Shown: in pieces, positions 1-64,000 of the stretch
Position numbering within the stretch: position 1 is the stretch's first letter
Layout: each line of letters opens with the position of its first letter
NCBI GenBank assembly: GCA_052033505.1
Contig: JBPOJN010000002.1
Coordinates: 7,769-71,768 of the forward strand
Origin: Myxococcota bacterium
GTDB lineage: Bacteria; UBA10199; JACPAL01; GCA-016699445
Reading direction: 5' to 3'
DNA: 64,000 nt
The notes under the pieces: model-generated
Seen by the model: only the letters and a program-made list of their open reading frames with translations
Told to the model about the DNA's origin: nothing
Databases searched by the model: none
Translations under genes and position numbers: made by a program

Positions 1-314
1 GTTTCGGAGAGCATGAGTGCTCCTGGGAGGATATTGTCGGCCGGCACGCGTGCCCCGACCGTCAAAAGCATCCGATCTTTTTTCCGGGGAGGCCTCGCGA
101 ATATTTCGTACGCCAGTCGGTCCAAGTCTCTTGGGACGGCCGTCAGTTCCCGGAGAGCCGTTCCTGCGGGTGCGAGTTGGATGAGACCCGTTCCATCGGC
201 TCTTAGAGGGGGCCCTTCCAGTAGCGACGTCGGAGTGAACGGGGCGATAGCTTTAATCAGCCGCATGCTTCCCATTCGTCGGCGCCACCGGATGGTTGCT
301 CAAAAAGACGCGAC

Positions 315-3300
315 TTAGTCTTTATTTTGGGGTTCCGTTTTGCGGACGGTCAACATCGGTTTCCACAATCCTCCTGAGGAGAAGCAGTCCCAACCCCAGC
401 GCAGCCAGCGGATCAGGGCCATTGCGAGCCATAGGGCCCACGCGAGCATCGTGAGACGATAAGCATAGAGGGGGAGAGACAAAATCACCGGACGCGGTAA
501 CAGGCTGCTGGCGCGGTCTTGGAACCAAATCAGATCTTCGTTGGACGATCCGTTGCCTGTGATCTGCATGTCGGGCAGTCCCAAGAGGCCTTTTTGGATC
601 GAGAACACCAGTACGGACATGGCGCCGATCGTGAGGCCCACGAGGCACAGCTGGATCAAGTCGAAAGCAAAAGGTCCCGCAAAAGGTTGCCGTCGTCGGT
701 AGCCTAAGGCCAAGAGCCATCCCACCACGATGAGCGAAAGCTCCACGGGAATCTGGGTGAGTCCCAATCCTAATAAAAACCACTGATAGGTTTTGATCGT
801 CGTCAGAGGCGTGCGGGCAAGCCCTAAAGACGCCAGGAAAATCACGATCAACGTCGACCAGAAGAGGACGGCGGGACCCAAGCGTGGGCCTTTGACGCAG
901 AGGATCCAGCGTTCCGGATTTTGGAAGCGCACGAGAGAGTTCACGCTGGGAAGACCTAAGTCCACGGCGGAGATTTTGAAGACGGGTTTAATTCCGACCG
1001 GTTCGTTCCAGGTGAGTTGGATCGTTTGCTGTCCAGGCAAGAGGGGAATCGAAACGGAGTCACCGACCTGTCTTATCGGTTGGATCTGATCGTTGATGGA
1101 GACAGATTGAAGTTCGGAGTCCTTTGGAAGCGTGATTGTGTGCTGGCTGCCCAAGGTACTTCTGAGATCAAATTTCAAGACCGACCGGGTTGTCCGCGTA
1201 CCGGGAATGATCGTGAGATCGCTACGGTCTATGGTGGCCGTCGGCCCTTCGATTCCTTGAGGCTTCAGCGCGGAAAGGGTGACTTCTTCTCCTGGCCAAG
1301 GATGCCATTCCGGAATCCAGCGATGATCTTCCGTGGGTTCGTAATGATGAATGGCCGGAATGCCTTCCATTTTAAGATGCCACACGAGACCTGTCTCGAC
1401 GGTCCAGACTTCGGTCCACTGTGTCGTGTCGGGAGCTTTGAGTAAGACGGAAGGCGCTTCGAGGAGAGTCGATTTCCAGGACGTTTCGGAGGATTGAGGA
1501 CCGAGATTGACCATGACCTGCCCATCGGCCACGCGCATTCCGGGCGTCGTGACGGATTCCCCGAGCAGTAAGGGAATTTGCAAGACCACGCCCGTTCCCG
1601 GAGGCGTTAAGCGGACGACACGTGTTTCGACTTCCCAATGGAGTCCCAAGATCAGATGGCGTTCGACGCGCACAAACGATGGAAGAGATTCGATATCGAC
1701 AGAAGGGTTGTTATTGGCCGAGGTGGACGCCGTCTCGGGAGAGGACTGAGAACGAACGAGCCTTAAGTTACTGTCGACCAGTCCATTTTCATGAAGCCCT
1801 TCGAGGGTCCAACCATTTACGCTGGCGGAGACGAAATATGGTTTGGTTGGTAATGGGATTTGTACGGTTCGTTTTTGCGGTAGTGGTCCACTCACAATCA
1901 CTTGGTGAACTCCGGGGGGCAGATCGATCCATAGACGGCCGTCCTCGGTGCGCAGGAGGCCTGCAAACGACGGGTTTCCGTCCAGCATCACATCGCGGGG
2001 CGTCCATTCTTTTAACTGTCCCGGCAGAGAGACGGCGCCCGCCGCTTCCATGTGAACCTCCAGGCGTGCAGTCAATTGCGTGGGGGACACATCCAGCTTC
2101 ATGCGTGAAATTGCGGTGCAGTTCGGGAAGCATTCGGGGTCTTTTAAAAGTCGCGTTTGCAGGGCTTGAATCCAGTCGGGGCTGGGTAATTCAGCTGCCT
2201 GTGCCGGTGCTCCCGGCAGGACACATAGAGATGTAAAAAGTCCGATGAGGATCATTAAGTTTCCACGCGGAGCTAGGCGTTTGAGTCTCTTGGGCCAACG
2301 ACTTTGAGGGAGGTCCAGAACGCACAGCATGAGAAGGCAGATCAGTCCTGTGCGGACAAAAGCCAGGAACATATTGAGCCATGGAGGAATGAAGAAAAGT
2401 TTTAAAGTTTCGCTTTTTTGCACGAGACCCGTCCAGTCGATTTGCACCGTTCGCCAGTCCCACTCGGGAATTCCGGGGCCTGTCTGGAGGCGGGCTTCGG
2501 ATTCGTTTTCGAGGTTTGCGGAGAGTTGATTCGTTTGGCTCTTTAATTTTCCGCGGAGTTTCTTGGAGTTTTCCTTTTTGAGAGAGTTGATCATGTTGTT
2601 GGAGAGGGCCGCTCCTTTGTTGTTATCTTGGTATTGATAGTCCATTTCTCCGGCGTTGACAGGGACGCGCCCCATCTCCGGCTCCGGCACGGCATCGAGG
2701 GATGTTACGCCAGGGTAACGGTATATAGCTGACGGCTGTTGTTTGTGGATATTCCCGCGATCCGAAATAGGATCGAGCGATGGATGTAGGGCGGCACGCA
2801 GATGCCCCACTAAAAACGGCACCGTGACAATGACCAAAGCGAGAAAGGTGGCGATTCGGGAGAGGCGTAAAAAGGATTTGAAGCGGCCTTCGGGGATTAA
2901 TTTCAAGAGTCCTTGAAAAATAGGGAATGAGATCCAGATCCAGACGCTTCCATCCATTTCGGGTACGACCAAGGCCATGGTGAGAAACGCCAAAATGCCC
3001 CATTGAGTTCCCCAGAGTTTGGCGAAGGACAGGGATAAGATCAGCACGAAGAAAATTTCCAGAAGCGTCCAACGATTCAGCCACGTGGACTGCACGCGAT
3101 CCGCCCCGGATGCCGCGAAGAGTCTCCATCCCGGCGGAAGATGCAGGATCTGGCGGACGTTGAGAAAATCATGATTCCAGCCAGTCGCGGAGAGCGTCGT
3201 CTTGCGTTGATCCATCCGGCTTTCGGCGGTGAGATTGAGATACCCCTGTCGCACTTCGAAACCTGTCTTGTCGTCGTCGCCTAGGCTCGTGATGAGTTGA

Positions 3301-4574
3301 TCGTGCCCCTGAGACGCGACGTGCCCCAAGCGCCAAGGAGGATTCATGTCGAGACGTGCACTGCGGACCAAGGTGCCCGAAATTGTATCCCGGATTGTCA
3401 TGCCTTTTCCGTCGAAGTCCAGCCAGAGATCGCGGCGCAAAGAGATCTGATCCGGAGCGGGATCGGAATCTCCACGACGTCGTTCTTCGAGTTGGATCGT
3501 CTCTCCCGCGCGTACGCGATAGGCGGGCCATTGCTTCCACTCAGCGGGAAGCGTCGTTTGAGAGGGGTCCACAGCGGGCGTACCGGAAACTTCGACAAGC
3601 CGCAGGTGATTTTGAGGCTGGAAGGACCAAATTTCTTCCTCCGGCCATGTTAGGTCTTTGTCTTTCTGGATGTCGGGTGCTTTGAGGGAAGTCACGGGTC
3701 CTTGATGTCGGGCGATCAAAGTAATTTCCCAGTCTCCAGGTTTGATCTGGATTTTCAGCGAGCCGTCCTTTTCGATCTGCGTGGGCAAGGGGCTTGCCAG
3801 AGACATGGCTACAAAACCTTCGGGAAGCGGTGAGGGGAGGATCATGTCCCGCGTCTTCCCCGAAGCTTTTAACGTGAGCCGTGTCACCAACTGAAACGGA
3901 ATATCGTCGACGAGCAAGCGATAGGCTTCGAGAGTGACATTATCTTCGCTCAGTGTCGTATCCAAGACGGATCTTTCGCCCTTCATCCAAAGCCGCCCAT
4001 CTTCGTCGCGTTGAATGTCCTCGAGAAGTTTTTCCCGCATTGTGACTTTCACGACGCCGACTTCTGCAGGGATTGAGAGAGACTCAGGCATCGTGTCCCA
4101 GGAAAATCGGCCGGAGACGGTGTATTCGCCTTTCGGAACAAAGGCCTGGGGAACTCCGTTATGTAAAATGACTGCAGAAGAAGATCCGGAAAAAGTGACA
4201 TCGAGAGGCCAATAGTTTTCATCTCCGGGTAACGACACCCATCCGTCGGCATAAAGCCTCGCATGAAAGGAGAAGCTTCCCTTCTTATCCTCCAAATTTA
4301 AAGTCATCGGCGAGGCCCAGTCACATTGCCTCGAAGAGTCACTATTCAAAAAAGGACAGAGCTCTTGTTCGTGTCCATAGAGGGCCCAAGAGATCCAGGG
4401 TTTTAAAGATTCCGGAATAGTATCGGAGGACGACGATCGAAGCGGGTGATTTGATTGAGATTCAGATTTTGAGGAAGAGGGTGGGTTCTCTTTTTTTGCC
4501 GAAACGGCGGATGCATTCTGGGAAAAAAAGGCGAAGAGAATGGTCGTAACGACGGGAAATATTTTCTTTTTCAT
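315..4574 (-). CDS. Very large (1419 aa) signal-peptide-bearing integral membrane protein of unknown function. It has two large extracytoplasmic regions, each followed by a cluster of TM helices (apparent internal duplication).
   Basis: Single uninterrupted 4.26 kb ORF. The N-terminus MKKKIFPVVTTILFAFFSQNASA is a classic signal peptide. Hydrophobic helix clusters lie at about aa 510-600 and aa 740-790, and again at the C-terminus (about aa 1270-1400). Related segments (DGRLWMKGERSV / DGRLWIDLPPGV) occur in both halves. No catalytic motif recognised. Confidence 0.7.
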   Translation of the reverse strand: MKKKIFPVVTTILFAFFSQNASAVSAKKENPPSSSKSESQSNHPLRSSSSDTIPESLKPWISWALYGHEQELCPFLNSDSSRQCDWASPMTLNLEDKKGSFSFHARLYADGWVSLPGDENYWPLDVTFSGSSSAVILHNGVPQAFVPKGEYTVSGRFSWDTMPESLSIPAEVGVVKVTMREKLLEDIQRDEDGRLWMKGERSVLDTTLSEDNVTLEAYRLLVDDIPFQLVTRLTLKASGKTRDMILPSPLPEGFVAMSLASPLPTQIEKDGSLKIQIKPGDWEITLIARHQGPVTSLKAPDIQKDKDLTWPEEEIWSFQPQNHLRLVEVSGTPAVDPSQTTLPAEWKQWPAYRVRAGETIQLEERRRGDSDPAPDQISLRRDLWLDFDGKGMTIRDTISGTLVRSARLDMNPPWRLGHVASQGHDQLITSLGDDDKTGFEVRQGYLNLTAESRMDQRKTTLSATGWNHDFLNVRQILHLPPGWRLFAASGADRVQSTWLNRWTLLEIFFVLILSLSFAKLWGTQWGILAFLTMALVVPEMDGSVWIWISFPIFQGLLKLIPEGRFKSFLRLSRIATFLALVIVTVPFLVGHLRAALHPSLDPISDRGNIHKQQPSAIYRYPGVTSLDAVPEPEMGRVPVNAGEMDYQYQDNNKGAALSNNMINSLKKENSKKLRGKLKSQTNQLSANLENESEARLQTGPGIPEWDWRTVQIDWTGLVQKSETLKLFFIPPWLNMFLAFVRTGLICLLMLCVLDLPQSRWPKRLKRLAPRGNLMILIGLFTSLCVLPGAPAQAAELPSPDWIQALQTRLLKDPECFPNCTAISRMKLDVSPTQLTARLEVHMEAAGAVSLPGQLKEWTPRDVMLDGNPSFAGLLRTEDGRLWIDLPPGVHQVIVSGPLPQKRTVQIPLPTKPYFVSASVNGWTLEGLHENGLVDSNLRLVRSQSSPETASTSANNNPSVDIESLPSFVRVERHLILGLHWEVETRVVRLTPPGTGVVLQIPLLLGESVTTPGMRVADGQVMVNLGPQSSETSWKSTLLEAPSVLLKAPDTTQWTEVWTVETGLVWHLKMEGIPAIHHYEPTEDHRWIPEWHPWPGEEVTLSALKPQGIEGPTATIDRSDLTIIPGTRTTRSVLKFDLRSTLGSQHTITLPKDSELQSVSINDQIQPIRQVGDSVSIPLLPGQQTIQLTWNEPVGIKPVFKISAVDLGLPSVNSLVRFQNPERWILCVKGPRLGPAVLFWSTLIVIFLASLGLARTPLTTIKTYQWFLLGLGLTQIPVELSLIVVGWLLALGYRRRQPFAGPFAFDLIQLCLVGLTIGAMSVLVFSIQKGLLGLPDMQITGNGSSNEDLIWFQDRASSLLPRPVILSLPLYAYRLTMLAWALWLAMALIRWLRWGWDCFSSGGLWKPMLTVRKTEPQNKD

Positions 4575-4619
4575 AGGGGCGCTTGGGTATCATGCCACTT
4601 GGGAAGAAAGTAGGATTTT

Positions 4620-5876
4620 TTAGGTGCATCCCATCCAGGCGCAGTCGGTATCGCTGCAGTCCGCTTGCCCATCGCCGTCGTCGTCGACGTTGCCGTTGCA
4701 GCAGATTTCGCCGCCGGCGCCGCCCGTGGGACAATAGCAAGTGGCACCGCAGTCCGAGTCGCCGCAATCCACCTGGCCGTCGCAATCGTCGTCGACGCCG
4801 TCGACGCAGCCGTTGGGTACACCATCTCCGTAATCACCGTCTTCTGCGCCAATAGGTGTGCATGCCGGCGCGCACTCGAGAGCCCCCGAACAATCATCGG
4901 TGTCGGCGCAGTCTATGACTGTATCGCAATCTTCGTCGATGCCGTCGTTGCAATCTGTTTCCACGAGAGCGCAGCAGTCAGACGGGCAATTAGAGGAATC
5001 TTCCGGTCCCTCGCAGATACTGTCGCCACAAACAGGGGCACAATCCATCGGGCAGGTCGCGTAACTTTCTCCGTTACAGATGGAGTCTCCACAGGAGAGG
5101 GTGGCCGGTATGCATTCGAGAGCAGCCGCGCAATCTGAATCGTCGCAATCGTCAAATCCGTCGCAGTCGTCGTCGATGCTGTCGGCGCAATTTGTTTCGG
5201 AGGCCGCGCACGCCGACCCGCCGCCTCCGTCTTCACCGGTACCCAAAGGACAATCCACGGGGCAATTCGCCAAGGTCTCTCCCGCGTCGCAGTTTTTATT
5301 GCCGCATTGAAGTCCCGAGTCGCAGAAAGTATTGCAGTCGTCGTCCGCGCAGTCAGCGACGCCGTCGGCGTCGTTATCCAATCCGTCGTCACAGACCGAT
5401 TCCGGGGACGGCAGGGAAACTTCCGTTTCCTGAAAATCCACGTTGGAAAAATCCACCGCGCAATCTTCCTGCTGAAGCGAAAGTGTCAGGTTGTCGCAGC
5501 CTTGAAAAGAAATCTGGAAACGCACCAAGCCGTCGGTGGGAGAACAGGGGCTCGAACTGCCGAAGTCCATAGTCAGGAGCTCGGCTGCTTGCTGCCAGCC
5601 GAGATCATAATTCGTAATGCCGCCTTTTTGGGTTTCGAGACGCAGGCTGCCCAAGTGGGATTCCAGTAAGCTTAACGTGATGCGCGCCGAACCCTCGGTA
5701 TAGCCCAAATGCTTGTAAGCATAATAAAGCCCGGCGACGCTGCACTGGGCCTCGGGTCCATTGCCGCCGATCGTCTGCGTGTTTCCCCCGGTCAGACGCA
5801 GGCCGCGCTGACATCCCATGGAGGTCATTAAAAAGAAGGCGGCCCAGAACAATGTTATGAGGCTCTTTTTTATCAC
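4620..5876 (-). CDS. Secreted Cys/Asp-rich repeat lipoprotein (MopE-like / myxococcal-type cysteine-rich repeats, putative metal- or Ca-binding).
   Basis: 418-aa ORF. The N-terminal signal peptide ends in MTSMGC (lipobox-like). The C-terminal two-thirds is built from repeats such as CDDGLDNDADGVADCADDDC, CNDGIDEDCDTVIDCADTDDC and CNGNVDDDGDGQADCSDTDC, i.e. CxDxxDNDCDGxxD-type repeats. There are more than 40 Cys and the protein is strongly acidic. Confidence 0.7.
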   Translation of the reverse strand: MIKKSLITLFWAAFFLMTSMGCQRGLRLTGGNTQTIGGNGPEAQCSVAGLYYAYKHLGYTEGSARITLSLLESHLGSLRLETQKGGITNYDLGWQQAAELLTMDFGSSSPCSPTDGLVRFQISFQGCDNLTLSLQQEDCAVDFSNVDFQETEVSLPSPESVCDDGLDNDADGVADCADDDCNTFCDSGLQCGNKNCDAGETLANCPVDCPLGTGEDGGGGSACAASETNCADSIDDDCDGFDDCDDSDCAAALECIPATLSCGDSICNGESYATCPMDCAPVCGDSICEGPEDSSNCPSDCCALVETDCNDGIDEDCDTVIDCADTDDCSGALECAPACTPIGAEDGDYGDGVPNGCVDGVDDDCDGQVDCGDSDCGATCYCPTGGAGGEICCNGNVDDDGDGQADCSDTDCAWMGCT

Positions 5877-6029
5877 TATGGATAAAAATTACTGCACTCT
5901 GTGTGCCAAAATGATCCAGGGGTACGTTAATATGTTAAGTAATTGATATTTAAATGTTTTTACAAAAATATTAGGGAGTGTTTTTAAAAATGTGGTTAAA
6001 TTCAACTCAGTTAAGAGGGTTTTTGGCGG
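5877..6029. promoter_or_regulatory. AT-rich intergenic region (likely promoter for the 4620-5876 gene).
   Basis: 153 nt of roughly 30% GC (…tatttaaatgtttttacaaaaatattagggagtgtttttaaaaatgtgg…) in an otherwise ~60% GC context. It lies directly upstream of a minus-strand start codon. Confidence 0.4.
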
Positions 6030-7082
6030 TCAATTGGGAAGCATAAAGCTGCGTCCCATGAGTCTTAAATGTAGGGCCCAGGCCAAGATCTCTTCATGGG
6101 GAAGGCGGGTCCATTGGTAGACGTTATCGAGGAAGCTTTTTCGGGTACATTGCGATCCCAGTTTGTTTTTGGCGCCTTGGAAGATTTTTTCGATCTTCGA
6201 CAGGATGACCATCGTGAAAAAGTTGTTTTTATCGTCTAATTTTAAATTCTTAAATTGATCGAGTAGCTTCTTGTCCAATCCCTCTCCATGAGTTTGCGCT
6301 TCGGTAAGCCATGTTTGAAAAACATCTTCTTTAGTCCCTAACGCGTTCAGGATCCACAGGCGGAGCGAATCCGGATCTTTCAGAGACAGGGTGCCGTCCT
6401 TGGATTTAGGAGCGGCCGCCAAGATCAGGTTTTCGATCCGGCGACGCAATTGAGTCCCTTGAGAGGCGTTGTCCCCGCGCACGACTGTCTTGAAAACCCG
6501 GTGCATACAGGCTTTTTCGAATCCCTCGCCTTGCCTGACGCTGGGATGCTTGGGGCATTCTTTCAGGTGCTGCGCGGGAGTTTTTGCGAAAATCGGTTTT
6601 CGCGGATCTTCCCAAATGTATTTTCCGAAACGTCTGGCGAAATTTTCGTGATCACCCTGACCAAGGATGTCCGTCCCCATTTTTTCTTGGGTAGGTTCCA
6701 GGCGATCGAGAAGTTCTCCAAGCGTGATCTCCGCGATGACCGCGCCGGCGCCTTCGAGCATGGCGGCGATCTGGCGGCAGATGCCGGCCTGAACCTGCCT
6801 TGTGGTCGGCGTATGAAGATAGGCGAGAAATGCGGGATACAAGGGGTCTCCCACGAATTCTCCGACGGTCCTATGCGAAGGCAGAACCTTCGCCGCGCGG
6901 GGAGTGGTGCTATTGGTGCTCCGTACGAGTGCCAGTATTTCCTTCGAACGTTGGTGCAGGTCTTTCGCGAGGTCCGCAAGTTTCTGTTCGCGCCTTGTTC
7001 CGTCGCCTAGGGCAAGAGTTCGCAAAATTCGGTGAGCGAGGGATTGCGTCGGAATGGGCGCCGTAAAGCCATGGATGGTCAT
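6030..7082 (-). CDS. Hypothetical cytoplasmic protein (350 aa).
   Basis: Long ORF with coding-like composition, no signal peptide and no recognised motif. It sits in the same orientation between the Cys-rich lipoprotein and the lyase genes. Confidence 0.5.
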   Translation of the reverse strand: MTIHGFTAPIPTQSLAHRILRTLALGDGTRREQKLADLAKDLHQRSKEILALVRSTNSTTPRAAKVLPSHRTVGEFVGDPLYPAFLAYLHTPTTRQVQAGICRQIAAMLEGAGAVIAEITLGELLDRLEPTQEKMGTDILGQGDHENFARRFGKYIWEDPRKPIFAKTPAQHLKECPKHPSVRQGEGFEKACMHRVFKTVVRGDNASQGTQLRRRIENLILAAAPKSKDGTLSLKDPDSLRLWILNALGTKEDVFQTWLTEAQTHGEGLDKKLLDQFKNLKLDDKNNFFTMVILSKIEKIFQGAKNKLGSQCTRKSFLDNVYQWTRLPHEEILAWALHLRLMGRSFMLPN

Positions 7083-7143
7083 GACCGGGCTTATCGCGGA
7101 GCATATTTATTAGTTTCCGAATTTTTTAAGATTTCAAAAGCCG

Positions 7144-9240
7144 TCAGAACTCTTCGGGTAGCGCGTGCACCGTGTGCGTGAGATCCGTGTCCACGCCGCC
7201 GCCAGAGCCACCGGTGATGGTCAGGTGGCCGGCCGTGCCGTTGGTCGCGGTGGAAAATCGAACCGTCGCGGTGCGGCCGTCGGCTAGCGCGATGCTGGTG
7301 CCGACCAAGCCTCCGGCATCCGACCGCGTGGCGGAGGTCACGGCGGTGTTCATCCAGATCACGTGCAGGAATTGATTGTTGCCGCCTCCGGCGATCGTTT
7401 CGTCGAGCCGGTGTCCGTCGTCGAAGCCTTCCGCCGTCCAGTGAAACACGCTCGTGGAGGACACCGAGGCTGGTATGACTCGTTCGACACGCATCGTGTT
7501 CGTCGAGCCGGTGAACGTGCTGCGGGTGCCTACGACCGTGGGGTTGAAGGGGGAATTGAGCTGCCAGACCTGGTCGGTGCCCGCGTCGGAATTCACGCGG
7601 TCGAAGACGATGACGACGTCGGGCTCGACGTAGACCAGCTCCCTCTGAACGCTGGTGAGATCCGACGGGTATTGTTCCTCGCGGTAGGTATAGACGGGGG
7701 TGATGTCCGCGGCGACGTGGAACCAATTTTCGCCGTTCGCCAATGCGCCTTGCGTGACCGCCGTAACTTCCGAGACGCCGCCTTCCCATTGACGGACGAC
7801 TTCGTCGTCGGAGCGCACGATCTTGACGAGGTTGTGCAGCGGCACCTCTTGTTCGATGCCGGAATGCGAATGGTAGTTCGGATCGTAGGCGAGCCATTCG
7901 TCTTTGTAGATAAGGAACGACCCCTGGTCCTGATGAGCGTGTGATTCCGTGTAAGGGCCGGCGGAGAATTGAACCCACGTCGCGTCCGTATCCCAATCCG
8001 AGCGCAAGTAGGTCTGGCCCGTCCCCGAAGCGTAATACGCCGTGTTCAAACCGTCGAGCGGCTCCGGCGTAACCGCGTCGGACTTCGCGTAGAGGAAGTC
8101 GTGGATGAACATGAATGCGCTACTCATCTCCGGCAGCGAACTGTGCTCGATGAGCCAGTAACCGCGCGCAGCGAGCGGGTCGTCTCCCAGGAGATAAGCG
8201 AGTGTCTGGATGTAATGGCGATGGTAATCGAAGAACGCCGCGGTCTGATCGCGCGCATGGTCGCCGGTGAGCGAGATGCGGTCGCGCGTGGGTACGACCA
8301 TGTGGATCATGTTCAGGAGGGAAGACCGCGTGTGGGACGTGAGCTGAGAGATGTCCTCTCCGGTCGAGCTCTTCCAGAAATCATAAATTTCGAAGAGATT
8401 CATCATCGCGGTGCCGTAGCCGGCGCCCTCGCGCGAGCCGCCGCCGATCAGGTCTTCGTTGAATGTCGGGACCAATTGATCGCCGATCTTGTCATCCCTG
8501 AATTTATCGATCCATTTATCCGCCTCACTGTACTCGCCGTGCGCCGCGAGGCCTAGAAGCATTGTCGCGCGTAGGAAGGAATAATAATAATTGTTCACGG
8601 GATTGTCGATCGACCAGCCCGACCAAGATTGGGGCGTACCGGTCCAGCTTTGCGATCCGGCGTCCCAAGCTCCGCCCCAAGTTGCATCGTCGGGATTCCA
8701 GACATTCCAGACCGCATGATCGGCATACGCGAGCCAGCGCGTCTTCATGTCTTCGGTTAGGTCCGGATGGTCGAAGCACCAGTCGTAGGTGAGTAGTACG
8801 TCCGCGAGGTAGAAGCCGACCTCAAGGTACGAATCGCCCGCGATGACGGGTGTATCGGGCATCAGGGCCTCTTCGGAGGAGACGAAATCGTCCATGTGGC
8901 GGATCGCTACGCGGCAGTATTCGGAATCGCCGCTCAGTTGAGCCATCAGCGCGAAATACCAAATGTGAAAACCGGAACTCATCAAGTCGTCGAAGTCGGA
9001 GTCTACGCGGTTGTTCAGGTCGTTTACGAAGCGCGTCGCCGCGGGATCTTCGGCCGCGATCAGGGCCTGCAGGCGGGATTTATTTTCCGTGACGTAGATG
9101 CGTGGATGATCCTCTGCGAAAACTGGTGTGCCGATGCCGCCGCCGTTCGAGTTTCCGTTCGAAGAGCTCGTCGACGAACAGGCGGCCAAAGCGGAAGCGA
9201 GAACGAAGAGCAACGGTGCGAGAGCGCGGCGGCATTTCAT
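7144..9240 (-). CDS. Heparinase II/III-like polysaccharide lyase family lipoprotein (alginate/heparin-lyase-like, alpha/alpha toroid plus beta-sandwich).
   Basis: Signal peptide plus lipobox (LASALAACSS). Contains WNVWNPDD…WSGWSIDNPVNNYYYSFLRATMLLGLAA and the C-terminal ESHAHQDQGSFLIY motif (H-x-H-x-D…GSF), which is characteristic of the heparinase II/III-like C-terminal domain. Confidence 0.75.
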   Translation of the reverse strand: MKCRRALAPLLFVLASALAACSSTSSSNGNSNGGGIGTPVFAEDHPRIYVTENKSRLQALIAAEDPAATRFVNDLNNRVDSDFDDLMSSGFHIWYFALMAQLSGDSEYCRVAIRHMDDFVSSEEALMPDTPVIAGDSYLEVGFYLADVLLTYDWCFDHPDLTEDMKTRWLAYADHAVWNVWNPDDATWGGAWDAGSQSWTGTPQSWSGWSIDNPVNNYYYSFLRATMLLGLAAHGEYSEADKWIDKFRDDKIGDQLVPTFNEDLIGGGSREGAGYGTAMMNLFEIYDFWKSSTGEDISQLTSHTRSSLLNMIHMVVPTRDRISLTGDHARDQTAAFFDYHRHYIQTLAYLLGDDPLAARGYWLIEHSSLPEMSSAFMFIHDFLYAKSDAVTPEPLDGLNTAYYASGTGQTYLRSDWDTDATWVQFSAGPYTESHAHQDQGSFLIYKDEWLAYDPNYHSHSGIEQEVPLHNLVKIVRSDDEVVRQWEGGVSEVTAVTQGALANGENWFHVAADITPVYTYREEQYPSDLTSVQRELVYVEPDVVIVFDRVNSDAGTDQVWQLNSPFNPTVVGTRSTFTGSTNTMRVERVIPASVSSTSVFHWTAEGFDDGHRLDETIAGGGNNQFLHVIWMNTAVTSATRSDAGGLVGTSIALADGRTATVRFSTATNGTAGHLTITGGSGGGVDTDLTHTVHALPEEF

Positions 9241-9315
9241 AAGCGTGTCTCCTTTAGAGGGCGATAGGGCGCCGGAGGTTAGCAGAAAAATCGGCGGTAC
9301 GACAAGGGAACGTCT

Positions 9316-11859
9316 TTATCTTTGTTCCGGTAGCGTATGCACTGTACGGGACAGTGTCGTGCTGACCGTCGTGATGCCCCCGCCTTGGATGATGAGCTGT
9401 CCCGGGGTGCCGTTGTACAGAGGTGAGAAACGCACGGTCGCGGTCCGTCCGTCGGCGAGCGTGATTTCGACGCCGACCAAGCCTCCCGCGTCCGAAGCGG
9501 CAACCGAAGAGACGGAGTTATTGATCGAAAGCACGTGCAGGTATTTGTTATCGCCGCCTGCGACCGTCTCGTCGAGGCGGTATCCGTCATCGTAATCCGA
9601 GGACGACGTGTGCCAGTTGAAGACGCTGGTCGTGACACCGCTCGTGGGCAGGATGCGGTCGACTTTCAAGGTGTTTACGTTTCCGGTGAAGGTCGCGCGC
9701 GTGCCTGCGACGGTGGGTTGTTTCGGCGAGTTCAATTGCCAAACCTGCTGCGTACCCGAAACAGAGTTCACGCGGTCGAAGACGACCACGACGTCGGGCT
9801 CGATGTAGACCATTTCTCTCTGCGCGGCCGTGACTTGGGATGGATAGTTGTCGTCGCGGTATTGATAGATGGGGCTATTGTCGGTCGCAATGTGAAACCA
9901 GTTTTCACCGTTCGGCAATGCGCCTTGGGTCACGGCCTGGACGGTCGATACGGCGCCTTCCCATTGCCGTACCGGCTGGCTGGGCATGTAGGGGGCATTG
10001 CTCGTGTGCACGATCTTGACTAAGTTGTGAAAGGGCGTTTCCTGGCCCAAGCCGGAATGGAAATTATAATTTTCGTCGTAAGCCAACCACTCGCCTTTAT
10101 AAATCAGGAAAGAACCCTGGTCTTGGTGGGCATGCGACTCGGTATAAGGACCGGCGGTGAACTGCACCCACGTCGCCGTCGTATCCCAGCTTGATCTCAA
10201 ATAGGTCTGGCCGGTGCCCGAGGCGTAATAAGCGGTGTTCAATCCCGTCAGCGCGGCGGGCGTGACGAGGTTGTTATTCGCGTAAAGGAAATCATAAACG
10301 CGCATGAAGGAACTGCCCATCTCCGTTACCGAACTGTGGTCAATCAGCCAGTAACCGCGCGGCGCCAAGACGGGATCGCTGCGCAGCAGGTAGGACAGCG
10401 TCTGGATGTAATGGCGGTGATAGTCGAAGAACGCCGCCGTTTGATCGCGCGCGTGGTCACCGACTAATGAAATGCGGTTGCGCGTCGGGACGACCATGTG
10501 GATCATATTCAGGAGCGACGAGCGCGTGTGCGGCGTGAGCTGTGAAATGTCCTCGCCCGTCGAACTTTCCCAAACGTCGTAGAGTTCGAAGAGGTTCATC
10601 ATTGCGGTGCCGTAACCCGCGCCTTCGCGGGAGCCGCCGCCGATCAAGTCGCTGTTGAAAGTAGGTACCAGTTGATTTTGGATTTTTTCATACCTGAATT
10701 TCGTGACCCATCCTTCGGCATCCGGGATTTCGTCCAAGGCGGCGAGGCCCAGCAGCATTGTGGCGCGCAAGAAAGAGTAGTAGTAATTGTTGACCGGATT
10801 GTCGATCGACCATCCGGACCAATGCAGAACAGGATCTTGTGGGTTTAATTGCGCCAGGTTGTGGGCTCCCCACGTCTCGTGCTCGTGATTCCAAACGTTC
10901 CAGACCGTTTGATTCGCATAGGCGAGCCACCGGGTTTTCATCGCCGACGTCAGGCTGGGATGGTCGAAGCACCAATCGTACACGAGCGCGATGTCTCCGA
11001 TATAATGCCCTGTTTCCAAATAAGAATCGCCCGAAACTTCCGGCATGCTGCCGCGATCATTCGGGTCCAAAGTCGCTATGCGCGTCTCTTCCCCGGAAAC
11101 GAATTGATCGAGGAGAGTGATCGCCTTCGCGCAATATTGGGCATCACCGGTCAATTGTCCTAGTAATGCGAATTGCCAGAGGCTGAATCCGCTGCTCTGC
11201 AAGTCGGTCCAGGTGGAACCCAGGCGGCTGTCGATGGCGCTTTTGAAGCGCGTCGCCACGGTGAGGTTGCTGCTCAGCATCGCCTGCAAGCGGGTTTTGT
11301 TGTCGTTGATATAAATGCGCGGATGATTATTGGCGAACGTGACGCCTACGTTGACGACGAGCGTGATGACGGCGGAGCGCGAGGAATTGTGCCGGCTCGT
11401 CGCGCGGATCACGACGTCGGTATTTTGGCTCACGCTCGGTGCCGTATAGGTCACTGTGCCATTGGAATTGTTTTGTAGGCTGCCTCCGCCTGAGATGAGC
11501 GTCCAGTTGATGCCTGTATCGTAGGTGCCCGTGCCGAGTACGGCGGCCGTCAGGGTGGAATTTCCGCCAGGTGTCAGTGTGAGGGCGGAAGCGCTTAAGT
11601 TGACGCCCGTGACTTCGTCGAGATCCGCAGGGGTGCCGGTGCCGCCGGGGTTGTTCGTGTCATTATTATCCGTCGTATCTCCGGAGTCGGAACCTCCATT
11701 CGTATTTCCCGTCCCGTTTCCAGAATTGTTATCGCCTCCCGAGTTGGAAGAGTCCGTGAAGTCGGAAAGACTCGGCACGATACAGCCCGAAAATGCCGCT
11801 AGAAAAAAAGACGAAGTTAAGACAAGAAACCAGGAACGAAATTTGGCGCGTTGCATCAT
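9316..11859 (-). CDS. Heparinase II/III-like polysaccharide lyase paralog with an N-terminal Gly/Asn/Ser-rich linker and a Big_2 (bacterial Ig-like) domain.
   Basis: Lipoprotein signal (FLAAFSGC). A low-complexity SNSGGDNNSGNGTGNTNGG stretch is followed by a Big_2-like segment (LTLTPGGNSTLTAAVLGTGTYDTGINWTLISGGGSLQNNSNGTVTYTAP). The remainder is collinear with, and closely similar to, the 7144-9240 product (same WNVWN…, NPVNNYYYSFLRATMLLGLAA and ESHAHQDQGSFLIY motifs). Confidence 0.75.
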   Translation of the reverse strand: MMQRAKFRSWFLVLTSSFFLAAFSGCIVPSLSDFTDSSNSGGDNNSGNGTGNTNGGSDSGDTTDNNDTNNPGGTGTPADLDEVTGVNLSASALTLTPGGNSTLTAAVLGTGTYDTGINWTLISGGGSLQNNSNGTVTYTAPSVSQNTDVVIRATSRHNSSRSAVITLVVNVGVTFANNHPRIYINDNKTRLQAMLSSNLTVATRFKSAIDSRLGSTWTDLQSSGFSLWQFALLGQLTGDAQYCAKAITLLDQFVSGEETRIATLDPNDRGSMPEVSGDSYLETGHYIGDIALVYDWCFDHPSLTSAMKTRWLAYANQTVWNVWNHEHETWGAHNLAQLNPQDPVLHWSGWSIDNPVNNYYYSFLRATMLLGLAALDEIPDAEGWVTKFRYEKIQNQLVPTFNSDLIGGGSREGAGYGTAMMNLFELYDVWESSTGEDISQLTPHTRSSLLNMIHMVVPTRNRISLVGDHARDQTAAFFDYHRHYIQTLSYLLRSDPVLAPRGYWLIDHSSVTEMGSSFMRVYDFLYANNNLVTPAALTGLNTAYYASGTGQTYLRSSWDTTATWVQFTAGPYTESHAHQDQGSFLIYKGEWLAYDENYNFHSGLGQETPFHNLVKIVHTSNAPYMPSQPVRQWEGAVSTVQAVTQGALPNGENWFHIATDNSPIYQYRDDNYPSQVTAAQREMVYIEPDVVVVFDRVNSVSGTQQVWQLNSPKQPTVAGTRATFTGNVNTLKVDRILPTSGVTTSVFNWHTSSSDYDDGYRLDETVAGGDNKYLHVLSINNSVSSVAASDAGGLVGVEITLADGRTATVRFSPLYNGTPGQLIIQGGGITTVSTTLSRTVHTLPEQR

Positions 11860-11979
11860 AAGACATCCCCCGATGATGTGTGAAAGTGTAACAGGAAACT
11901 GAAGGGCCCCACAACATCGGGTTAAGTATTTGCCGTTATTTTTTTCGAAATGAGAAATATCGTATTATAAGATGAATAA

Positions 11980-13221
11980 ATGATTATAAATCATGAGGTT
12001 TTTACGGAAAAAAGAAAATTAATAAATGTATTAGCTGTTGGATTTATAGGACTTTTTGTCTTGTTGCAAAGCGTCTCTTGTCAAAGCGAAGCTAAGTCCA
12101 CAGCCGGCGAAGTGGATCGGAACTTCGGCCAGGACGGCGTCGTCACGTTCGATGCGGGGTCGATGGAAGAGGTGGTGACATTTTCCGAAGGCGGAGTCGC
12201 GGCCCTGACGTTTGATGCCGTAGGTCCGTCGACCTTCGTTTATACCGTCCGCAAATTCACTTCTCGCGGTGTGATCGATTCTGCCTACGGAGAAAAAGGC
12301 GCTGCCGTCGTGCGGAATTTCCGCGTCTTGCGTATGCGCGCGGCGCCGGATGGAAGCGTGGTGCTGGCAGCCCAGCGTTCGCGGACCGACGAGACGAAGT
12401 TCTTGATTCGCCTGACGCCTCAAGGATCTTACGATTCTTCTTTCGGAAAAAACGGCGTGGTTGAGATCGTAGATTCGAAGGCGCTTTCTTTCGTGGATTT
12501 CGACCTGGGAAAAACGACGGGCGACGTCGTGGTGTTAGGGACGCGCGGCGGACCTGACGCGCTTAAGATCGTCGTCAAACGTTTCTCGTCTAAGGGCGCT
12601 CCCGATCTCTCGTGGAAAAACGGCGAGTCCGACGTGGATTTTTCGAGGCCGGCTTGGGAATCCTTGAAAAAACCCGCTTGGATGGCGCCGGTGAGCTTGG
12701 CCTTAGACCCGTTGCTGGAACATATTTTCATCGGCGGCACGGTTTACATCGAAGCGCAGCCGCACATGGCGATCTTGAAACTCATGGCGTCGACCGGCGG
12801 CACGGGTTTGAGCGGCCACGGAGTTTCCGTCACTCCTTTCGGTTCTTCGGGCCTGATTTGGGAAGGCGCGGGGGCGGTCGCGGATCTTTGGATTTCCCGA
12901 CAGGATGAAAGCGTGCACGCCTTCGGCATCGACACGAATCCCATGGATCGGTGGATCGCGCTCGATACCGTTTACGACCGCAAAGGCCAGTCGACGCAGA
13001 GAGAGCGCCGGGGATGGGGCATGGATTTCAAGAGCGCGTTCGCGCCCGATGGCCGGCTGATCTTGATAACGGACCGCGAGAAAGTTTCTTGGAAGGGTTT
13101 GGCTCAGCCGCTTTCGGTACCAGGCTTGCGCGCGATCGCCGCGACCGCGGACGGTAAGGTTATTTTAGCCGAGCAATCGGAGGGCGGTCAGCCGGTGCGT
13201 TTAAAGCGTTTGTCGTTGTGA
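11980..13221 (+). CDS. Secreted lipoprotein with delta-60-type repeats (repeated xFGxxGxVxxD motifs; beta-propeller-like).
   Basis: The N-terminus has a hydrophobic core and an LQSVSC lipobox. Recurrent NFGQDGVVTFD / AYGEKGAAVV / SFGKNGVVEIVD motifs resemble delta-60 repeats described in deltaproteobacteria. Confidence 0.6.
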   Translation: MIINHEVFTEKRKLINVLAVGFIGLFVLLQSVSCQSEAKSTAGEVDRNFGQDGVVTFDAGSMEEVVTFSEGGVAALTFDAVGPSTFVYTVRKFTSRGVIDSAYGEKGAAVVRNFRVLRMRAAPDGSVVLAAQRSRTDETKFLIRLTPQGSYDSSFGKNGVVEIVDSKALSFVDFDLGKTTGDVVVLGTRGGPDALKIVVKRFSSKGAPDLSWKNGESDVDFSRPAWESLKKPAWMAPVSLALDPLLEHIFIGGTVYIEAQPHMAILKLMASTGGTGLSGHGVSVTPFGSSGLIWEGAGAVADLWISRQDESVHAFGIDTNPMDRWIALDTVYDRKGQSTQRERRGWGMDFKSAFAPDGRLILITDREKVSWKGLAQPLSVPGLRAIAATADGKVILAEQSEGGQPVRLKRLSL

Positions 13222-13264
13222 CGAGATCCGGGTAAAATCACCGTTCGATTTTAAAAGGAGGCCT

Positions 13265-14881
13265 ATGAGACATGCGATGCGTGCAGCGGCTGTTTTCTTT
13301 TGGGTGGCGGCTTTGATCGGATGCACCGTCGAGACGTCTCCGTCCGGAGGGACCACGGGAGGCGGCAACGCGGATGGTACGAACGGCGGGGGAACGCCGT
13401 CCGAAGGGGCCACCGGAGAGACACCCTCCGCGCCGACCGCGGCCAGTCCTGCGGCTTTAAGCTTCTCTGTGAGCTTAGTGCCGCAGTCGGGGATATCTGG
13501 CCAGGAAAGTGTTAATTTCGCGATCCCACTACGCGAAGGATTGCTCACCGACGAAAATCGCATCCGCCTCCTGCAAAACGGTTCCGAGATCACCGCGTCG
13601 CGGCGTGGATTAGCGCGGCATCCGGACGGCTCGTGGATGAGCGTCCAGATCCAAGCTCTGGTCACGATTTCCGGAACCACGGTGCTGAGCGTCGAAGTCG
13701 ATCAAGCGCCTTTGGTAAATTCTTCCAGCATGGTCGCCGTGAGCGGGACGCTGATCACGAACGGCACTTATGGTTATCAAGAACCGCGCGTTTGGGCCGT
13801 GTTGCCGGCCGCTTGGCTCGCCGATAGTGGTATCTCCGGGCCCGCGCTGGCGCAGGCCGACGTTCCGGCGGCTCTCAATGCATGGCAGACTTTGTGCGAC
13901 TATGACGCGTGGGACACGGCTCAATTTTTATCGGAATCCGCGAGCGGTATTTGGCTCTTCGACCGTCCGACGAGTTTCTATCGCGGGTACGCGATTACGG
14001 GCGCCCAAAGTCCTTTGATGTCGGCGTATCGCGAAACGTCCCTCTATCTGAACCGCATCTCGGGCACGGGAAGCGCAACACGGATCACGTTGCCCAACGT
14101 TTCCAACGGCGATTTGAAATATCATTACACGCAAGGTCTCGCGCTTCATTACCTGCTGACCGGCGACGACCGTTACCGTGAGGCCGCGGAGAATATTGCA
14201 ATCCGTGCGCACGATCTCTGGACGGATCCCGGATACGACGGAGGCGACGATTTCTGGACCGAGCGCCATGCGGGTTTCGGTTTGCTCGCCTACGAATGGG
14301 CCGCGCGCGTCTCGGACGACCGCGCGTCGACGTTCGTGGCTTGGAGCAATGAGGCGGTGACGGCCTACTTGGAGGCTCAGGAAGGTTTCCCTTCAGGCCA
14401 GACGCCCGCTTCTTGGCAGAATGGAAACACGACCGCGCGTTGTTTTTCCCACACTGCGGACGCTCACGATGAGGATTACGGGACGACCGGATGCAGTCCT
14501 TGGATGTCCGGCATTTTGGCCGACGGTTTGGAAGCCTATGCGATCCGTGTCGGCGGGACCGCGGCCGACGCCGCGCGACGGAGTTTGGTGAAACTCGGAC
14601 GCGCGATCGCCGAACATGGCCGCGATCCTTCGGGCAAACCTTATTACTGGATGGTAACGGGACAGGGTTCGGGGGAGGTGGATGATTTCGATGAACATTG
14701 GGGCGAGTCCGCTTACATTGTCGCGATGGCTTGGTATTACGGCGGTCGCTCTGACAGCGCTTTGAAGCAAGCGGCCGACGCGCTGGCCGCGGGATTTAAA
14801 AACAACGGCGAAGTAGGGCAGCTCCGGTCTTTCAATTGGCAATGCCGTTCCGCCGTGCAGACGCCGATCTATTTGAAGTAA
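13265..14881 (+). CDS. Lipoprotein of unknown function (538 aa). Possibly a polysaccharide-active enzyme, given the neighbouring lyases.
   Basis: RBS aaaaggagg lies 5 nt upstream of the ATG. The signal peptide ends in ALIGC (lipobox). A Gly/Thr-rich linker is followed by a long Trp/Tyr-rich domain. No motif recognised. Confidence 0.6.
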   Translation: MRHAMRAAAVFFWVAALIGCTVETSPSGGTTGGGNADGTNGGGTPSEGATGETPSAPTAASPAALSFSVSLVPQSGISGQESVNFAIPLREGLLTDENRIRLLQNGSEITASRRGLARHPDGSWMSVQIQALVTISGTTVLSVEVDQAPLVNSSSMVAVSGTLITNGTYGYQEPRVWAVLPAAWLADSGISGPALAQADVPAALNAWQTLCDYDAWDTAQFLSESASGIWLFDRPTSFYRGYAITGAQSPLMSAYRETSLYLNRISGTGSATRITLPNVSNGDLKYHYTQGLALHYLLTGDDRYREAAENIAIRAHDLWTDPGYDGGDDFWTERHAGFGLLAYEWAARVSDDRASTFVAWSNEAVTAYLEAQEGFPSGQTPASWQNGNTTARCFSHTADAHDEDYGTTGCSPWMSGILADGLEAYAIRVGGTAADAARRSLVKLGRAIAEHGRDPSGKPYYWMVTGQGSGEVDDFDEHWGESAYIVAMAWYYGGRSDSALKQAADALAAGFKNNGEVGQLRSFNWQCRSAVQTPIYLK

Positions 14882-14943
14882 GAAACCGAAAAATTCCTTT
14901 TTTTCGTCTCGACTTCCCTCTTTCGCGAATATAGGTTTTTTGG

Positions 14944-15858
14944 ATGCAAAAAACGGAAAAAATCTGGCTGGACGGTAAAATGCTGCCTTGGGACGAGGCC
15001 AAGGTGCATGTCCTCACGCACACGCTCCACTACGGTCTCGGCGTCTTCGAAGGCATTCGCGCTTATGAAGGGAAAAAAGGCACCGCGATCTTCCGCCTCA
15101 AGGAACACATCGACCGCCTCTATGACTCCGCTCATATCCTGATGATGGAAATTCCGTTCAAGCGCGAAGACATCATGGAAGCCTGCCGCGAAATTTTCCG
15201 CGTGAACAATCTCAAGCACGGGTATTTGCGACCGCTCGCGTTCATGGGCGATGGCGAGATGGGATTGCATGCGATGAGTAATCCCATCCGCGTGATGATC
15301 GCCGCCTGGCCGTGGGGCACGTATCTCGGCGACGAGGGCGTGAAAAAGGGCATCCGTCTGAAAGTCTCTTCGTTCTCGCGTCATCATGTGAATTCGACTT
15401 TGAATAAAGCCAAGACGTCCGCGAACTATGTGAACTCGATCCTCGCCAAGCGCGAAGCTCTGAAAGCGGGATACGACGAAGCGATTCTGCTCGATACGGA
15501 TGGGTACATCGCCGAAGCGACCGGAGAGAATGTCTTTCTCGTGAAGAACGGCACGGTTTATACGACGCCCACCGGCGCCTCGATCTTGGACGGTATCACG
15601 CGCGCCTCTATCATCCGTATTTTGAAGGATTTGAACATTCCCGTCGTCGAGCAGAAATTCACGCGCGACGAAGTCTATCTCGCCGATGAAATGTTTTTGA
15701 CCGGCACCGCCGCGGAAATCACACCCGTGCGCGAGATGGACGATCGCAAGATCGGAGAAGGCAAGCCGGGACCGATCACGCAGAAGGTGAAAGATATTTA
15801 TTTCGCGGCCGTGCGCGGGGAGAATGACGCCTACAAAGGATGGTTAGACTACGTTTGA
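14944..15858 (+). CDS. ilvE: Branched-chain amino acid aminotransferase.
   Basis: The N-terminus [35 protein letters not shown] is nearly identical in pattern to E. coli IlvE ([35 protein letters not shown]). Length is 304 aa (class IV PLP fold). Confidence 0.9.
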
Positions 15859-17099
15859 TGAACGCGATTTTTCCGCCCGCAGGCTCCATTTTCCGTCTCC
15901 GCGACTTCCGATACTTTCTCATCGCAAGATTCCTTTCGATCTTGGGCCATCACATGATGATCATCGTGCTGTCGCAGGCGATCTACGACAAGACGCACGA
16001 CCCCATTCACCTGGGCTACATCGGCCTCGCGACATTTTTGCCGAAATTCCTTTTTACGTTACCCGCCGGCCACGTGGCTGACCGTTTCGACCGGCAAAAA
16101 GTCGTGATGGTCTGCCGCGCCCTGGAGGCGATCTTCAGCCTTTCGATCGCGGTCGCGTGCTTTTGGAACCTCGAGCCCCTGATACTTACTTACGCACTCC
16201 TGTTGGTCTTGGGCATCGCCTACGCCTTCGACGGACCCGCGACGCAAGCGATCATCACGCAGCTCGTCCCGACCGACCGGTTCGCAAAAGCCGTTTCGTG
16301 GAACATGATCATCTTCCACACCGGAATGATCTTAGGCCCGGTCTTGGGCGGTTGGATCTTCGCTTTGGGCCACGGTCCTTTTTGGGCCGTGTTTTCCGTT
16401 TTCGTCCTACGCATGGTTTCGACGTTTCTAGTCTCGCGTGTGCCGTCAAAAAAAGATCACATCGTGAAATCCGAAATCAGTTGGGAGAGCGCCATGGCGG
16501 GCGTGCGTTACGTCTTGAACCATCGCATCATCTTGGGCGCTATTTCCTTGGATCTTTTCGCCGTGCTCTTGGGCGGTGCTACGTCTCTGATGCCGATTTT
16601 CGCCAATGACATTTTAAAAATCGGTCCCAGCGGTTTGGGCATCCTGCGCACCGCACCGGCCGTGGGCTCGGGTCTCATGGCGATCCTCATGATCTGGATG
16701 CCGCCGATGCGCCGCGCGGGCCGCGCGGTTTTTTTAAGCGTCGCGATCTTCGGGCTCGCGACGATCGGGTTCGGCGTCTCCACGCACCTCTACCTCTCGC
16801 TCTTCCTGCTCTTCGTCATGGGCGCCGCCGACATGATCAGCGTGATGGTGAGGCAGACCCTCGTACAAGTCGAGACGCCGCCTCAGATGCGTGGCCGCGT
16901 GAGCGCGGTGAATTTAATTTTCATCGGGGCGTCGAACGAGCTGGGCGAATTCGAATCCGGCCTCACCGCGAAGTGGTTCGGCACCGTCCCCGCCGTCGTG
17001 ATCGGTGGTACGGGGACGATGCTGGTCGCGGGGCTTTGGGCGAAGTTGTTTCCGGGTCTTCGAAAGTTTGGGCCCTTAGAAAAAACGAAGCATGCCTAA
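15840..17099 (+). CDS. MFS transporter (about 12 TM; EntS/efflux-like).
   Basis: Hydrophobic throughout with about 12 predicted helices. Contains the MFS-type motif [15 protein letters not shown]. The start is uncertain (15840 or 15858); the ORF overlaps the ilvE 3' end. Confidence 0.75.
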
Positions 17100-19669
17100 G
17101 CGGCTTTTTTGCGGATAAAGGGATTGGTCGGGTCTTTGGGGCGGTGGGGTGGTTCGGGAGAGAAGTTCGGCGAAGAATTGTATTGAGAGTGCAAAGGCAC
17201 TTTCAAAGTGCCTAGCTGGTCCGGGATCGGTGACGCCTTGAATTTATGATGTTTCGCCTCGGCCCTTGAGGCTGCGATGCCGGCTAAGATCGCGAACGCG
17301 ACCCATTCCAAATCCTGCGCCGTGGCACCGCGGCTTTCCTGAAGCGTATAAAGTTCGAGTAATTTCCCGGGCAGAAGATGCATCTTCGCGGCTTCGAAGA
17401 GGTCGTTATAACGCCGGGTCTCGGCTGCGGGACGTCCGCTCAAAAGCGACGTGTCAAATTGGTCTTTTTTGACGCGATAACCGTCGGAGAGCGCGTTGCG
17501 CATGTCGACGATCTCATCCCGCGCCTGGATCTCGCGAATGATCTGCGTGACTTCCGCCGTTGGGACGTGCGCGAAAGCTTTCAGGGCCGGCGAGCTTTTC
17601 TTTTTACCCTCTGACGAGGAGCTGCGCCGGCGATTCGATGATTTTTCCACGATGGCGTGTCGCATCTGTTCGAAGTCGCTTAAGCGCATTTCTTCGGCTG
17701 TCATGGAAACCCGCTTCCTCGATTTTTTGCCTACGACCTTATCGAAATGTGTGACGATGTCGTGTTCGATAAATTTGATCATCGATTCGAGCATGGGGAT
17801 GAAGTGACTCGCCTCGTTGAACATATTGATCGCGGACGCGATGGCTGCGTTGTCGGCAGCGGTCTGCAGGAGAGAAAAGTTCTGCCAATATCCATCTGTG
17901 TCTCGTCCGCGCATTTTTTGATAAACGGCTTTGGAAAAACGCCACGGCAAGAAGAGGAAAGTCTTGAGGAAGCCGATCATGTGACGGTGTTTCAAGCCGT
18001 TCAAGGAATCTTTGTAGCGGATGAACCCATGATTTTTCTCGAACGTCTCCATCGCCTCCCGCACCTCGGGCGTGACGGCCTCGCCTAAATCGTCTTGATT
18101 AAAGCCCTGAAAATTCATCGAGATCTGGAGACTGCGGTTGCCTCTTTCGTCGCGATTCAGGCGCGTCTTGGAGACTAGGATCGAGCGCGCATTACGGTAA
18201 GTCTTATGATCCGTGAACGTATTGTCGATGGTCGAAGGCACTGCGATCTGCGGCAGAGGCGTGGACCGGCCCAAGTTCAGAGCCTGATTCAAATCCATTT
18301 TTTTACGGTTGTGTTCGTGACCGTGCACGTAAAGGATCACTTCTTTGCGCGATAGGGTGCGGCGGAAAATTTCCCGTGCGCGTTTGGTGCGTTTGTATTT
18401 CCTGTATCTTAAGCGCGAGCACTCCAGTATGTCTTCGGCCTTGAAGTGACCATGAATCTGAAAGTGCGCATTCGGATTTTCTTGCAATTGGCTTTCGATG
18501 AAATTCTCGATGAGCTGGGCTTGCAGTGCGGAGATTTCACCTTTGAAGGCGCCCAAGGTCTTGTCGTGATCCATGCAATCGATCGTGATCGTATAAAGCG
18601 GAAATTCCGTGCCGTCCTTGTCCCGGAAACGCGCGGATTCGGTCGCATGCAGGTAAAAAGGCTGAGGCCATTTGCTGCGGTATTCTTCATCGAGCACGCT
18701 CGTGTCGTGATTCACGACGCATTCCCAAAATCTTTGTTCTTTGTCTGAATTCGCGATCGTCGCGTCCGAAGGCGTCCAAAAAGTGCGGAAAATCTCCAAG
18801 ACGTTGTCGGAACGAAATTCGAGAATCTTTTCCCGGGAGCTGTTTTGTTCGCTGGGCAGCAGAATGCGGCATCCCGTACCGTCCGAGAGGACTTTGACGT
18901 TGATATCGCGCGTTTGTTTCGGCGAAATACGCTTCAAATTTGTAATGGACCGGATCGCATCGATGCTTCTTTCACGCGTCAGGATATTCGCTTCTTCACC
19001 AGCGGCCTCGAGCATTTCGCGGTTCAAGTCCCATTTTGCCAGCAGAGGGACGTTCAAGATCGTGCGAACCGCGCGGCTTTTGTAATTTACCACTCCCGCG
19101 AAATAGCCTCCGTCGTGATTGCCCGGCGCGAAACCGATGATGGGACGGCCGGTCGCAAACGCGATGGCGCCTACTTGGCCCATTTCTTCGCGTGTCGGAT
19201 TTTCCGCGCCGTCTCCCAGAAACGCCAGCGAAACGTGTACGGCATTCGCCTTGACCGCGTCTTGGTCGGCTTTTTTCACTAAGACGTATGTATAGAGAGA
19301 GGCGAACATTGTGGAAATGAGGCTGCGATAAGCGGTGTTTTGAATGCGGTCGAGCAAAGGTGACTGCAATGCGGTCGGCCGACGGCCCAGGGTGGTCTGC
19401 GGATCCCCGATGAGCAAGGTCACGACATCGCGATCCGGCCCTGTGATGAGTCCGCCCATTTTCGGAAAATTCCTATTTCGCGCACGAAGGCGTGCGGAGT
19501 CATCGCTCAAAGGAGAGGGGTAAGAAGAAGAGGGCGTAGTATGGTTATCGTTCGATGGGAAATTTCCAAAGACAGGAGCCGGGCCCGACGGAAGGCTTTG
19601 AGGGGAAATATTCAGACCGCGTGGGAACGTGCCGAACTGGTGTGCCGCGACAGGCAGAGCCATAAACAC
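17096..19669 (-). CDS. Large (857 aa) calcineurin-like metallophosphoesterase domain protein. It has a Pro/Ser-rich low-complexity N-terminus and a long C-terminal region of unknown function.
   Basis: Metallophosphoesterase motifs are present in order: …HVSLAFLGDGAEN… (GD), …GFAPGNHDGGYF… (GNHD) and …ILYVHGHEHNRK… (GHxH). There is no signal peptide; the first ~60 aa are rich in P/S/N/T. The ORF converges on, and overlaps by 4 nt, the MFS gene stop. Confidence 0.65.
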   Translation of the reverse strand: MFMALPVAAHQFGTFPRGLNISPQSLPSGPAPVFGNFPSNDNHTTPSSSYPSPLSDDSARLRARNRNFPKMGGLITGPDRDVVTLLIGDPQTTLGRRPTALQSPLLDRIQNTAYRSLISTMFASLYTYVLVKKADQDAVKANAVHVSLAFLGDGAENPTREEMGQVGAIAFATGRPIIGFAPGNHDGGYFAGVVNYKSRAVRTILNVPLLAKWDLNREMLEAAGEEANILTRERSIDAIRSITNLKRISPKQTRDINVKVLSDGTGCRILLPSEQNSSREKILEFRSDNVLEIFRTFWTPSDATIANSDKEQRFWECVVNHDTSVLDEEYRSKWPQPFYLHATESARFRDKDGTEFPLYTITIDCMDHDKTLGAFKGEISALQAQLIENFIESQLQENPNAHFQIHGHFKAEDILECSRLRYRKYKRTKRAREIFRRTLSRKEVILYVHGHEHNRKKMDLNQALNLGRSTPLPQIAVPSTIDNTFTDHKTYRNARSILVSKTRLNRDERGNRSLQISMNFQGFNQDDLGEAVTPEVREAMETFEKNHGFIRYKDSLNGLKHRHMIGFLKTFLFLPWRFSKAVYQKMRGRDTDGYWQNFSLLQTAADNAAIASAINMFNEASHFIPMLESMIKFIEHDIVTHFDKVVGKKSRKRVSMTAEEMRLSDFEQMRHAIVEKSSNRRRSSSSEGKKKSSPALKAFAHVPTAEVTQIIREIQARDEIVDMRNALSDGYRVKKDQFDTSLLSGRPAAETRRYNDLFEAAKMHLLPGKLLELYTLQESRGATAQDLEWVAFAILAGIAASRAEAKHHKFKASPIPDQLGTLKVPLHSQYNSSPNFSPEPPHRPKDPTNPFIRKKAA

Positions 19670-20046
19670 CTCAAGTGAAAAACATCCCCCATCCGCAAAA
19701 CGTAAATGGTTCTGTACGCCCTTCTTTTTGATAAAGAAAAGAACAATCTGTGGATAACTTGAAAAAAATCCCTTAAAAATTAATATGTTGCGTCATTTTC
19801 GCGGATAAGTTTTGTGTCTATAAGTTGTGGATGGTGTGGGGATGGATTGTGAAAAATCTTTTATTTTCAGCGAATTGAAAAGATTGCCGGTGCGTGTCAT
19901 TTTACGCGGGAAAAATTCAGATTTGCGGCATGCTTCCGTCAGTGATTCCGAATTCATTCCTTCACGCCTGCTTTAATTCTAGGTCCTGCGCTTCCCTTTT
20001 GTTATCATTCCCGTTTCACGCATCATCATCTTCGGGGGAAGATCTT

Positions 20047-20778
20047 ATGAAAAAAATCGGATTTCTGTTTCTAGGAATGCTCGCGGTCTTCACCGCATGC
20101 GATAGCAGTTCCACCGTTTCCGAAAACACGTTTGAAGTGCAAGGCTCCGACGGCACGGAAGCCGCGGCTGCTCTGATCCAAGGGGAATTCAAATCCTTGG
20201 GCAGTCCCAGCGAGCTGACGTTAAACGTTTACGCCTCTTGGCTTAGTACCAATGAAGATTGCTCCGATCCAATCCTGATCGAAGATAATGGAACCACGCC
20301 GACGCCTTATGATTTGACGGCGCAGCCGACTCTTTTTGCTGGATCCCCTCCGGACGGCACTTATCCCTGTTTTATTTTGAAGATCAGTGACCAAATCACG
20401 TTCACGGGCGACGCCGCGGCCATCGCGGATAATCCGGCCTGCGTGGACACGTTGACCCCGCACACGATGGACGTCTATCGCGAAGACGTGCCTGCGGAGT
20501 CTTTGTACCTGGACATGGAAGGCAACCCCGTCCCCGCGCGCGGCACGCGCGAAGCTCCGGTCGACGATACGATCTATCTCTTCGCTACGACGAACCCGGC
20601 GGCTTACGTCGCGGCGAGCGGATCGGCGGGCGACGAAGCGACGACCATCCCCGCGTCCATCGAAGTCCCCGGGTCGGTGCGGGTCGTTTTCAATTTCCAA
20701 GACATGATCACGACGAGCAACGACAACGGCGGCCCCGATTTCTGCTGGGCGGAAGGTCCCGAAATTTCCTTCGAATGA
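20047..20778 (+). CDS. Lipoprotein of unknown function.
   Basis: The ORF-track ORF begins at 19894, but the plausible start is the ATG at 20047 (MKKIGFLFLGMLAVFTACDSS: signal peptide plus lipobox), preceded by ggggga. Composition is acidic and Thr/Ala-rich. Confidence 0.6.
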   Translation: MKKIGFLFLGMLAVFTACDSSSTVSENTFEVQGSDGTEAAAALIQGEFKSLGSPSELTLNVYASWLSTNEDCSDPILIEDNGTTPTPYDLTAQPTLFAGSPPDGTYPCFILKISDQITFTGDAAAIADNPACVDTLTPHTMDVYREDVPAESLYLDMEGNPVPARGTREAPVDDTIYLFATTNPAAYVAASGSAGDEATTIPASIEVPGSVRVVFNFQDMITTSNDNGGPDFCWAEGPEISFE

Positions 20779-20855
20779 TTTTTAACTCCGTCAGGGGACG
20801 AAAAAGAGCTTGAAGCCCGCGTGATCGTTCCGGTAGGGAGAGCCACTCTCTTTTC

Positions 20856-20928
20856 GCTCCCATCGTCTAGTGGCCTAGGACGGAGCCCTCTCACGGCTTA
20901 AACACCGGTTCGAATCCGGTTGGGAGCA
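20856..20928 (+). tRNA. tRNA-Glu (anticodon CUC).
   Basis: GCTCCCATCGTCTAGTGGCCTAGGACGGAGCCCTCTCACGGCTTAAACACCGGTTCGAATCCGGTTGGGAGCA folds as a cloverleaf. The 7-bp acceptor stem is GCTCCCA/TGGGAGC. The D-arm GTCTAGTGGCCTAGGAC is typical of tRNA-Glu. The anticodon loop is CTCTCAC (anticodon CTC). The TΨC arm is CCGGTTCGAATCCGG. The discriminator is A, and CCA is not encoded. Confidence 0.9.
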
Positions 20929-20936
20929 CAAAAATC

Positions 20937-20960
20937 GTCCCGCTGGCTGGGCGGTTTTTC
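20937..20960 (+). terminator. Possible weak intrinsic terminator downstream of tRNA-Glu.
   Basis: tCCCGCtggctggGCGGttttt: a short 4-5 bp GC stem with a 7-nt loop, followed by a T5 run. Confidence 0.3.
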
Positions 20961-21017
20961 CTCCATCACCAACCCAGTGGGGTGTAACTTTAATTCCGTA
21001 AACGAGAGGTGCTTAAC

Positions 21018-21317
21018 GTGAAAAAAATAAACTTTCTCCTGCTCCTAATATTCGTCTTTGGCATGGCCGGTTGCGGTAGCGGTACCAAATGTTCCGACTG
21101 GTCTGCGGACACCACGGGTGCGTCGTGGGGGAATTGTTCCGACAAATCCCAGCGTGCGATCGAGTGTAAAACTTCCGATCCAGGAAAATACGCCTGTGAC
21201 TGTCGGAAAAATGACACGGTCGAGCGTCACTTCGAACGCACGGACATCATCGCTGGGGATAAAGCGGCGACGGCGAAAATCGCCAACGACGCGTGCGGCT
21301 GGGATATCGTTCCATGA
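21018..21317 (+). CDS. Small Cys-rich secreted lipoprotein (about 100 aa).
   Basis: GTG start at 21018 (or 21009), preceded by gagagg. The product begins VKKINFLLLLIFVFGMAGCGSG (signal peptide plus lipobox). The mature part carries 6 Cys (…KCSDW…NCSD…AIECK…YACDCRKN…DACGWD). Confidence 0.6.
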   Translation: MKKINFLLLLIFVFGMAGCGSGTKCSDWSADTTGASWGNCSDKSQRAIECKTSDPGKYACDCRKNDTVERHFERTDIIAGDKAATAKIANDACGWDIVP

Positions 21318-21425
21318 TCGCCGCCGAAGTCCGCATCACGCAGGAAGGGATTCCCGAAATGATCCCGGTCGAGGCCGAAATCTCGGATTAGCGAAAAGTC
21401 TAAACTGTACTAAGCCTCAAGACCC

Positions 21426-22544
21426 ATGACAAAAATCTCCGACGATCTTTATTTCCACGCCTTCTTGCGTTTCATCACAAAAAACGACGCGAAGACCGGT
21501 GAGCCGCTACTGTGGTTGAAAGACAAGAAGAGACCAAAACAACTTGTGGAAGCCATCCTCTCCGCGCCGCTTTTTGAAGGTATCAAAGTCGGTCGTGACG
21601 GGGATGATGAATTCGCTCCGGTTACTTTGAAGAATGCTGCGGGTTTAGTGGCGAAGGGTCGTGACGTCTTCGTCGAGCTTAAAAATGAGGATGCCACTGA
21701 TGTGGATCTCTTCGTCGGTATTCATCTCGACGACGGCATCTCCGAATTTCGATTCATCGCGCAGCGAGCCGAGCTTATCCGCCATCAGGAGACCGCGATC
21801 TGCGACATCATTGCGGTGGTCCGGGGATGCTGGAAGGCGATGAAGGACGTCGCGGGACTCGACGTCGGCCACGTCCTGTTTCAGTTCATGCGGAAACCGT
21901 TCGACTACCTGCGCTCGCGTCCGCCACGGCAGAGTCTTATTTATCCCGATCCGTCACTTGTGACTTTCATCGATCCTGCGTTCCATGCCTCCGGCGCCGC
22001 TTTCGCGCGCCCGGGCGATCCTAAAACTCTCACAATTCCGCCTCCGCCGTCGCCCGCAGAGATGACCGAAGAAGACGGGCTGGTGACCGTGCGTTGGGCC
22101 CGCAGTTTAAGCGACGACGATCTCATCGCCGCCGCGGGAGGCCATAACCTGTGGATCACCGACCGCATCGAGACGGATCTCGTGTCCGGTTTCAACGAAG
22201 TCGGCGACGCGCGTTACTACGCGGGCAAGGGCGCGCCGAAAACGCCGCTCACGCTTTATTTTCCCGAAACCCGGACCGGTTTTAAAGCCGTTCTGGTGCT
22301 CCCCGACGGATCGGTGGAAGAAAGCGCATGGAAGGAAGCCAAAAAAATCATGCAGGAGAAAGTCTTGCCCGACGGCACTCCGGTCGATCGCGTGTGCTTG
22401 GTCGTGCCCTTGCGCGAACACGTTTTCCAGATCGCCGAACGGGCGAAGCACGAGGGTTTCGCCGCGATCCTCTATCCAGACGATAATGGCCGATTTTGGA
22501 ACGTCGATCCGCCCGGCCTCTGGCGCGGGGAGATTAAAAAGTAA
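21426..22544 (+). CDS. Hypothetical protein (372 aa), apparently in an operon immediately upstream of dinB (6-nt gap).
   Basis: Long ORF with coding-like codon usage, no signal peptide and no recognisable motif. Its stop lies 6 nt before the dinB ATG. Confidence 0.6.
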   Translation: MTKISDDLYFHAFLRFITKNDAKTGEPLLWLKDKKRPKQLVEAILSAPLFEGIKVGRDGDDEFAPVTLKNAAGLVAKGRDVFVELKNEDATDVDLFVGIHLDDGISEFRFIAQRAELIRHQETAICDIIAVVRGCWKAMKDVAGLDVGHVLFQFMRKPFDYLRSRPPRQSLIYPDPSLVTFIDPAFHASGAAFARPGDPKTLTIPPPPSPAEMTEEDGLVTVRWARSLSDDDLIAAAGGHNLWITDRIETDLVSGFNEVGDARYYAGKGAPKTPLTLYFPETRTGFKAVLVLPDGSVEESAWKEAKKIMQEKVLPDGTPVDRVCLVVPLREHVFQIAERAKHEGFAAILYPDDNGRFWNVDPPGLWRGEIKK

Positions 22545-22550
22545 GACATT

Positions 22551-23756
22551 ATGTCCCTTCTTCACTGGCTCTTCGTCGACCTCAATTCCTACTTCGCTTC
22601 CGTCGAGCAACAGCTCCAACCCAAATTGCGCGGCAAGCCCGTCGGCGTTGTGCCTCTCATGGCGGACACGACTTGTTGCATCGCCGCGAGCTACGAAGCC
22701 AAAAAGTTCGGAGTCAAAACCGGTACGATGGTCGCTGAGGCGAAACGGCTGTGTCCCGACATCCGCCTCGTCGAAGCGCGACACGAAAAATACGTGAAAT
22801 ACCACGAAGCGATCGTCGTCGCGGTGGAATCCTGCCTGCCGGTCACCGCCGTGATGTCGATCGACGAGATGGCGTGCCGTCTCACGGGCCGCGATCAAAA
22901 AATTGAGAATGCCCTCGCGCTCGGCAGACAAGTGAAAGATCGGATTTTGGAAGTGGGGGATCAATTGCGCTCGTCGGTCGGACTCGCGACGAATCGCATG
23001 CTCGCGAAGGTCGCTTCCAACATGCAAAAACCCGACGGTCTCACTGCCGTCATGCTCGAAGATTTACCGCGCGTGTTATTGCCCCTGAAGATCTCCGATT
23101 TCCCCGGCATCGGCCCGCGCATGGGCGAACGTTTGAAAGAGCGGAATGTGCGCACGACCGCAGACTTGCTCGCCCTTGATGAAATGCAGATGCGCACCAT
23201 CTGGGGCGGCATCGGCGGCGAGCGGTATTATCGCTGGCTGCGCGGAGAAGATTTAGAGATCACGACGGCGCACAATCAGTCGGTGGGCCACTCCCACGTC
23301 CTGCCGCCTGAGCTTCGTAATACCAAAGGCGCGCATGCGGTCGCGCTGAGGCTTCTGCAAAAAGCCGCGGTGCGTTTACGTAAGATGGACTGCTGGGCGA
23401 CGCGCTTGAATCTTTCGCTCTCTTATATGGGCCGCGGGATACATTGGTCCAAAGACGCGAAGATGCTCGAGTGCCAGGATACGCTCACGTTACAGGAAGG
23501 TTTGACCCGTCTCTGGGAGAAACGCGCCGAAGGAAAAATCCTGAAAGTCGCCGTGACATTATCCGGACTCGTGCCCGACCAGCATCGGTCGTTTTCGTTT
23601 TTCGACCAACCGAAACGCGTGAGTTTGAGCCGCGCGATGGACGCCGTGAACGCGAAGTACGGCCGCAACGCGGTCTATCTTGGTAGCGTTGCCGAAGTGC
23701 TGACCTCGGCCCCGACGCGGATCGCTTTCTCGAGCATTCCGGATGTTACGATTTGA
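22551..23756 (+). CDS. dinB: DNA polymerase IV (Y-family translesion polymerase).
   Basis: The N-terminus HWLFVDLNSYFASVEQQLQPKLRGKPVGVV matches the Y-family palm/finger signature (DxDxFFASVE-like; the catalytic D…SxE context is present). The downstream segment …MSIDEMACRLTG…ATNRMLAKVASNMQKPDGLT… is also characteristic. Length is 401 aa. Confidence 0.9.
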   Translation: MSLLHWLFVDLNSYFASVEQQLQPKLRGKPVGVVPLMADTTCCIAASYEAKKFGVKTGTMVAEAKRLCPDIRLVEARHEKYVKYHEAIVVAVESCLPVTAVMSIDEMACRLTGRDQKIENALALGRQVKDRILEVGDQLRSSVGLATNRMLAKVASNMQKPDGLTAVMLEDLPRVLLPLKISDFPGIGPRMGERLKERNVRTTADLLALDEMQMRTIWGGIGGERYYRWLRGEDLEITTAHNQSVGHSHVLPPELRNTKGAHAVALRLLQKAAVRLRKMDCWATRLNLSLSYMGRGIHWSKDAKMLECQDTLTLQEGLTRLWEKRAEGKILKVAVTLSGLVPDQHRSFSFFDQPKRVSLSRAMDAVNAKYGRNAVYLGSVAEVLTSAPTRIAFSSIPDVTI

Positions 23757-23825
23757 CGCTCCTCGTCTTTAAAAAAACAAAAATCATTAGGCCCTCCGAG
23801 ACCGCGTCCGTATAATTGAGCGAGG

Positions 23826-24443
23826 ATGGCAGACGCGAAGTCACCTCTCAATTTGACCACGCTTTCCGAATATTTCCGAGGACTCATTCACGAGGCCTTG
23901 GATCATCGGAAGCGGAGCCGTTCGATTCAAACTCCGGAGGCCGTGGAATTTTATCTGGTCAATCTTCTCCAAGGTTGCCTCTCTACGGAAGCCCTCTATC
24001 CCTCGCCTCCGGAAGGTTTCAAAGAAGAACCCTTGGCTCTTTTGTTTTTGAAGGCATCTCAATCGCGGGACGACGTGCGGGTCGCGTTACTGCGGAGGTT
24101 GGGGGATTTCTCGCTCTTCATCTCCGGTTTTTTCCCGGCGAGCTTGGGCCGGCGGTTGGTGGACGTGGATTACTACATCCAGATGGGTGAGACGGCGTAC
24201 GGAAACCTATCGCAAATCCTGGTGCGGCGTGCGGCCTTGCGGGAGATCTTCACCGAATTGGCCCGGCGGTTCGTTGTTTACGCCGACATCCTATCCGAAG
24301 TCAGTGAGAGGAGCCGCATGCAAAATCACACCGATCTCTTGCGGCTTTACGAACATTGGCTGAAAACGGGTAGCGAACGTACCGCGAAGCTTCTCTCTGA
24401 TGCGGGGATCCTTCCGGTCAAAACGCCCCATTCACCGAATTGA
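23826..24443 (+). CDS. Hypothetical protein (205 aa), downstream of dinB.
   Basis: ORF begins 70 nt after dinB on the same strand. No motif recognised. Confidence 0.5.
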   Translation: MADAKSPLNLTTLSEYFRGLIHEALDHRKRSRSIQTPEAVEFYLVNLLQGCLSTEALYPSPPEGFKEEPLALLFLKASQSRDDVRVALLRRLGDFSLFISGFFPASLGRRLVDVDYYIQMGETAYGNLSQILVRRAALREIFTELARRFVVYADILSEVSERSRMQNHTDLLRLYEHWLKTGSERTAKLLSDAGILPVKTPHSPN

Positions 24444-24530
24444 AATTTCTGCTTCAGTTTGGAGCCGGCCTTCATCGAGCTTTATTTTCTGCGAAGACGT
24501 CCGGTGTGGACTTGAGGGACTCTGGAATGA

Positions 24531-25898
24531 TCAGCGAAAGCCTTCGGGTTGCAGCAGAGACTGAAGGGCTCTGTGGACGCCTGCAAAATGCCGTTCTCGG
24601 ACGGCCCCGAAAATGTTTCTCATTAAACTTCCATCGTCCTGGGTCACGAAGCGTTCCGGAACATAATGGTCGGAGTATTCGTCGGGATTTCCCAGATAAT
24701 GCAGATACTCATGGGGAAAACGGCGTTCCGCATCGTCGATGCTGATTTGATGCGTGGAAGGGCGAATGACGTGGCAAGAGCCCGGCGTCAGTGGGCGACA
24801 AGCCTCCGTCGTATCGCGGTAGAACTGGACTGGAATCCCGTCATCCGTGAATGAAACGCTGAAATTGATGTGAGAGGCATTGCCGAGAGGTTCTTGAAGG
24901 ATACTGGTCAGGCCATTTTGCATGGAGGTGACGGGTATGTCGACGAAGGCCTCGGCAAAGTAGATAGGTTTGATCCGTACGTTTACGAATGTTCCGTGTT
25001 CCCGAAAATAATTAATATAATATTCATGCCAACTGACGAGCTCCCGGCTCGATCCGTTCAAGTGGAAGACTGAGGTATAGACTCGAGATTGTCCGAACTG
25101 GGTCTCCGCATTTTTCCGAAATAAAGTGAAGAGTGCTTCACCCTGATCGCTTCGTAAGGTCAGCGACATATTCGCATCGTTGCAAGAAAAGCCGCCACCG
25201 TCGGCTCTGGATACCTCTCCGCGGCCATTGATGCTTCCGGCGGGCATCTTGCGCTCGTCGAAAATTAACCCGTTTCGGATCTGATATTGCCGCGCTTGTA
25301 CCTCGCCGCACAACATCTGACCGCTCTCCGGAAACGAGTCATACACGTTGTATCCGCCGTCTTCGAAGCGCGCCGCTAATCCTTTTAGCTGCGTCACGTC
25401 TCCGGCGATGAATCGTCCCTCGTCCCACAAAACCAATGTGCCACTGAAGAATGCATATCCTACCGGATCATCCTCCGGATTTTCGCGGAGGAATCCGTAT
25501 TGGATGGTATAGCTTTTTCCTTTGTAGGCCACTTTCCCGGAAGTCACCGGTGCGTCGCGGTAGTAATTGAACATACGGTCCACATTCGGAGCCGATAAAA
25601 CGTAACCGTCTTGAAAAATGGCATACGTCGTATCGCTTTTGCCACGATCCGGGTTGCAGAATCCGTCCGCATTCGTGGTGCAAGGGATTCCGTCGATCAC
25701 CGTTTTATATCCCGAGCCCATCAAGGGGACGACGCCCATATTCTTACCGGCTTGTTGATTGGATATGCGCGATGTGAGCGGGGCGTAGACGTCTTTGAGA
25801 TCGTTTCGAGGTTTCGTTTTTTGCGGACAATTCGACAAAGCGGTAAAAGCGAAGAGGCTTGTGGCGAAGGAGGCTGGAAGCCTGCGAAGAACGCTCAT
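24531..25898 (-). CDS. Secreted protein with a C-terminal HExxH motif (putative zinc metallopeptidase).
   Basis: The N-terminal signal peptide is MSVLRRLPASFATSLFAFTALSNC. The C-terminal region contains FPHEYLHYLGNPDEY (HExxHxxGxxD/E), reminiscent of zincin ligands. The assignment is tentative. Confidence 0.5.
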   Translation of the reverse strand: MSVLRRLPASFATSLFAFTALSNCPQKTKPRNDLKDVYAPLTSRISNQQAGKNMGVVPLMGSGYKTVIDGIPCTTNADGFCNPDRGKSDTTYAIFQDGYVLSAPNVDRMFNYYRDAPVTSGKVAYKGKSYTIQYGFLRENPEDDPVGYAFFSGTLVLWDEGRFIAGDVTQLKGLAARFEDGGYNVYDSFPESGQMLCGEVQARQYQIRNGLIFDERKMPAGSINGRGEVSRADGGGFSCNDANMSLTLRSDQGEALFTLFRKNAETQFGQSRVYTSVFHLNGSSRELVSWHEYYINYFREHGTFVNVRIKPIYFAEAFVDIPVTSMQNGLTSILQEPLGNASHINFSVSFTDDGIPVQFYRDTTEACRPLTPGSCHVIRPSTHQISIDDAERRFPHEYLHYLGNPDEYSDHYVPERFVTQDDGSLMRNIFGAVRERHFAGVHRALQSLLQPEGFR

Positions 25899-26000
25899 GA
25901 CGGCTCCTATCTATCCCCTGAAGTAAAGGATCGGTGCCAGCACGGAGAAGTTGTTTCTATTTTCTATTATCTCTCGACGCTCCGCGGCTTGAGTGCAATT

Positions 26001-26546
26001 TCAAGGAATGACCGCGGCCTGGCTTTCGACGGTTTTCTTCAGATTCGCCAGGCCTTTCTCGAACTCCCCACCGATCATTTTATCGCAATTCATGAAGATC
26101 CCGAAAAACCGGAAAAGGAAATTTTGCTGACCGCTCACACTCCAAGTGACTTTGGTGCCTTCGGGGACTGGGGTTAACGAGATTTCGGCGATCTGGGACA
26201 TGTGGAAGGGTCTTGTATAGGTCAGCTGCGTTTTGGTCGACCGGTTCGGAATGCTTTCGATGACTAGGGCCTCGCCCGTGCCCATTTGGCCATTGCTGTC
26301 CCAGCTGGATTTGGAGCCCACGCCTTCTTCGGGACCGGAGTAGTTCATCACGACGTTCGGATCGGACTCGCGCCACGGCATCCAGTCGTTGGCCTTCTTC
26401 GAATTATTGATGTGGGGAAAGATCGCTTCGGGAGAGGCGTTGATGACGATATCGCGGGCGACAAACATATCAGGTGATTTCGTGGCGGCATACAGGGCCA
26501 AGGCTCCAAGAATGAGAGCGATGCCGATCCCTATTTTTTTAAACAT
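26001..26546 (-). CDS. SRPBCC (START/Bet v1-like, polyketide cyclase-like) family protein with an N-terminal signal/anchor.
   Basis: The likely start is the internal ATG at 26546 (MFKKIGIGIALILGALALYAA…), preceded by gaggga. The ORF-track ORF extends further upstream to 26648. The pattern (…INASPEAIFPHINNSKKANDWMPW…TKVTWS…) resembles the SRPBCC superfamily. Confidence 0.55.
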   Translation of the reverse strand: MFKKIGIGIALILGALALYAATKSPDMFVARDIVINASPEAIFPHINNSKKANDWMPWRESDPNVVMNYSGPEEGVGSKSSWDSNGQMGTGEALVIESIPNRSTKTQLTYTRPFHMSQIAEISLTPVPEGTKVTWSVSGQQNFLFRFFGIFMNCDKMIGGEFEKGLANLKKTVESQAAVIP

Positions 26547-26784
26547 AAGTGTTTCCCTCGTTTCATCTCTCTTGCGGCTACGTGCGGCGGCGATTTTTTG
26601 CAATCCGAAAAATGGATGGGGTCGTCCGGGTTTCGAACTGGTTCGCATATATCGAGCAATATCCTCTCATTATTTCATGGCCCGCCATTTGCTTTGATTG
26701 TGAAAGCTTTGCGGGGCACCATGTATTTGCAGCTTAGACAGGAATTCCTTCTTGACCATGACCCCTTTAAAGGGGACACTCGCT

Positions 26785-27102
26785 ATGGGCATTAAAGTTG
26801 TTTATTACGAAACCGCCCGCGGCGACCACCCGGTGAAGGATTATATCGAAGATCTCCCTGATCGCGAGCGGGCTAAAGTGGTGGCTTTGGTCGATTATTT
26901 GTCCGAAAAAGTCGTGCTTCATGAGCCTCAGGCCAAGAAGTTGTCGGGTTATCCCGGTCTTTGCGAATTGAGGCCCGGAAGCCATCGGGTCTTTTATTGT
27001 TATCATGAGGGTAAGGTGGTGCTGCTTCACGCTTTTCGTAAAAAATCCAATAAGACGCCTATTAGAGAATTAGAGACGGCCTTTTACCGGATGAAGGAAT
27101 AA
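26785..27102 (+). CDS. Type II toxin, RelE/ParE superfamily, phage Gp49/HigB-like (COG4679-type).
   Basis: KVVYYETARGDHPVKDYIEDLPDRERAKVVALVDYLSEK…LSGYPGLCELRPGSHRVFYCYHEGKVVLLHAFRKKSNKTPIRELETAFYRMKEY closely fits the HigB/Gp49 toxin consensus (…GLYELR…RVLYF…IVLLHGFxKKTQKTP…E). The start is taken at the internal ATG 26785; the ORF-track start is 26752. Confidence 0.8.
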   Translation: MGIKVVYYETARGDHPVKDYIEDLPDRERAKVVALVDYLSEKVVLHEPQAKKLSGYPGLCELRPGSHRVFYCYHEGKVVLLHAFRKKSNKTPIRELETAFYRMKE

Positions 27103-27116
27103 GAGGAGGACGCGTC

Positions 27117-27401
27117 ATGAAAACGGGAGGCGATTTTCATAAGGACTTGGAGAAAGACCTCAAAAAAACGAAGTTCGAGGTTTACTTTAAAAAAGAAAAG
27201 GAACGCCTCCGGCTGGCGGAGAGACTACGCGGTGCTATGACCAAATCGCATTTATCTGTCCGAAAGGTGGCAAGCCTCATGGGGACCAGCAAGTCTCAAG
27301 TGGAACGCATGATAAGCGATCCTCAGGCGAATATCGGAATCGATACTCTGATCAAGTTCGCGTCGGTCGTGGGGAAGCGGGTTGAGATTAGTTTAAGGTA
27401 G
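27117..27401 (+). CDS. HTH XRE-family antitoxin (HigA-like), partner of the upstream toxin.
   Basis: 94 aa, starting 14 nt after the toxin stop. Contains the HTH LSVRKVASLMGTSKSQVERMISD and the …IDTLIKFASVVGKRVEISL C-terminus typical of antitoxins partnered with Gp49-like toxins. Confidence 0.8.
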   Translation: MKTGGDFHKDLEKDLKKTKFEVYFKKEKERLRLAERLRGAMTKSHLSVRKVASLMGTSKSQVERMISDPQANIGIDTLIKFASVVGKRVEISLR

Positions 27402-27530
27402 TACCGCGGCACAACCGGCGCTGTAGGCTGCGGGTTGACGTATTGCAGTGAGAGCGGCGACCGTGGCGTGGGGAGTTTGCGAAGTCCGTTCGTTCAATTC
27501 GGCAAGATCTCCGGAGGCAGGATGCCTTTT

Positions 27531-28766
27531 TCAATATAGATCCGCCACCGTGCCTCCCGCCTGAGACGGTTTCAAAAAGCGCACGAGATAAATGCAGCCT
27601 AAAGCTCCCGCCACGGAGAGATATCCGATCCAGTTGAATCGCAGGATTTCGCCGGTGGGCGCCTGAAGCATGATGCGGCCGCCCAGATAGGCCGCGATGC
27701 CGGAGGAGAATTGTTGCACCGACGCGTTCAAGCTCATGAAGCCGCCGCGGTAACGTGGTTCGATGCTGCCGACCATCAGCGCCATCGCGGGCACCATGCG
27801 GCCGGACATGCAGATCATGAAAAATGACGTCACGGCGATTGCGGGAACCAGCGGGACGCGCGGGAGATGCGTCAGTCCCAAGATCGCCACGACCGCGATC
27901 GCCGACACCCAATCGAAGACGAGACGCTTGCCCGCGCGGTCGGCCCAACGGCCGATGAGGTTCATGCTGAAAATCGTAAACGATCCACCCGCGAGATAGA
28001 TGAGAGGCAGTTGTTTTTCGGTGAAGCCGACGTTCGCGACCATGTAATTGCTGATGTAAGGAAAGATCAAAAATCCCGTCGTGGTCATCACAGCCATGAA
28101 GAGAAAAGCCATGCGATGATCTGGATGCAGCAGTACGGTCAGCATGCGTTTGATCGTGTGCTCTTCAGAAACGTGCTTCAAGTGTCCTCGCAGTGAGGGT
28201 AGTATTTTTAAGACCGCGATCCAGACAAGCGCGCTTAGAAACGCCAGGCCGAAAAAAGGAACGTGCCAGCTCAAACGTGACGCGAGCATAAGACCGATCG
28301 GCACTCCGCAAATCGAGGCCACGGAAAAAGACGACATCACCACCCCCATGGCCGCCCCACGCCGTTCTTCAGGCACGACGTCGCCGACGATCGCCAAGAT
28401 CAACGCGCCTGCGACGCCGCCGAACGCACCGGCAACGACGCGCGCCGCGACGAGCAAGGGATAGGTCGGCGCGAGCGCGCACAAAAACGTACCCACGATG
28501 AAGCCAAAATACAGCCAGATCAACGCCGGCCGCCGATCGATGCGATCCAAAAAAAGCCCGGCGGCGACGCCCGAGATTCCCGCGCTGACAGCGTAGGCGG
28601 AAACGATCAACCCGAATTGCGAAGGCAAGATGTGGAATACCCTCATGTATTGCGGACCGAGCGGCATGATGATCAGGAAATCCACGATGACCGTGAATTG
28701 GATCGCGGCGATGAGAATCAAGAGCCAGCGTTCGTGAAGAGCCGCATGAGCGTGAATTTTATTCAT
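27531..28766 (-). CDS. MFS transporter.
   Basis: 411 aa with about 12 hydrophobic helices. The loop 2-3 motif is GLFLDRIDRRPAL. Confidence 0.8.
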   Translation of the reverse strand: MNKIHAHAALHERWLLILIAAIQFTVIVDFLIIMPLGPQYMRVFHILPSQFGLIVSAYAVSAGISGVAAGLFLDRIDRRPALIWLYFGFIVGTFLCALAPTYPLLVAARVVAGAFGGVAGALILAIVGDVVPEERRGAAMGVVMSSFSVASICGVPIGLMLASRLSWHVPFFGLAFLSALVWIAVLKILPSLRGHLKHVSEEHTIKRMLTVLLHPDHRMAFLFMAVMTTTGFLIFPYISNYMVANVGFTEKQLPLIYLAGGSFTIFSMNLIGRWADRAGKRLVFDWVSAIAVVAILGLTHLPRVPLVPAIAVTSFFMICMSGRMVPAMALMVGSIEPRYRGGFMSLNASVQQFSSGIAAYLGGRIMLQAPTGEILRFNWIGYLSVAGALGCIYLVRFLKPSQAGGTVADLY

Positions 28767-29244
28767 CGCCGTGCAAGATACGAGGTTGGTAAAAATAATT
28801 CCATGTGGAAAATTTTAGCCAACTTTTCGAAAAATAAATTCACATCCGCGCAAGGATTCGTTGGCCCGAAAAAAATAAATGTTAGGGATCTTTCTTCATG
28901 GGAAAAAAGACGGGACGATTCAGGCCGTCCTCTTCGAGATCGGCGTCGAATGCTACGGCGTCGACGTTTTATTGCTCGATGAAATCGTTCCCATCCTGGA
29001 AATCAGTTCCATCGCGTCCTGACGCCCGAAAATTAATAGACGGATGATTCAAGCCGACATCATCATCAGGAAAATCAAGGCTGATACCACGATAGATTCG
29101 ATCATACCCGCAGAGTAGCGTGCCTCAGAGCCTTCAGAAATAGGGCTTTCCCGGGTTTTTCAACCGGGGAATCCCGCGACGCTGAGCGAAATAAAACCAT
29201 AAAAACATTACATGTGCGCTCGGATCCGTGACAGAGCGGTCCCT

Positions 29245-30126
29245 ATGAAAATGAAACCTATTGTACGATCCGCCGCCCTCCTGATCGGATTTTGCTTACC
29301 CGTCTTCATCGCCGCCGCGCAGGAGGCGCCCGAGACCGGCATCGCGCGCACACCCAAGAACTTCGTCTTTTTCCCGAAAGGCGACCTGTTTCTCCCGCTC
29401 TTGGGGGATTTGAAGGAACCTCGTTTTTCGGCGGGCGTTATTTTCTATAAAAATCCCACGCAGCATTTCGCGGCGGCCTCGGTCAGTTTCGGAGAGCGTT
29501 TCCACATCCTGCGTTATTCCCCGTTCCGGGAAAACGAAGGTCTGCAGTGGAGCATCGACGGCGGCATCGTCTCGCTTTTTAATTTCCAGACGCCGTCGGT
29601 GAACCTGATCAACGCCGATTACTTCGGCGGGCTTCCCTTGTCCTTGCGGCACAAGGCTTGGTCGTTCCGTCTGCGCCCCTATCATCAAAGTTCCCACTTG
29701 GGTGACGAGTTCCTGCTCACCTCGCGGACGCCGCGCGTGAATTTCAGCTACGAAGCCGTGGAACTCCTGTCGTCTTATGACTGGAAGACGTTGCGTTTTT
29801 ACGGGGGCGCCGAGTTCCTGATCCGTCGCAATCCCGCGCTCGATCGCTGGATCCTTCACGGCGGTGGCGAATGGTTCCATGACAAGGCGCTTTTCTGGAA
29901 GGCCTATCCGTTCGTCGCGATCGATTTGAAATCCTACGAAGAACACGATTTTTTCGTGAACACCTCGGGGAAATTGGGCGTGCAATTCCGAGGCGGTCCG
30001 GCGCGTACGAACCAAGGCCGCAGCCTTTTCGTGAGTCTGCAAGGTTATTATGGCCACTCGCCGCACGGACAATTCTATCAGGAGAAGGTTTTTTTTACGG
30101 GTCTCGATCTCACGTTCGATTTTTGA
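29245..30126 (+). CDS. Putative outer-membrane beta-barrel protein (C-terminal Phe).
   Basis: The signal peptide MKMKPIVRSAALLIGFCLPVFIAAAQE is taken from the internal ATG at 29245. The sequence has an alternating amphipathic beta-strand pattern. It ends in the terminal Phe signature …LDLTFDF. Confidence 0.55.
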   Translation: MKMKPIVRSAALLIGFCLPVFIAAAQEAPETGIARTPKNFVFFPKGDLFLPLLGDLKEPRFSAGVIFYKNPTQHFAAASVSFGERFHILRYSPFRENEGLQWSIDGGIVSLFNFQTPSVNLINADYFGGLPLSLRHKAWSFRLRPYHQSSHLGDEFLLTSRTPRVNFSYEAVELLSSYDWKTLRFYGGAEFLIRRNPALDRWILHGGGEWFHDKALFWKAYPFVAIDLKSYEEHDFFVNTSGKLGVQFRGGPARTNQGRSLFVSLQGYYGHSPHGQFYQEKVFFTGLDLTFDF

Positions 30127-30160
30127 GGATTCCCGCCCGAAAATCTGACAAAAACGCTCC

Positions 30161-30793
30161 ATGCTCAAAAGCTTCGACGACTTCCTGGCCGACAGCAACG
30201 ATCGCGGACACGTGATCGGGACCTGGGGTTTTCACTCCAACGTCGATTTTACGCGCATGCGGTCGGAAGAAACCAACGTCTGGTTTTTCGAGCAGATGTT
30301 CAATTTCCTGCGCGCGTTTTTCGGATTGGTCCTGCCAGATTCCCTCGAAATCATCACGCACAACGCGACCCAGCGCATTGAACGCAAAAACCTCGATCAA
30401 ATGACCTTTCTCGACGAGCTCATGTTGATCATGAAGAAATTGAAAGAACCGATGTGGACCGCGAAGCTGAACCTGAACATCATCGGTCTCCTGCGGACAG
30501 CGCACGATCCCGAGCATCCGATCCGTTTGCAGATCCAAGAACCCACGTCGTTCATCTGCTGGGGAGGCCCGGACGAGACGGGATTCCAGAATTTTTCGAT
30601 CGGTTACACTCTCTTCTCTTCGACCGTCCTGCAAGGCGACCACATGGAATTATGGTCGATGAATCAGCCGATTTTAGAAAAAGCTTTGAGGAAATGGGAA
30701 GAACAGACCGGCCGCATGATCGAGGTCGTGGATTCAACAGGCGGTGCGCCGGTGCATCGGTATGGATTCGGACGCGGTGGGAAGAAACGTTAA
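30161..30793 (+). CDS. Hypothetical protein (210 aa).
   Basis: ORF with coding-like composition and no recognised motif. It converges on the PP2C gene (4-nt overlap of stops). Confidence 0.45.
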   Translation: MLKSFDDFLADSNDRGHVIGTWGFHSNVDFTRMRSEETNVWFFEQMFNFLRAFFGLVLPDSLEIITHNATQRIERKNLDQMTFLDELMLIMKKLKEPMWTAKLNLNIIGLLRTAHDPEHPIRLQIQEPTSFICWGGPDETGFQNFSIGYTLFSSTVLQGDHMELWSMNQPILEKALRKWEEQTGRMIEVVDSTGGAPVHRYGFGRGGKKR

Positions 30794-32502
30794 GTCTGCC
30801 GTCTCACAACTCTCATTCCACGTGATGTGATTCTTTCGGCCGTGTTGTCGCCGCCATCGCGAACTTTTTCCAAAGGACGATAGGCCAATGGCCACTGTTT
30901 AGACTCTGATTCTCCGTTAGCCTCAGGTACGATGATGACCAGCAAGGTGCGGTTGTCGTTGACCGGTGGCGGCAGAACGATGCCGCTTAATGCCTGCGAG
31001 GCCTGGGAGAGTTCGGGGCTCTGACTCAGAGGTTCGCTCGGGCGATGAATGAGATGGTCGATCACTTTCGCAAATTCGTGTGCCGGAACCACGTGTAAGA
31101 TCTGTTCGAATATCTTAAAAAGATCCCGGTGCGGAAAATTGCGATGAAAATGCCTGCGGATTTCAGAGGAAAGGTGCGTCTCGAAATGCTCGATCAAACT
31201 TCCCGCGAGACCGTCTGACATTGCCACTACGATGCTGCCGGCTTTCGCTTTAGCGCGGTAGATCTTAGGGTTGCGCTGCAATGCGGAATTCGTGATGTAT
31301 TTTTCCGGAGATACCTGTGCATCGGTATAGCCTTCGATACGCACCGTTTCTTCCTCGAAGACAAAAAGAAATAAGGGTGAATCTCCGGACGAGGCGATGC
31401 TCATTTCCTCGTTAACGATCAAAAAGCTCGTCGCGACCGTGTTAGGAGTAGACCGTTCGTCGTCTGCGTCGATTTCCGAGGTGTGAAAACGCGACTGACT
31501 TTCTGTCGCCAGGCTGCCAGCATCATGAACGTCTTCAATGAGGGGCAATCGGTTTTCGCGGAGATGTTTCAAAAGTTCAGCGTGACTTCCTTGGCAAAAA
31601 GCGCTTGAAGCCACTTCGCCAATCGCATTGCCCCCCACTCCATCAGCGACAATCCCGTAAGACACCGTATCGCCGGACTGAGTGACGAAATGAGAATAAA
31701 ATAAACTGTCCTCTTGATGGGCGCGGCCTCCGGTGAGCGTGAATCCATAGACTCCGGCCTGTTCGTCGAGAATCCGAGCTTCGGCGCCCCCGCCCACGAT
31801 GCGAGCCTTGCCGTATTTCACAAAGGCTAGGGCCTTTAAGTCCACTTCCTGGTCGATATACGATACAATTTTTTCGGTACGGGGATTGGTACCGCCAAAA
31901 TAAAGGCTTCGCGGAGTTCCATGAGTGACCGTGGGCTTTGAAGCGCGATGCGGAACTTCCTCTAACATTTGTGATATTTGATAAAGCCTGGGTTGATCTT
32001 TCGTGTGAAGAATTCCCCCGCATAGCAGGTGAGTCATTCCTATTTCGAGTGCGTAAAGAGCAAGTTCTGCGTGATCAGGATGGTTTAGAAAAAAAAGACT
32101 TCCTGACTTCATCAAGGACGGTGCGAGATAGGTAGATTCCAGCCATAGCCCTAGATATTTTTTTTTCACATATTCGTCGACATTGACTGTCGGCAACTTG
32201 AGATCCGAAAGCGCATGATAGTGTAAGTTCAGCTCAGGGCCTCTGATCACGAGACTTGTTGCATCGCTTGCCGCATCGCAGCGAAGTGCCAAAGGAGGTT
32301 TGATGCCCGCGGCGAAGGTCAATCTAGGGATTTGGGTCTTTTCAAAAGACGCTATGCCGGAATCACCGCGTAACCCCAGCCATTCGACTAAAAAAAGGTT
32401 GGGATCGTTAGGTAATCCAAGATTCTCAGAAATTAATCGCTCTCTACGAGAAATAGAGGGCAATCGGCTCAGATTTCGTAATGCCAAAGGCGTCCAATGC
32501 AT
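30790..32502 (-). CDS. PP2C-family (PPM) Ser/Thr protein phosphatase with a ~220-aa N-terminal domain of unknown function.
   Basis: The C-terminal half carries PPM motifs: GVYGFTLTGGRAHQEDSLF, GIVADGVGGNAIGEVAS, TVATSFLIV, ASSGDSPLFL and VAMSDGL. Confidence 0.75.
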   Translation of the reverse strand: MHWTPLALRNLSRLPSISRRERLISENLGLPNDPNLFLVEWLGLRGDSGIASFEKTQIPRLTFAAGIKPPLALRCDAASDATSLVIRGPELNLHYHALSDLKLPTVNVDEYVKKKYLGLWLESTYLAPSLMKSGSLFFLNHPDHAELALYALEIGMTHLLCGGILHTKDQPRLYQISQMLEEVPHRASKPTVTHGTPRSLYFGGTNPRTEKIVSYIDQEVDLKALAFVKYGKARIVGGGAEARILDEQAGVYGFTLTGGRAHQEDSLFYSHFVTQSGDTVSYGIVADGVGGNAIGEVASSAFCQGSHAELLKHLRENRLPLIEDVHDAGSLATESQSRFHTSEIDADDERSTPNTVATSFLIVNEEMSIASSGDSPLFLFVFEEETVRIEGYTDAQVSPEKYITNSALQRNPKIYRAKAKAGSIVVAMSDGLAGSLIEHFETHLSSEIRRHFHRNFPHRDLFKIFEQILHVVPAHEFAKVIDHLIHRPSEPLSQSPELSQASQALSGIVLPPPVNDNRTLLVIIVPEANGESESKQWPLAYRPLEKVRDGGDNTAERITSRGMRVVRRQT

Positions 32503-32535
32503 GGCCCTGGTATCGAGTTTGGATAAAAAATGTTG

Positions 32536-34515
32536 CTACTTCGCTTTTGATCCACTGGCGATTTGCGGACGGTCTAGGGTGAGGATTGAAAGTCCTGAAG
32601 GATCGCTGGCGGCGAGTAGCATCCCATGGGATTCGACGCCCCTGATTTTTGCGGGTTTGAGGTTTGCGATCAGCACGATCTTTTTGCCGATCAATTCTTC
32701 ACAGGTATAATTCTGTGCGATGCCGGAGACGATTTGGCGGGTTTCTCCGCCTAAGTCGAGTTGGAGTTTGAGCAGCCGGTCGGCGCCTTCGACCTTTTCC
32801 GCCTGTTTGACCTCAGCGATGCGCAGGTCGATTTTGGCGAAGTCGGCGATGTCTATTAATTCGGTAGTGGTCGTTGCAGCTTCCATTTTCTTATCTCCAG
32901 TAGGTGAAGCCCTCTCTCCCATGGGGGGAGAGGGTTGGGGTGAGGGGGTTATTGCCGAGGGGGCAAGTTCAATCCGCGGAAAAATCGGCTGACCCGCCCC
33001 GACTTTTAAATCAGGCGTGGCGGACCAGGCGATGTTTTTGAAATTTTGGTTTTTGAAATCTTTGAGGCCCAATTGTTCCCATATCTTTTGGGCCGATCCG
33101 GGGATGAACGGGGAGACTAAGACCGCGATGTTCCGGACTGTATCCAGCACATTGTATAAGACGCGCTGGATATCGGATTTCTTGTTTTCCTTCTCCAATT
33201 TCCAGGGCGCACACGTGTCGATGTATTTGTCGGCCGCCGCTACTACTTCCCAGATCGCGGCCAAGGCCTTGTGGAAATTTACGTCGCCGGATTTTTCATA
33301 ATCCATTTCCTGGCGTACTTTTCCCAGGACGCCTTCGGCCATGGTTTTCAATTTTCCGTCTTCTTCGTTCGCGGCCGTAACTTCCGGTTTGGAAACGGCT
33401 CCGTCCAAGTATTTCGTCGCCATGCCGAGCGTGCGGTTGAGCAGGTTGCCCAGATCGTTCGCGAGGTCGCTGTTGAAGCGCTTGATGAAATTATCCCAGG
33501 TGAAATCCCCGTCGGAGCCGAAGCTCGATTCGCGCAGCAAGTAGTAGCGCAAGGCGTCCGCCCCGTATTTCGGCACGATATCGAGAGGCGTTACGACGTT
33601 CCCCAGGCTCTTACTCATTTTTTCGCCTTTTAAATACACGAAGCCGTGTCCGAAGACGGTTTGCGGCAACGGAAGTCCTGCACTGATGAGCATCGCAGGC
33701 CAGATCACGCAGTGGAAGCGCGTGATGTCTTTACCCACGACATGGAGATCCGCGGGCCACAGCCTTCGGCGGTTTTCTTTTTCCTTTTCGGTAGTTCCAC
33801 CGAACCCGATGGCGCTCAAATAATTCACCAACGCGTCAAACCAGACGTAGACCGCGTGCGAAGGTTTGTCGGGAAACGGGATACCCCAGGCCAAATTCGC
33901 GCGCGAAACGCTGATGTCTTGAAGCTCCGTCTCGACGAAGCGCACGACTTCGTTCCTACGGATCTTTGGTAGGATGAAATCGGGATGGTCTTCGTAATAT
34001 CGGAGCAGCCGCTCGCGGTAGGCGGACAGGCGGAAGAAGAAATTCTTTTCCTTGAGCCATTTGGGCTTCGTCTTGTGATTCGGGCAGAGGCCGTCGACCA
34101 AGTCTTTTTCGGTCTGGAAGGCCTCGCAGGACTCGCAGTACCAGCCTTCGTATTCTTTCTCGAAGATGTCGTCGGGATTGTTCTTGCGCACTATGTCGAT
34201 GAACGCCTTCACGCCCGCGTGATGCCGCGGCTCGGAGGTCTGGATGAAATCGTCGTAAGAAATATCGAGCGACTTCCAGATTGATTCGAACTTCCCGCGC
34301 ATATCGTCGCAGTATTTTTTCGGATCGAGACCGTTCTTGTCGGCTTCCTTTTTGACGTTTGCGCTGTGCTCGTCGTTGCCCATCTGTAAGCGGACGTCAT
34401 AGCCGTCGAGCCGCTTGAAGCGCGCGATCGCATCGGCCGCGACCTTTTCATAGGCCGTGCCGAGATGCGGGAGGCTGTTGACGTAGTCGATGGCGGTGGT
34501 GATGTAGAATTTCAT
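32536..34515 (-). CDS. metG: Methionine--tRNA ligase with a C-terminal EMAP/Trbp111-like tRNA-binding domain.
   Basis: The sequence from the internal ATG at 34515 is MKFYITTAIDYVNSLPHLGTAYE… (class I HIGH region). The KMSKS region is GEKMSKSLGNVV. The C-terminal domain DFAKIDLRIAEVKQAEKVEGADRLLKLQLDLGGETRQIVSGIA… is tRNA_bind. Confidence 0.9.
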   Translation of the reverse strand: MKFYITTAIDYVNSLPHLGTAYEKVAADAIARFKRLDGYDVRLQMGNDEHSANVKKEADKNGLDPKKYCDDMRGKFESIWKSLDISYDDFIQTSEPRHHAGVKAFIDIVRKNNPDDIFEKEYEGWYCESCEAFQTEKDLVDGLCPNHKTKPKWLKEKNFFFRLSAYRERLLRYYEDHPDFILPKIRRNEVVRFVETELQDISVSRANLAWGIPFPDKPSHAVYVWFDALVNYLSAIGFGGTTEKEKENRRRLWPADLHVVGKDITRFHCVIWPAMLISAGLPLPQTVFGHGFVYLKGEKMSKSLGNVVTPLDIVPKYGADALRYYLLRESSFGSDGDFTWDNFIKRFNSDLANDLGNLLNRTLGMATKYLDGAVSKPEVTAANEEDGKLKTMAEGVLGKVRQEMDYEKSGDVNFHKALAAIWEVVAAADKYIDTCAPWKLEKENKKSDIQRVLYNVLDTVRNIAVLVSPFIPGSAQKIWEQLGLKDFKNQNFKNIAWSATPDLKVGAGQPIFPRIELAPSAITPSPQPSPPMGERASPTGDKKMEAATTTTELIDIADFAKIDLRIAEVKQAEKVEGADRLLKLQLDLGGETRQIVSGIAQNYTCEELIGKKIVLIANLKPAKIRGVESHGMLLAASDPSGLSILTLDRPQIASGSKAK

Positions 34516-34531
34516 AATCCAGAAGCTCGGG

Positions 34532-35365
34532 TTATTGGAGTAATTGGGAGAAAAGCCTCTCGAGCGCAAGCGTCTTGTTCACGTTGCCTTCGATCGCGCG
34601 TTCCGTTTCCAATATCAGGTCCATGTTCTCGAAAACCTCTTCGGCTGATTTCCGTGCCGACAATTTTTTAAGTTTTTCCCGGGCCTGCGGCAGGATCGTG
34701 TGCGTGACGGCGTCTTCGGGGGAGGTGAGGGTCAAGACCGACAGGTCCCTCCACAACGCTTTCAACGTCTCGAAAAGATCCGCCATCCGGTCGCCTTGCG
34801 AGGACAGCGACTCCGCAAGCAAGGACGCGGTCGCGAAAGGTTTTCCGGTTTGAAAAAAGAGGGGGGAGAGTTCGTTCTCCCAGGCCGTATAAAGTGTCTC
34901 GAAATTCTGAAGCAGCCGCTCGCGCGGAATCGACAATTGCAACCGCTGGCAACGCGAGCGTATCGTCGCCAGAACTTCGTCGGGTCGCCGCGTCGTCAAT
35001 ATAAAGACCGTTGTTTCGGACGGCTCTTCCAGGGTTTTGAGCAGGGCATTCGCCGCACCGACCGTCATGAGATCAATGTCTTCGATCAGTACGACGATGC
35101 GCGCGGCTTGGAAGGGTTTCAGCGAAAGTCGCGAGATCAAATCACGGACGCTTTCGATCTTAATGGCGTTTTTTTCGGGCCCAATCCTCAAAAAATCCGG
35201 ATGATGTGTCAACGGACTGCCGAGGGCGCTTTCGGCTAGGCTCTCGGAGTCGGCTTGGAGCGTTTCCGCATCGGCTCCGCAGAGCAGCAAGGCTTGCGGA
35301 GTTTTTTGCGAAGCGTCGCTAAATCTTTTTTTCCAGAGCGCGACCGAGGTTTCGGCTGACGTCAT
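34532..35365 (-). CDS. holB: DNA polymerase III delta-prime subunit.
   Basis: Shows the …AANALLKTLEEPSETTVFILTT… and RSRCQRLQL… motifs of the clamp-loader delta-prime subunit. The start is uncertain (35365/35395/35431); it overlaps the tmk 3' end, as is common. Confidence 0.8.
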   Translation of the reverse strand: MTSAETSVALWKKRFSDASQKTPQALLLCGADAETLQADSESLAESALGSPLTHHPDFLRIGPEKNAIKIESVRDLISRLSLKPFQAARIVVLIEDIDLMTVGAANALLKTLEEPSETTVFILTTRRPDEVLATIRSRCQRLQLSIPRERLLQNFETLYTAWENELSPLFFQTGKPFATASLLAESLSSQGDRMADLFETLKALWRDLSVLTLTSPEDAVTHTILPQAREKLKKLSARKSAEEVFENMDLILETERAIEGNVNKTLALERLFSQLLQ

Positions 35366-35990
35366 GGAAGATGGCTTCTGGGGATCGACGGGCATCGAGG
35401 ACCTTAAAGCGGTTCTTATCTTGGCGCGCAAGGCTTAAGAAGCCTTGGCGGACTCTTTCGTGAAACCGCTTCGACTCGAGATCAATACGGTCCATGGCCC
35501 GGGAACGGGAACGCGCGCGCCGCAATCCTTCCGTGACGGGCAGATCGAAAAGAAACGTAAGATGCGGAAGGAGTCCACCAGAGGCGATGCGATTCAAGGC
35601 GACGATTCTGGCGACCGGAAGCCCGCGCCCATAACCCTGGTAAGCCACCGTCGAATCGGTAAAGCGGTCACAGAGGATGATCGCTTTACGACGCAAAGCC
35701 GGTCGTAAGACGTCTTCGACATGATCCCGTCGTGCGGCCTCATACAAAAAAAGCTCCGTCTCCGGGTCTATGCGCGAAGAAATGGTCAGTAATTTTTCCC
35801 GGATCCGATCCGCCAGCGGTGTTCCCCCGGGCTCCCGCGTGAGCAAGATCTCACGGTCAGGCAGGCGGGATCGAAGCCACTCATAGGCCTTCTGGATCTG
35901 GGTCGATTTTCCCGACCCTTCGACGCCCTCAAAGGTGACGAAAACACCCGTAAAGGACTTTTTGTTTTTAGGAGTGCGCTTTTGAGGCAT
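35319..35990 (-). CDS. tmk: Thymidylate kinase.
   Basis: Has the P-loop GVFVTFEGVEGSGKSTQ, the …LTREPGGTP… motif, and a length of 223 aa. Confidence 0.9.
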   Translation of the reverse strand: MPQKRTPKNKKSFTGVFVTFEGVEGSGKSTQIQKAYEWLRSRLPDREILLTREPGGTPLADRIREKLLTISSRIDPETELFLYEAARRDHVEDVLRPALRRKAIILCDRFTDSTVAYQGYGRGLPVARIVALNRIASGGLLPHLTFLFDLPVTEGLRRARSRSRAMDRIDLESKRFHERVRQGFLSLARQDKNRFKVLDARRSPEAIFHDVSRNLGRALEKKI

Positions 35991-36176
35991 TATAAGGAGA
36001 TAGGTGTTTCTCGAAAAAACTGAATTATTTCAATGGTTTTTAGAGATTTGACCCCATGCGTCCAAAAAACATCCTGGGAAAACTTCAAAAAAAGGAATAA
36101 AATCAAGCCTCTTGGCAACTTGTGCGGGCGGGGTCTTCGATAATTCCCGGACAAGGGCTAAACTTAAGGAGATTTT

Positions 36177-36398
36177 ATGGCGATCGAACAGATCCGAAAT
36201 CAGAAAAGTGCCGAGTCTGCAGCCGCCGTTTCTTTCGGTGCCGGCGTCGCCAATGACAATCAGAAAAATCCCGTGATCGAAAGGTCCGATGCGAAGGCCG
36301 AGGCCGTTGTGAAAGCCGCTTTTCAGAGCTTGATCCGTCCCAATGATAATAAAGTTATTTCTTTCCCGGTCGCCGGCCTGTTCGCGAAGAAAAAGTAA
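36177..36398 (+). CDS. Small hydrophilic protein (73 aa) of unknown function.
   Basis: Strong RBS (taaggagattttATG). It is sandwiched on the opposite strand between tmk and the RES toxin gene, and is Ala/Lys-rich. Confidence 0.45.
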   Translation: MAIEQIRNQKSAESAAAVSFGAGVANDNQKNPVIERSDAKAEAVVKAAFQSLIRPNDNKVISFPVAGLFAKKK

Positions 36399-36400
36399 GT

Positions 36401-37129
36401 CTAACCCTTCGGCCAGTACACTTCGTTTCCGTCCTTCCCCAGTACGCATTTCACGCACAAGAGATGTCCATGGTCTTTCCGTATGATTTTCCGGTCGAAG
36501 ATCGGCGTGCACACGCCTTGTTCCCGCCGTGCGGACGGGGCGCGTAGAAGTTGAGCGCCTTGATCATGGCATTGGATCGCCAAGCTTTGACAATAGGGAT
36601 AGCCGGATTCTTCCCCGGGATTTTCCTGAGAAAGCAGCTTCCTGCGTTCGAGATTTTTTTGCTCCGCGGCACTCAGCAGATCTACCGCCTTGTCCGTCAC
36701 CAATCTTAAGGAAACGATCTTGAGATCGATCGAGACGGGGCCCCGCGCGATCTCTTCCTTCATGAAAATTCGTTTGTGGTAGAGCGATTCGGCGACCGAC
36801 GTGTCTTTCGTTTCGGCGGCATAGAGCACGGGGAAGCTTCCGTCCGAATAGCGGCTTTTATACCAATTTTGCGGCAAAAATTTCGACGAGATTTCTTCTT
36901 GGATGATCTGATCCGTCGATCGTCCCAAGACCCTTTCCAGCCGATCCATGGTTTCCGGAAAATTTTCGCAGTAATAATTCGACTTCAACCCCTCGCGTTC
37001 GCGCGCGTCGTCGAGCAAATCGTCGAAGAGTTCCTGTGAGGGATGGGCGGTCGAGAACGCGCGGAAGGCGTCCCTGTCGTAGGTGACGAAATCGAAAACA
37101 AAGGGCTTATCTTCAACGAGTGCGTTCAT
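36401..37129 (-). CDS. RES-domain toxin (MbcT/ParT-like, predicted NAD+-consuming toxin).
   Basis: …SRYSDGSFPVLYAAETKDTSVAESLYH… carries the R…Y…E…S…H pattern of the RES domain. The gene lies immediately downstream of, and overlaps by 17 nt, a DUF2384/Xre-like antitoxin gene. Confidence 0.75.
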   Translation of the reverse strand: MNALVEDKPFVFDFVTYDRDAFRAFSTAHPSQELFDDLLDDAREREGLKSNYYCENFPETMDRLERVLGRSTDQIIQEEISSKFLPQNWYKSRYSDGSFPVLYAAETKDTSVAESLYHKRIFMKEEIARGPVSIDLKIVSLRLVTDKAVDLLSAAEQKNLERRKLLSQENPGEESGYPYCQSLAIQCHDQGAQLLRAPSARREQGVCTPIFDRKIIRKDHGHLLCVKCVLGKDGNEVYWPKG

Positions 37130-37517
37130 GGTCTAAGTACCGCCGGATCGCGGAGATGCCAGTCTTGCCGTCGGTGAGCATGATGTCCAAGGCGGAGTGT
37201 CCGCCGAAGCGTTCGCGCGGGACCTTGATCCAGCGGTAAACTAAGTCACGCTGGTTCGGAAATAAGATGCGTAGGGATTTGTGGATGTTCAGCAGGTCTT
37301 GGACCCTTTCGAATTTATCGCGATCAAAGGGTAGGGAGTGGCCTTTGTACAGATTGTCGATGCGGGTGCGGTGGATTTTATAGCTCCAGCCCAAGAGCTG
37401 CGCGATTTCTTCGTTCGAGAGTTCCCAGTGCTCCATCAAACGGCAAAACGCCTTGCTGAAAACGGGATGTTTCTCTGCGTTCGTCACGGATTCAGGTTCC
37501 GGAATCACAAGTCCCAT
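37113..37517 (-). CDS. Xre/MbcA/ParS-type antitoxin (DUF2384 toxin-binding domain).
   Basis: Has an HTH-like N-terminus (…WELSNEEIAQLLGWSY…). The C-terminal …FGGHSALDIMLTDGKTGISAIRRYLDHERTR matches the DUF2384 consensus (GGxSPLxLLxTxxGxxxVxxxL…). Confidence 0.75.
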   Translation of the reverse strand: MGLVIPEPESVTNAEKHPVFSKAFCRLMEHWELSNEEIAQLLGWSYKIHRTRIDNLYKGHSLPFDRDKFERVQDLLNIHKSLRILFPNQRDLVYRWIKVPRERFGGHSALDIMLTDGKTGISAIRRYLDHERTR

Positions 37518-37535
37518 AGGAAAAGCTTAGGATAA

Positions 37536-37652
37536 AAACAGTGTCTTTTCAAGCGTTAATTAATAAATTAAATATAAGTATATGATATTATTAATAATAA
37601 AATATGTGTTTTTATACATTATAAACAAAAAGAGATAAGTTGGAGTTTTAGA
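37536..37652. promoter_or_regulatory. Extremely AT-rich (~15% GC) divergent promoter island between the RES-Xre toxin-antitoxin operon and the FKBP gene.
   Basis: gcgttaattaataaattaaatataagtatatgatattattaataataaaatatgtgtttttatacattataaac. It contains several TATAAT-like hexamers and short inverted A/T repeats. The neighbouring DNA is ~60% GC. Confidence 0.5.
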
Positions 37653-37700
37653 TTGTTGCAGGAGACGCTTTCGCTTAGGAAGGAGCCATCAGGAGAAAAC

Positions 37701-38126
37701 ATGAAAAAATTTCTGACGATGGCAATGCTGAGTTTGTCCGCTTTGTTTTTAAAAACCGCTCCGGCGGGTGCCGCTCCCGTGACGACGCCGACAGGTCTTC
37801 AATATACGGATGTCAAAGTCGGTACCGGTGCCGAAGCCGCCGCGGGCAAGGTCGTGTCCGTGCATTATACCGGTTGGCTCAATGATAAAGGCGCGAAGGG
37901 TAAGAAGTTCGACAGCTCTCTCGATCGCAAAATGGCTTTTGAATTCCCCCTGGGAGCGCATCGCGTGATCGCCGGTTGGGACGAAGGTGTCGCCGGTATG
38001 AAAGTGGGCGGCAAGAGGACGTTGATGATCCCGGCAAAATTAGGCTACGGGCCGCGCGGCGCGGGAGACGTGATCCCGCCGAACGCCGATCTCATCTTCG
38101 ACGTGGAACTCCTGGCGGTAAAATAG
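37701..38126 (+). CDS. Periplasmic FKBP-type peptidyl-prolyl cis-trans isomerase.
   Basis: The RBS aggaga lies 4 nt upstream of ATG 37701. Begins with the signal peptide MKKFLTMAMLSLSALFLKTAPAGA. The FKBP core is …GLQYTDVKVGTGAEAAAGKVVSVHYTGWLNDKGAKGKKFDSS…FEFPLGAHRVIAGWDEGVAGMKVGGKRTLMIPAKLGYGPRGAGDVIPPNADLIFDVELLAV. Confidence 0.9.
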   Translation: MKKFLTMAMLSLSALFLKTAPAGAAPVTTPTGLQYTDVKVGTGAEAAAGKVVSVHYTGWLNDKGAKGKKFDSSLDRKMAFEFPLGAHRVIAGWDEGVAGMKVGGKRTLMIPAKLGYGPRGAGDVIPPNADLIFDVELLAVK

Positions 38127-38149
38127 CTGGGGAATAAAAGTGAAGCGGC

Positions 38150-39373
38150 TTATTTCTGGCCGGAATTGTTCAAGCCCGCGTAGAGCAAGCGTCCCAATTT
38201 AAACTTATAATCGAAGGGCACGTTGTCGTTGACCAAGATCGCGAAGCGCGCGTGCTTTCCGTCGGGAAGCGGCATGTAGCCCGCGAGCGTGTTGACGCCC
38301 GTGAGCGTGCCCGTCTTGGCCCGGAATTTCCCGCCTTCTTCCTCGGGTAAGAGATCCGAGTTCGGCTCGAAAAATTTTAAGAGATTTACCATCTCGCGCG
38401 CGGTGACGTGGTTCTTGCGCGAAAGCCCCGCGCCTTCGTGCACGGAGAAATCCGACCAGCCGACGTCTTTTTTCAGAAAGTCGCTCAAAACGCGCTGACC
38501 TTTTTCGACCGTCGCTGGGGCTCCATAAACGTGAGCTCCCACGGTGAGGAAGACTTGGTTCGCCATGAAATTAGTCGAGAACTTCAGCAGTTCCCGCACG
38601 ACGTCTTCCAGGCGGCGCGAAGAAAGGTGATGATAGAGCAGATCGGAGCCTTCGGGCGTTTCCGCGATTTCGAATTTCTCTTCGACGTTCACGCCTTCTT
38701 TTTTCAGGAATTCCGCCATGAGCTCGCCGGCATAGCGAGCGCCGCGGCGGGGATCTTGGCCGATGTTGATACGCTGCTTGCCGCTGCCGAGTTTCGCGGC
38801 TGCTTCGCGCGCGGTCGAGGTCAGGGGTGTTTGCGGCTCTGCGGAATAGAGTGCGGCGCGAGGGCCGGAGCCCATTTTATGCACGTTGATCGTATTAAAA
38901 TTCGCGATCAAGGCCCCGTTCAAGGCGTCGTAGGGATTCGGGGAATTCGCCGTGCCGTCGATGACGAGATTTTTATCGAAGTAAGAGGTGTCGAGCACGA
39001 TGCCACGGAAGGATTTAAGGGTTTTCGCGGTTTTTGCAATTTCATGCGCGGCCTGTGCCAGTTCTTCGGAAACCAAAAAAGGATCGCCCGCGCCGCGGAT
39101 CACGAGACGGCCGTCGCGGGTGAGCAGGAAATCCGTAACATAGCGGAAATCGCGTCCCAGGACCTTGATCGCGCAGGCGGCGGTCGCGACTTTCATGGTG
39201 GAAGCAGGGATCATCGCATCGTCCGTGCGGTGGGCGATCAAAGGCTTCCCCTCTGAATCCTCGGCGTAAACGGCGCCGTTTTTCAAGGATTGGATAAAAC
39301 CAGGTTTCCAGGGTTGGCCCCAGGCGATGCCGGGAAGAAAAGTCGTCAGGATGACTAGGGTACTAAATCTCAC
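38150..39373 (-). CDS. dacB: D-alanyl-D-alanine carboxypeptidase/endopeptidase, PBP4 (peptidase S13) family.
   Basis: Contains SxxK (PASTMKV) and KTG (AKTGTLTGVNTLAGYM) motifs; the mature protein is about 400 aa. The 5' end of the ORF-track ORF is an Arg-rich out-of-context extension. The likely GTG start at 39373 gives the signal peptide VRFSTLVILTTFLPGIAWG. Confidence 0.65.
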   Translation of the reverse strand: MRFSTLVILTTFLPGIAWGQPWKPGFIQSLKNGAVYAEDSEGKPLIAHRTDDAMIPASTMKVATAACAIKVLGRDFRYVTDFLLTRDGRLVIRGAGDPFLVSEELAQAAHEIAKTAKTLKSFRGIVLDTSYFDKNLVIDGTANSPNPYDALNGALIANFNTINVHKMGSGPRAALYSAEPQTPLTSTAREAAAKLGSGKQRINIGQDPRRGARYAGELMAEFLKKEGVNVEEKFEIAETPEGSDLLYHHLSSRRLEDVVRELLKFSTNFMANQVFLTVGAHVYGAPATVEKGQRVLSDFLKKDVGWSDFSVHEGAGLSRKNHVTAREMVNLLKFFEPNSDLLPEEEGGKFRAKTGTLTGVNTLAGYMPLPDGKHARFAILVNDNVPFDYKFKLGRLLYAGLNNSGQK

Positions 39374-40101
39374 GGAGCTTTTTCCAGGAGCTTGTCGATC
39401 ACTTCCTTGAACGAAGCGAAAGGGCGCGCGCCTTTGAGAGCGACGCCGTTGAGGAAGAAGGCTGGGGTGCCGGTCGCGCCACTGCTGCGCGTGAATTCGA
39501 TGTCTTTGTTGATCTGAGCCTCGTATTTGTTCGATTTCCAATCGGCCTTGAATTTAGCCATGTTCAGGCCGATTTTCTGGGCGATTTTTTCGATGCCTTG
39601 GTCGGTGGCTACGTCGGCTTGATTTTCGAACATCGCATCGTGCATTTGCCAGAACTTGCCTTGCTCGTTCGCGGCGAGTGACGCCTTGGCGGCAGACATG
39701 GCATTTTTATGCATAGGCAAAGGGTTTTGGCGGAAGGCGAACTTCACCTTGCCGGGATAGGCCTTCATGATTTCATCCAATGTCGGGACGACGCGTTTGC
39801 AGAACGGGCATTGGAAGTCGGAGAAGATGACCATTGTGATCGGAGCGCCCGCGTCGCCTTTGACCGGAGCGTTGTTCAGGTCGACGGGGATGGCCGCTTT
39901 GATTCTGTCTTCCAAGGGAAGTTCGGGAGGATTTCTCTTCCTGGAAATTTCCTGGAGTTTCTTTTCGAGGTTCTTGTCGAGATAGTCTTCGACGGCTTTT
40001 TGGATCTGTATGGGGCTGGGTTTGCATCCGGCGATCAGGCCCGAGATCATCACAAGCGAAAGCAGGGCGAAAAACACTTTGGAAACGAAACCATTCCGCA
40101 T
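39370..40101 (-). CDS. DsbA-family thiol:disulfide oxidoreductase lipoprotein.
   Basis: The RBS aaggag lies upstream of ATG 40101. Has the signal peptide plus lipobox MRNGFVSKVFFALLSLVMISGLIAGC, the CxxC active site FSDFQCPFCKRV, and a thioredoxin-fold length. Confidence 0.8.
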   Translation of the reverse strand: MRNGFVSKVFFALLSLVMISGLIAGCKPSPIQIQKAVEDYLDKNLEKKLQEISRKRNPPELPLEDRIKAAIPVDLNNAPVKGDAGAPITMVIFSDFQCPFCKRVVPTLDEIMKAYPGKVKFAFRQNPLPMHKNAMSAAKASLAANEQGKFWQMHDAMFENQADVATDQGIEKIAQKIGLNMAKFKADWKSNKYEAQINKDIEFTRSSGATGTPAFFLNGVALKGARPFASFKEVIDKLLEKAP

Positions 40102-40135
40102 ATACAGTCTCCTTGATTTTGAAAGCGGTATATTA

Positions 40136-41005
40136 ATGAGATATCGGGAACTAGGAAAGACAAATGTTTCGGTGAGCGCCTTGGGTCTTGGCGCCATGCC
40201 CTTGTCGCTGGACGAAAGGCCTGAAGAGGCCGATGCGGTGCGGGTCATTCACCACGCGCTGGATTTAGGGGTGACGTTGATCGATACCGCGGATGCTTAT
40301 TGTCTCGACGAAAAAGACAAACATCATAATGAACGCCTCATCGCGAAGGCCTTAGCGGATTATCCGGGCGACGCCTCGAGCGTGATCGTTGCCACCAAAG
40401 GCGGTTTGATGCGCCCGAAGGGGGACTGGACTACCAACGGCGATCCCAAACATATCGCGAAAACAATACGGGAAAGTTACGAGGCTTTGGGCGGCAAGAA
40501 GCCCATCCCGCTCTGGCAGCTCCACGCGGTCGATCCGCGCTTTTCGATCGAAGATACACTGAAGCCTGTCCGCGAGGCGGTCGATGAGGGCCTGATCCGT
40601 TTCGTGGGGTTGTCGAACGTCGGTGTGAAAGACATCGAATCCGCGCGAAACGTCGTCAGCGTCGTTTCGATCCAAAACCGCTTCAATCCTTGGGACCGCA
40701 GCGTGGAAAAAAACGGAGTTTTGAATCTTTGTGAAAAAGAAAAAATGACGTTCTTCCCCTGGAGCCCGGTCGGCGGATGGCAGAATTATAAAAAAGTCTC
40801 GGAGCACCCGACGTTTTTGGCGATCGCCCGCAAGTATCAGGTTTCCCCGTACCAAGTGGTCTTGTCATGGCTGATGTCTAAATCCCCGGCCGTCTTGCCG
40901 ATCCCGGGCGCGAGCCGGACGGCGAGTATCGAGGATTCGGTCAAAGCCGTCGATTTCAATTTGCTTCCGGAAGAAGTCCGGGCCGTGGACCAGGCGGCGG
41001 TGTAA
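40136..41005 (+). CDS. Aldo/keto reductase family oxidoreductase.
   Basis: From the internal ATG at 40136 the sequence reads MRYRELGKTNVSVSALGLGAM…IDTADAY…NERLIAKAL… (AKR signatures). The C-terminal region is …IPGASRTASIEDSVKAVDFNL. Confidence 0.85.
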   Translation: MRYRELGKTNVSVSALGLGAMPLSLDERPEEADAVRVIHHALDLGVTLIDTADAYCLDEKDKHHNERLIAKALADYPGDASSVIVATKGGLMRPKGDWTTNGDPKHIAKTIRESYEALGGKKPIPLWQLHAVDPRFSIEDTLKPVREAVDEGLIRFVGLSNVGVKDIESARNVVSVVSIQNRFNPWDRSVEKNGVLNLCEKEKMTFFPWSPVGGWQNYKKVSEHPTFLAIARKYQVSPYQVVLSWLMSKSPAVLPIPGASRTASIEDSVKAVDFNLLPEEVRAVDQAAV

Positions 41006-41017
41006 GTTAGGTTCGTA

Positions 41018-41452
41018 TCAAGCGCATTGACGGCAGAGACCGTAGAATTCCAGCGAGTGTGAAATTTCCGAAAATCCTTTTTTCTTAACCGACCGTTCCA
41101 AGGGTTCGATCAGACACGCGTCAAGGTCTTCCACCGCATGGCAGTTCCGGCAGATGATGTGGTGGTGATGGTCGTCGGAGTCGCGGAATTCATAGCGCGC
41201 GATGCCGTCCCCGAATTCGACGCGGCGGGCGACGCCGATCTTTTCGAACTGCGCCAGGCAACGATAGATGGTGACCAGATCGCAGCCGCTGTTACCCAGC
41301 TTGCGATGCAGGTCTTCCATCGTGAACGGTCCGTGTTCTTCGACCAAGATTTCCAAAAGCCCTAAGCGGGGCTTAGTTTTCCTAAGCCCCGCCTTGGCCA
41401 ATGTCAGGATTGCTTCTTCAAGGCATTTTTTTGCGTGCGCGTGTCTTTTCAC
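41018..41452 (-). CDS. Fur-family metalloregulator (Fur/Zur/PerR-type).
   Basis: 144 aa with an N-terminal winged helix (…RKTKPRLGLLEILVEEHGPFTMEDLHRKL…), the metal site …DSDDHHHHIICRNCHAVEDLD, and a C-terminal CxxC (LCRQC). Confidence 0.85.
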   Translation of the reverse strand: MKRHAHAKKCLEEAILTLAKAGLRKTKPRLGLLEILVEEHGPFTMEDLHRKLGNSGCDLVTIYRCLAQFEKIGVARRVEFGDGIARYEFRDSDDHHHHIICRNCHAVEDLDACLIEPLERSVKKKGFSEISHSLEFYGLCRQCA

Positions 41453-41507
41453 GCCGCGACTTTGGGATAGGGCGTCCCGAAAATCAAAAGATATTCTAGA
41501 GTTTCTG

Positions 41508-42407
41508 CTAGAGCTTCTGAAAGACCGCGGATTTCAAGTTTTCGATGATCTTCGCCCGGACTTCCACGTCCGTTTGGGAGGAGAAATCAACGCCCTGAAA
41601 CAGAAGGTCGTAGTGAACGCCGAAGGAGACGTCTCTGGCGGTATCCGTACCATGGAAATGGAGTGGATGATCGATCGGAGAGCCGTCTTCGGCGGCGCGG
41701 AACTTCGCGGTGACCAATACATCTTCGGAGATCTCGACGTCGAAGTCCGCCATGATCACATGAGCAGCCGGTGCCGAAAGGCTTAATTGTACGGTGTTGA
41801 TGGGATCCCCCTCGTCGAAATCCGCGTGAGCGGTCGAAAGGCCTCCGACTTCGTCATGGCCCTTCATCCAATTGCCTTTGAGGTGCAGAGCGGCGTGGGC
41901 GGGGGTCGAGGTCGACCCTGAGCCTTCCCCATCCAGGTCTTCGTCGTGATCATGGCCGGTGTCGTGGAACTTCAAAGCCGCGGCGGAAGCGGTGCCGCCC
42001 AAGGTCAGTTCATAAGAGCAATACGCGGTGATCGGGATCTCGAAAGAACCGATGGAAGTTTCCACGTCGTCCAAGCCCAGCAAATCTTCCGAGCCGTTCA
42101 AGGCTAGAAGCGTATCCGAACCCCCGACGCATTCGGGATCGTCACCGGAGGAAATCAGGTTTAAGTTTTTTAAGCCCAACTCCGCGTGATTGAGGTGGAT
42201 GACCAAGCCCAAATCATTGGTGAGCTCTTTTGCGCCCCCGAGGTCAACGAGCGAAGCGGCGTCCACTGCCGCATGCGACAAGAGGACTTGCAGGGAACCT
42301 TGTTCCCCGCTTTCCGAACCGTTGGGAGAGAGCAAAGAAGACTGATTGCAACCGAAAGACGCGCCCGCGAGAAGCGCCGTCAGCAGGAGAAGTTTTGTTT
42401 TTTTCAT
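41508..42407 (-). CDS. His/Asp-rich lipoprotein (putative periplasmic metal-binding protein).
   Basis: Has the signal peptide plus lipobox MKKTKLLLLTALLAGASFGC and a His/Asp cluster (FHDTGHDHDEDLDGEGSG…HAALHLKGNWMKGHDEVGG). It is co-oriented with, and immediately upstream of, the Fur-family gene. Confidence 0.55.
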   Translation of the reverse strand: MKKTKLLLLTALLAGASFGCNQSSLLSPNGSESGEQGSLQVLLSHAAVDAASLVDLGGAKELTNDLGLVIHLNHAELGLKNLNLISSGDDPECVGGSDTLLALNGSEDLLGLDDVETSIGSFEIPITAYCSYELTLGGTASAAALKFHDTGHDHDEDLDGEGSGSTSTPAHAALHLKGNWMKGHDEVGGLSTAHADFDEGDPINTVQLSLSAPAAHVIMADFDVEISEDVLVTAKFRAAEDGSPIDHPLHFHGTDTARDVSFGVHYDLLFQGVDFSSQTDVEVRAKIIENLKSAVFQKL

Positions 42408-42421
42408 AAAGAGACCTTTTT

Positions 42422-43261
42422 TTAGAAGTTATAGTGAGCGTCGAAGAGGAACCCGTAGACCACGTCGTTTAATAAGACTGGTGAGGTCGGGGCCAAGCCG
42501 ACGCCGCTTTTGAGCGTGAGCGTGTCCACGACGGAGAATTTCCCGCCGAGGCTGAAACGCAAGTTTTCGATGGGACTGATCGTGATGCCGGGTTTTAGGT
42601 AAATCTTTGTCGAACCGGATGTCAGCACGTCGCTGGAAAACGTCGTCGATCCTTGAAGCGCCAGAAATGCCTCCAATTGAGGCGTTTCTTTCAAGATCGG
42701 TACGTTGACGCCGGTCGCGAAATCGAGCGTCGGCCGCGGATCGCTGGAAAATCCTACCGTCGAACCCAACGTCGCGAAAACGTCGAGAAACGGGAATCCC
42801 TTCGACAGCGTCACGAAGGGTGAGGCCATCACGGCGCCTTCGCCGAGGCCTTTGGATTCGCTTCCCGTCGGGAGCGTCAGGTCCGTGCCGATCGATAGAA
42901 AGAGTTTTTCCCACTCTCCCGCCAGAAATTTCGCCGTCAGGGCCAAATCGCCCAAACCGTCTTGGGCGGGCAAGGCCGTGCGCCGGATCGAGAGGATGGG
43001 CAATCTTAAGCCCGCGCTGAAACGACGATGAAACGCGTATTCGCCCGAAAGTTGATTCGTATAAACCTCGCCTAAATCACCATCGAGCGAATCGAACGAG
43101 AACGTATACCCCACGAACGTCCGCGGAGGCCGCGAGAGCGTCGAAAAAGGGTTGAATAAAGTGGTCCCGCCGCCGTGTCCCGAGACGTGATGCGCATCGG
43201 CGGTCGCCGCGCATATCAAGATCATCAAGGTGAGCGACAGCGACCGAAGTCGGAATATCAC
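42422..43261 (-). CDS. Putative outer-membrane beta-barrel protein with an N-terminal His-rich stretch.
   Basis: The signal peptide MIFRLRSLSLTLMILICAATADA is followed by HHVSGHGGG. The sequence has an alternating beta-strand pattern and ends in the C-terminal Phe motif (…AHYNF). Confidence 0.55.
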   Translation of the reverse strand: MIFRLRSLSLTLMILICAATADAHHVSGHGGGTTLFNPFSTLSRPPRTFVGYTFSFDSLDGDLGEVYTNQLSGEYAFHRRFSAGLRLPILSIRRTALPAQDGLGDLALTAKFLAGEWEKLFLSIGTDLTLPTGSESKGLGEGAVMASPFVTLSKGFPFLDVFATLGSTVGFSSDPRPTLDFATGVNVPILKETPQLEAFLALQGSTTFSSDVLTSGSTKIYLKPGITISPIENLRFSLGGKFSVVDTLTLKSGVGLAPTSPVLLNDVVYGFLFDAHYNF

Positions 43262-43312
43262 AAAGCACCGCCTGTTTTGTAAGGAGCGTTGGTGTCGTTT
43301 CAGAAAATGAAA

Positions 43313-43708
43313 CTAACCGCGGGGAGGGGGAGCTTCGGGATAGGGCTTCGGATTTTGGGGAACTTTGAGAGGATCTTCTAAAGTTTCGAAAACGAAAGGC
43401 GCGGGAGCGACGGACGCGACCGTGAGCAAAAAAGGCTCGGAGCGGAAATCGATCGTGACCCCATCGGCTTTTTTCGCGCCGCAGGGTTCTTGAGCATAGC
43501 CGGATCGTTTGTCTTGGTGGCACGACATTTTACGTTCGCCGAAGGTTTTTGTGTCGTGTTTGCAGCCGCAGGAAGTCTCGCGGTGGGCGCAGCAGCAGGC
43601 GGAGTCTTTTTTGTAGGCTCCCCAAGCGACCGACATGGGATAGGCCTGGCCCAAAGAAATGAGCCCGAAAAGGATCGCGATGAAGAATCTGTGGCGTAAG
43701 ACGAACAT
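43313..43708 (-). CDS. Small secreted Cys/His-rich protein (putative metal-binding or metallochaperone-like).
   Basis: The signal peptide MFVLRHRFFIAILFGLISLGQA is followed by SACCCAHRETSCGCKHDTK…MSCHQDKRSGYAQEPCG. It is the first gene of the operon ending with the Fur-family regulator. Confidence 0.5.
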   Translation of the reverse strand: MFVLRHRFFIAILFGLISLGQAYPMSVAWGAYKKDSACCCAHRETSCGCKHDTKTFGERKMSCHQDKRSGYAQEPCGAKKADGVTIDFRSEPFLLTVASVAPAPFVFETLEDPLKVPQNPKPYPEAPPPRG

Positions 43709-43754
43709 GTGGGTCCCCGGCTACACCGCCCCGGAAGAGACTGTCAATCGATGG

Positions 43755-44183
43755 TTAGAAGGGTTTCACGACGACCAGGATCACGACGGCGATCAGTATC
43801 AGGGTGGGGATTTCGTTGATCATGCGGCAGGCTTTTTCGGAGAGGAAGAAATCGCCCGCGGCGAACCGGCGGTGCGTGTACCCGGCGAAGAAGTGATACG
43901 CGATCAAGCAGGCGATGCCCAGAAGCTTCGCATGAAACCACGCCGCGTGGAGGACCATCGGGTTTTCACGAATCAGTAACAACCCGAACAGGATCGTGAC
44001 GGCCATGGCCGGATGCATGATCGCATAGAGGAGCTTCCTCTCCATCGTCGTGTAGGCGGCGCAGAGGGCGGGCGCGGAGCGGTGTTTGGCGTGATAAACG
44101 TAGAGCCTGAAAATATAAAACATCCCGGCGAACCAGGCGACCATCGCGATGATGTGAAAGGCTTTGAGCCAGAGGTAGGCCAT
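43755..44183 (-). CDS. hemJ: Protoporphyrinogen IX oxidase HemJ (UPF0093/CopD-like membrane protein).
   Basis: MAYLWLKAFHIIAMVAWFAGMFYIFRLYVYHA… matches the conserved HemJ N-terminus (YLWLKALHII…WFAGLFYLPRLFVYH). 142 aa with 4 TM. Confidence 0.8.
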   Translation of the reverse strand: MAYLWLKAFHIIAMVAWFAGMFYIFRLYVYHAKHRSAPALCAAYTTMERKLLYAIMHPAMAVTILFGLLLIRENPMVLHAAWFHAKLLGIACLIAYHFFAGYTHRRFAAGDFFLSEKACRMINEIPTLILIAVVILVVVKPF

Positions 44184-44195
44184 AGCGTTTTAGCT

Positions 44196-46001
44196 TTACC
44201 GGAACGTCGCCGAGAGCACGTTTTTGCGCAAGCGGATCGATTTCGGCGTCACTTCCACCTGTTCGTCGTCGCGGATGAATTCGATCGCGCGTTCGAGCGT
44301 CATCGGCAGGATCGGAGTTAGCGATAAAGATTCGTCTTTACCGGAGGCGCGCATATTGGAGAGTTTCTTTTCCTTGCAGGGATTCACGTCCAAATCTTGC
44401 TCGCGGTTGTTTTCGCCGATGATCATACCTTCGTACACGGGAATGCCGGCTTCGATGAAGAGGTTGCCGCGGGGTTCTAAGTGGAAAAGTCCGTAAATGA
44501 CGGAGTCGCCCTGGCGGTCGGAGACGAGAGAGCCGGTCACGCGGGACTTGATCTCACCGCGGAAAGGTTCGTAGCCGGTGACGTAGGAGTTCATCAGTCC
44601 CGTGCCCTTGGTGTCGGTCAAAAATTCGTTGCGATAGCCGATAAGTCCGCGCGAGGGGACAGAAAACTCGAGTCGCACGCGGCCCGAACCGTGGTTGACC
44701 ATGTTCGTCATGCGGCCCATGCGGCGCGCGAGTTTTTCGGTCACGATGCCGGTGAAGTCCTCATGGATGTCGACGAAAAGGTGTTCGATGGGCTCGCATT
44801 CGGCGCCGTTGACGGTCTTCATGATGACCTTCGGGCGGCTCACGCAAAGCTCGAATCCCTCGCGGCGCATCGTTTCGATCAGGATCGCCATCTGGAATTC
44901 GCCGCGGCCTTTGACCAGGAAACTGTCGGCGGTTTCGCCCTGTTCGACTTTGAGGGCGACGTTGTGCAGGATTTCTTTTTGGAGGCGTTCCAGGATTTTA
45001 CGGGATTGCACGATCTTGCCTTCGCGCCCGGCGAAGGGAGAGCTGTTGACCATGAACTTCATGGAGACCGTGGGCTCGTCGACGGTGATGCGTTTCAAGG
45101 CTTTCGGGTTCGCCGCGGTACCGATCGTGTCGCCGATCTCGACGTTTTCTATGCCGGCCAAGATCACGATTTCTCCGGCTTCGACCGCTTCGACGTCGCG
45201 GAAACGGATGCCTTCGTAGACTTGGAGGTTCGTGGCTTTCAGCGGACGCGGATTGCCGTCCTTGCCGATGCAGACCAAGGAGTCGTTTTTCTTCGCGCTC
45301 CCGTTGAACACGCGTCCGATCGCGAGACGTCCGAGATAATCCGAGTAAGCCAGGTTCGTGACCAACATCTGGAAAGGCTCGGCCGGGTCATAATGCGGCG
45401 GCGGGACTTCTTCGACGATCTTTTCGAAGAGGGGCGCCAGGTTCGTGCCTTTTTCCTCGAGCGTGTTCTGCGCTAAGCCTTCGCGTCCGATCGCGTAGAG
45501 CACGGGAAAATTAATCTGTTCGTCGTTGGCGTCCAGGTCGATGAAGAGGCTGTAGACTTCGTCCAGGACTTCCTTCGGGCGTGCGTCCTTGCGGTCGATC
45601 TTATTCACGACGACGATAATTTTTAAGTTTTGCTCCAAGGCCTTCTTCAAGACGAAACGCGTCTGGGGCAGCGGGCCTTCGGAGGAGTCGACCAGCAGGA
45701 TCGCGCCGTCGACCATCTTCAGTCCGCGCTCCACCTCACCGCCGAAGTCGGCGTGGCCCGGGGTGTCGATGATGTTGATTTTGACGTCCTTCCAAAAGAC
45801 TGAGCAGTTCTTCGCCGCGATCGTGATGCCGCGCTCGCGCTCGAGGTCCATGTTGTCCATCACGCGGTCTTCGGTCGCTTGGTTCTCGCGAAAAGTCCCG
45901 CTTTGCTTGAGCAGTTGATCGACGAGCGTGGTTTTGCCGTGGTCGACGTGCGCGATGATGGCGATGCTGCGGAGCTTCGGATTGGTCAGTGTCGATTTCA
46001 T
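44196..46001 (-). CDS. typA: Translational GTPase TypA/BipA.
   Basis: From the internal ATG at 46001 the sequence reads MKSTLTNPKLRSIAIIAHVDHGKTTLVDQLL (G1). Also has DTPGHADF (G3), NKIDR (G4) and the EF-G-like domains II-V. Confidence 0.9.
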   Translation of the reverse strand: MKSTLTNPKLRSIAIIAHVDHGKTTLVDQLLKQSGTFRENQATEDRVMDNMDLERERGITIAAKNCSVFWKDVKINIIDTPGHADFGGEVERGLKMVDGAILLVDSSEGPLPQTRFVLKKALEQNLKIIVVVNKIDRKDARPKEVLDEVYSLFIDLDANDEQINFPVLYAIGREGLAQNTLEEKGTNLAPLFEKIVEEVPPPHYDPAEPFQMLVTNLAYSDYLGRLAIGRVFNGSAKKNDSLVCIGKDGNPRPLKATNLQVYEGIRFRDVEAVEAGEIVILAGIENVEIGDTIGTAANPKALKRITVDEPTVSMKFMVNSSPFAGREGKIVQSRKILERLQKEILHNVALKVEQGETADSFLVKGRGEFQMAILIETMRREGFELCVSRPKVIMKTVNGAECEPIEHLFVDIHEDFTGIVTEKLARRMGRMTNMVNHGSGRVRLEFSVPSRGLIGYRNEFLTDTKGTGLMNSYVTGYEPFRGEIKSRVTGSLVSDRQGDSVIYGLFHLEPRGNLFIEAGIPVYEGMIIGENNREQDLDVNPCKEKKLSNMRASGKDESLSLTPILPMTLERAIEFIRDDEQVEVTPKSIRLRKNVLSATFR

Positions 46002-46053
46002 AAACTTTAAGTTTCTTTCTTGTACGGAATGCTGAGGCTTAAGGTCAGGATCC

Positions 46054-47430
46054 CTAAATGGTTCTGGAAAAGACGGGGTTATTCGCATTTCCCCGGGCGG
46101 CGTCAAGATAAGAGTCGAAAATCATCGCTATATTCCGGAGGAACAAAAAGCCCTCCGGGGTCACGCGCAGGCCACGGCTGGATGTTTCCACGAGACCGTC
46201 GTCGGCGAAGCCCCGGAGTTGTGAAATCTCTTCGGCGAAAGTTTTCTGAAAATCCTCGTTCCAATCTTTTCGGAAACTCTCGAAGTCGACCTCGCCCGTG
46301 CACATGATGCGGGTGATGACGTCGCGGCGCATGGGGTCTTGGCCGGAAAGGATATGGCCTCGGTGGGTGGCCAAGTGGCCGCTGTTAACGGCCTGTTCGT
46401 ACGGGGCGAGGTCTTTTTCGTTCTGAAAATAATTCCCGGCCGCATACGAAATAGCGCTGACCCCGAAACCGATCTGGTGCGCGTCTGCGTGCGTCGAATA
46501 CCCCATGAAATTGCGGTGGATCGTATTATCGTCCAGGGCCTTCGCCAGGGCGTCATTTTCCAGGGCGAAATGATCCATCCCGATCAGGCGGTAACCGTTT
46601 TGGGTCAAGGTGTCGTAGGCTCTTTCGAAAAGCGCGAGTTTCAGTTCAGGCGGGGGGAGGTCTTTATCTTCAAAAGAGCGCTGATACGGTTTCAACCAGG
46701 GCACGTGCGCGTAGCTATAGACGGCCAGGCGGTCGGGCCTCAAAAGCAAAACGTGTTCGAGCGTCTTCGTCCATGTCTCCAAGGTCTGCCCCGGCAATCC
46801 GTAGATCAGGTCGAAGTTGAAGGAGCGAAACCCTAAACCCCGTAATTGTTCGACCATTTGGGCCGTCATTTCATAGGTCTGATGGCGGTTGATGAGCTTC
46901 TGTACCTTCGGGTCGAAATCTTGAACACCCAATGAAATGCGGTTGAATGGAAGCTCGGCCAAAGCGCGGCAGAATTCCGGGGTACTCGTGCGCGGGTGCA
47001 TTTCGATCGCGATCTCCGCGCCCGGCAGGAGGCGGAAGCGTGTTTGGGCTTTTTCTACGATTTCACGGATCTCGCCGGGCTGCAGGAAATTCGGCGTGCC
47101 TCCGCCGAAGTGCATTTGAGACGCCGGAGATTTCCCGGGCAGAGCCTCGGCGACGCGGTCGATTTCCCGCAGCAATACGTCGACGTACGGGCGGGAACGC
47201 GCATGGTCTTTCGTGATGACCTTCATACATCCGCAAAAATGGCAGAGGTTTTCACAGAAGGGGAGATGGAAATAGAGCGAGAGATTTTCGTTCGGCTTCA
47301 AAGACGACAAAGCCTTCTGATAGTCGTTTTCACCGACTTTCGATGTCCAGACCGGAGCGGTGGGATAGCTCGTATAGCGCGGGCCGGCGACGTCGTATTT
47401 GCGGAGGAGTTGCAACAGGCGCTCGTTCAT
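46054..47430 (-). CDS. hemN: Oxygen-independent coproporphyrinogen III oxidase (radical SAM).
   Basis: Starts …LRKYDVAGPRYTSYPTAPVW… (the HemN N-terminal signature). Has the radical-SAM cluster motif CENLCHFCGC and a length of 458 aa. Its ATG overlaps the hemE stop (ATGA). Confidence 0.9.
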   Translation of the reverse strand: MNERLLQLLRKYDVAGPRYTSYPTAPVWTSKVGENDYQKALSSLKPNENLSLYFHLPFCENLCHFCGCMKVITKDHARSRPYVDVLLREIDRVAEALPGKSPASQMHFGGGTPNFLQPGEIREIVEKAQTRFRLLPGAEIAIEMHPRTSTPEFCRALAELPFNRISLGVQDFDPKVQKLINRHQTYEMTAQMVEQLRGLGFRSFNFDLIYGLPGQTLETWTKTLEHVLLLRPDRLAVYSYAHVPWLKPYQRSFEDKDLPPPELKLALFERAYDTLTQNGYRLIGMDHFALENDALAKALDDNTIHRNFMGYSTHADAHQIGFGVSAISYAAGNYFQNEKDLAPYEQAVNSGHLATHRGHILSGQDPMRRDVITRIMCTGEVDFESFRKDWNEDFQKTFAEEISQLRGFADDGLVETSSRGLRVTPEGFLFLRNIAMIFDSYLDAARGNANNPVFSRTI

Positions 47431-48467
47431 GATTTCGCCGTGTCCACGAACGCCTTCGCGTTTTCGACGGGGATGTCCTCGAGGATGCCGTGGCCTAAAT
47501 TAACGATGTAACCCGGAGAACCGCCGGCGGCCTCGATCATTTTTTTCGTTTCTTCCCGGATGGTGTCAGGAGGGGCGTAAAGTTTCGCCGGATCGAAATT
47601 ACCCTGGATCGCGACTTCGCCTTTCGCGCGCGCCCGGATCTCGCGCAAATCCGTACGCCAGTCCACGCTGATCACGTCGGGACCGGCCGACTTCATGTCG
47701 TCGAAGAGATGTGATCCGCCTTTAATGTAGAGGATCGTGGGGACGCCAGTGATTTTGATCGCCTTCAGAATCTCGCGCGTGTAGGGCAGGGCGAAACGCC
47801 GGTAGTCGTCCGCGTCCATCATGCCGGCCCAAGTATCGAAGAGTTGGATCGCGTCGCATCCGGCCGCGACTTGTGCTTTCAAGTAGTCGATCGTCGCGAG
47901 CGAGATTTTTTCCATGAGCAGGCGAAAGACTGCGAGGTCGCGGTAGGCGAGTCTCTTGATGCGCGCGCCGTCGTAGGATCCGTCCCCACCCACCATGTAC
48001 GCCCCGACCGTGAACGGCGCCCCCGCAAAACCCAAGAGAGGAACGTCGGGAGAGAGTTCTTTTTTGATCCTGCGGATGGCTTCGAACACGAACGCACAAC
48101 GGCCGGGCACGTCTTTTTCGTGCAGGTCCGAGGCTTCGGCCTTCGTCACGACCGCGCGATCAAAAACGGGACCGACGTCCTTGACGAAATCGAGTTTGAG
48201 CCCCATCGCTTCCGGCACGATCAAGATGTCGCTATAAAGGATGGCGGCGTCGACGCCTAAGCGCCGAATGGGTTGCAGCGTGATCTGGCAAGCGATCTCG
48301 GGATTCTTCATCATCGCGAGCGTGGCCATTTTCTGCCGTATCTCGCGGTATTCGGGCAGATAACGTCCCGCCTGCCGCATCATCCAGACGGGCGCGCGGT
48401 CGACGGGCTCACGCCGGCAGGCCCTTAAAAATCGTTCTTTCGAGGTCATGAAGAGGGGGAAAGTCAT
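47427..48467 (-). CDS. hemE: Uroporphyrinogen decarboxylase.
   Basis: …KERFLRACRREPVDRAPVWMMRQAGRYLPEYREIRQK… matches the HemE N-terminal signature (PVWMMRQAGRYLPE). The start is 48467 or 48449; the ORF-track ORF extends to 48530. Confidence 0.9.
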   Translation of the reverse strand: MTFPLFMTSKERFLRACRREPVDRAPVWMMRQAGRYLPEYREIRQKMATLAMMKNPEIACQITLQPIRRLGVDAAILYSDILIVPEAMGLKLDFVKDVGPVFDRAVVTKAEASDLHEKDVPGRCAFVFEAIRRIKKELSPDVPLLGFAGAPFTVGAYMVGGDGSYDGARIKRLAYRDLAVFRLLMEKISLATIDYLKAQVAAGCDAIQLFDTWAGMMDADDYRRFALPYTREILKAIKITGVPTILYIKGGSHLFDDMKSAGPDVISVDWRTDLREIRARAKGEVAIQGNFDPAKLYAPPDTIREETKKMIEAAGGSPGYIVNLGHGILEDIPVENAKAFVDTAKS

Positions 48468-48559
48468 CGATTTCCCGGATAAATTCAATCCTAAAATACG
48501 GCGAGGAGGTTTTAAGAAAACCCTGGCCATTTTTCCGGTCGTTGATTTAAGGCCTGCGC

Positions 48560-49189
48560 ATGATTTTAGCCTGCTTGGATTTGGAAGGGGTCTTGGTCCC
48601 CGAAATCTGGATCAACTTCGCCGAAAAGACCGGCATCGAGGAGTTGCGTCTCACGACGCGCGACATTCCGGACTACGACGTGCTGATGAAGAAGCGGCTG
48701 AAGATCCTGGCCGATCATAAATTGAAATTAAAGGACATCGAAGAAGTCATCGGTACGCTCGAGCCGCTGGAAGGCGCGAAGGAATTCCTCGAACGTCTGA
48801 GGTCTTCTTTCCAGGTCGTTATTCTCTCCGACACGTTCTACGAATTCGGCATGCCTTTGATGAAACAATTGGGGTTTCCGACGTTGTTTTGTCACTCGTT
48901 GGGGATCGGGCCCGATGGATCGGTGACCGACTACCGGCTGCGTCTTCAAGACCAGAAGAAAAAAGCCATCGATGCCTTTCGCGCGCTTAACTTCAAAACC
49001 ATCGCTGCTGGCGACTCCTATAATGATACGTCGATGCTCAGCGCTGCAGATCACGGGATTTTATTCTGTCCTCCCGATAATGTGAAAAAAGAGTTCCCAC
49101 AATTTCCGGTTGCGATGGACCATCCCAAGCTTTGGGAACATTTTGAGTGGTATCAGAAAGAGTTGACATTATCGACCCGGCGAGTTTGA
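48560..49189 (+). CDS. thrH: Phosphoserine phosphatase/homoserine phosphotransferase ThrH (HAD family).
   Basis: MILACLDLEGVLVPEIWINFAEKTGIEELRLTTRDIPDYDVLMKKRLKILADHKLKL…FQVVILSDTFYEF…QLGFPTLFCHSL is nearly collinear with Pseudomonas ThrH (MEIACLDLEGVLVPEIWIAFAEKTGI…TTRDIPDYDVLMKQRL…). Confidence 0.85.
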   Translation: MILACLDLEGVLVPEIWINFAEKTGIEELRLTTRDIPDYDVLMKKRLKILADHKLKLKDIEEVIGTLEPLEGAKEFLERLRSSFQVVILSDTFYEFGMPLMKQLGFPTLFCHSLGIGPDGSVTDYRLRLQDQKKKAIDAFRALNFKTIAAGDSYNDTSMLSAADHGILFCPPDNVKKEFPQFPVAMDHPKLWEHFEWYQKELTLSTRRV

Positions 49190-49229
49190 AAGGACAACTT
49201 TTGATCCTACTTAAGGAGCCAATGTTCCC

Positions 49230-50498
49230 ATGAAGGTACTGTACCTGAGTTCTGATTTGCCGTGGCCGGTCACTTCGGGTTGTCGTTCTGCCCTCCATAA
49301 TCACCTCATGGAGATCTCTCAAGAAGGGAGTATTCTAAGAGAGATGGGGGTGGTAGATGATGCTCCCTCGCAGCGGGATATTTTTGAGAAAGAACTTCGA
49401 GCCAGGAATATTCATCTCCATCTCTTTCAGCGGAAAGTCAGCAAGCTTTCGCAAGGGTCACGATCCAATTTTCTGCGCGATTTGTTTTCCGTCCCATTTT
49501 TCTTTCTTACCTCTCGGTTTCCGATCGCCTACAGAGCGCGGCAAAATCCAGAAGCCTTGAAGAAGATCAAGGATTTGCTGGCGGAAAATGAATTTGACTT
49601 GATTGTCATTGACCACATCAATGCCGTCGCTCTCCTGCCTCCCGGACTTTTTTTGCCGACTCTTTACATCAGTCACAACGCCGAGTCCGTGATCTCGCGA
49701 TCACGTTATCGGAATTATCCGTTATGGCATCCTTTTCGATTTTTATTTTTTGTCGAATACCTCAAAAATTGTCATCTGGAACGGTTTGTTTGTTCCAGCG
49801 TTGACAGAATCGTCTGCATTTCGTCTGCGGATGTAGAGACACTAAAAACTTTTGCCATGGATTCAAAAAAATCCCCGTCGATCGCATGCTGTCCTGAGCG
49901 AGTCCTAATGAAGAATGCGTGGCGCGGGAGTTTCGGGGGGAAGGATTTACTGTTCGTCGGCCCCATTAAGTTTTTTGCAAATCAAGAGGCTCTTTTTTGG
50001 ACGGTTGAAAAGTTAATGCCGGCTCTTTGCGAGAGTGCTCCTGACGTGCGGCTTTTGGTCGCAGGAACGACGCGGGATGAATTTCTGAGCCGGGGAGGAC
50101 GAACGTCCCCGCATGTTCAATTTTTTGGATTTGTGTCTGAAGCCGAGTTGGATCGTCTCTATCAGGATTGTGATCTTCTCATTTCTCCGACCAAACACAG
50201 TTCAGGCATTAAAATGAAGGTGCTGGACGCGATCTCTCATGGCACGCCTATTGCCGGTACGCCGGAGTCTTTTTCGGGCATCGATTTTCTTTCGGAAATT
50301 TTACGGATCGATCGATCGAATGTCGATAAAAGTGCGAAGGATATTTTGTCTCTTCTTCAGACGCCTGAAAATTTAAAAGAAATAAGCCGAAGTATGAGGA
50401 GCAATTTAGAAAAATTCCTTTTGCGACGGAAAGGGTTGATTCGCCATATGAGGGAGCTCTCCGGCGTGGAGGAATTCTCTATTTCTTTAGTAGGATGA
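49230..50498 (+). CDS. Glycosyltransferase (GT-B fold, GT4-like).
   Basis: The C-terminal domain carries …LLVAGTTRDEFLS…VQFFGFVSEAELDRLYQDCDLLISPTKHSSGIKMKVLDAISHGTPIAGT (the E-x7-E-like region of GT4). Lower GC than the flanking genes. Confidence 0.75.
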   Translation: MKVLYLSSDLPWPVTSGCRSALHNHLMEISQEGSILREMGVVDDAPSQRDIFEKELRARNIHLHLFQRKVSKLSQGSRSNFLRDLFSVPFFFLTSRFPIAYRARQNPEALKKIKDLLAENEFDLIVIDHINAVALLPPGLFLPTLYISHNAESVISRSRYRNYPLWHPFRFLFFVEYLKNCHLERFVCSSVDRIVCISSADVETLKTFAMDSKKSPSIACCPERVLMKNAWRGSFGGKDLLFVGPIKFFANQEALFWTVEKLMPALCESAPDVRLLVAGTTRDEFLSRGGRTSPHVQFFGFVSEAELDRLYQDCDLLISPTKHSSGIKMKVLDAISHGTPIAGTPESFSGIDFLSEILRIDRSNVDKSAKDILSLLQTPENLKEISRSMRSNLEKFLLRRKGLIRHMRELSGVEEFSISLVG

Positions 50499-51198
50499 GT
50501 GTTTGCACCGCAGCCTGCGAGCTTCCCACGAGGAGTTCTTCTTGGAGCCCGACAATTTTTAAGGGAATAAATTCCGGACACCCGCAGAGTTCCGATGGGT
50601 CGCCGTGGATCAAATCCATGCCGCTTTCTTCGATGAGCCATCGGAGGGAAATATTTTTACCCCATTGATTGGTTTCTTTTTCGGAAAACGGCGCGAGATC
50701 CAGGAAGAGATCGACGGTCAGGATGAAAAGGCCGCCTGGTTTTAAAATGCGTCTGACGTGTTTGAGAATGCTTAAGATATCCGGCTCGGGGATGTGTTCC
50801 AGAACGGAGACGCTGACGCCACGATCAAAGTCATTGTCTTTGAGGTTGGCCTCTTCAATGAAACCGGGGAACAGTGTGACCTGGGTGCCAAAGCGTCTGT
50901 TCAGAAGATCGAAAAACTTGGGTGTGATCGGCCAACCTCGGCCTCGTGCCTTTATGCCCGGATCTACGTTGATGACCTTAGCAGCCGGCATGATCGAGCG
51001 CAAATTGCAAACCGGCATTTCCTCCGCCGATCTCAAGGGTGCGTAATCCTTTTTGGGGCGCTGTCTTTTCAAATACCCAGGGGTATTCGAAGCGACGGGT
51101 TCGATTATTGTCTTGGAACGCGAACGGCCCGACAAGGCCGGCGAGTCCCGGTAGATGGCGCAATTTTTTTGGTACGACCCGGCGCGCCGCATGACCAT
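50479..51198 (-). CDS. Class I SAM-dependent methyltransferase.
   Basis: …RGVSVSVLEHIPEPDILSILKHVRRILKPGGLFILTV… is a Methyltransf_11-type motif. The N-terminal 165 aa of the ORF-track ORF (Arg-rich, low-complexity) are not credible, so the start is taken at ATG 51198 (MVMRRAG…). Confidence 0.6.
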   Translation of the reverse strand: MVMRRAGSYQKNCAIYRDSPALSGRSRSKTIIEPVASNTPGYLKRQRPKKDYAPLRSAEEMPVCNLRSIMPAAKVINVDPGIKARGRGWPITPKFFDLLNRRFGTQVTLFPGFIEEANLKDNDFDRGVSVSVLEHIPEPDILSILKHVRRILKPGGLFILTVDLFLDLAPFSEKETNQWGKNISLRWLIEESGMDLIHGDPSELCGCPEFIPLKIVGLQEELLVGSSQAAVQTLILLKK

Positions 51199-51233
51199 AG
51201 GGGGCGCGCCAACGACGGTTCCATGCCTTGTGT

Positions 51234-52715
51234 TCACGAGATAGAGTTTCGCGGAGCAACATGCTCGTCTCCTTTGAGAGTCTTTTGGAATAGTGCAAGC
51301 ACTAAGTAAATAGCGATGCCTGGCAAGAAAGAAACAATGAGAAGTGTCTGGTCTTTCAAGGTAGGAGACAGCGCTTTTTGCAGTAAAAGGCTGAAGCAAA
51401 ATCCGAAAACTCCAGAGACAAGAGTCCGCCAACTCTCCGGTGTGAAGAGGGCGACTCTGTGAATGCGTCGCGCCTCTACCACCGCGACGAGGCTGACCAG
51501 TAGGTAGGCGGTTCCTGCCGTCCCTGCGGCGCCCAGAAGACCGAAATGAAGGGTTGCTTTGCCTCCGACAACGGCTGCGGCCAAAAGAGTCAGCATGGTT
51601 GCGACCACGAGTCGGCCTGCCGATCTTGTAACCACAAGAAAGTAGAGAAACACGGAGGAGGTTGAATAAAGAAGCTGCGGTATGACCAGCCAAAGAAAGG
51701 TACCCGTCGAAATAAGTGCCGCATTTTTTCCCAAAAAACCGACAAGGTTTTTACTAAAAAAAATCAGAGTGAATCCGATGATGATATTGAGAAATAAAAT
51801 TTTTTCTAGTGATAGGCGGAGATGGCTTTTGAGAGACTCTCGATCTTTTCCTAAAAAAGATTCGGATGCGACCGGGACCAGTATCCCTCCGATGGCTTTT
51901 TTGGTCTGCGAGGCGATCCGTGCGATTTGTTTTGCCAGGCCGTACACCCCGATCAAGGATTGTTGCTCAGGGCTGCCGGATCCTAAAAATGTGGTGATCA
52001 GAAAAATGTCGGCGCGAAATAGGATATTGTCAAACCCTGAAAGCAAATACATCGGCAGCGAGTAATGCAAGAAGCTGAGGGGAAATTTTTGTTTTGGGAG
52101 CGCTTCCAGGACCTTTTTCCAAGAAAAAAAACGTTGAAACACGACCAAAGAAAGAAAGGCCACGACCAGGACTGTTAGAGCCTGAGAGAGGATGATCCCG
52201 CGATCTTTCCAGGGAGTGAGTCGAAAGATGAAGGCCAACGCAAGAAGCAACGCTGGCTCTACAACGCTCCTTAACAAGGCATTATATTTCATTTCTTTCA
52301 ACCCCATCGTGGCATTGAGGGCAATATTGCCCAGTGCAAAAAAAGGGACTGTCGGAACGAGGATATAGAGGGCGAGTTTTATATCCGGGGTATCGACGTA
52401 GAGATGGGTGTAGCCCAAGACGATGAGGGATTCGATACTGGTGATGAGAAAGGAGGCTTTAAAACTGGAAGATAACTTTTGATAGAGCTTTTCGGTTTGA
52501 TTGTGACGGTAGTGAGCCGTCTCGAAGAGGATGCTTTCGTCGATACCCAGAGCCCCAAAAAGCATGATGAGTTCCACGATGCTCCAGGCGATCGTGTAAA
52601 CGCCGAATTTTTCTGATCCGTAGAGTGCGATGGAGGAAAAGAAAAAAATGGCCCGACTGAATCGAAAGACATTTCCTATTAAATTTATCTTTATGCCAAG
52701 TAGAAGATCTTTCAT
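51234..52715 (-). CDS. Polysaccharide biosynthesis/export protein of the MOP flippase superfamily (Wzx-like).
   Basis: About 490 aa with 12-14 hydrophobic helices and Wzx-like topology. The ORF-track ORF start (53138) overlaps the divergent lipoprotein gene. The start is taken at ATG 52715 (or 52757). A poly-C9 tract (on the coding strand) lies at 52716-52724, immediately 5' of, or just inside, the start. Confidence 0.65.
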   Translation of the reverse strand: MKDLLLGIKINLIGNVFRFSRAIFFFSSIALYGSEKFGVYTIAWSIVELIMLFGALGIDESILFETAHYRHNQTEKLYQKLSSSFKASFLITSIESLIVLGYTHLYVDTPDIKLALYILVPTVPFFALGNIALNATMGLKEMKYNALLRSVVEPALLLALAFIFRLTPWKDRGIILSQALTVLVVAFLSLVVFQRFFSWKKVLEALPKQKFPLSFLHYSLPMYLLSGFDNILFRADIFLITTFLGSGSPEQQSLIGVYGLAKQIARIASQTKKAIGGILVPVASESFLGKDRESLKSHLRLSLEKILFLNIIIGFTLIFFSKNLVGFLGKNAALISTGTFLWLVIPQLLYSTSSVFLYFLVVTRSAGRLVVATMLTLLAAAVVGGKATLHFGLLGAAGTAGTAYLLVSLVAVVEARRIHRVALFTPESWRTLVSGVFGFCFSLLLQKALSPTLKDQTLLIVSFLPGIAIYLVLALFQKTLKGDEHVAPRNSIS

Positions 52716-52724
52716 GGGGGGGGG
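52716..52724. repeat. Homopolymeric G9/C9 tract at the 5' end of the flippase gene.
   Basis: ttcatGGGGGGGGGtggtct on the + strand. On the coding (minus) strand this reads …AGACCACCCCCCCCCATGAAAGAT…. Confidence 0.9.
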
Positions 52725-52805
52725 TGGTCTTGTGATTTTTCTTTCCTTCTCGATCATGGGTTTGATAGAAGGGCCAGCACTTTTATAAAAATCTAAGGAG
52801 AAATT

Positions 52806-53480
52806 ATGAAACGATTTTCGATTTTTGGCCTGACAGGCCTCGTCACGGCGGTTTTTGTCTTTGGGACGGGATGCGACGCCCTCAAAAACATGGTCGGCGG
52901 TAGGACCGAAGAGAGAAAAGCTGACGGCGTGAGTTCGGATCAGCCTGCCGATCAGAAATTGAAGGAACTCGAAGAGAAGATGAAGAAGATGGAAGACGAG
53001 GCCAAGGTGCGGATCGAGGCGGAAAATAAAGCCAATATGGAAGTGGAATTGAAAGCGAAGCTTGAGCAAGAGATCCGGGCGAAGATTGAGGCGGAGCAGA
53101 AAGTAGTCGCGACGCAGCCGGTGACACAACCCACGCAAAAAGTTGTGGAGCGTATCATCGTCAGAGACGCCCCGAAGACGACGGCTTCTGAGGCGCCTGC
53201 TAGGTTATCTGGTTACATTCATGTCTATACCGATAGCCAACTCTCAGGCAAAAACATGAGGCTCTCTTTTGGCCAAAATATGCACACCACCGATGGTACT
53301 GCGTTTAAGGACAATATCACGTCTTTCTCCTACCAGATTCCAGCAGGGTGGCAGGTCTCGCTCTATCAGGATACAGGATATTCGAACACTAGCTACGTTG
53401 TGAAAGGCACAGGCAGTCTCGGCCATCTTCCTGGCTACATGAACGATAAATGTTCGTCGATCCGATGGGAGAGAGAATAG
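52806..53480 (+). CDS. Secreted/lipoprotein with a central coiled-coil (E/K-rich) segment and a C-terminal globular domain.
   Basis: The RBS ctaaggagaaattATG is followed by MKRFSIFGLTGLVTAVFVFGTGC. A ~70-aa charged heptad-like stretch (KLKELEEKMKKMEDEAKVRIEAENKANMEVELKAKLEQEIRAKIEAEQK) is followed by a Tyr/Ser/Thr-rich domain. Confidence 0.65.
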   Translation: MKRFSIFGLTGLVTAVFVFGTGCDALKNMVGGRTEERKADGVSSDQPADQKLKELEEKMKKMEDEAKVRIEAENKANMEVELKAKLEQEIRAKIEAEQKVVATQPVTQPTQKVVERIIVRDAPKTTASEAPARLSGYIHVYTDSQLSGKNMRLSFGQNMHTTDGTAFKDNITSFSYQIPAGWQVSLYQDTGYSNTSYVVKGTGSLGHLPGYMNDKCSSIRWERE

Positions 53481-53655
53481 TTTTTTCTCTTCATTAAAGT
53501 CTGTTGTGATTCAAATCGTTTCTGCATTGAGAGCCGGGGCCTTTTTTTTTGCATCCTGCCTTTATATTGTGTTTCTGGCTCTTCTTCCTCGCCGTCTCTT
53601 TTGCCGTATTTTTGGCGCCATTGAAAGAAGAGCGCGGAGAGGTCGGCTTAAGACG

Positions 53656-54213
53656 ATGAGCTCTCACATTGCGGGAGCCAAGACGGTTTTAGATGTGGGT
53701 TCTGGGACTGGTAAGTTTGGTAAGATGATTGCCGACCATTTAGGCATTCAAGTCTCCGGTGTCGACGTGATCAACTACAGCGATGCGGAGATTCCTTTCC
53801 ATGTTTACGCCGGCAAAAATCTCCCTTTTGAGGACGCAAGCTTCGATGTTGTTCTTGCCGTCTTTGTCCTTCATCACTGTGCGGATCAGGAGCATATTTT
53901 TTCGGAGCTCATCAGAGTAGCGCGGAACAAGGTTGTCCTATTTGAAGACTCCTTCGAGTATGATTGGCAACGATGTTTTGTTCGGTGGAACGATTTTCAG
54001 TCGAATATTCTTCAGGGTAATATCAGGGTGTTCAAAGGATGGACCAAGTCGAGTATTCGCGGAATGCCCATGCCCTATACTTTTCGCTCGATACCGGGAT
54101 GGATCGACTTTTTTAAAAAGTTTCCTGTCAAAGTTTCCTCCATGACGAAGAATTATGCCTGTTTTAAGACCCTCACGCGCGTCGTCTTTTCTCTTCAAAA
54201 AGACATCCCTTGA
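53656..54213 (+). CDS. Class I SAM-dependent methyltransferase.
   Basis: TVLDVGSGTGKFGKMIADHL (motif I), …ASFDVVLAVFVLHHCAD… and …RVARNKVVLFEDSF (motifs II/III). The start is taken at ATG 53656; the ORF-track ORF extends to 53506 through a T9 tract. Confidence 0.7.
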   Translation: MSSHIAGAKTVLDVGSGTGKFGKMIADHLGIQVSGVDVINYSDAEIPFHVYAGKNLPFEDASFDVVLAVFVLHHCADQEHIFSELIRVARNKVVLFEDSFEYDWQRCFVRWNDFQSNILQGNIRVFKGWTKSSIRGMPMPYTFRSIPGWIDFFKKFPVKVSSMTKNYACFKTLTRVVFSLQKDIP

Positions 54214-54254
54214 AAATAGGAACCAAAGATTGAAAGAAAACGGCGGATGCGTTT

Positions 54255-55268
54255 GTGAAAGAAGAAATCATGACTGCAAGTTTAAAACTGGTGGAGGGGT
54301 ATAGGCATTTTAAGCATTGGATGGGGCGCATTGTGTTGCCGGATTCGCCCTCTTCCAGTTCCATTCCGTTCTTTGAGTACGCCAAATGGTTTCGGTTCAC
54401 TCGCTGGACGCCGGATTATCCCTATTCCATCGATATTCAAACGAAGAGCGGCTGCAACGCCCATTGCAGCTTTTGTCCGGTGGGAAAAGAAGAGAACAAG
54501 ATCTACGGCAGCATGAGTGATGAGCTTTTTAAGAAAATCGTCGATGAAGTGATCGATTTCCCTAGCTTACGACAAATCAGTCCGTATCTTTTGAATGACC
54601 CCTTGGTCGACAAGGGGCTTCCGGAGAAGATCGCATACATCGCCCAAAAAAGAGGTTCCCGCAGGACGCCGTTGATCAGGATCGTTACTAACGCTGGACT
54701 TTTGACAGAGGACATGGGGCACCGTCTGTTGGCAACTGAAGCGTTAGATGAGATCAACTTCAGTTTTCATTCTATCATACCTGACGTGTACGAAAAAATG
54801 ATGTCTCCCCTAAAGTATGATCGCGTCATGGGAAATATCGTTCGGTTTAAGAATCAATGGAACGAATACGCCGGGGAAAAACCCAAGCTGACTGTTTGGA
54901 CCGTTAAGACCAATCCGGTCATTGCGAATCTAAAAAATGAAAAGGCTTACTGGAAAAAAATGGGAATAGGTTTTAAGGCGCGAAAGCTGGACAATCGAGC
55001 CAACAAGGATATTGAGACTCTTGGCCTGGGTGATCGCGAGTTCGAGAATGTTTCCATGTGCGTTATTCCCTTTTGGAGAGCATGGGTGATGTGGAATGGC
55101 GACATGATTATGTGTTGCGTCGATCAAGAGAGGACAAATCTTTTGGGTAATTGTGAGAACCGATCCATTAAAGAAATTTGGAACGATCCTGCGTATCAGG
55201 CATTACGACATCGCTGGAGAAAGAAGGAATTGGGTGGGCTTCTTTGTGAAACTTGCAAGGGAACATAA
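54255..55268 (+). CDS. Radical SAM enzyme with a C-terminal Cys-rich SPASM/twitch-like extension.
   Basis: Has the CxxxCxxC motif TKSGCNAHCSFCPVGKE and a C-terminal Cys cluster (MCVIPF…MCCVDQERTNLLGNCENRS…LLCETCKG). Its stop TAA overlaps the ATG of the next gene (TAATG). Confidence 0.8.
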   Translation: MKEEIMTASLKLVEGYRHFKHWMGRIVLPDSPSSSSIPFFEYAKWFRFTRWTPDYPYSIDIQTKSGCNAHCSFCPVGKEENKIYGSMSDELFKKIVDEVIDFPSLRQISPYLLNDPLVDKGLPEKIAYIAQKRGSRRTPLIRIVTNAGLLTEDMGHRLLATEALDEINFSFHSIIPDVYEKMMSPLKYDRVMGNIVRFKNQWNEYAGEKPKLTVWTVKTNPVIANLKNEKAYWKKMGIGFKARKLDNRANKDIETLGLGDREFENVSMCVIPFWRAWVMWNGDMIMCCVDQERTNLLGNCENRSIKEIWNDPAYQALRHRWRKKELGGLLCETCKGT

Positions 55269-56182
55269 TGAAATTGGTTCGCGCCCTTTTTTTTCTCGGA
55301 TCTTTGGCAGCGATGGCTTTTGCTCCTCTTGGAGAAACCCAGGAAATCAAGTCTCCTCAAAAGCAAACACTGGAAGCATTGTTTCGAAAACTCTCTCAAA
55401 AATCTAAGGGCCGCTGGAGATTTGTCCGTAAAATCCCCCTTCAGTTCAAAACCTATCACCCGCAGGGTATGGTGAAAGTCGGTGCCGAATTCTACCTCTC
55501 CTCTGTTGAGATAACTGAGAAACCCATGCCGACTCTTTTTGAAGAGGAGCGCCTTCCCGGAAAAGGAGTGGGTCATCTTTTTCACTTCGACGGGCGTGGA
55601 CGTTTGGTGAAACAGACGACGCTTGGGAAAAACAACTGCTACCATCCCGGTGGTATCGATACGGATGGGACGTTTATTTGGGTGTCCCTCGCCGAGTATC
55701 GCCCTCAGAGTCGATCTATCATTTATAAGGTGAACCGGATGTCATTTGAGGCTCAGGAGGCTTTTACTGTCGCAGATCATATCGGAGGAGTTGCCTTCGA
55801 CCCAAAAGAGCAAAATCTCCACGGCCTGAGTTGGGATGCGCAGGCTTTTTATGTTTGGAAAACACAAGGCCAGCAAATGAGTCGAGTTCCGCAAGGCGGA
55901 GAAATCTGCAAGTACCAGGAGTGTCATTATGTGGGCAGTGGGGCGATGCTCTGCGGCGGCTTAAGTCAAGCGTATGATTCGCGCGGTAGTATAGCATTAA
56001 TCGATCTTACCGACCATAACCTCATTTCTCGGATCGATCCTCCCAAATTAGAAATGGCAGACATAGTTTTGACGAGAAATGCGATGACTTTTGAAATGTG
56101 GGGAAGGGGTCTAAGGTTTTATTTTGTTCCGGAGGACAACGTCTCTGCAGTGTATGTTTTAGATTTGGAGTTGGATCCTTGA
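55268..56182 (+). CDS. Secreted protein of unknown function (about 304 aa, beta-rich), with its start overlapping the stop of the radical SAM gene.
   Basis: Has the signal peptide MKLVRALFFLGSLAAMAFAPLG and 5 Cys (…NNCYHPGG…GEICKYQECHYVGSGAMLCGG…). Lower GC (~47%) than the downstream helD gene. Confidence 0.65.
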   Translation: MKLVRALFFLGSLAAMAFAPLGETQEIKSPQKQTLEALFRKLSQKSKGRWRFVRKIPLQFKTYHPQGMVKVGAEFYLSSVEITEKPMPTLFEEERLPGKGVGHLFHFDGRGRLVKQTTLGKNNCYHPGGIDTDGTFIWVSLAEYRPQSRSIIYKVNRMSFEAQEAFTVADHIGGVAFDPKEQNLHGLSWDAQAFYVWKTQGQQMSRVPQGGEICKYQECHYVGSGAMLCGGLSQAYDSRGSIALIDLTDHNLISRIDPPKLEMADIVLTRNAMTFEMWGRGLRFYFVPEDNVSAVYVLDLELDP

Positions 56183-58149
56183 TGATGCCCCTAACCGAAG
56201 AAAACATAGCCTCCATCGGTGCCGACGAAGAATCCCGCTGGCGGGACACGCACCAAGCGGTCATCGCCGAAATCCGGCGCACGACGCTGGACTACGAAGG
56301 CGACCGCCAGCTCGCGCGCGATTTGACCTCCCAGATCGTGGCGGCGACGCGCGACGAGGATAAGGCGGCACTGGCTTCCGACGAAGCCGTGGCTCATGGA
56401 TTGACGGCGCTCCGAAAAGACAAGACAGTCGGCCTCGACAGCTTGGTCGAAGCCCCGTATTTCGCGCGCGTCGTGACCGACGAAATTACCGAAGATGGCG
56501 AGAGCAAGTCCGTGGAGTTCCGACTCGGCACTGCGAGCTTCCCGGCCCAGCGCATCATCGACTGGCGGAAAGCCCCGATCAGCAAACTTTATTACGACTA
56601 CAAAGAAGGCGACGATTTCTCCGAAACGATCCAGGGCCGCGAGCGCGAGGGATTGATCAAACTCAGGCGTTCTTTCCACGGGAAGCGCGAAAACCTGCAA
56701 ATCATCGAAACCGCGCAGGGCACGATCGCCAAGCAGAACAACACGTGGAAGCTGAAAGACAAAGGCGAACCGATGTCGCGCACGTCGGGCCACGACGGAC
56801 ACCTGCCGCCGATCCTGTCGCTCATCACCGCGGAGCAGTTCGAACTCATCACGAAAGACGCGCGAAAGCCCATTGTGATCCAGGGCATCGCCGGCAGCGG
56901 CAAAACGACCGTCGCGTTACATCGGCTCGCGTGGTTGCTTCATGAAGATAATTCCAACGCCAAGGCCGAAAAATGCCTCGTCGTCATGCAGAGCCCGTCT
57001 CTGAAAGCCTATGTCGAAACCACGTTGCCGGAGCTGAAAGTCCCCGGCGTGCCGATCCGCACGTTTTCACAGTGGGCAGCGCGGTTGGTCACGGAACTCG
57101 TCGGCGCGCGTCCTTCCGGCATCCTCGAAAAAACCGTCGACCTTGAGCGTTTCAAATCTTCGGTCATCTGCCTCAAACTCATGAATCAATACGTCGAGGC
57201 GCATCCCGACCGGGATCTGACGGATTGGACCAAGGACTTGTTCCGCTTCTTCGAATTCGCCGCCGCCCAGGATATTTTCTGGCCGCGTTGGTCGGAAGTG
57301 CAACGGCAATTGAAAGACCAGATCGCCAAGCGCATCTGCGATGAGCAGGACGATGCCTTGTTGTTGCATCTGATCTATCTCGAAAAGGGATACTACCCCG
57401 TCAAAACGGACGCGAGTCTGGGCGTCTGCGACCACGTCGTAATCGACGAGGCCCAAGACTTCGGTTTGGTGGAGATCAAGGCGTTACTCAACGCCGTCGA
57501 CCAGAAGCGCACGGTCACGATCGTCGGCGACATCGCGCAGAAAATCGTCGCGGGACGGAATTTCGAAAGCTGGGAAGAAGTCTTGCGAGACGCCGGTTTC
57601 GAGAACACGACGCCGCTGGAGCTCACCGTCTCTTACCGCACCACGCGCGAGATCATGCAGTTGGCCGCCAAACTCAGGACGGGATCCCAAAAACTCCCGA
57701 CGAACGCGCAACAAGCCCGCAGCGGTCCAATCCCGGGTTATTTCAAGACGAATTCCGAAGCGGCTCTACCGAACATCATTGCGAGCTGGATTCAGGCGCG
57801 CCAGGCCGAAAATCCCGGCGCGTTGTCCGCCGTCGTGTGCCGCCATCCGAAGGAAGCTGAGACCCTCACGCAGGAATTGCGCAAATTAGGTTTGCCTTCG
57901 GTGCGTTTCGGCCATCGCGAGCAATTCGATTTTTCGCCGGGAGTCGTGATTACGAGCATTCACCAGGTCAAAGGCTTGGAGTTCCGCAATGTGCTCGTCG
58001 TCGAACCGTCCGAGGAAAATTATCCTTCGGATGACGAAGGCCGCAATCTCCTGTATGTTGCGACGACGCGGGCCGAAGTCAGGCTCGATTTCGCGGGTAC
58101 CCAAGCCCCGATGTCGCTCTTGCCCGTCTTGCCTAAAGGAGCTTTTTGA
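56182..58149 (+). CDS. helD: UvrD/REP superfamily 1 helicase, HelD-like (RNA-polymerase-associated helicase IV family).
   Basis: Walker A IVIQGIAGSGKTTVALHRL, motif II HVVIDEAQDF, …VSYRTTREI… and motif VI TSIHQVKGLEFRNVLVV are present. The N-terminal region contains a HelD-like PYFARV element. Its ATG overlaps the upstream TGA (TGATG). Confidence 0.65.
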   Translation: MMPLTEENIASIGADEESRWRDTHQAVIAEIRRTTLDYEGDRQLARDLTSQIVAATRDEDKAALASDEAVAHGLTALRKDKTVGLDSLVEAPYFARVVTDEITEDGESKSVEFRLGTASFPAQRIIDWRKAPISKLYYDYKEGDDFSETIQGREREGLIKLRRSFHGKRENLQIIETAQGTIAKQNNTWKLKDKGEPMSRTSGHDGHLPPILSLITAEQFELITKDARKPIVIQGIAGSGKTTVALHRLAWLLHEDNSNAKAEKCLVVMQSPSLKAYVETTLPELKVPGVPIRTFSQWAARLVTELVGARPSGILEKTVDLERFKSSVICLKLMNQYVEAHPDRDLTDWTKDLFRFFEFAAAQDIFWPRWSEVQRQLKDQIAKRICDEQDDALLLHLIYLEKGYYPVKTDASLGVCDHVVIDEAQDFGLVEIKALLNAVDQKRTVTIVGDIAQKIVAGRNFESWEEVLRDAGFENTTPLELTVSYRTTREIMQLAAKLRTGSQKLPTNAQQARSGPIPGYFKTNSEAALPNIIASWIQARQAENPGALSAVVCRHPKEAETLTQELRKLGLPSVRFGHREQFDFSPGVVITSIHQVKGLEFRNVLVVEPSEENYPSDDEGRNLLYVATTRAEVRLDFAGTQAPMSLLPVLPKGAF

Positions 58150-59399
58150 TGGCGCATCCGTTTTTCTGGGTCTTCGTCGTTCTCTTCTCACTGCATCAGC
58201 TCTGGGAGGCGGCGTTGACGCTCTTGAACCGCCGTGAGATGGAGAAAAACCGCGGCCAAACCCCGGAGTTCTTTCGGGATAAAATCGACCCGGAACGCTA
58301 CCAAAAAAGCATCGACTACAACCTGGAAAAAAGCCGTTTCGGTCTCTCCATGCGTGTCTACGATATCGGGATCGTCATCGCGATCATTGCGAGCGGAATC
58401 TTAGGCGATCTCGATATTTGGATGTCTCCATGGGGTTTACCCGGCATCCTGCATTCCGTCGTTTATTGCGGGTTGGTGGCGCTGGGCGTAATGATCTTGA
58501 AACTCCCGGTCTCGCTTTATTCTCATTTCGTGATCGAAGAAAAATACGGCTTCAATAAAATGACCGCACGGACTTTCGTCGTCGATCTCCTGAAAAGTTT
58601 GGCCCTGGGTTCGGTTCTGGGCGGCGCAGTGCTCGCGCTGGTGTTTTGGCTCTACGCCCAAGCCGGGGATTTCTGGTGGCTTTGGGCCTTCGGCGCCGTT
58701 TACGGTTTCGAGTTCCTAATGGCTGCGGTCTATCCGACGCTGCTCGCGCCGATTTTCAATAAGTTCGTGCCGCTCCCCGACGGGAGTTTAAAAGACGCCA
58801 TCACCGCACTCGCGCGTAAGATTGATTTTAAAATGTCGGGAGTCTTCACGATCGACGGCTCGAAACGCTCAGCTCATTCGAACGCGTATTTCGCGGGCAT
58901 GGGCCGCATGCGCCGCATTGTTCTCTTTGATACACTTCAAAAGCAGCTCTCAGAGCGAGAAATCATCGCGGTCTTGGGCCACGAGATGGGGCACAATAAG
59001 CTCAAACACATCCAAAAACAATTGGCCTTGGGCCTCTTCGTGTCGTTCGCCAGTTTTTGGGTCTTATCCTTACTCATGACGTGGCCGCCCTTTTTCGAAA
59101 CCTTCGGTGCCGGAGCGCCCGCGCCGCATAAGGCTCTGGTGATCTTCGCGCTCTTCAGTGGCCACTTCACCTTCGCGATGACGGCCGTGACCAATGCGCT
59201 CTCGCGCCGCTACGAATACGCCTCCGACCGTTTCTCCGTGGAGGTCGTGAAAGATCCCGAGGCGATGATCTCGTCGCTCGTCGCCTTAAGCCGCGAAAAC
59301 CTCTCAAATCTCACACCGCATCCGTGGTTCAGCGCCTATCATTACACGCACCCGACGACGCTGGAACGGGTAGCGGCGATTCAACGGCAGGCTTCCTAA
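58146..59399 (+). CDS. M48 family (Ste24/CAAX prenyl protease-like) integral membrane zinc metalloprotease.
   Basis: Has multiple TM helices, the HExxH motif (VLGHEMGHNKLKH) and the Ste24-type C-terminal motif …HPWFSAYHYTHPTTLERV. Its ATG overlaps the helD stop (ATGA). Confidence 0.8.
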   Translation: MMAHPFFWVFVVLFSLHQLWEAALTLLNRREMEKNRGQTPEFFRDKIDPERYQKSIDYNLEKSRFGLSMRVYDIGIVIAIIASGILGDLDIWMSPWGLPGILHSVVYCGLVALGVMILKLPVSLYSHFVIEEKYGFNKMTARTFVVDLLKSLALGSVLGGAVLALVFWLYAQAGDFWWLWAFGAVYGFEFLMAAVYPTLLAPIFNKFVPLPDGSLKDAITALARKIDFKMSGVFTIDGSKRSAHSNAYFAGMGRMRRIVLFDTLQKQLSEREIIAVLGHEMGHNKLKHIQKQLALGLFVSFASFWVLSLLMTWPPFFETFGAGAPAPHKALVIFALFSGHFTFAMTAVTNALSRRYEYASDRFSVEVVKDPEAMISSLVALSRENLSNLTPHPWFSAYHYTHPTTLERVAAIQRQAS

Positions 59400-59415
59400 A
59401 CATTGGGGGGAACTC

Positions 59416-60942
59416 ATGCGCAAAATTCCGGCGACCATGGCAACGCAGCATCCGGACAACGCGAACGCGCCGTATTGGAGCGACACGCCCTTCGTTTCGA
59501 CCGGGGACGAGGTCGAGGAATGTTACCGCGTGTTTTCGGACTTGGGATGCGACGAATATATGTGGGACTGGGAAGGGAAGTTCGTCGACGAGGCCGTCGT
59601 CGACCGGCTCTTCAACAAATACGAATCTTACTTCCGTAAACATCAGTTGGGCCGAGACAAGTTCTTAACCTTCCGCGTGCCCAATATCTGGAAAGAAAGC
59701 GGCTTTCGGCTCGCGCGTTCGTACATGACGATCATCACGGCGGCTCATACGGCGGCCGAGTACGGCATGCACACGCAGCCGATCTTCGAAGTCATCTTGC
59801 CTATGACGACGGAGGCTAAACAGCTGATCGCCATATTGGAAAAATACCGGAATGCGCTCAAATACGAGCGCGCGATCTTCGAGAAACCCGTGGCCGGGGA
59901 CGGAACGCTCGAAATGATCCCGCTGATCGAAGGCAGCGCGACGTTGTTACACTCTAAAAAAATCCTGAAGGACTACGTCGTGCGCTACCAAAAACTCTGG
60001 AAGCGGAAACTGCCTTATCTCAGGCCGTTCATCGCGCGTTCCGATCCGGCGCTGGACGCGGGCTTCGTTCCCGCGGTGCTTTCCGCGCGCGGCGCGATCT
60101 CCGAGTATTATCGATTCGAGGAAGAATCGGGGATCCCCGTCTATCCGATCATCGGCGTTGGCAGTCCTTTGTTCCGCGGCGGACTTTCGCCCGTGAATAT
60201 TGATTCTTTTTTGGAGAACTACGCCGGCGTGCGTACCGTCACGATCCAATCGGCGTTCCGTTATGACTACCCGATGGCTCAGGTCAAAAAGGCGATGGCG
60301 CGCTTGAACCGTGAGTTGCCTCGGAGGCGTCCGTCGCGTTTCACCGAATCGCAGATTCGCGAGATCTTGAAATTTTCCGAACATTTCGCCGCGCACTACC
60401 GGCCCGTAGTGATGAAGCTCTCTCCCGTGATCAACGATCTCGCGCGGTTTATACCGTCTCACCGGGAGCGCATCCCACATACGGGACATTTCGGTTATTC
60501 GCGCCAAATGAATTCCAAGGCTGGCCAGAAAATCAGTCTGCCGCGCGCGATCTCTTTCGTGGCGACCCTGGCTTCGCTGGGTATTCCTCCGTCGATCTTG
60601 GGCACCGGGCGGGGATTGAAGACCCTCCTTAAATCCGGCGTGACGGAGAAAAAAATATTCGGGTACCTGCCGACGCTCCTCGAAGACTTGAGCCGTATCG
60701 GTGCGTACCTCAATTGGGAAAACCTGAAATTCCTGATACGGAAAAATCCCGATTGGAAACCCGTGCTCGAAGACGTGAAGTTCTTGGAGGAATTTTTAGG
60801 GCGGCGTTTGGGACCTCAGACGCACGAGGAATACATCCATCGTAACCTGACTTCGAACATCTACCATTACTGGCAGCGCGGCGAAGAGGACGTACGTGGG
60901 GCCATTCTGCAGGCCGCGCGCGTCCGGAGGAGCTTGGGATGA
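59416..60942 (+). CDS. ppcA: Archaeal-type phosphoenolpyruvate carboxylase (PEPcase type 2).
   Basis: MRKIPATMATQHPDNANAPYW… matches the distinctive N-terminus of archaeal-type PEPC (IP..M.TQHPDN). The length (~510 aa) also fits. Confidence 0.75.
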   Translation: MRKIPATMATQHPDNANAPYWSDTPFVSTGDEVEECYRVFSDLGCDEYMWDWEGKFVDEAVVDRLFNKYESYFRKHQLGRDKFLTFRVPNIWKESGFRLARSYMTIITAAHTAAEYGMHTQPIFEVILPMTTEAKQLIAILEKYRNALKYERAIFEKPVAGDGTLEMIPLIEGSATLLHSKKILKDYVVRYQKLWKRKLPYLRPFIARSDPALDAGFVPAVLSARGAISEYYRFEEESGIPVYPIIGVGSPLFRGGLSPVNIDSFLENYAGVRTVTIQSAFRYDYPMAQVKKAMARLNRELPRRRPSRFTESQIREILKFSEHFAAHYRPVVMKLSPVINDLARFIPSHRERIPHTGHFGYSRQMNSKAGQKISLPRAISFVATLASLGIPPSILGTGRGLKTLLKSGVTEKKIFGYLPTLLEDLSRIGAYLNWENLKFLIRKNPDWKPVLEDVKFLEEFLGRRLGPQTHEEYIHRNLTSNIYHYWQRGEEDVRGAILQAARVRRSLG

Positions 60943-61304
60943 CGGCACGAGTTTTTTCCCTGGGGGGATGGGCCTTGCTTCTGCCGCTTTTGTTCGGGTC
61001 CCTCGCTTTGGCTTCGGAAAAGCCCGTGTGTCCTTCGGTGCTCTTGGTTTCGAAAAAAGACGTCAGCCTCCTGGACGAGGAAGGGCTTCCGGATTTACGC
61101 CTCTTTTTTGAAACTTTTCCAGAAACTCCCCGGGAAATTCGCGGTCCGGAAAAGATCCGCGCGAAGTTATTGTACAAAGGCGAAACTCCTTCCGTGCGGG
61201 AAATATCGGTCGGAGAGACGATTTGGATTTATGATTGCATGTATCGGCTCAAAAAAACGGAATCGCGGGGGCTTTTCTTGGAAAAAATCCTCCGGCTGGA
61301 GTAA
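60939..61304 (+). CDS. Small secreted protein of unknown function (121 aa).
   Basis: Its ATG overlaps the ppcA stop (ATGA). The N-terminal signal peptide is MTARVFSLGGWALLLPLLFGSLALA. Confidence 0.5.
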   Translation: MTARVFSLGGWALLLPLLFGSLALASEKPVCPSVLLVSKKDVSLLDEEGLPDLRLFFETFPETPREIRGPEKIRAKLLYKGETPSVREISVGETIWIYDCMYRLKKTESRGLFLEKILRLE

Positions 61305-61307
61305 GAT

Positions 61308-61727
61308 ATGAACTCAAAATTCCCTGTCAAAACAGACATCATTGTGCGCTTCGCCGACGTCGACGTCATGGGGCACGTCAATAACGCCGTCTATCTCTCG
61401 TATTTCGAGCAGGCTCGCGTCGCGTTTTTCAAAAAGATTAACAAACTCGACCTGCGTTACATGGACGCGAAGTCGGCCTTCGGTTTCATCGTGGCCGAGA
61501 TAGGCGTTAAATTTTTGGCCCCGACCTTCGTCGATCAGTCTTTGGTGGTCGCGATTCGCGTGGCCGAAATTCGCACGAAAGCCTTCCGTTTCGAATATGA
61601 GATCCGCGATAAAAAAACAAAAGCCTTGGTCGCGACCGGATTTTCGGTACAGGTCTCGTATAATTACAAGATCCACAAAACTTTTCCGCTCCCTGTGAGC
61701 CTCTGCCGGAAAATGGCGTCTTTGTAG
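61308..61727 (+). CDS. Acyl-CoA thioesterase, hotdog fold (YbgC/4HBT family).
   Basis: …IVRFADVDVMGHVNNAVYLSYFEQARVAFF… is the 4HBT catalytic signature. Length is 139 aa. Confidence 0.85.
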   Translation: MNSKFPVKTDIIVRFADVDVMGHVNNAVYLSYFEQARVAFFKKINKLDLRYMDAKSAFGFIVAEIGVKFLAPTFVDQSLVVAIRVAEIRTKAFRFEYEIRDKKTKALVATGFSVQVSYNYKIHKTFPLPVSLCRKMASL

Positions 61728-61763
61728 CGTGGAAATTAGGAAATCCGGTGCATTTGTGGCACA

Positions 61764-62759
61764 ATGGAACGCGTGCACATCGGTATCCCCAAAGAAACGA
61801 AGCCTTTTGAAAACCGCGTCGCGATGACGCCGCGGGGCGTGGCGGTCTTGGTTGCGGCGGGAGCGCGCGTGGCCGTGCAAAAAAACGCGGGGCTGGGTTC
61901 GGGTTTTCCGGACGGTCTTTACCGCCAAGCCGGAGCGAAGATCGTGACGACCGCCTCTCAGGCTTGGGAGGCTGATTTAGTACTCAAGGTCAAAGAGCCT
62001 CAAGCACCTGAATTCCGCTTTTTCCGTCCTTCTCTGACACTCTTCACTTTCTTGCATTTGGCCGCCTGTCCTTTGCTCGCCAGGGCCTTGGAGCGCAAAA
62101 AAGTCGCCGCCATCGCCTATGAGGACGTCACGGACGCGCAAGGAGGTTTTCCGATCTTGGCGCCGATGAGCGAAATCGCGGGGTGCCTGTCCACTGTGAT
62201 CGGAGCGAACTATTTGCGTCGGGATTTGGGGGGGAAAGGCACGCTTCTGCCCGCGATCGGCCGGGGTGGGACGGGGCACGTGACGATCTTGGGCGCGGGG
62301 AACGTCGGTACGAACGCTCTGCGGGTGGCCCACGGCATGGGTGCGTCGGTTACGGTCTTCGACAAAAATCCGATGCGTCTTAAAGTTTTGCAAAACGAAT
62401 ATACGGAGCGTCTTCAACCCCTGAACGACGCGCTCGAATTGCCCGAAGTGATCCGAAGGACGGACCTTTTGATCGGTGCCGTACTTCTGCCGGGCCGCGC
62501 GGCCCCTGAGGTCGTTTCCGAAGCGATGGTGAAAAGCATGGAAGCGGGCTCGGTCATTGTGGACGTGGCGATCGATCAAGGTGGATGCGTGGCGACCAGC
62601 CGCGCGACGACGATCCGTAAACCCATTTTTTTGAAACACGGGGTCCTGCATTACGGCGTCACGAACATCCCTTCGCTCGTGCCGCGCACCGCGACGGAGG
62701 CCCTATCGCGCGCGACGCTGCCGTACGTCCTCAAACTCATCGCCGGAGAAAAATTTTAG
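61764..62759 (+). CDS. ald: Alanine dehydrogenase / PNT-alpha family NAD(H)-dependent dehydrogenase.
   Basis: …VHIGIPKETKPFENRVAMTPRGVAVLVAAGARVAVQKNAGLGSGFPDGLYRQAGAKIV…ADLVLKVKEP is collinear with the Ald N-domain. The Rossmann motif is ILGAGNVGTNA. At 331 aa it is somewhat shorter than typical Ald. Confidence 0.8.
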   Translation: MERVHIGIPKETKPFENRVAMTPRGVAVLVAAGARVAVQKNAGLGSGFPDGLYRQAGAKIVTTASQAWEADLVLKVKEPQAPEFRFFRPSLTLFTFLHLAACPLLARALERKKVAAIAYEDVTDAQGGFPILAPMSEIAGCLSTVIGANYLRRDLGGKGTLLPAIGRGGTGHVTILGAGNVGTNALRVAHGMGASVTVFDKNPMRLKVLQNEYTERLQPLNDALELPEVIRRTDLLIGAVLLPGRAAPEVVSEAMVKSMEAGSVIVDVAIDQGGCVATSRATTIRKPIFLKHGVLHYGVTNIPSLVPRTATEALSRATLPYVLKLIAGEKF

Positions 62760-63094
62760 ATTTTGAAAATACGCTCTGGAAACGCCGCATTTTGCTTTTG
62801 GAGAAGCGGCTCGAGGGCCGTCTGGAAGTTTTTTTTCAAGTCCCGCAGCGAAATTCCCAGGCAGGAATCCGGCAGTAACGCCAATTTTTCACAAGCCATC
62901 TTATGCATTTTAAGTGCCCCGCCCGGGATGCCGCTTTGCCATTTGAGGAAGGCCACGGCGATTTGTATCAAGGCCTGGAGGCAGCGTTTCTCCGTCCCGT
63001 CGGCGTCGTTCCAGGCCTGCTCCCAGACGTCGTGCGCCTCGAAATAAAGGCCTTCGTTGAAGAGGGAAACGCCTTTGAGAAAAAGGTCCTTCAT
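62756..63094 (-). CDS. DUF309 domain protein.
   Basis: …GVSLFNEGLYFEAHDVWEQAWN… is the DUF309 signature (FNxGxYFEAHExxEExW). Length is 112 aa. Confidence 0.7.
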   Translation of the reverse strand: MKDLFLKGVSLFNEGLYFEAHDVWEQAWNDADGTEKRCLQALIQIAVAFLKWQSGIPGGALKMHKMACEKLALLPDSCLGISLRDLKKNFQTALEPLLQKQNAAFPERIFKI

Positions 63095-63879
63095 GGCCGT
63101 GGAGGCGTTTGCCCGAAAAGCTCGGTCGCGGCGGCCACGGCTTCTTGGGTACCGGCCAATACTAAGACGTCGCCGGATTGCAAGACCTCATGCGCCGTGG
63201 AGGCGGTAAGTCCGTGGCCTTTTCGTACGATCGCCAGGACGGTAGCGCCGGTCAAGCCGCGTACGTTCAATTGTGCGAGCGTCCGTCCGAGTGACGGGCT
63301 TTCCGGCGTTAATTTTAAAGGCGTCGGCTCCCCCAAGCCGGGCAGGATTTTTTGGATCAACCCTAAGTCGGCGCCTTCCAGGCCCGCACTCTGGGACTGC
63401 GAGGCCAGCGCTTCGATGATCATTTCCGAACCCGCGCGCACGTGACCCTGGAGATTGTTTGCGCCTCTCCAAAAAGCGACGAAGAGCAAAAGGGTGAGGA
63501 GCAGTAAAACGGTCAAAGCGGCCGCGCCCGAAAATCCCGGCAGGAAAGGCTGGGTCAACGCGAGTAAAGGGCTTCCCACGACGAACACGACCGCGAGCTG
63601 CAGGCCGGCGACTAAGGCTTTACGCGGAGCGGCCGCCAAATCGGCTTGGCCGTCTTCCGTTTTCGGCAAGGCGGATTCGGCGAGCGTCCGTCCCAGACGC
63701 CGCGCCACGCGGAAGATGCCGACGGCGAAAGGCGCCATGAGGACGCCTAACAAGGCGATCAAGGACAGCCGCGCCATCGCCGGCGAGAGATGTGCCCGCG
63801 TCATGAAAAAATTCATGATGCGTCCCGCGTACAGCGTCGTCGTGATCACGATGGCGATCAAGAACGCCGCGTCGGCCAT
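63091..63879 (-). CDS. Membrane protein with a C-terminal TrkA-C (RCK_C) regulatory domain.
   Basis: Several TM helices followed by …TLAQLNVRGLTGATVLAIVRKGHGLTASTAHEVLQSGDVLVLAGTQEAV (TrkA-C). The N-terminus near the window end is uncertain. Confidence 0.6.
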   Translation of the reverse strand: MADAAFLIAIVITTTLYAGRIMNFFMTRAHLSPAMARLSLIALLGVLMAPFAVGIFRVARRLGRTLAESALPKTEDGQADLAAAPRKALVAGLQLAVVFVVGSPLLALTQPFLPGFSGAAALTVLLLLTLLLFVAFWRGANNLQGHVRAGSEMIIEALASQSQSAGLEGADLGLIQKILPGLGEPTPLKLTPESPSLGRTLAQLNVRGLTGATVLAIVRKGHGLTASTAHEVLQSGDVLVLAGTQEAVAAATELFGQTPPRP

Positions 63880-64000
63880 GAGAAGCTTGACCAGGCGCCG
63901 GACGACCGTGCCTGAAGTCTGGCGGCTCGGAGACGACCGGATCTGTTCGATCCAGCTTCCGTATAAAGCCGCGAAGGTTTGCAGGGAACGCGGCAGTTTG

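Follow-up and report, generated by a model that had tools for sequence, protein, structure and literature searches.

A lower-GC gene block with a putative envelope-glycoconjugate role appears to replace other genes at a variable thrH-helD locus in a Myxococcota bacterium

The O-antigen locus of E. coli (galF-gnd) and the pneumococcal cps locus (dexB-aliA) are variable surface-polysaccharide loci that are exchanged between conserved flanking genes. The island described here lies between thrH and helD in the window, i.e. the whole 64-kb stretch of DNA that was analysed, and resembles these loci in several ways. Its GC content is lower than that of the chromosome, its flanks are conserved with variable content between them, it is devoid of integrase, tRNA and att repeats, and it carries a glycosyltransferase together with a Wzx-type flippase. 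By contrast, it spans just about 7 kb and seven genes, and it lacks a priming phosphoglycosyltransferase, a Wzy polymerase, a chain-length regulator and sugar-nucleotide genes. Moreover, unlike that of O-antigen and cps loci, the alternative content found in relatives is non-glycan (genes such as OsmC, a chromate transporter and toxin-antitoxin pairs). The island genes, with their two native flanks, are as follows:

48560..49189, plus strand: thrH, left flank, bifunctional phosphoserine phosphatase/homoserine phosphotransferase (NF010109 at 2e-94)
49230..50498, plus strand: GT4, a GT4-type (GT-B fold) glycosyltransferase of 422 aa (Pfam Glyco_trans_1_4 at 9e-16, Glycos_transf_1 at 1.4e-8)
50479..51262, minus strand: MT1, a class I SAM methyltransferase with a 1-nt frameshift (Methyltransf_11)
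51234..52715, minus strand: MOP-superfamily (Wzx/Polysacc_synt-like) flippase of 493 aa, or 507 aa from 52757 (NCBIfam WZX_like at 6e-5)
52806..53480, plus strand: lipoprotein that combines a Lys/Glu-rich coiled coil with a beta/gamma-crystallin-like domain at the C-terminus (signal peptide, then Cys23)
53506..54213, plus strand: MT2, an intact class I SAM methyltransferase (Methyltransf_11 at 2.6e-14)
54270..55268, plus strand: rSAM, a radical SAM enzyme of 332 aa with a C-terminal SPASM/twitch auxiliary-cluster domain (Pfam Radical_SAM, SPASM)
55268..56182, plus strand: secreted DUF6454 protein, a five-bladed beta-propeller (PF20055 at 1.8e-58, signal peptide)
56182..58149, plus strand: helD, right flank, RNA polymerase recycling motor family (NF041464 at 1e-56, under the family cutoff)

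An earlier note on this DNA had described a lower-GC island, and the measurements bear this out. The GC content of positions 49230-56182 is 0.478, against 0.552 for the remaining window. When all 6,953-nt windows of the 64 kb were scanned, the minimum (also 0.478) started at 49140; the next-lowest non-overlapping window reached 0.521, and the mean elsewhere was 0.548 (sd 0.014). Nor is the profile of composition and codon usage uniform: island and backbone genes differ in GC3 (Mann-Whitney, p = 2.8e-6) and in codon-usage distance (p = 1.3e-5). The GC3 of 44 backbone genes is 0.679 +/- 0.055, and z ranges from -2.4 to -3.6 for GT4 (0.487, z = -3.5), the flippase (0.530), MT2 (0.527), rSAM (0.544) and the DUF6454 gene (0.482). 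MT1 (0.617) and the lipoprotein gene (0.604), which had been listed among the low-GC genes, deviate more weakly, and different parts of the island could therefore have different histories. The flanks, put at about 60% GC by eye, measure 55-59%.

The right boundary is sharp and falls, as had been claimed, exactly at the helD start: the stop codon of the DUF6454 gene (TGA, 56180-56182) and the helD ATG (56182-56184) have one A in common within a TGATG overlap, and GC3 rises there from 0.42 to 0.75 (0.74 for helD itself). The left boundary is softer. Only 40 nt, including an AAGGAG, separate the thrH stop from the GT4 ATG, and GC3 declines along thrH from 0.80 to 0.45, with a weaker drop in thrH of relatives. 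A recombination breakpoint within thrH is not demonstrable, since the gradients of identity and GC3 are present, though weaker, in relatives too. The island has no integrase, no Rfam match and no plasmid similarity, the single tRNA lies 28 kb off, and no significant repeats flank it, the direct repeats proposed earlier as a check included. The block most likely entered in a single piece, through homologous recombination within or beside the conserved flanking genes, the route by which variable surface-polysaccharide loci are exchanged; an integrase-driven mobile element is the less likely vehicle.

The locus was compared with eight related contigs whose HelD is 70-81% identical. None of the eight has GT4, MT1, the flippase, MT2, rSAM or the DUF6454 gene at this locus, so that the block as a whole is not conserved in synteny, which favours acquisition. 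In L001, L097, L098, L100 and L104 (HelD 75-81%) the order is (thrH-)hyp-lipoprotein-TM-OsmC-(ChrA/GST/TA)-helD-M48; L002 and L102/L103 have different content, with OsmC-helD-M48. The pair OsmC-helD is common to seven of the eight. The flanking genes themselves are native: thrH is 73-75% identical to the copies in L097 and L098, and the M48/Ste24 protease gene follows helD here as in relatives. As the HelD of the window is as near to that of L097 (81%) as is the HelD of L001 (79%), the window is no outgroup and its arrangement is derived. Relatives hold other genes between thrH and helD, and the plain insertion proposed by the earlier note thus gives way to a replacement: judged from gene order, the block has apparently displaced hyp-lipoprotein-TM-OsmC-ChrA at a variable locus. 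The whole window contains neither copies nor remnants of the genes that were displaced. Horizontal acquisition is therefore favoured by composition, codon usage and synteny alike. No donor locus with matching gene order was found; a donor-like composition is seen in L020 (rSAM 75% identical and of GC3 0.537, locus GC 0.463).

The lipoprotein in the middle of the block weakly matches beta/gamma-crystallin and Inhibitor_I36. It had been taken as simple cargo, but L001, L097, L098 and L104 have a homologue at the equivalent position. A rather unlikely alternative is that two separate acquisitions took place around a retained, fast-evolving native lipoprotein gene, GT4-MT1-flippase replacing "hyp" and MT2-rSAM-DUF6454 replacing TM-OsmC-ChrA. 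The shared relative position would fit such a history, as would the intermediate GC3 of the lipoprotein gene, the fact that it separates the two modules, which lie partly on different strands, and the separate history of rSAM (76% identical to proteins of other phyla) alongside GT4 and DUF6454 proteins without close homologues. However, the lipoprotein shares only 36-41% identity with its counterparts in relatives, which reach 63-73% among themselves, and the equally distant L001 retains 64-71%. Its nearest homologues among the library proteins are P0372 (53%) and P0373 (42%), a separate subgroup just 27-35% identical to the relatives' lipoproteins, and two remnant-free replacements beside one gene require more coincidence than one exchange. 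A lipoprotein of another subfamily than that of the relatives, no mobility signature and tight junctions together argue for whole-block exchange. Our preferred reading, with a probability of roughly 0.6, is that a thrH-helD block of foreign composition arrived in a single exchange and serves an envelope-glycoconjugate role; it would be a three-part mosaic of a left module, a lipoprotein of the other subfamily and a right module.

The left module consists of GT4, followed by MT1 and the flippase on the opposite strand. Neither the relatives nor the rSAM-family loci yielded a detectable homologue of GT4. The earlier gene list agrees in content with ours, except that MT1 is split and that "Wzx" denotes a distant homology. 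The N-terminal part of MT1, with motif I (LEIGGGNAG...DHAG), begins with the ATG at 51262 and ends at a stop (50980-50978), and the remainder (AKVINVDPG...) continues in the +1 frame down to 50479; once joined, the two cover positions 1-95 of the Methyltransf_11 profile, whereas the annotated ORF covers 29-95 only. Its sequence is identical in the Logan assembly L013. Of the two SAM methyltransferases announced, MT2 is thus intact and MT1 broken. The flippase, with at least nine strongly hydrophobic segments, gave no match in the Pfam search, but is 23-25% identical (tblastn E 1e-22 to 1e-25) to Polysacc_synt-positive flippases adjoining rSAM orthologues.

The right module (MT2, rSAM, DUF6454) is packed closely enough that it may be co-transcribed with helD. 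With the ATG at 53656 as start, the choice of the gene callers, MT2 comprises 185 aa; with the GTG at 53506 it comprises 235 aa, and this longer form has a hydrophobic N-terminal segment. The rSAM has invariant C62x3C66x2C69, plus C264, C282, C283, C326 and C329. By sequence and fold it is closest to the sugar/cyclitol enzymes BtrN and DesII, the 2-deoxy-scyllo-inosamine dehydrogenase of the butirosin pathway, which acts on a cyclitol, and the TDP-4-amino-4,6-dideoxyglucose deaminase, which acts on a nucleotide sugar. BtrN is its sole sequence match in the PDB (2.6e-9, core motif region only, residues 54-148), and BtrN and DesII are its top fold matches (E 1e-11 and 2.5e-11). Common to the three are the CX3CX2C motif and a short, Cys-rich auxiliary-cluster domain at the C-terminus, and aminotransferase genes adjoining some rSAM orthologues add to the likeness; identity is nevertheless just 14-18% (TM about 0.53-0.69), and BtrN and DesII have no equivalent of the conserved N-terminal extension of 50 residues in rSAM. 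As the nearest enzymes are a dehydrogenase and a deaminase and rSAM shows neither B12-binding nor methylase features, it does not indicate the "unusually methylated" product suggested earlier.

Gene neighbourhoods of rSAM orthologues fit an envelope-glycoconjugate theme. A CDP-alcohol phosphotransferase homologue lies nearby in about 27 of 37 orthologue loci (identity at least 40%), where GT4, MOP flippase, class I methyltransferase, MlaC-DUF3047, MMPL and OEP genes also recur. A conserved but uncharacterised cassette accompanies the orthologues; in L107, for example, it contains Aldedh, an NTP-transferase/CDP-alcohol phosphotransferase fusion, GT4, rSAM, NTP-transferase, HAD, CDP-alcohol phosphotransferase, a Polysacc_synt flippase, MMPL and MlaC-DUF3047. 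The same triad of NTP-transferase, CDP-alcohol phosphotransferase and HAD occurs in the putative Kennedy-type inositol-lipid cluster of Bacteroides vulgatus/Prevotella, for which no rSAM is reported, the word "radical" not occurring in the paper (PMC9246714). The island has an rSAM (76%), a MOP flippase (25%), a GT4-superfamily enzyme and a class I methyltransferase in common with L107-type cassettes, but only rSAM and, distantly, the flippase have counterparts in L107, the best-matching cassette, and its GT4 and methyltransferases show no detectable orthology to members of these cassettes. It also differs in lacking NTP-transferase, HAD, MMPL, MlaC-DUF3047 and the CDP-alcohol phosphotransferase; the last, the most constant partner of rSAM, is absent from the entire 64-kb window.

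The DUF6454 protein (AF2 model, pLDDT 88) finds its best PDB folds in the papaya and Zymomonas glutaminyl cyclases (TM 0.54-0.57 by query, 0.66-0.68 by target). Like Glu_cyclase_2 enzymes (PDB 2iwa, 2faw, 3nol) it is a secreted five-bladed beta-propeller, but identity is 13% and it belongs to a separate Pfam family of unknown function, with no mention in the literature searched; its top sequence homologues are only 44-47% identical. This likeness, the signal peptide and the fact that SPASM rSAM enzymes typically mature peptides (the fold matches also include SuiB, anSME and EpeE) lend something to an unlikely explanation, in which MT2, rSAM and DUF6454 serve peptide or protein modification, RiPP-like or in secreted-protein maturation, unrelated to glycans. 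A distant rSAM branch (31-34%, L088-L095) adjoins true Glu_cyclase_2 and class I methyltransferase genes at six loci, but this is one related lineage and hence a single observation. Compared by profile, DUF6454 and Glu_cyclase_2 show no significant match (probability 7.5%), and DUF6454 homologues in other genomes have unrelated neighbours and do not adjoin rSAM or methyltransferase genes. Neither a small precursor-like ORF nor an RRE domain was noticed. The two best folds and the sole PDB sequence match of rSAM are of sugar/cyclitol type, and every orthologue that is at least 40% identical has CDP-alcohol phosphotransferase, GT4, flippase or lipid-transport genes as neighbours, while none has peptide genes.

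Finally, it is very improbable that the block is ancestral and was lost in the sampled relatives, or is an assembly chimera, its low GC reflecting weak expression, AT-biased drift or mis-joined DNA: all data are metagenome assemblies, the two that agree (Logan L013, ERR14173714, and the NCBI MAG contig) may share the same reads and AT-richness is frequent in accessory envelope genes, but repeated loss would be required when the island biosynthetic genes are missing from all eight relatives and OsmC-helD is kept in seven, the junctions lie 0-40 nt from native genes (the left one has a ribosome-binding site, the right one overlapping stop and start codons), and a mis-join would not yield a homologue of the lineage's lipoprotein at its expected place in mid-block.

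Under the single-exchange reading, and relying entirely on domain families and on gene neighbourhood in other genomes for the pathway, GT4 would add a sugar to a lipid-linked acceptor at the cytoplasmic face, rSAM would oxidise or otherwise remodel a hydroxyl or amine of a sugar or cyclitol, MT2 would then methylate that product, and the flippase would carry it over to the periplasmic face. The glycan or envelope-glycoconjugate theme of the earlier note is made reasonable by GT4, the flippase, the methyltransferase, the sugar/cyclitol-type rSAM and the orthologue clusters, but without priming transferase, polymerase and sugar-nucleotide genes the cassette is not self-sufficient. Given this incomplete set, in which MT1 is broken and a CDP-alcohol phosphotransferase is missing as well, the island would either decorate a glycoconjugate made elsewhere or be partly decayed. 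It is a real acquired island, most likely obtained by ordinary gene-block exchange, for which a glycan or glycolipid function is plausible, and its rSAM belongs to a widespread, unstudied family with orthologues of 60-76% identity in many phyla.

The block at 49230-56182 of the window, between thrH and helD, holds seven genes. They are listed here with their native flanks and their GC3 values:

Left flank, minus strand: hemN and hemE, native
Left flank, plus strand: thrH, native
49230-50498, plus strand: GT4; GC3 0.487
50479-51262, minus strand: class I SAM methyltransferase MT1, frameshifted; GC3 0.617 (mild deviation only)
51234-52715, minus strand: MOP-type flippase; GC3 0.530
52806-53480, plus strand: lipoprotein; GC3 0.604 (mild deviation only)
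53506 or 53656 to 54213, plus strand: class I SAM methyltransferase MT2, intact, Methyltransf_11 profile 1-90; GC3 0.527
54270-55268, plus strand: radical SAM/SPASM enzyme (rSAM), Pfam Radical_SAM and SPASM, NF033640 twitch 2.5e-7; GC3 0.544
55268-56182, plus strand: DUF6454 protein; GC3 0.482
Right flank: helD, an M48 protease gene, and an archaeal-type PEP carboxylase gene, native
Backbone genes (n=44): GC3 0.679 +/- 0.055

An earlier note had described this block as a lower-GC island ending at the helD start codon, and both points are borne out. The GC content is 0.478 within 49230-56182 versus 0.552 across the remainder of the window, and the sliding profile drops from 0.55-0.59 to 0.44-0.50 from about 49.0 kb to 56.1 kb, with a local rise to 0.52-0.55 at 50.7-51.7 kb, inside the island. 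No other 6,953-nt stretch of the 64 kb has a lower GC content: the next lowest non-overlapping one reaches 0.521, and stretches of this length outside the island average 0.548 (sd 0.014). GC3 departs from that of the 44 backbone genes by z = -2.4 to -3.6 in five of the seven genes (GT4, flippase, MT2, rSAM, and DUF6454). The comparison of GC and codon usage proposed in that note separates island from backbone genes for both GC3 and codon-usage distance (Mann-Whitney, p = 2.8e-6 and 1.3e-5, respectively). The right edge is sharp, with the stop codon of DUF6454 overlapping the helD start codon as TGATG (56180-56184), and GC3 rises from 0.42 to 0.75 at this junction. The left edge is gradual, with GC3 falling along thrH and a weaker fall in the thrH of relatives. 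A recombination breakpoint within thrH is not demonstrable, since the gradients of GC3 and identity are similar in relatives. The gap between thrH and GT4 is 40 nt long and holds an RBS; this tight spacing, together with the stop/start overlap with helD, suggests that transcription of the native operon continues through the plus-strand genes of the island.

Elsewhere in the window, a second, smaller lower-GC patch (36-38 kb, GC about 0.50) contains a RES-domain toxin (PF08808, 1.8e-17) paired with an Xre/MbcA/ParS-type antitoxin (PF09722) at 36401-37517 on the minus strand. The second-lowest-GC 7-kb stretch (start 30802, GC 0.521) includes a gene (30790-32502, minus strand) whose 570-aa product weakly matches PP2C phosphatase; its GC3 of 0.515 is the lowest among backbone genes. 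A Gp49-like (HigB-type) toxin gene (PF05973, 2.9e-18) is located at 26752-27102 on the plus strand, and a Gp49/HTH pair is found just downstream of M48 in the related locus L098.

Eight related loci were recovered via HelD, with HelD proteins 70-81% identical to that of the window. None of the eight carries any of the six biosynthetic island genes at the helD locus, other genes being found there instead, and the block as a whole is not conserved at this position, in agreement with the synteny break anticipated earlier. Four of them (L001, L097, L098, and L104) share the order thrH, hypothetical protein (206-212 aa), lipoprotein (240-256 aa), TM protein, OsmC, ChrA, and helD, with hemE on the minus strand upstream wherever the contig extends; L104 harbors a PIN/PhdYeFM toxin-antitoxin pair in place of ChrA, and L097 an extra GST. 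The same order is seen for the right part in L100, L002 reads hemE (minus strand), OsmC, helD, and M48, and L102/L103 carry different genes followed by OsmC, helD, and M48. No copy or remnant of the displaced genes was found across the whole 64-kb window. HelD is 81% identical between the window and L097, and 79% between L001 and L097; the window is comparable to L001 in this respect and is therefore not an outgroup, so that its arrangement is derived. The block is thus a replacement at a variable locus. The placement between thrH and helD claimed in the earlier note holds, but synteny with the eight relatives shows that earlier genes were replaced rather than a cassette simply inserted. That the block was acquired and took the place of earlier content is very probable.

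The archaeal-type PEP carboxylase gene of the window (59416-60942, plus strand, PF14010 PEPcase_2) is directly 3' of M48, which is not so in the relatives examined. Turnover is also seen on the other side of helD. Between helD and M48, a minus-strand block is inserted in L097 (11979-19094) and L100 (5343-12169). It comprises four genes in L097, encoding proteins of 425 aa, 316 aa, 1077 aa (HATPase_c-like), and 507 aa (PD40/Flg_new_2), the first three of which gave no match with PADLOC, and in L100 the corresponding 321-aa, 1050-aa, and 509-aa genes with smaller adjacent ORFs. It is missing in the window, L001, L098, and L104. This block and the toxin-antitoxin pairs of L104 show that gene turnover is concentrated on either side of helD, the content in relatives being toxin-antitoxin pairs, a chromate transporter, or the four-gene block.

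The lipoprotein gene lies at the position where relatives also have one, which at first suggested two insertions around a retained lipoprotein gene, the main rival to an exchange of the whole interval. However, the window lipoprotein shares only 36-41% identity with the copies of the relatives, which are 63-73% identical to each other, that of L001 included; by HelD, L001 is as distant from the other relatives as the window is. Among 1.84 billion representative proteins, closer homologues were found (P0372 and P0373), 53% and 42% identical by BLASTP to the window copy and 27-35% to the relatives' copies, and the relatives' lipoproteins group with another protein, P0375. On these identities the window lipoprotein belongs to a different subfamily from that of the relatives, nearer to P0372 and P0373, which favours a single exchange of the whole thrH-helD interval; we consider such a single event moderately probable.

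The block does not carry the mobility signature of a classical integrative island: domain searches found no integrase or transposase domain in it, no tRNA lies nearby (the sole tRNA of the window is at 20856), and the flanking direct repeats looked for at the suggestion of the earlier note, like att-like repeats, did not rise above chance-level matches. Terminator and promoter scans around the island were uninformative, with chance-level matches, the Rfam scan of 47.5-57.5 kb gave no match, and plasmid similarity of the block was limited to an 88-nt match within a DUF6454 gene of a haloarchaeal megaplasmid. Of the seven island proteins, MT2 alone matched the PADLOC anti-phage models, and it did so through a generic methyltransferase domain. 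The block also differs in content from a Wzx/Wzy polysaccharide locus, as none of its seven genes encodes a priming phosphoglycosyltransferase, a Wzy polymerase, or sugar-nucleotide synthesis domains; the genes downstream of the island to about 64 kb are unrelated. Its exchange between conserved flanks nevertheless resembles that of variable polysaccharide loci. The proposal of a horizontally acquired glycan or modification cassette is partly supported: acquisition is upheld by composition and by absence in relatives, but the block lacks the content of a self-contained glycan locus.

Some of the individual gene assignments also need adjustment. Of the two methyltransferases announced, MT2 is intact and MT1 is split by a frameshift. 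The N-terminal part of MT1, with the SAM-binding motif I (LEIGGGNAG...), begins at 51262 and ends with a stop at 50980-50978, and the remainder reads on in the +1 frame (frameshift at about 50980-50990); a full-profile Methyltransf_11 match is obtained only after conceptual repair. The frameshift site is identical in L013, a contig of the Logan assembly ERR14173714 that matches the window and may share the same reads. For MT2, gene callers differ on the start: the frame is open upstream of ATG 53656 from GTG 53506, and the 50-residue, strongly hydrophobic segment in between (53506-53655) may either anchor MT2 in the membrane or be a separate small ORF. The Wzx flippase is kept as a putative assignment, the protein being distantly homologous to Polysacc_synt-matching flippases (23-25% identity, E 1e-22 to 1e-25) and having at least nine hydrophobic segments; it has no Pfam match, and its NCBIfam WZX_like score (6e-5) is far under the family cutoff. 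A look-up of the exact island protein sequences gave clusters of 1-3 members, all on the source contig, L013, and two short contigs.

Functionally, GT4 would glycosylate a lipid-linked acceptor, rSAM would oxidise or remodel a sugar or cyclitol position, MT2 would methylate the product, and the flippase would move it to the periplasmic face; DUF6454 may act in the periplasm or be unrelated to the pathway. Because MT1 is broken and priming, polymerising, and activating enzymes are missing, the block either serves as an add-on for decoration or has decayed in part. A glycoconjugate or lipid head-group function has about an even chance of being correct. Acquisition with replacement, a single event, and this functional reading jointly make up the best explanation, to which we assign a probability of roughly 0.62. 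Acquired accessory envelope-gene blocks of this sort are already known.

The DUF6454 protein has a signal peptide and 1,562 homologues from very diverse taxa, the best only 44-47% identical; one of them is encoded at another locus of the MAG containing L098. Its AF2 model (pLDDT 88) is a five-bladed propeller whose best PDB folds are the papaya and Zymomonas glutaminyl cyclases (TM 0.54-0.57 by query, 0.66-0.68 by target, 13% identity). Membership in Glu_cyclase_2 was rejected, Pfam giving DUF6454 only and hhalign against the Glu_cyclase_2 alignment a non-significant probability of 7.5%; the predicted resemblance is one of fold only. In a distant branch (L088-L095), rSAM has a methyltransferase and a genuine Glu_cyclase_2 gene as neighbours. 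As L088-L095 form a single lineage, and two loci of DUF6454 homologues elsewhere have unrelated neighbours, a methyltransferase-rSAM-propeller trio is a weak lead. A conserved MT2-rSAM-DUF6454 trio was also discarded, tblastn of MT1, MT2, GT4, and DUF6454 against 80 rSAM-family loci finding none nearby. No RiPP precursor peptide gene or RRE was noticed on reading the intergenic sequence at 53.4-54.3 kb, and no paper on DUF6454 was found.

In rSAM, the CX3CX2C cysteines C62, C66, and C69 are invariant among 33 homologues, as are C264, C282, C283, C326, and C329. The sole PDB sequence match is BtrN (2.6e-9), and the top Foldseek matches of the AF2 model (pLDDT 81) are BtrN (E 1e-11, TMt 0.69) and DesII, with the peptide-modifying SuiB and anSME close behind. 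The substrates of BtrN and DesII are a cyclitol or a sugar. The enzyme, together with the two methyltransferases, had earlier been taken as a pointer to an unusually methylated product, which is not indicated for rSAM, where B12-binding and methylase features are absent.

Orthologues of rSAM that are 60-76% identical are found in MAGs labelled Calditrichaeota, Gammaproteobacteria, Acidobacteriota, and others. Across the neighbourhoods compared (80 loci from metagenomes and four additional contigs), a CDP-alcohol phosphotransferase homologue, often fused to an NTP-transferase, stands beside rSAM in about 27 of the 37 loci whose rSAM is at least 40% identical. GT4, MOP flippases, a 250-aa class I methyltransferase, MlaC-DUF3047, MMPL, and OEP are other recurrent neighbours. 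The closest homologue (P0002, 76%) belongs to the L107 cassette (3013-17002), which consists of Aldedh, an NTP-transferase/CDP-alcohol phosphotransferase fusion, GT4, rSAM, NTP-transferase (minus strand), HAD (minus strand), CDP-alcohol phosphotransferase, a Polysacc_synt flippase, MMPL, and MlaC-DUF3047. The cassette is likely a pathway for a polar lipid head group. It is also present in L020, L023, L028, L040, and L047, and spans many phyla. In L024 (8001-8978), the rSAM orthologue has a GC content of 0.467 versus 0.584 for its locus; because this orthologue, too, is lower in GC than its surroundings, the gene appears to have been transferred repeatedly.

The triad of NTP-transferase, CDP-alcohol phosphotransferase, and HAD has been proposed to form a Kennedy-type inositol-lipid pathway in Bacteroides vulgatus and Prevotella (PMC9246714). 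That cluster has the same triad as the L107 cassette, and the paper does not mention rSAM; no paper was found on a cluster of rSAM, CDP-alcohol phosphotransferase, and flippase. In the 64-kb window, tblastn detects no CDP-alcohol phosphotransferase, the HAD, MMPL, and MlaC-DUF3047 genes are absent, and the flippase is 25% identical to its cassette homologue. The window GT4 and methyltransferases show no detectable orthology to their L107 counterparts. The association of genes in other genomes supports a putative role of rSAM in envelope glycoconjugate or lipid head-group chemistry, but given these missing genes and non-orthologous enzymes, it does not establish a pathway for this island.

A bolder reading, which we consider rather unlikely, is that rSAM marks a widespread, undescribed pathway for envelope polar-lipid or glycolipid head groups, ranging from Calditrichota to Gammaproteobacteria (rSAM 60-76% identical), from which the window enzyme was captured into a cut-down decorating module. 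Kennedy-type CDP-alcohol modules and GT4 would act there with a BtrN/DesII-like rSAM remodelling a sugar or cyclitol head group, a flippase, and export by MMPL/MlaC-DUF3047. The window's module would comprise GT4, a methyltransferase, the flippase, and the periplasmic propeller, its lipid substrate being made elsewhere in the genome.

As a case of locus replacement, the window is clean and well controlled, and it comes from a lineage that is uncultured. Beyond the rSAM lead, little is gained from the island itself, and what may be new is the rSAM-centred cassette of other genomes. This enzyme family is strongly conserved across phyla and almost always found beside CDP-alcohol phosphotransferases and lipid-transport genes, and a hitherto undescribed head group of bacterial membrane lipids could come to light through the chemistry of the cassette.
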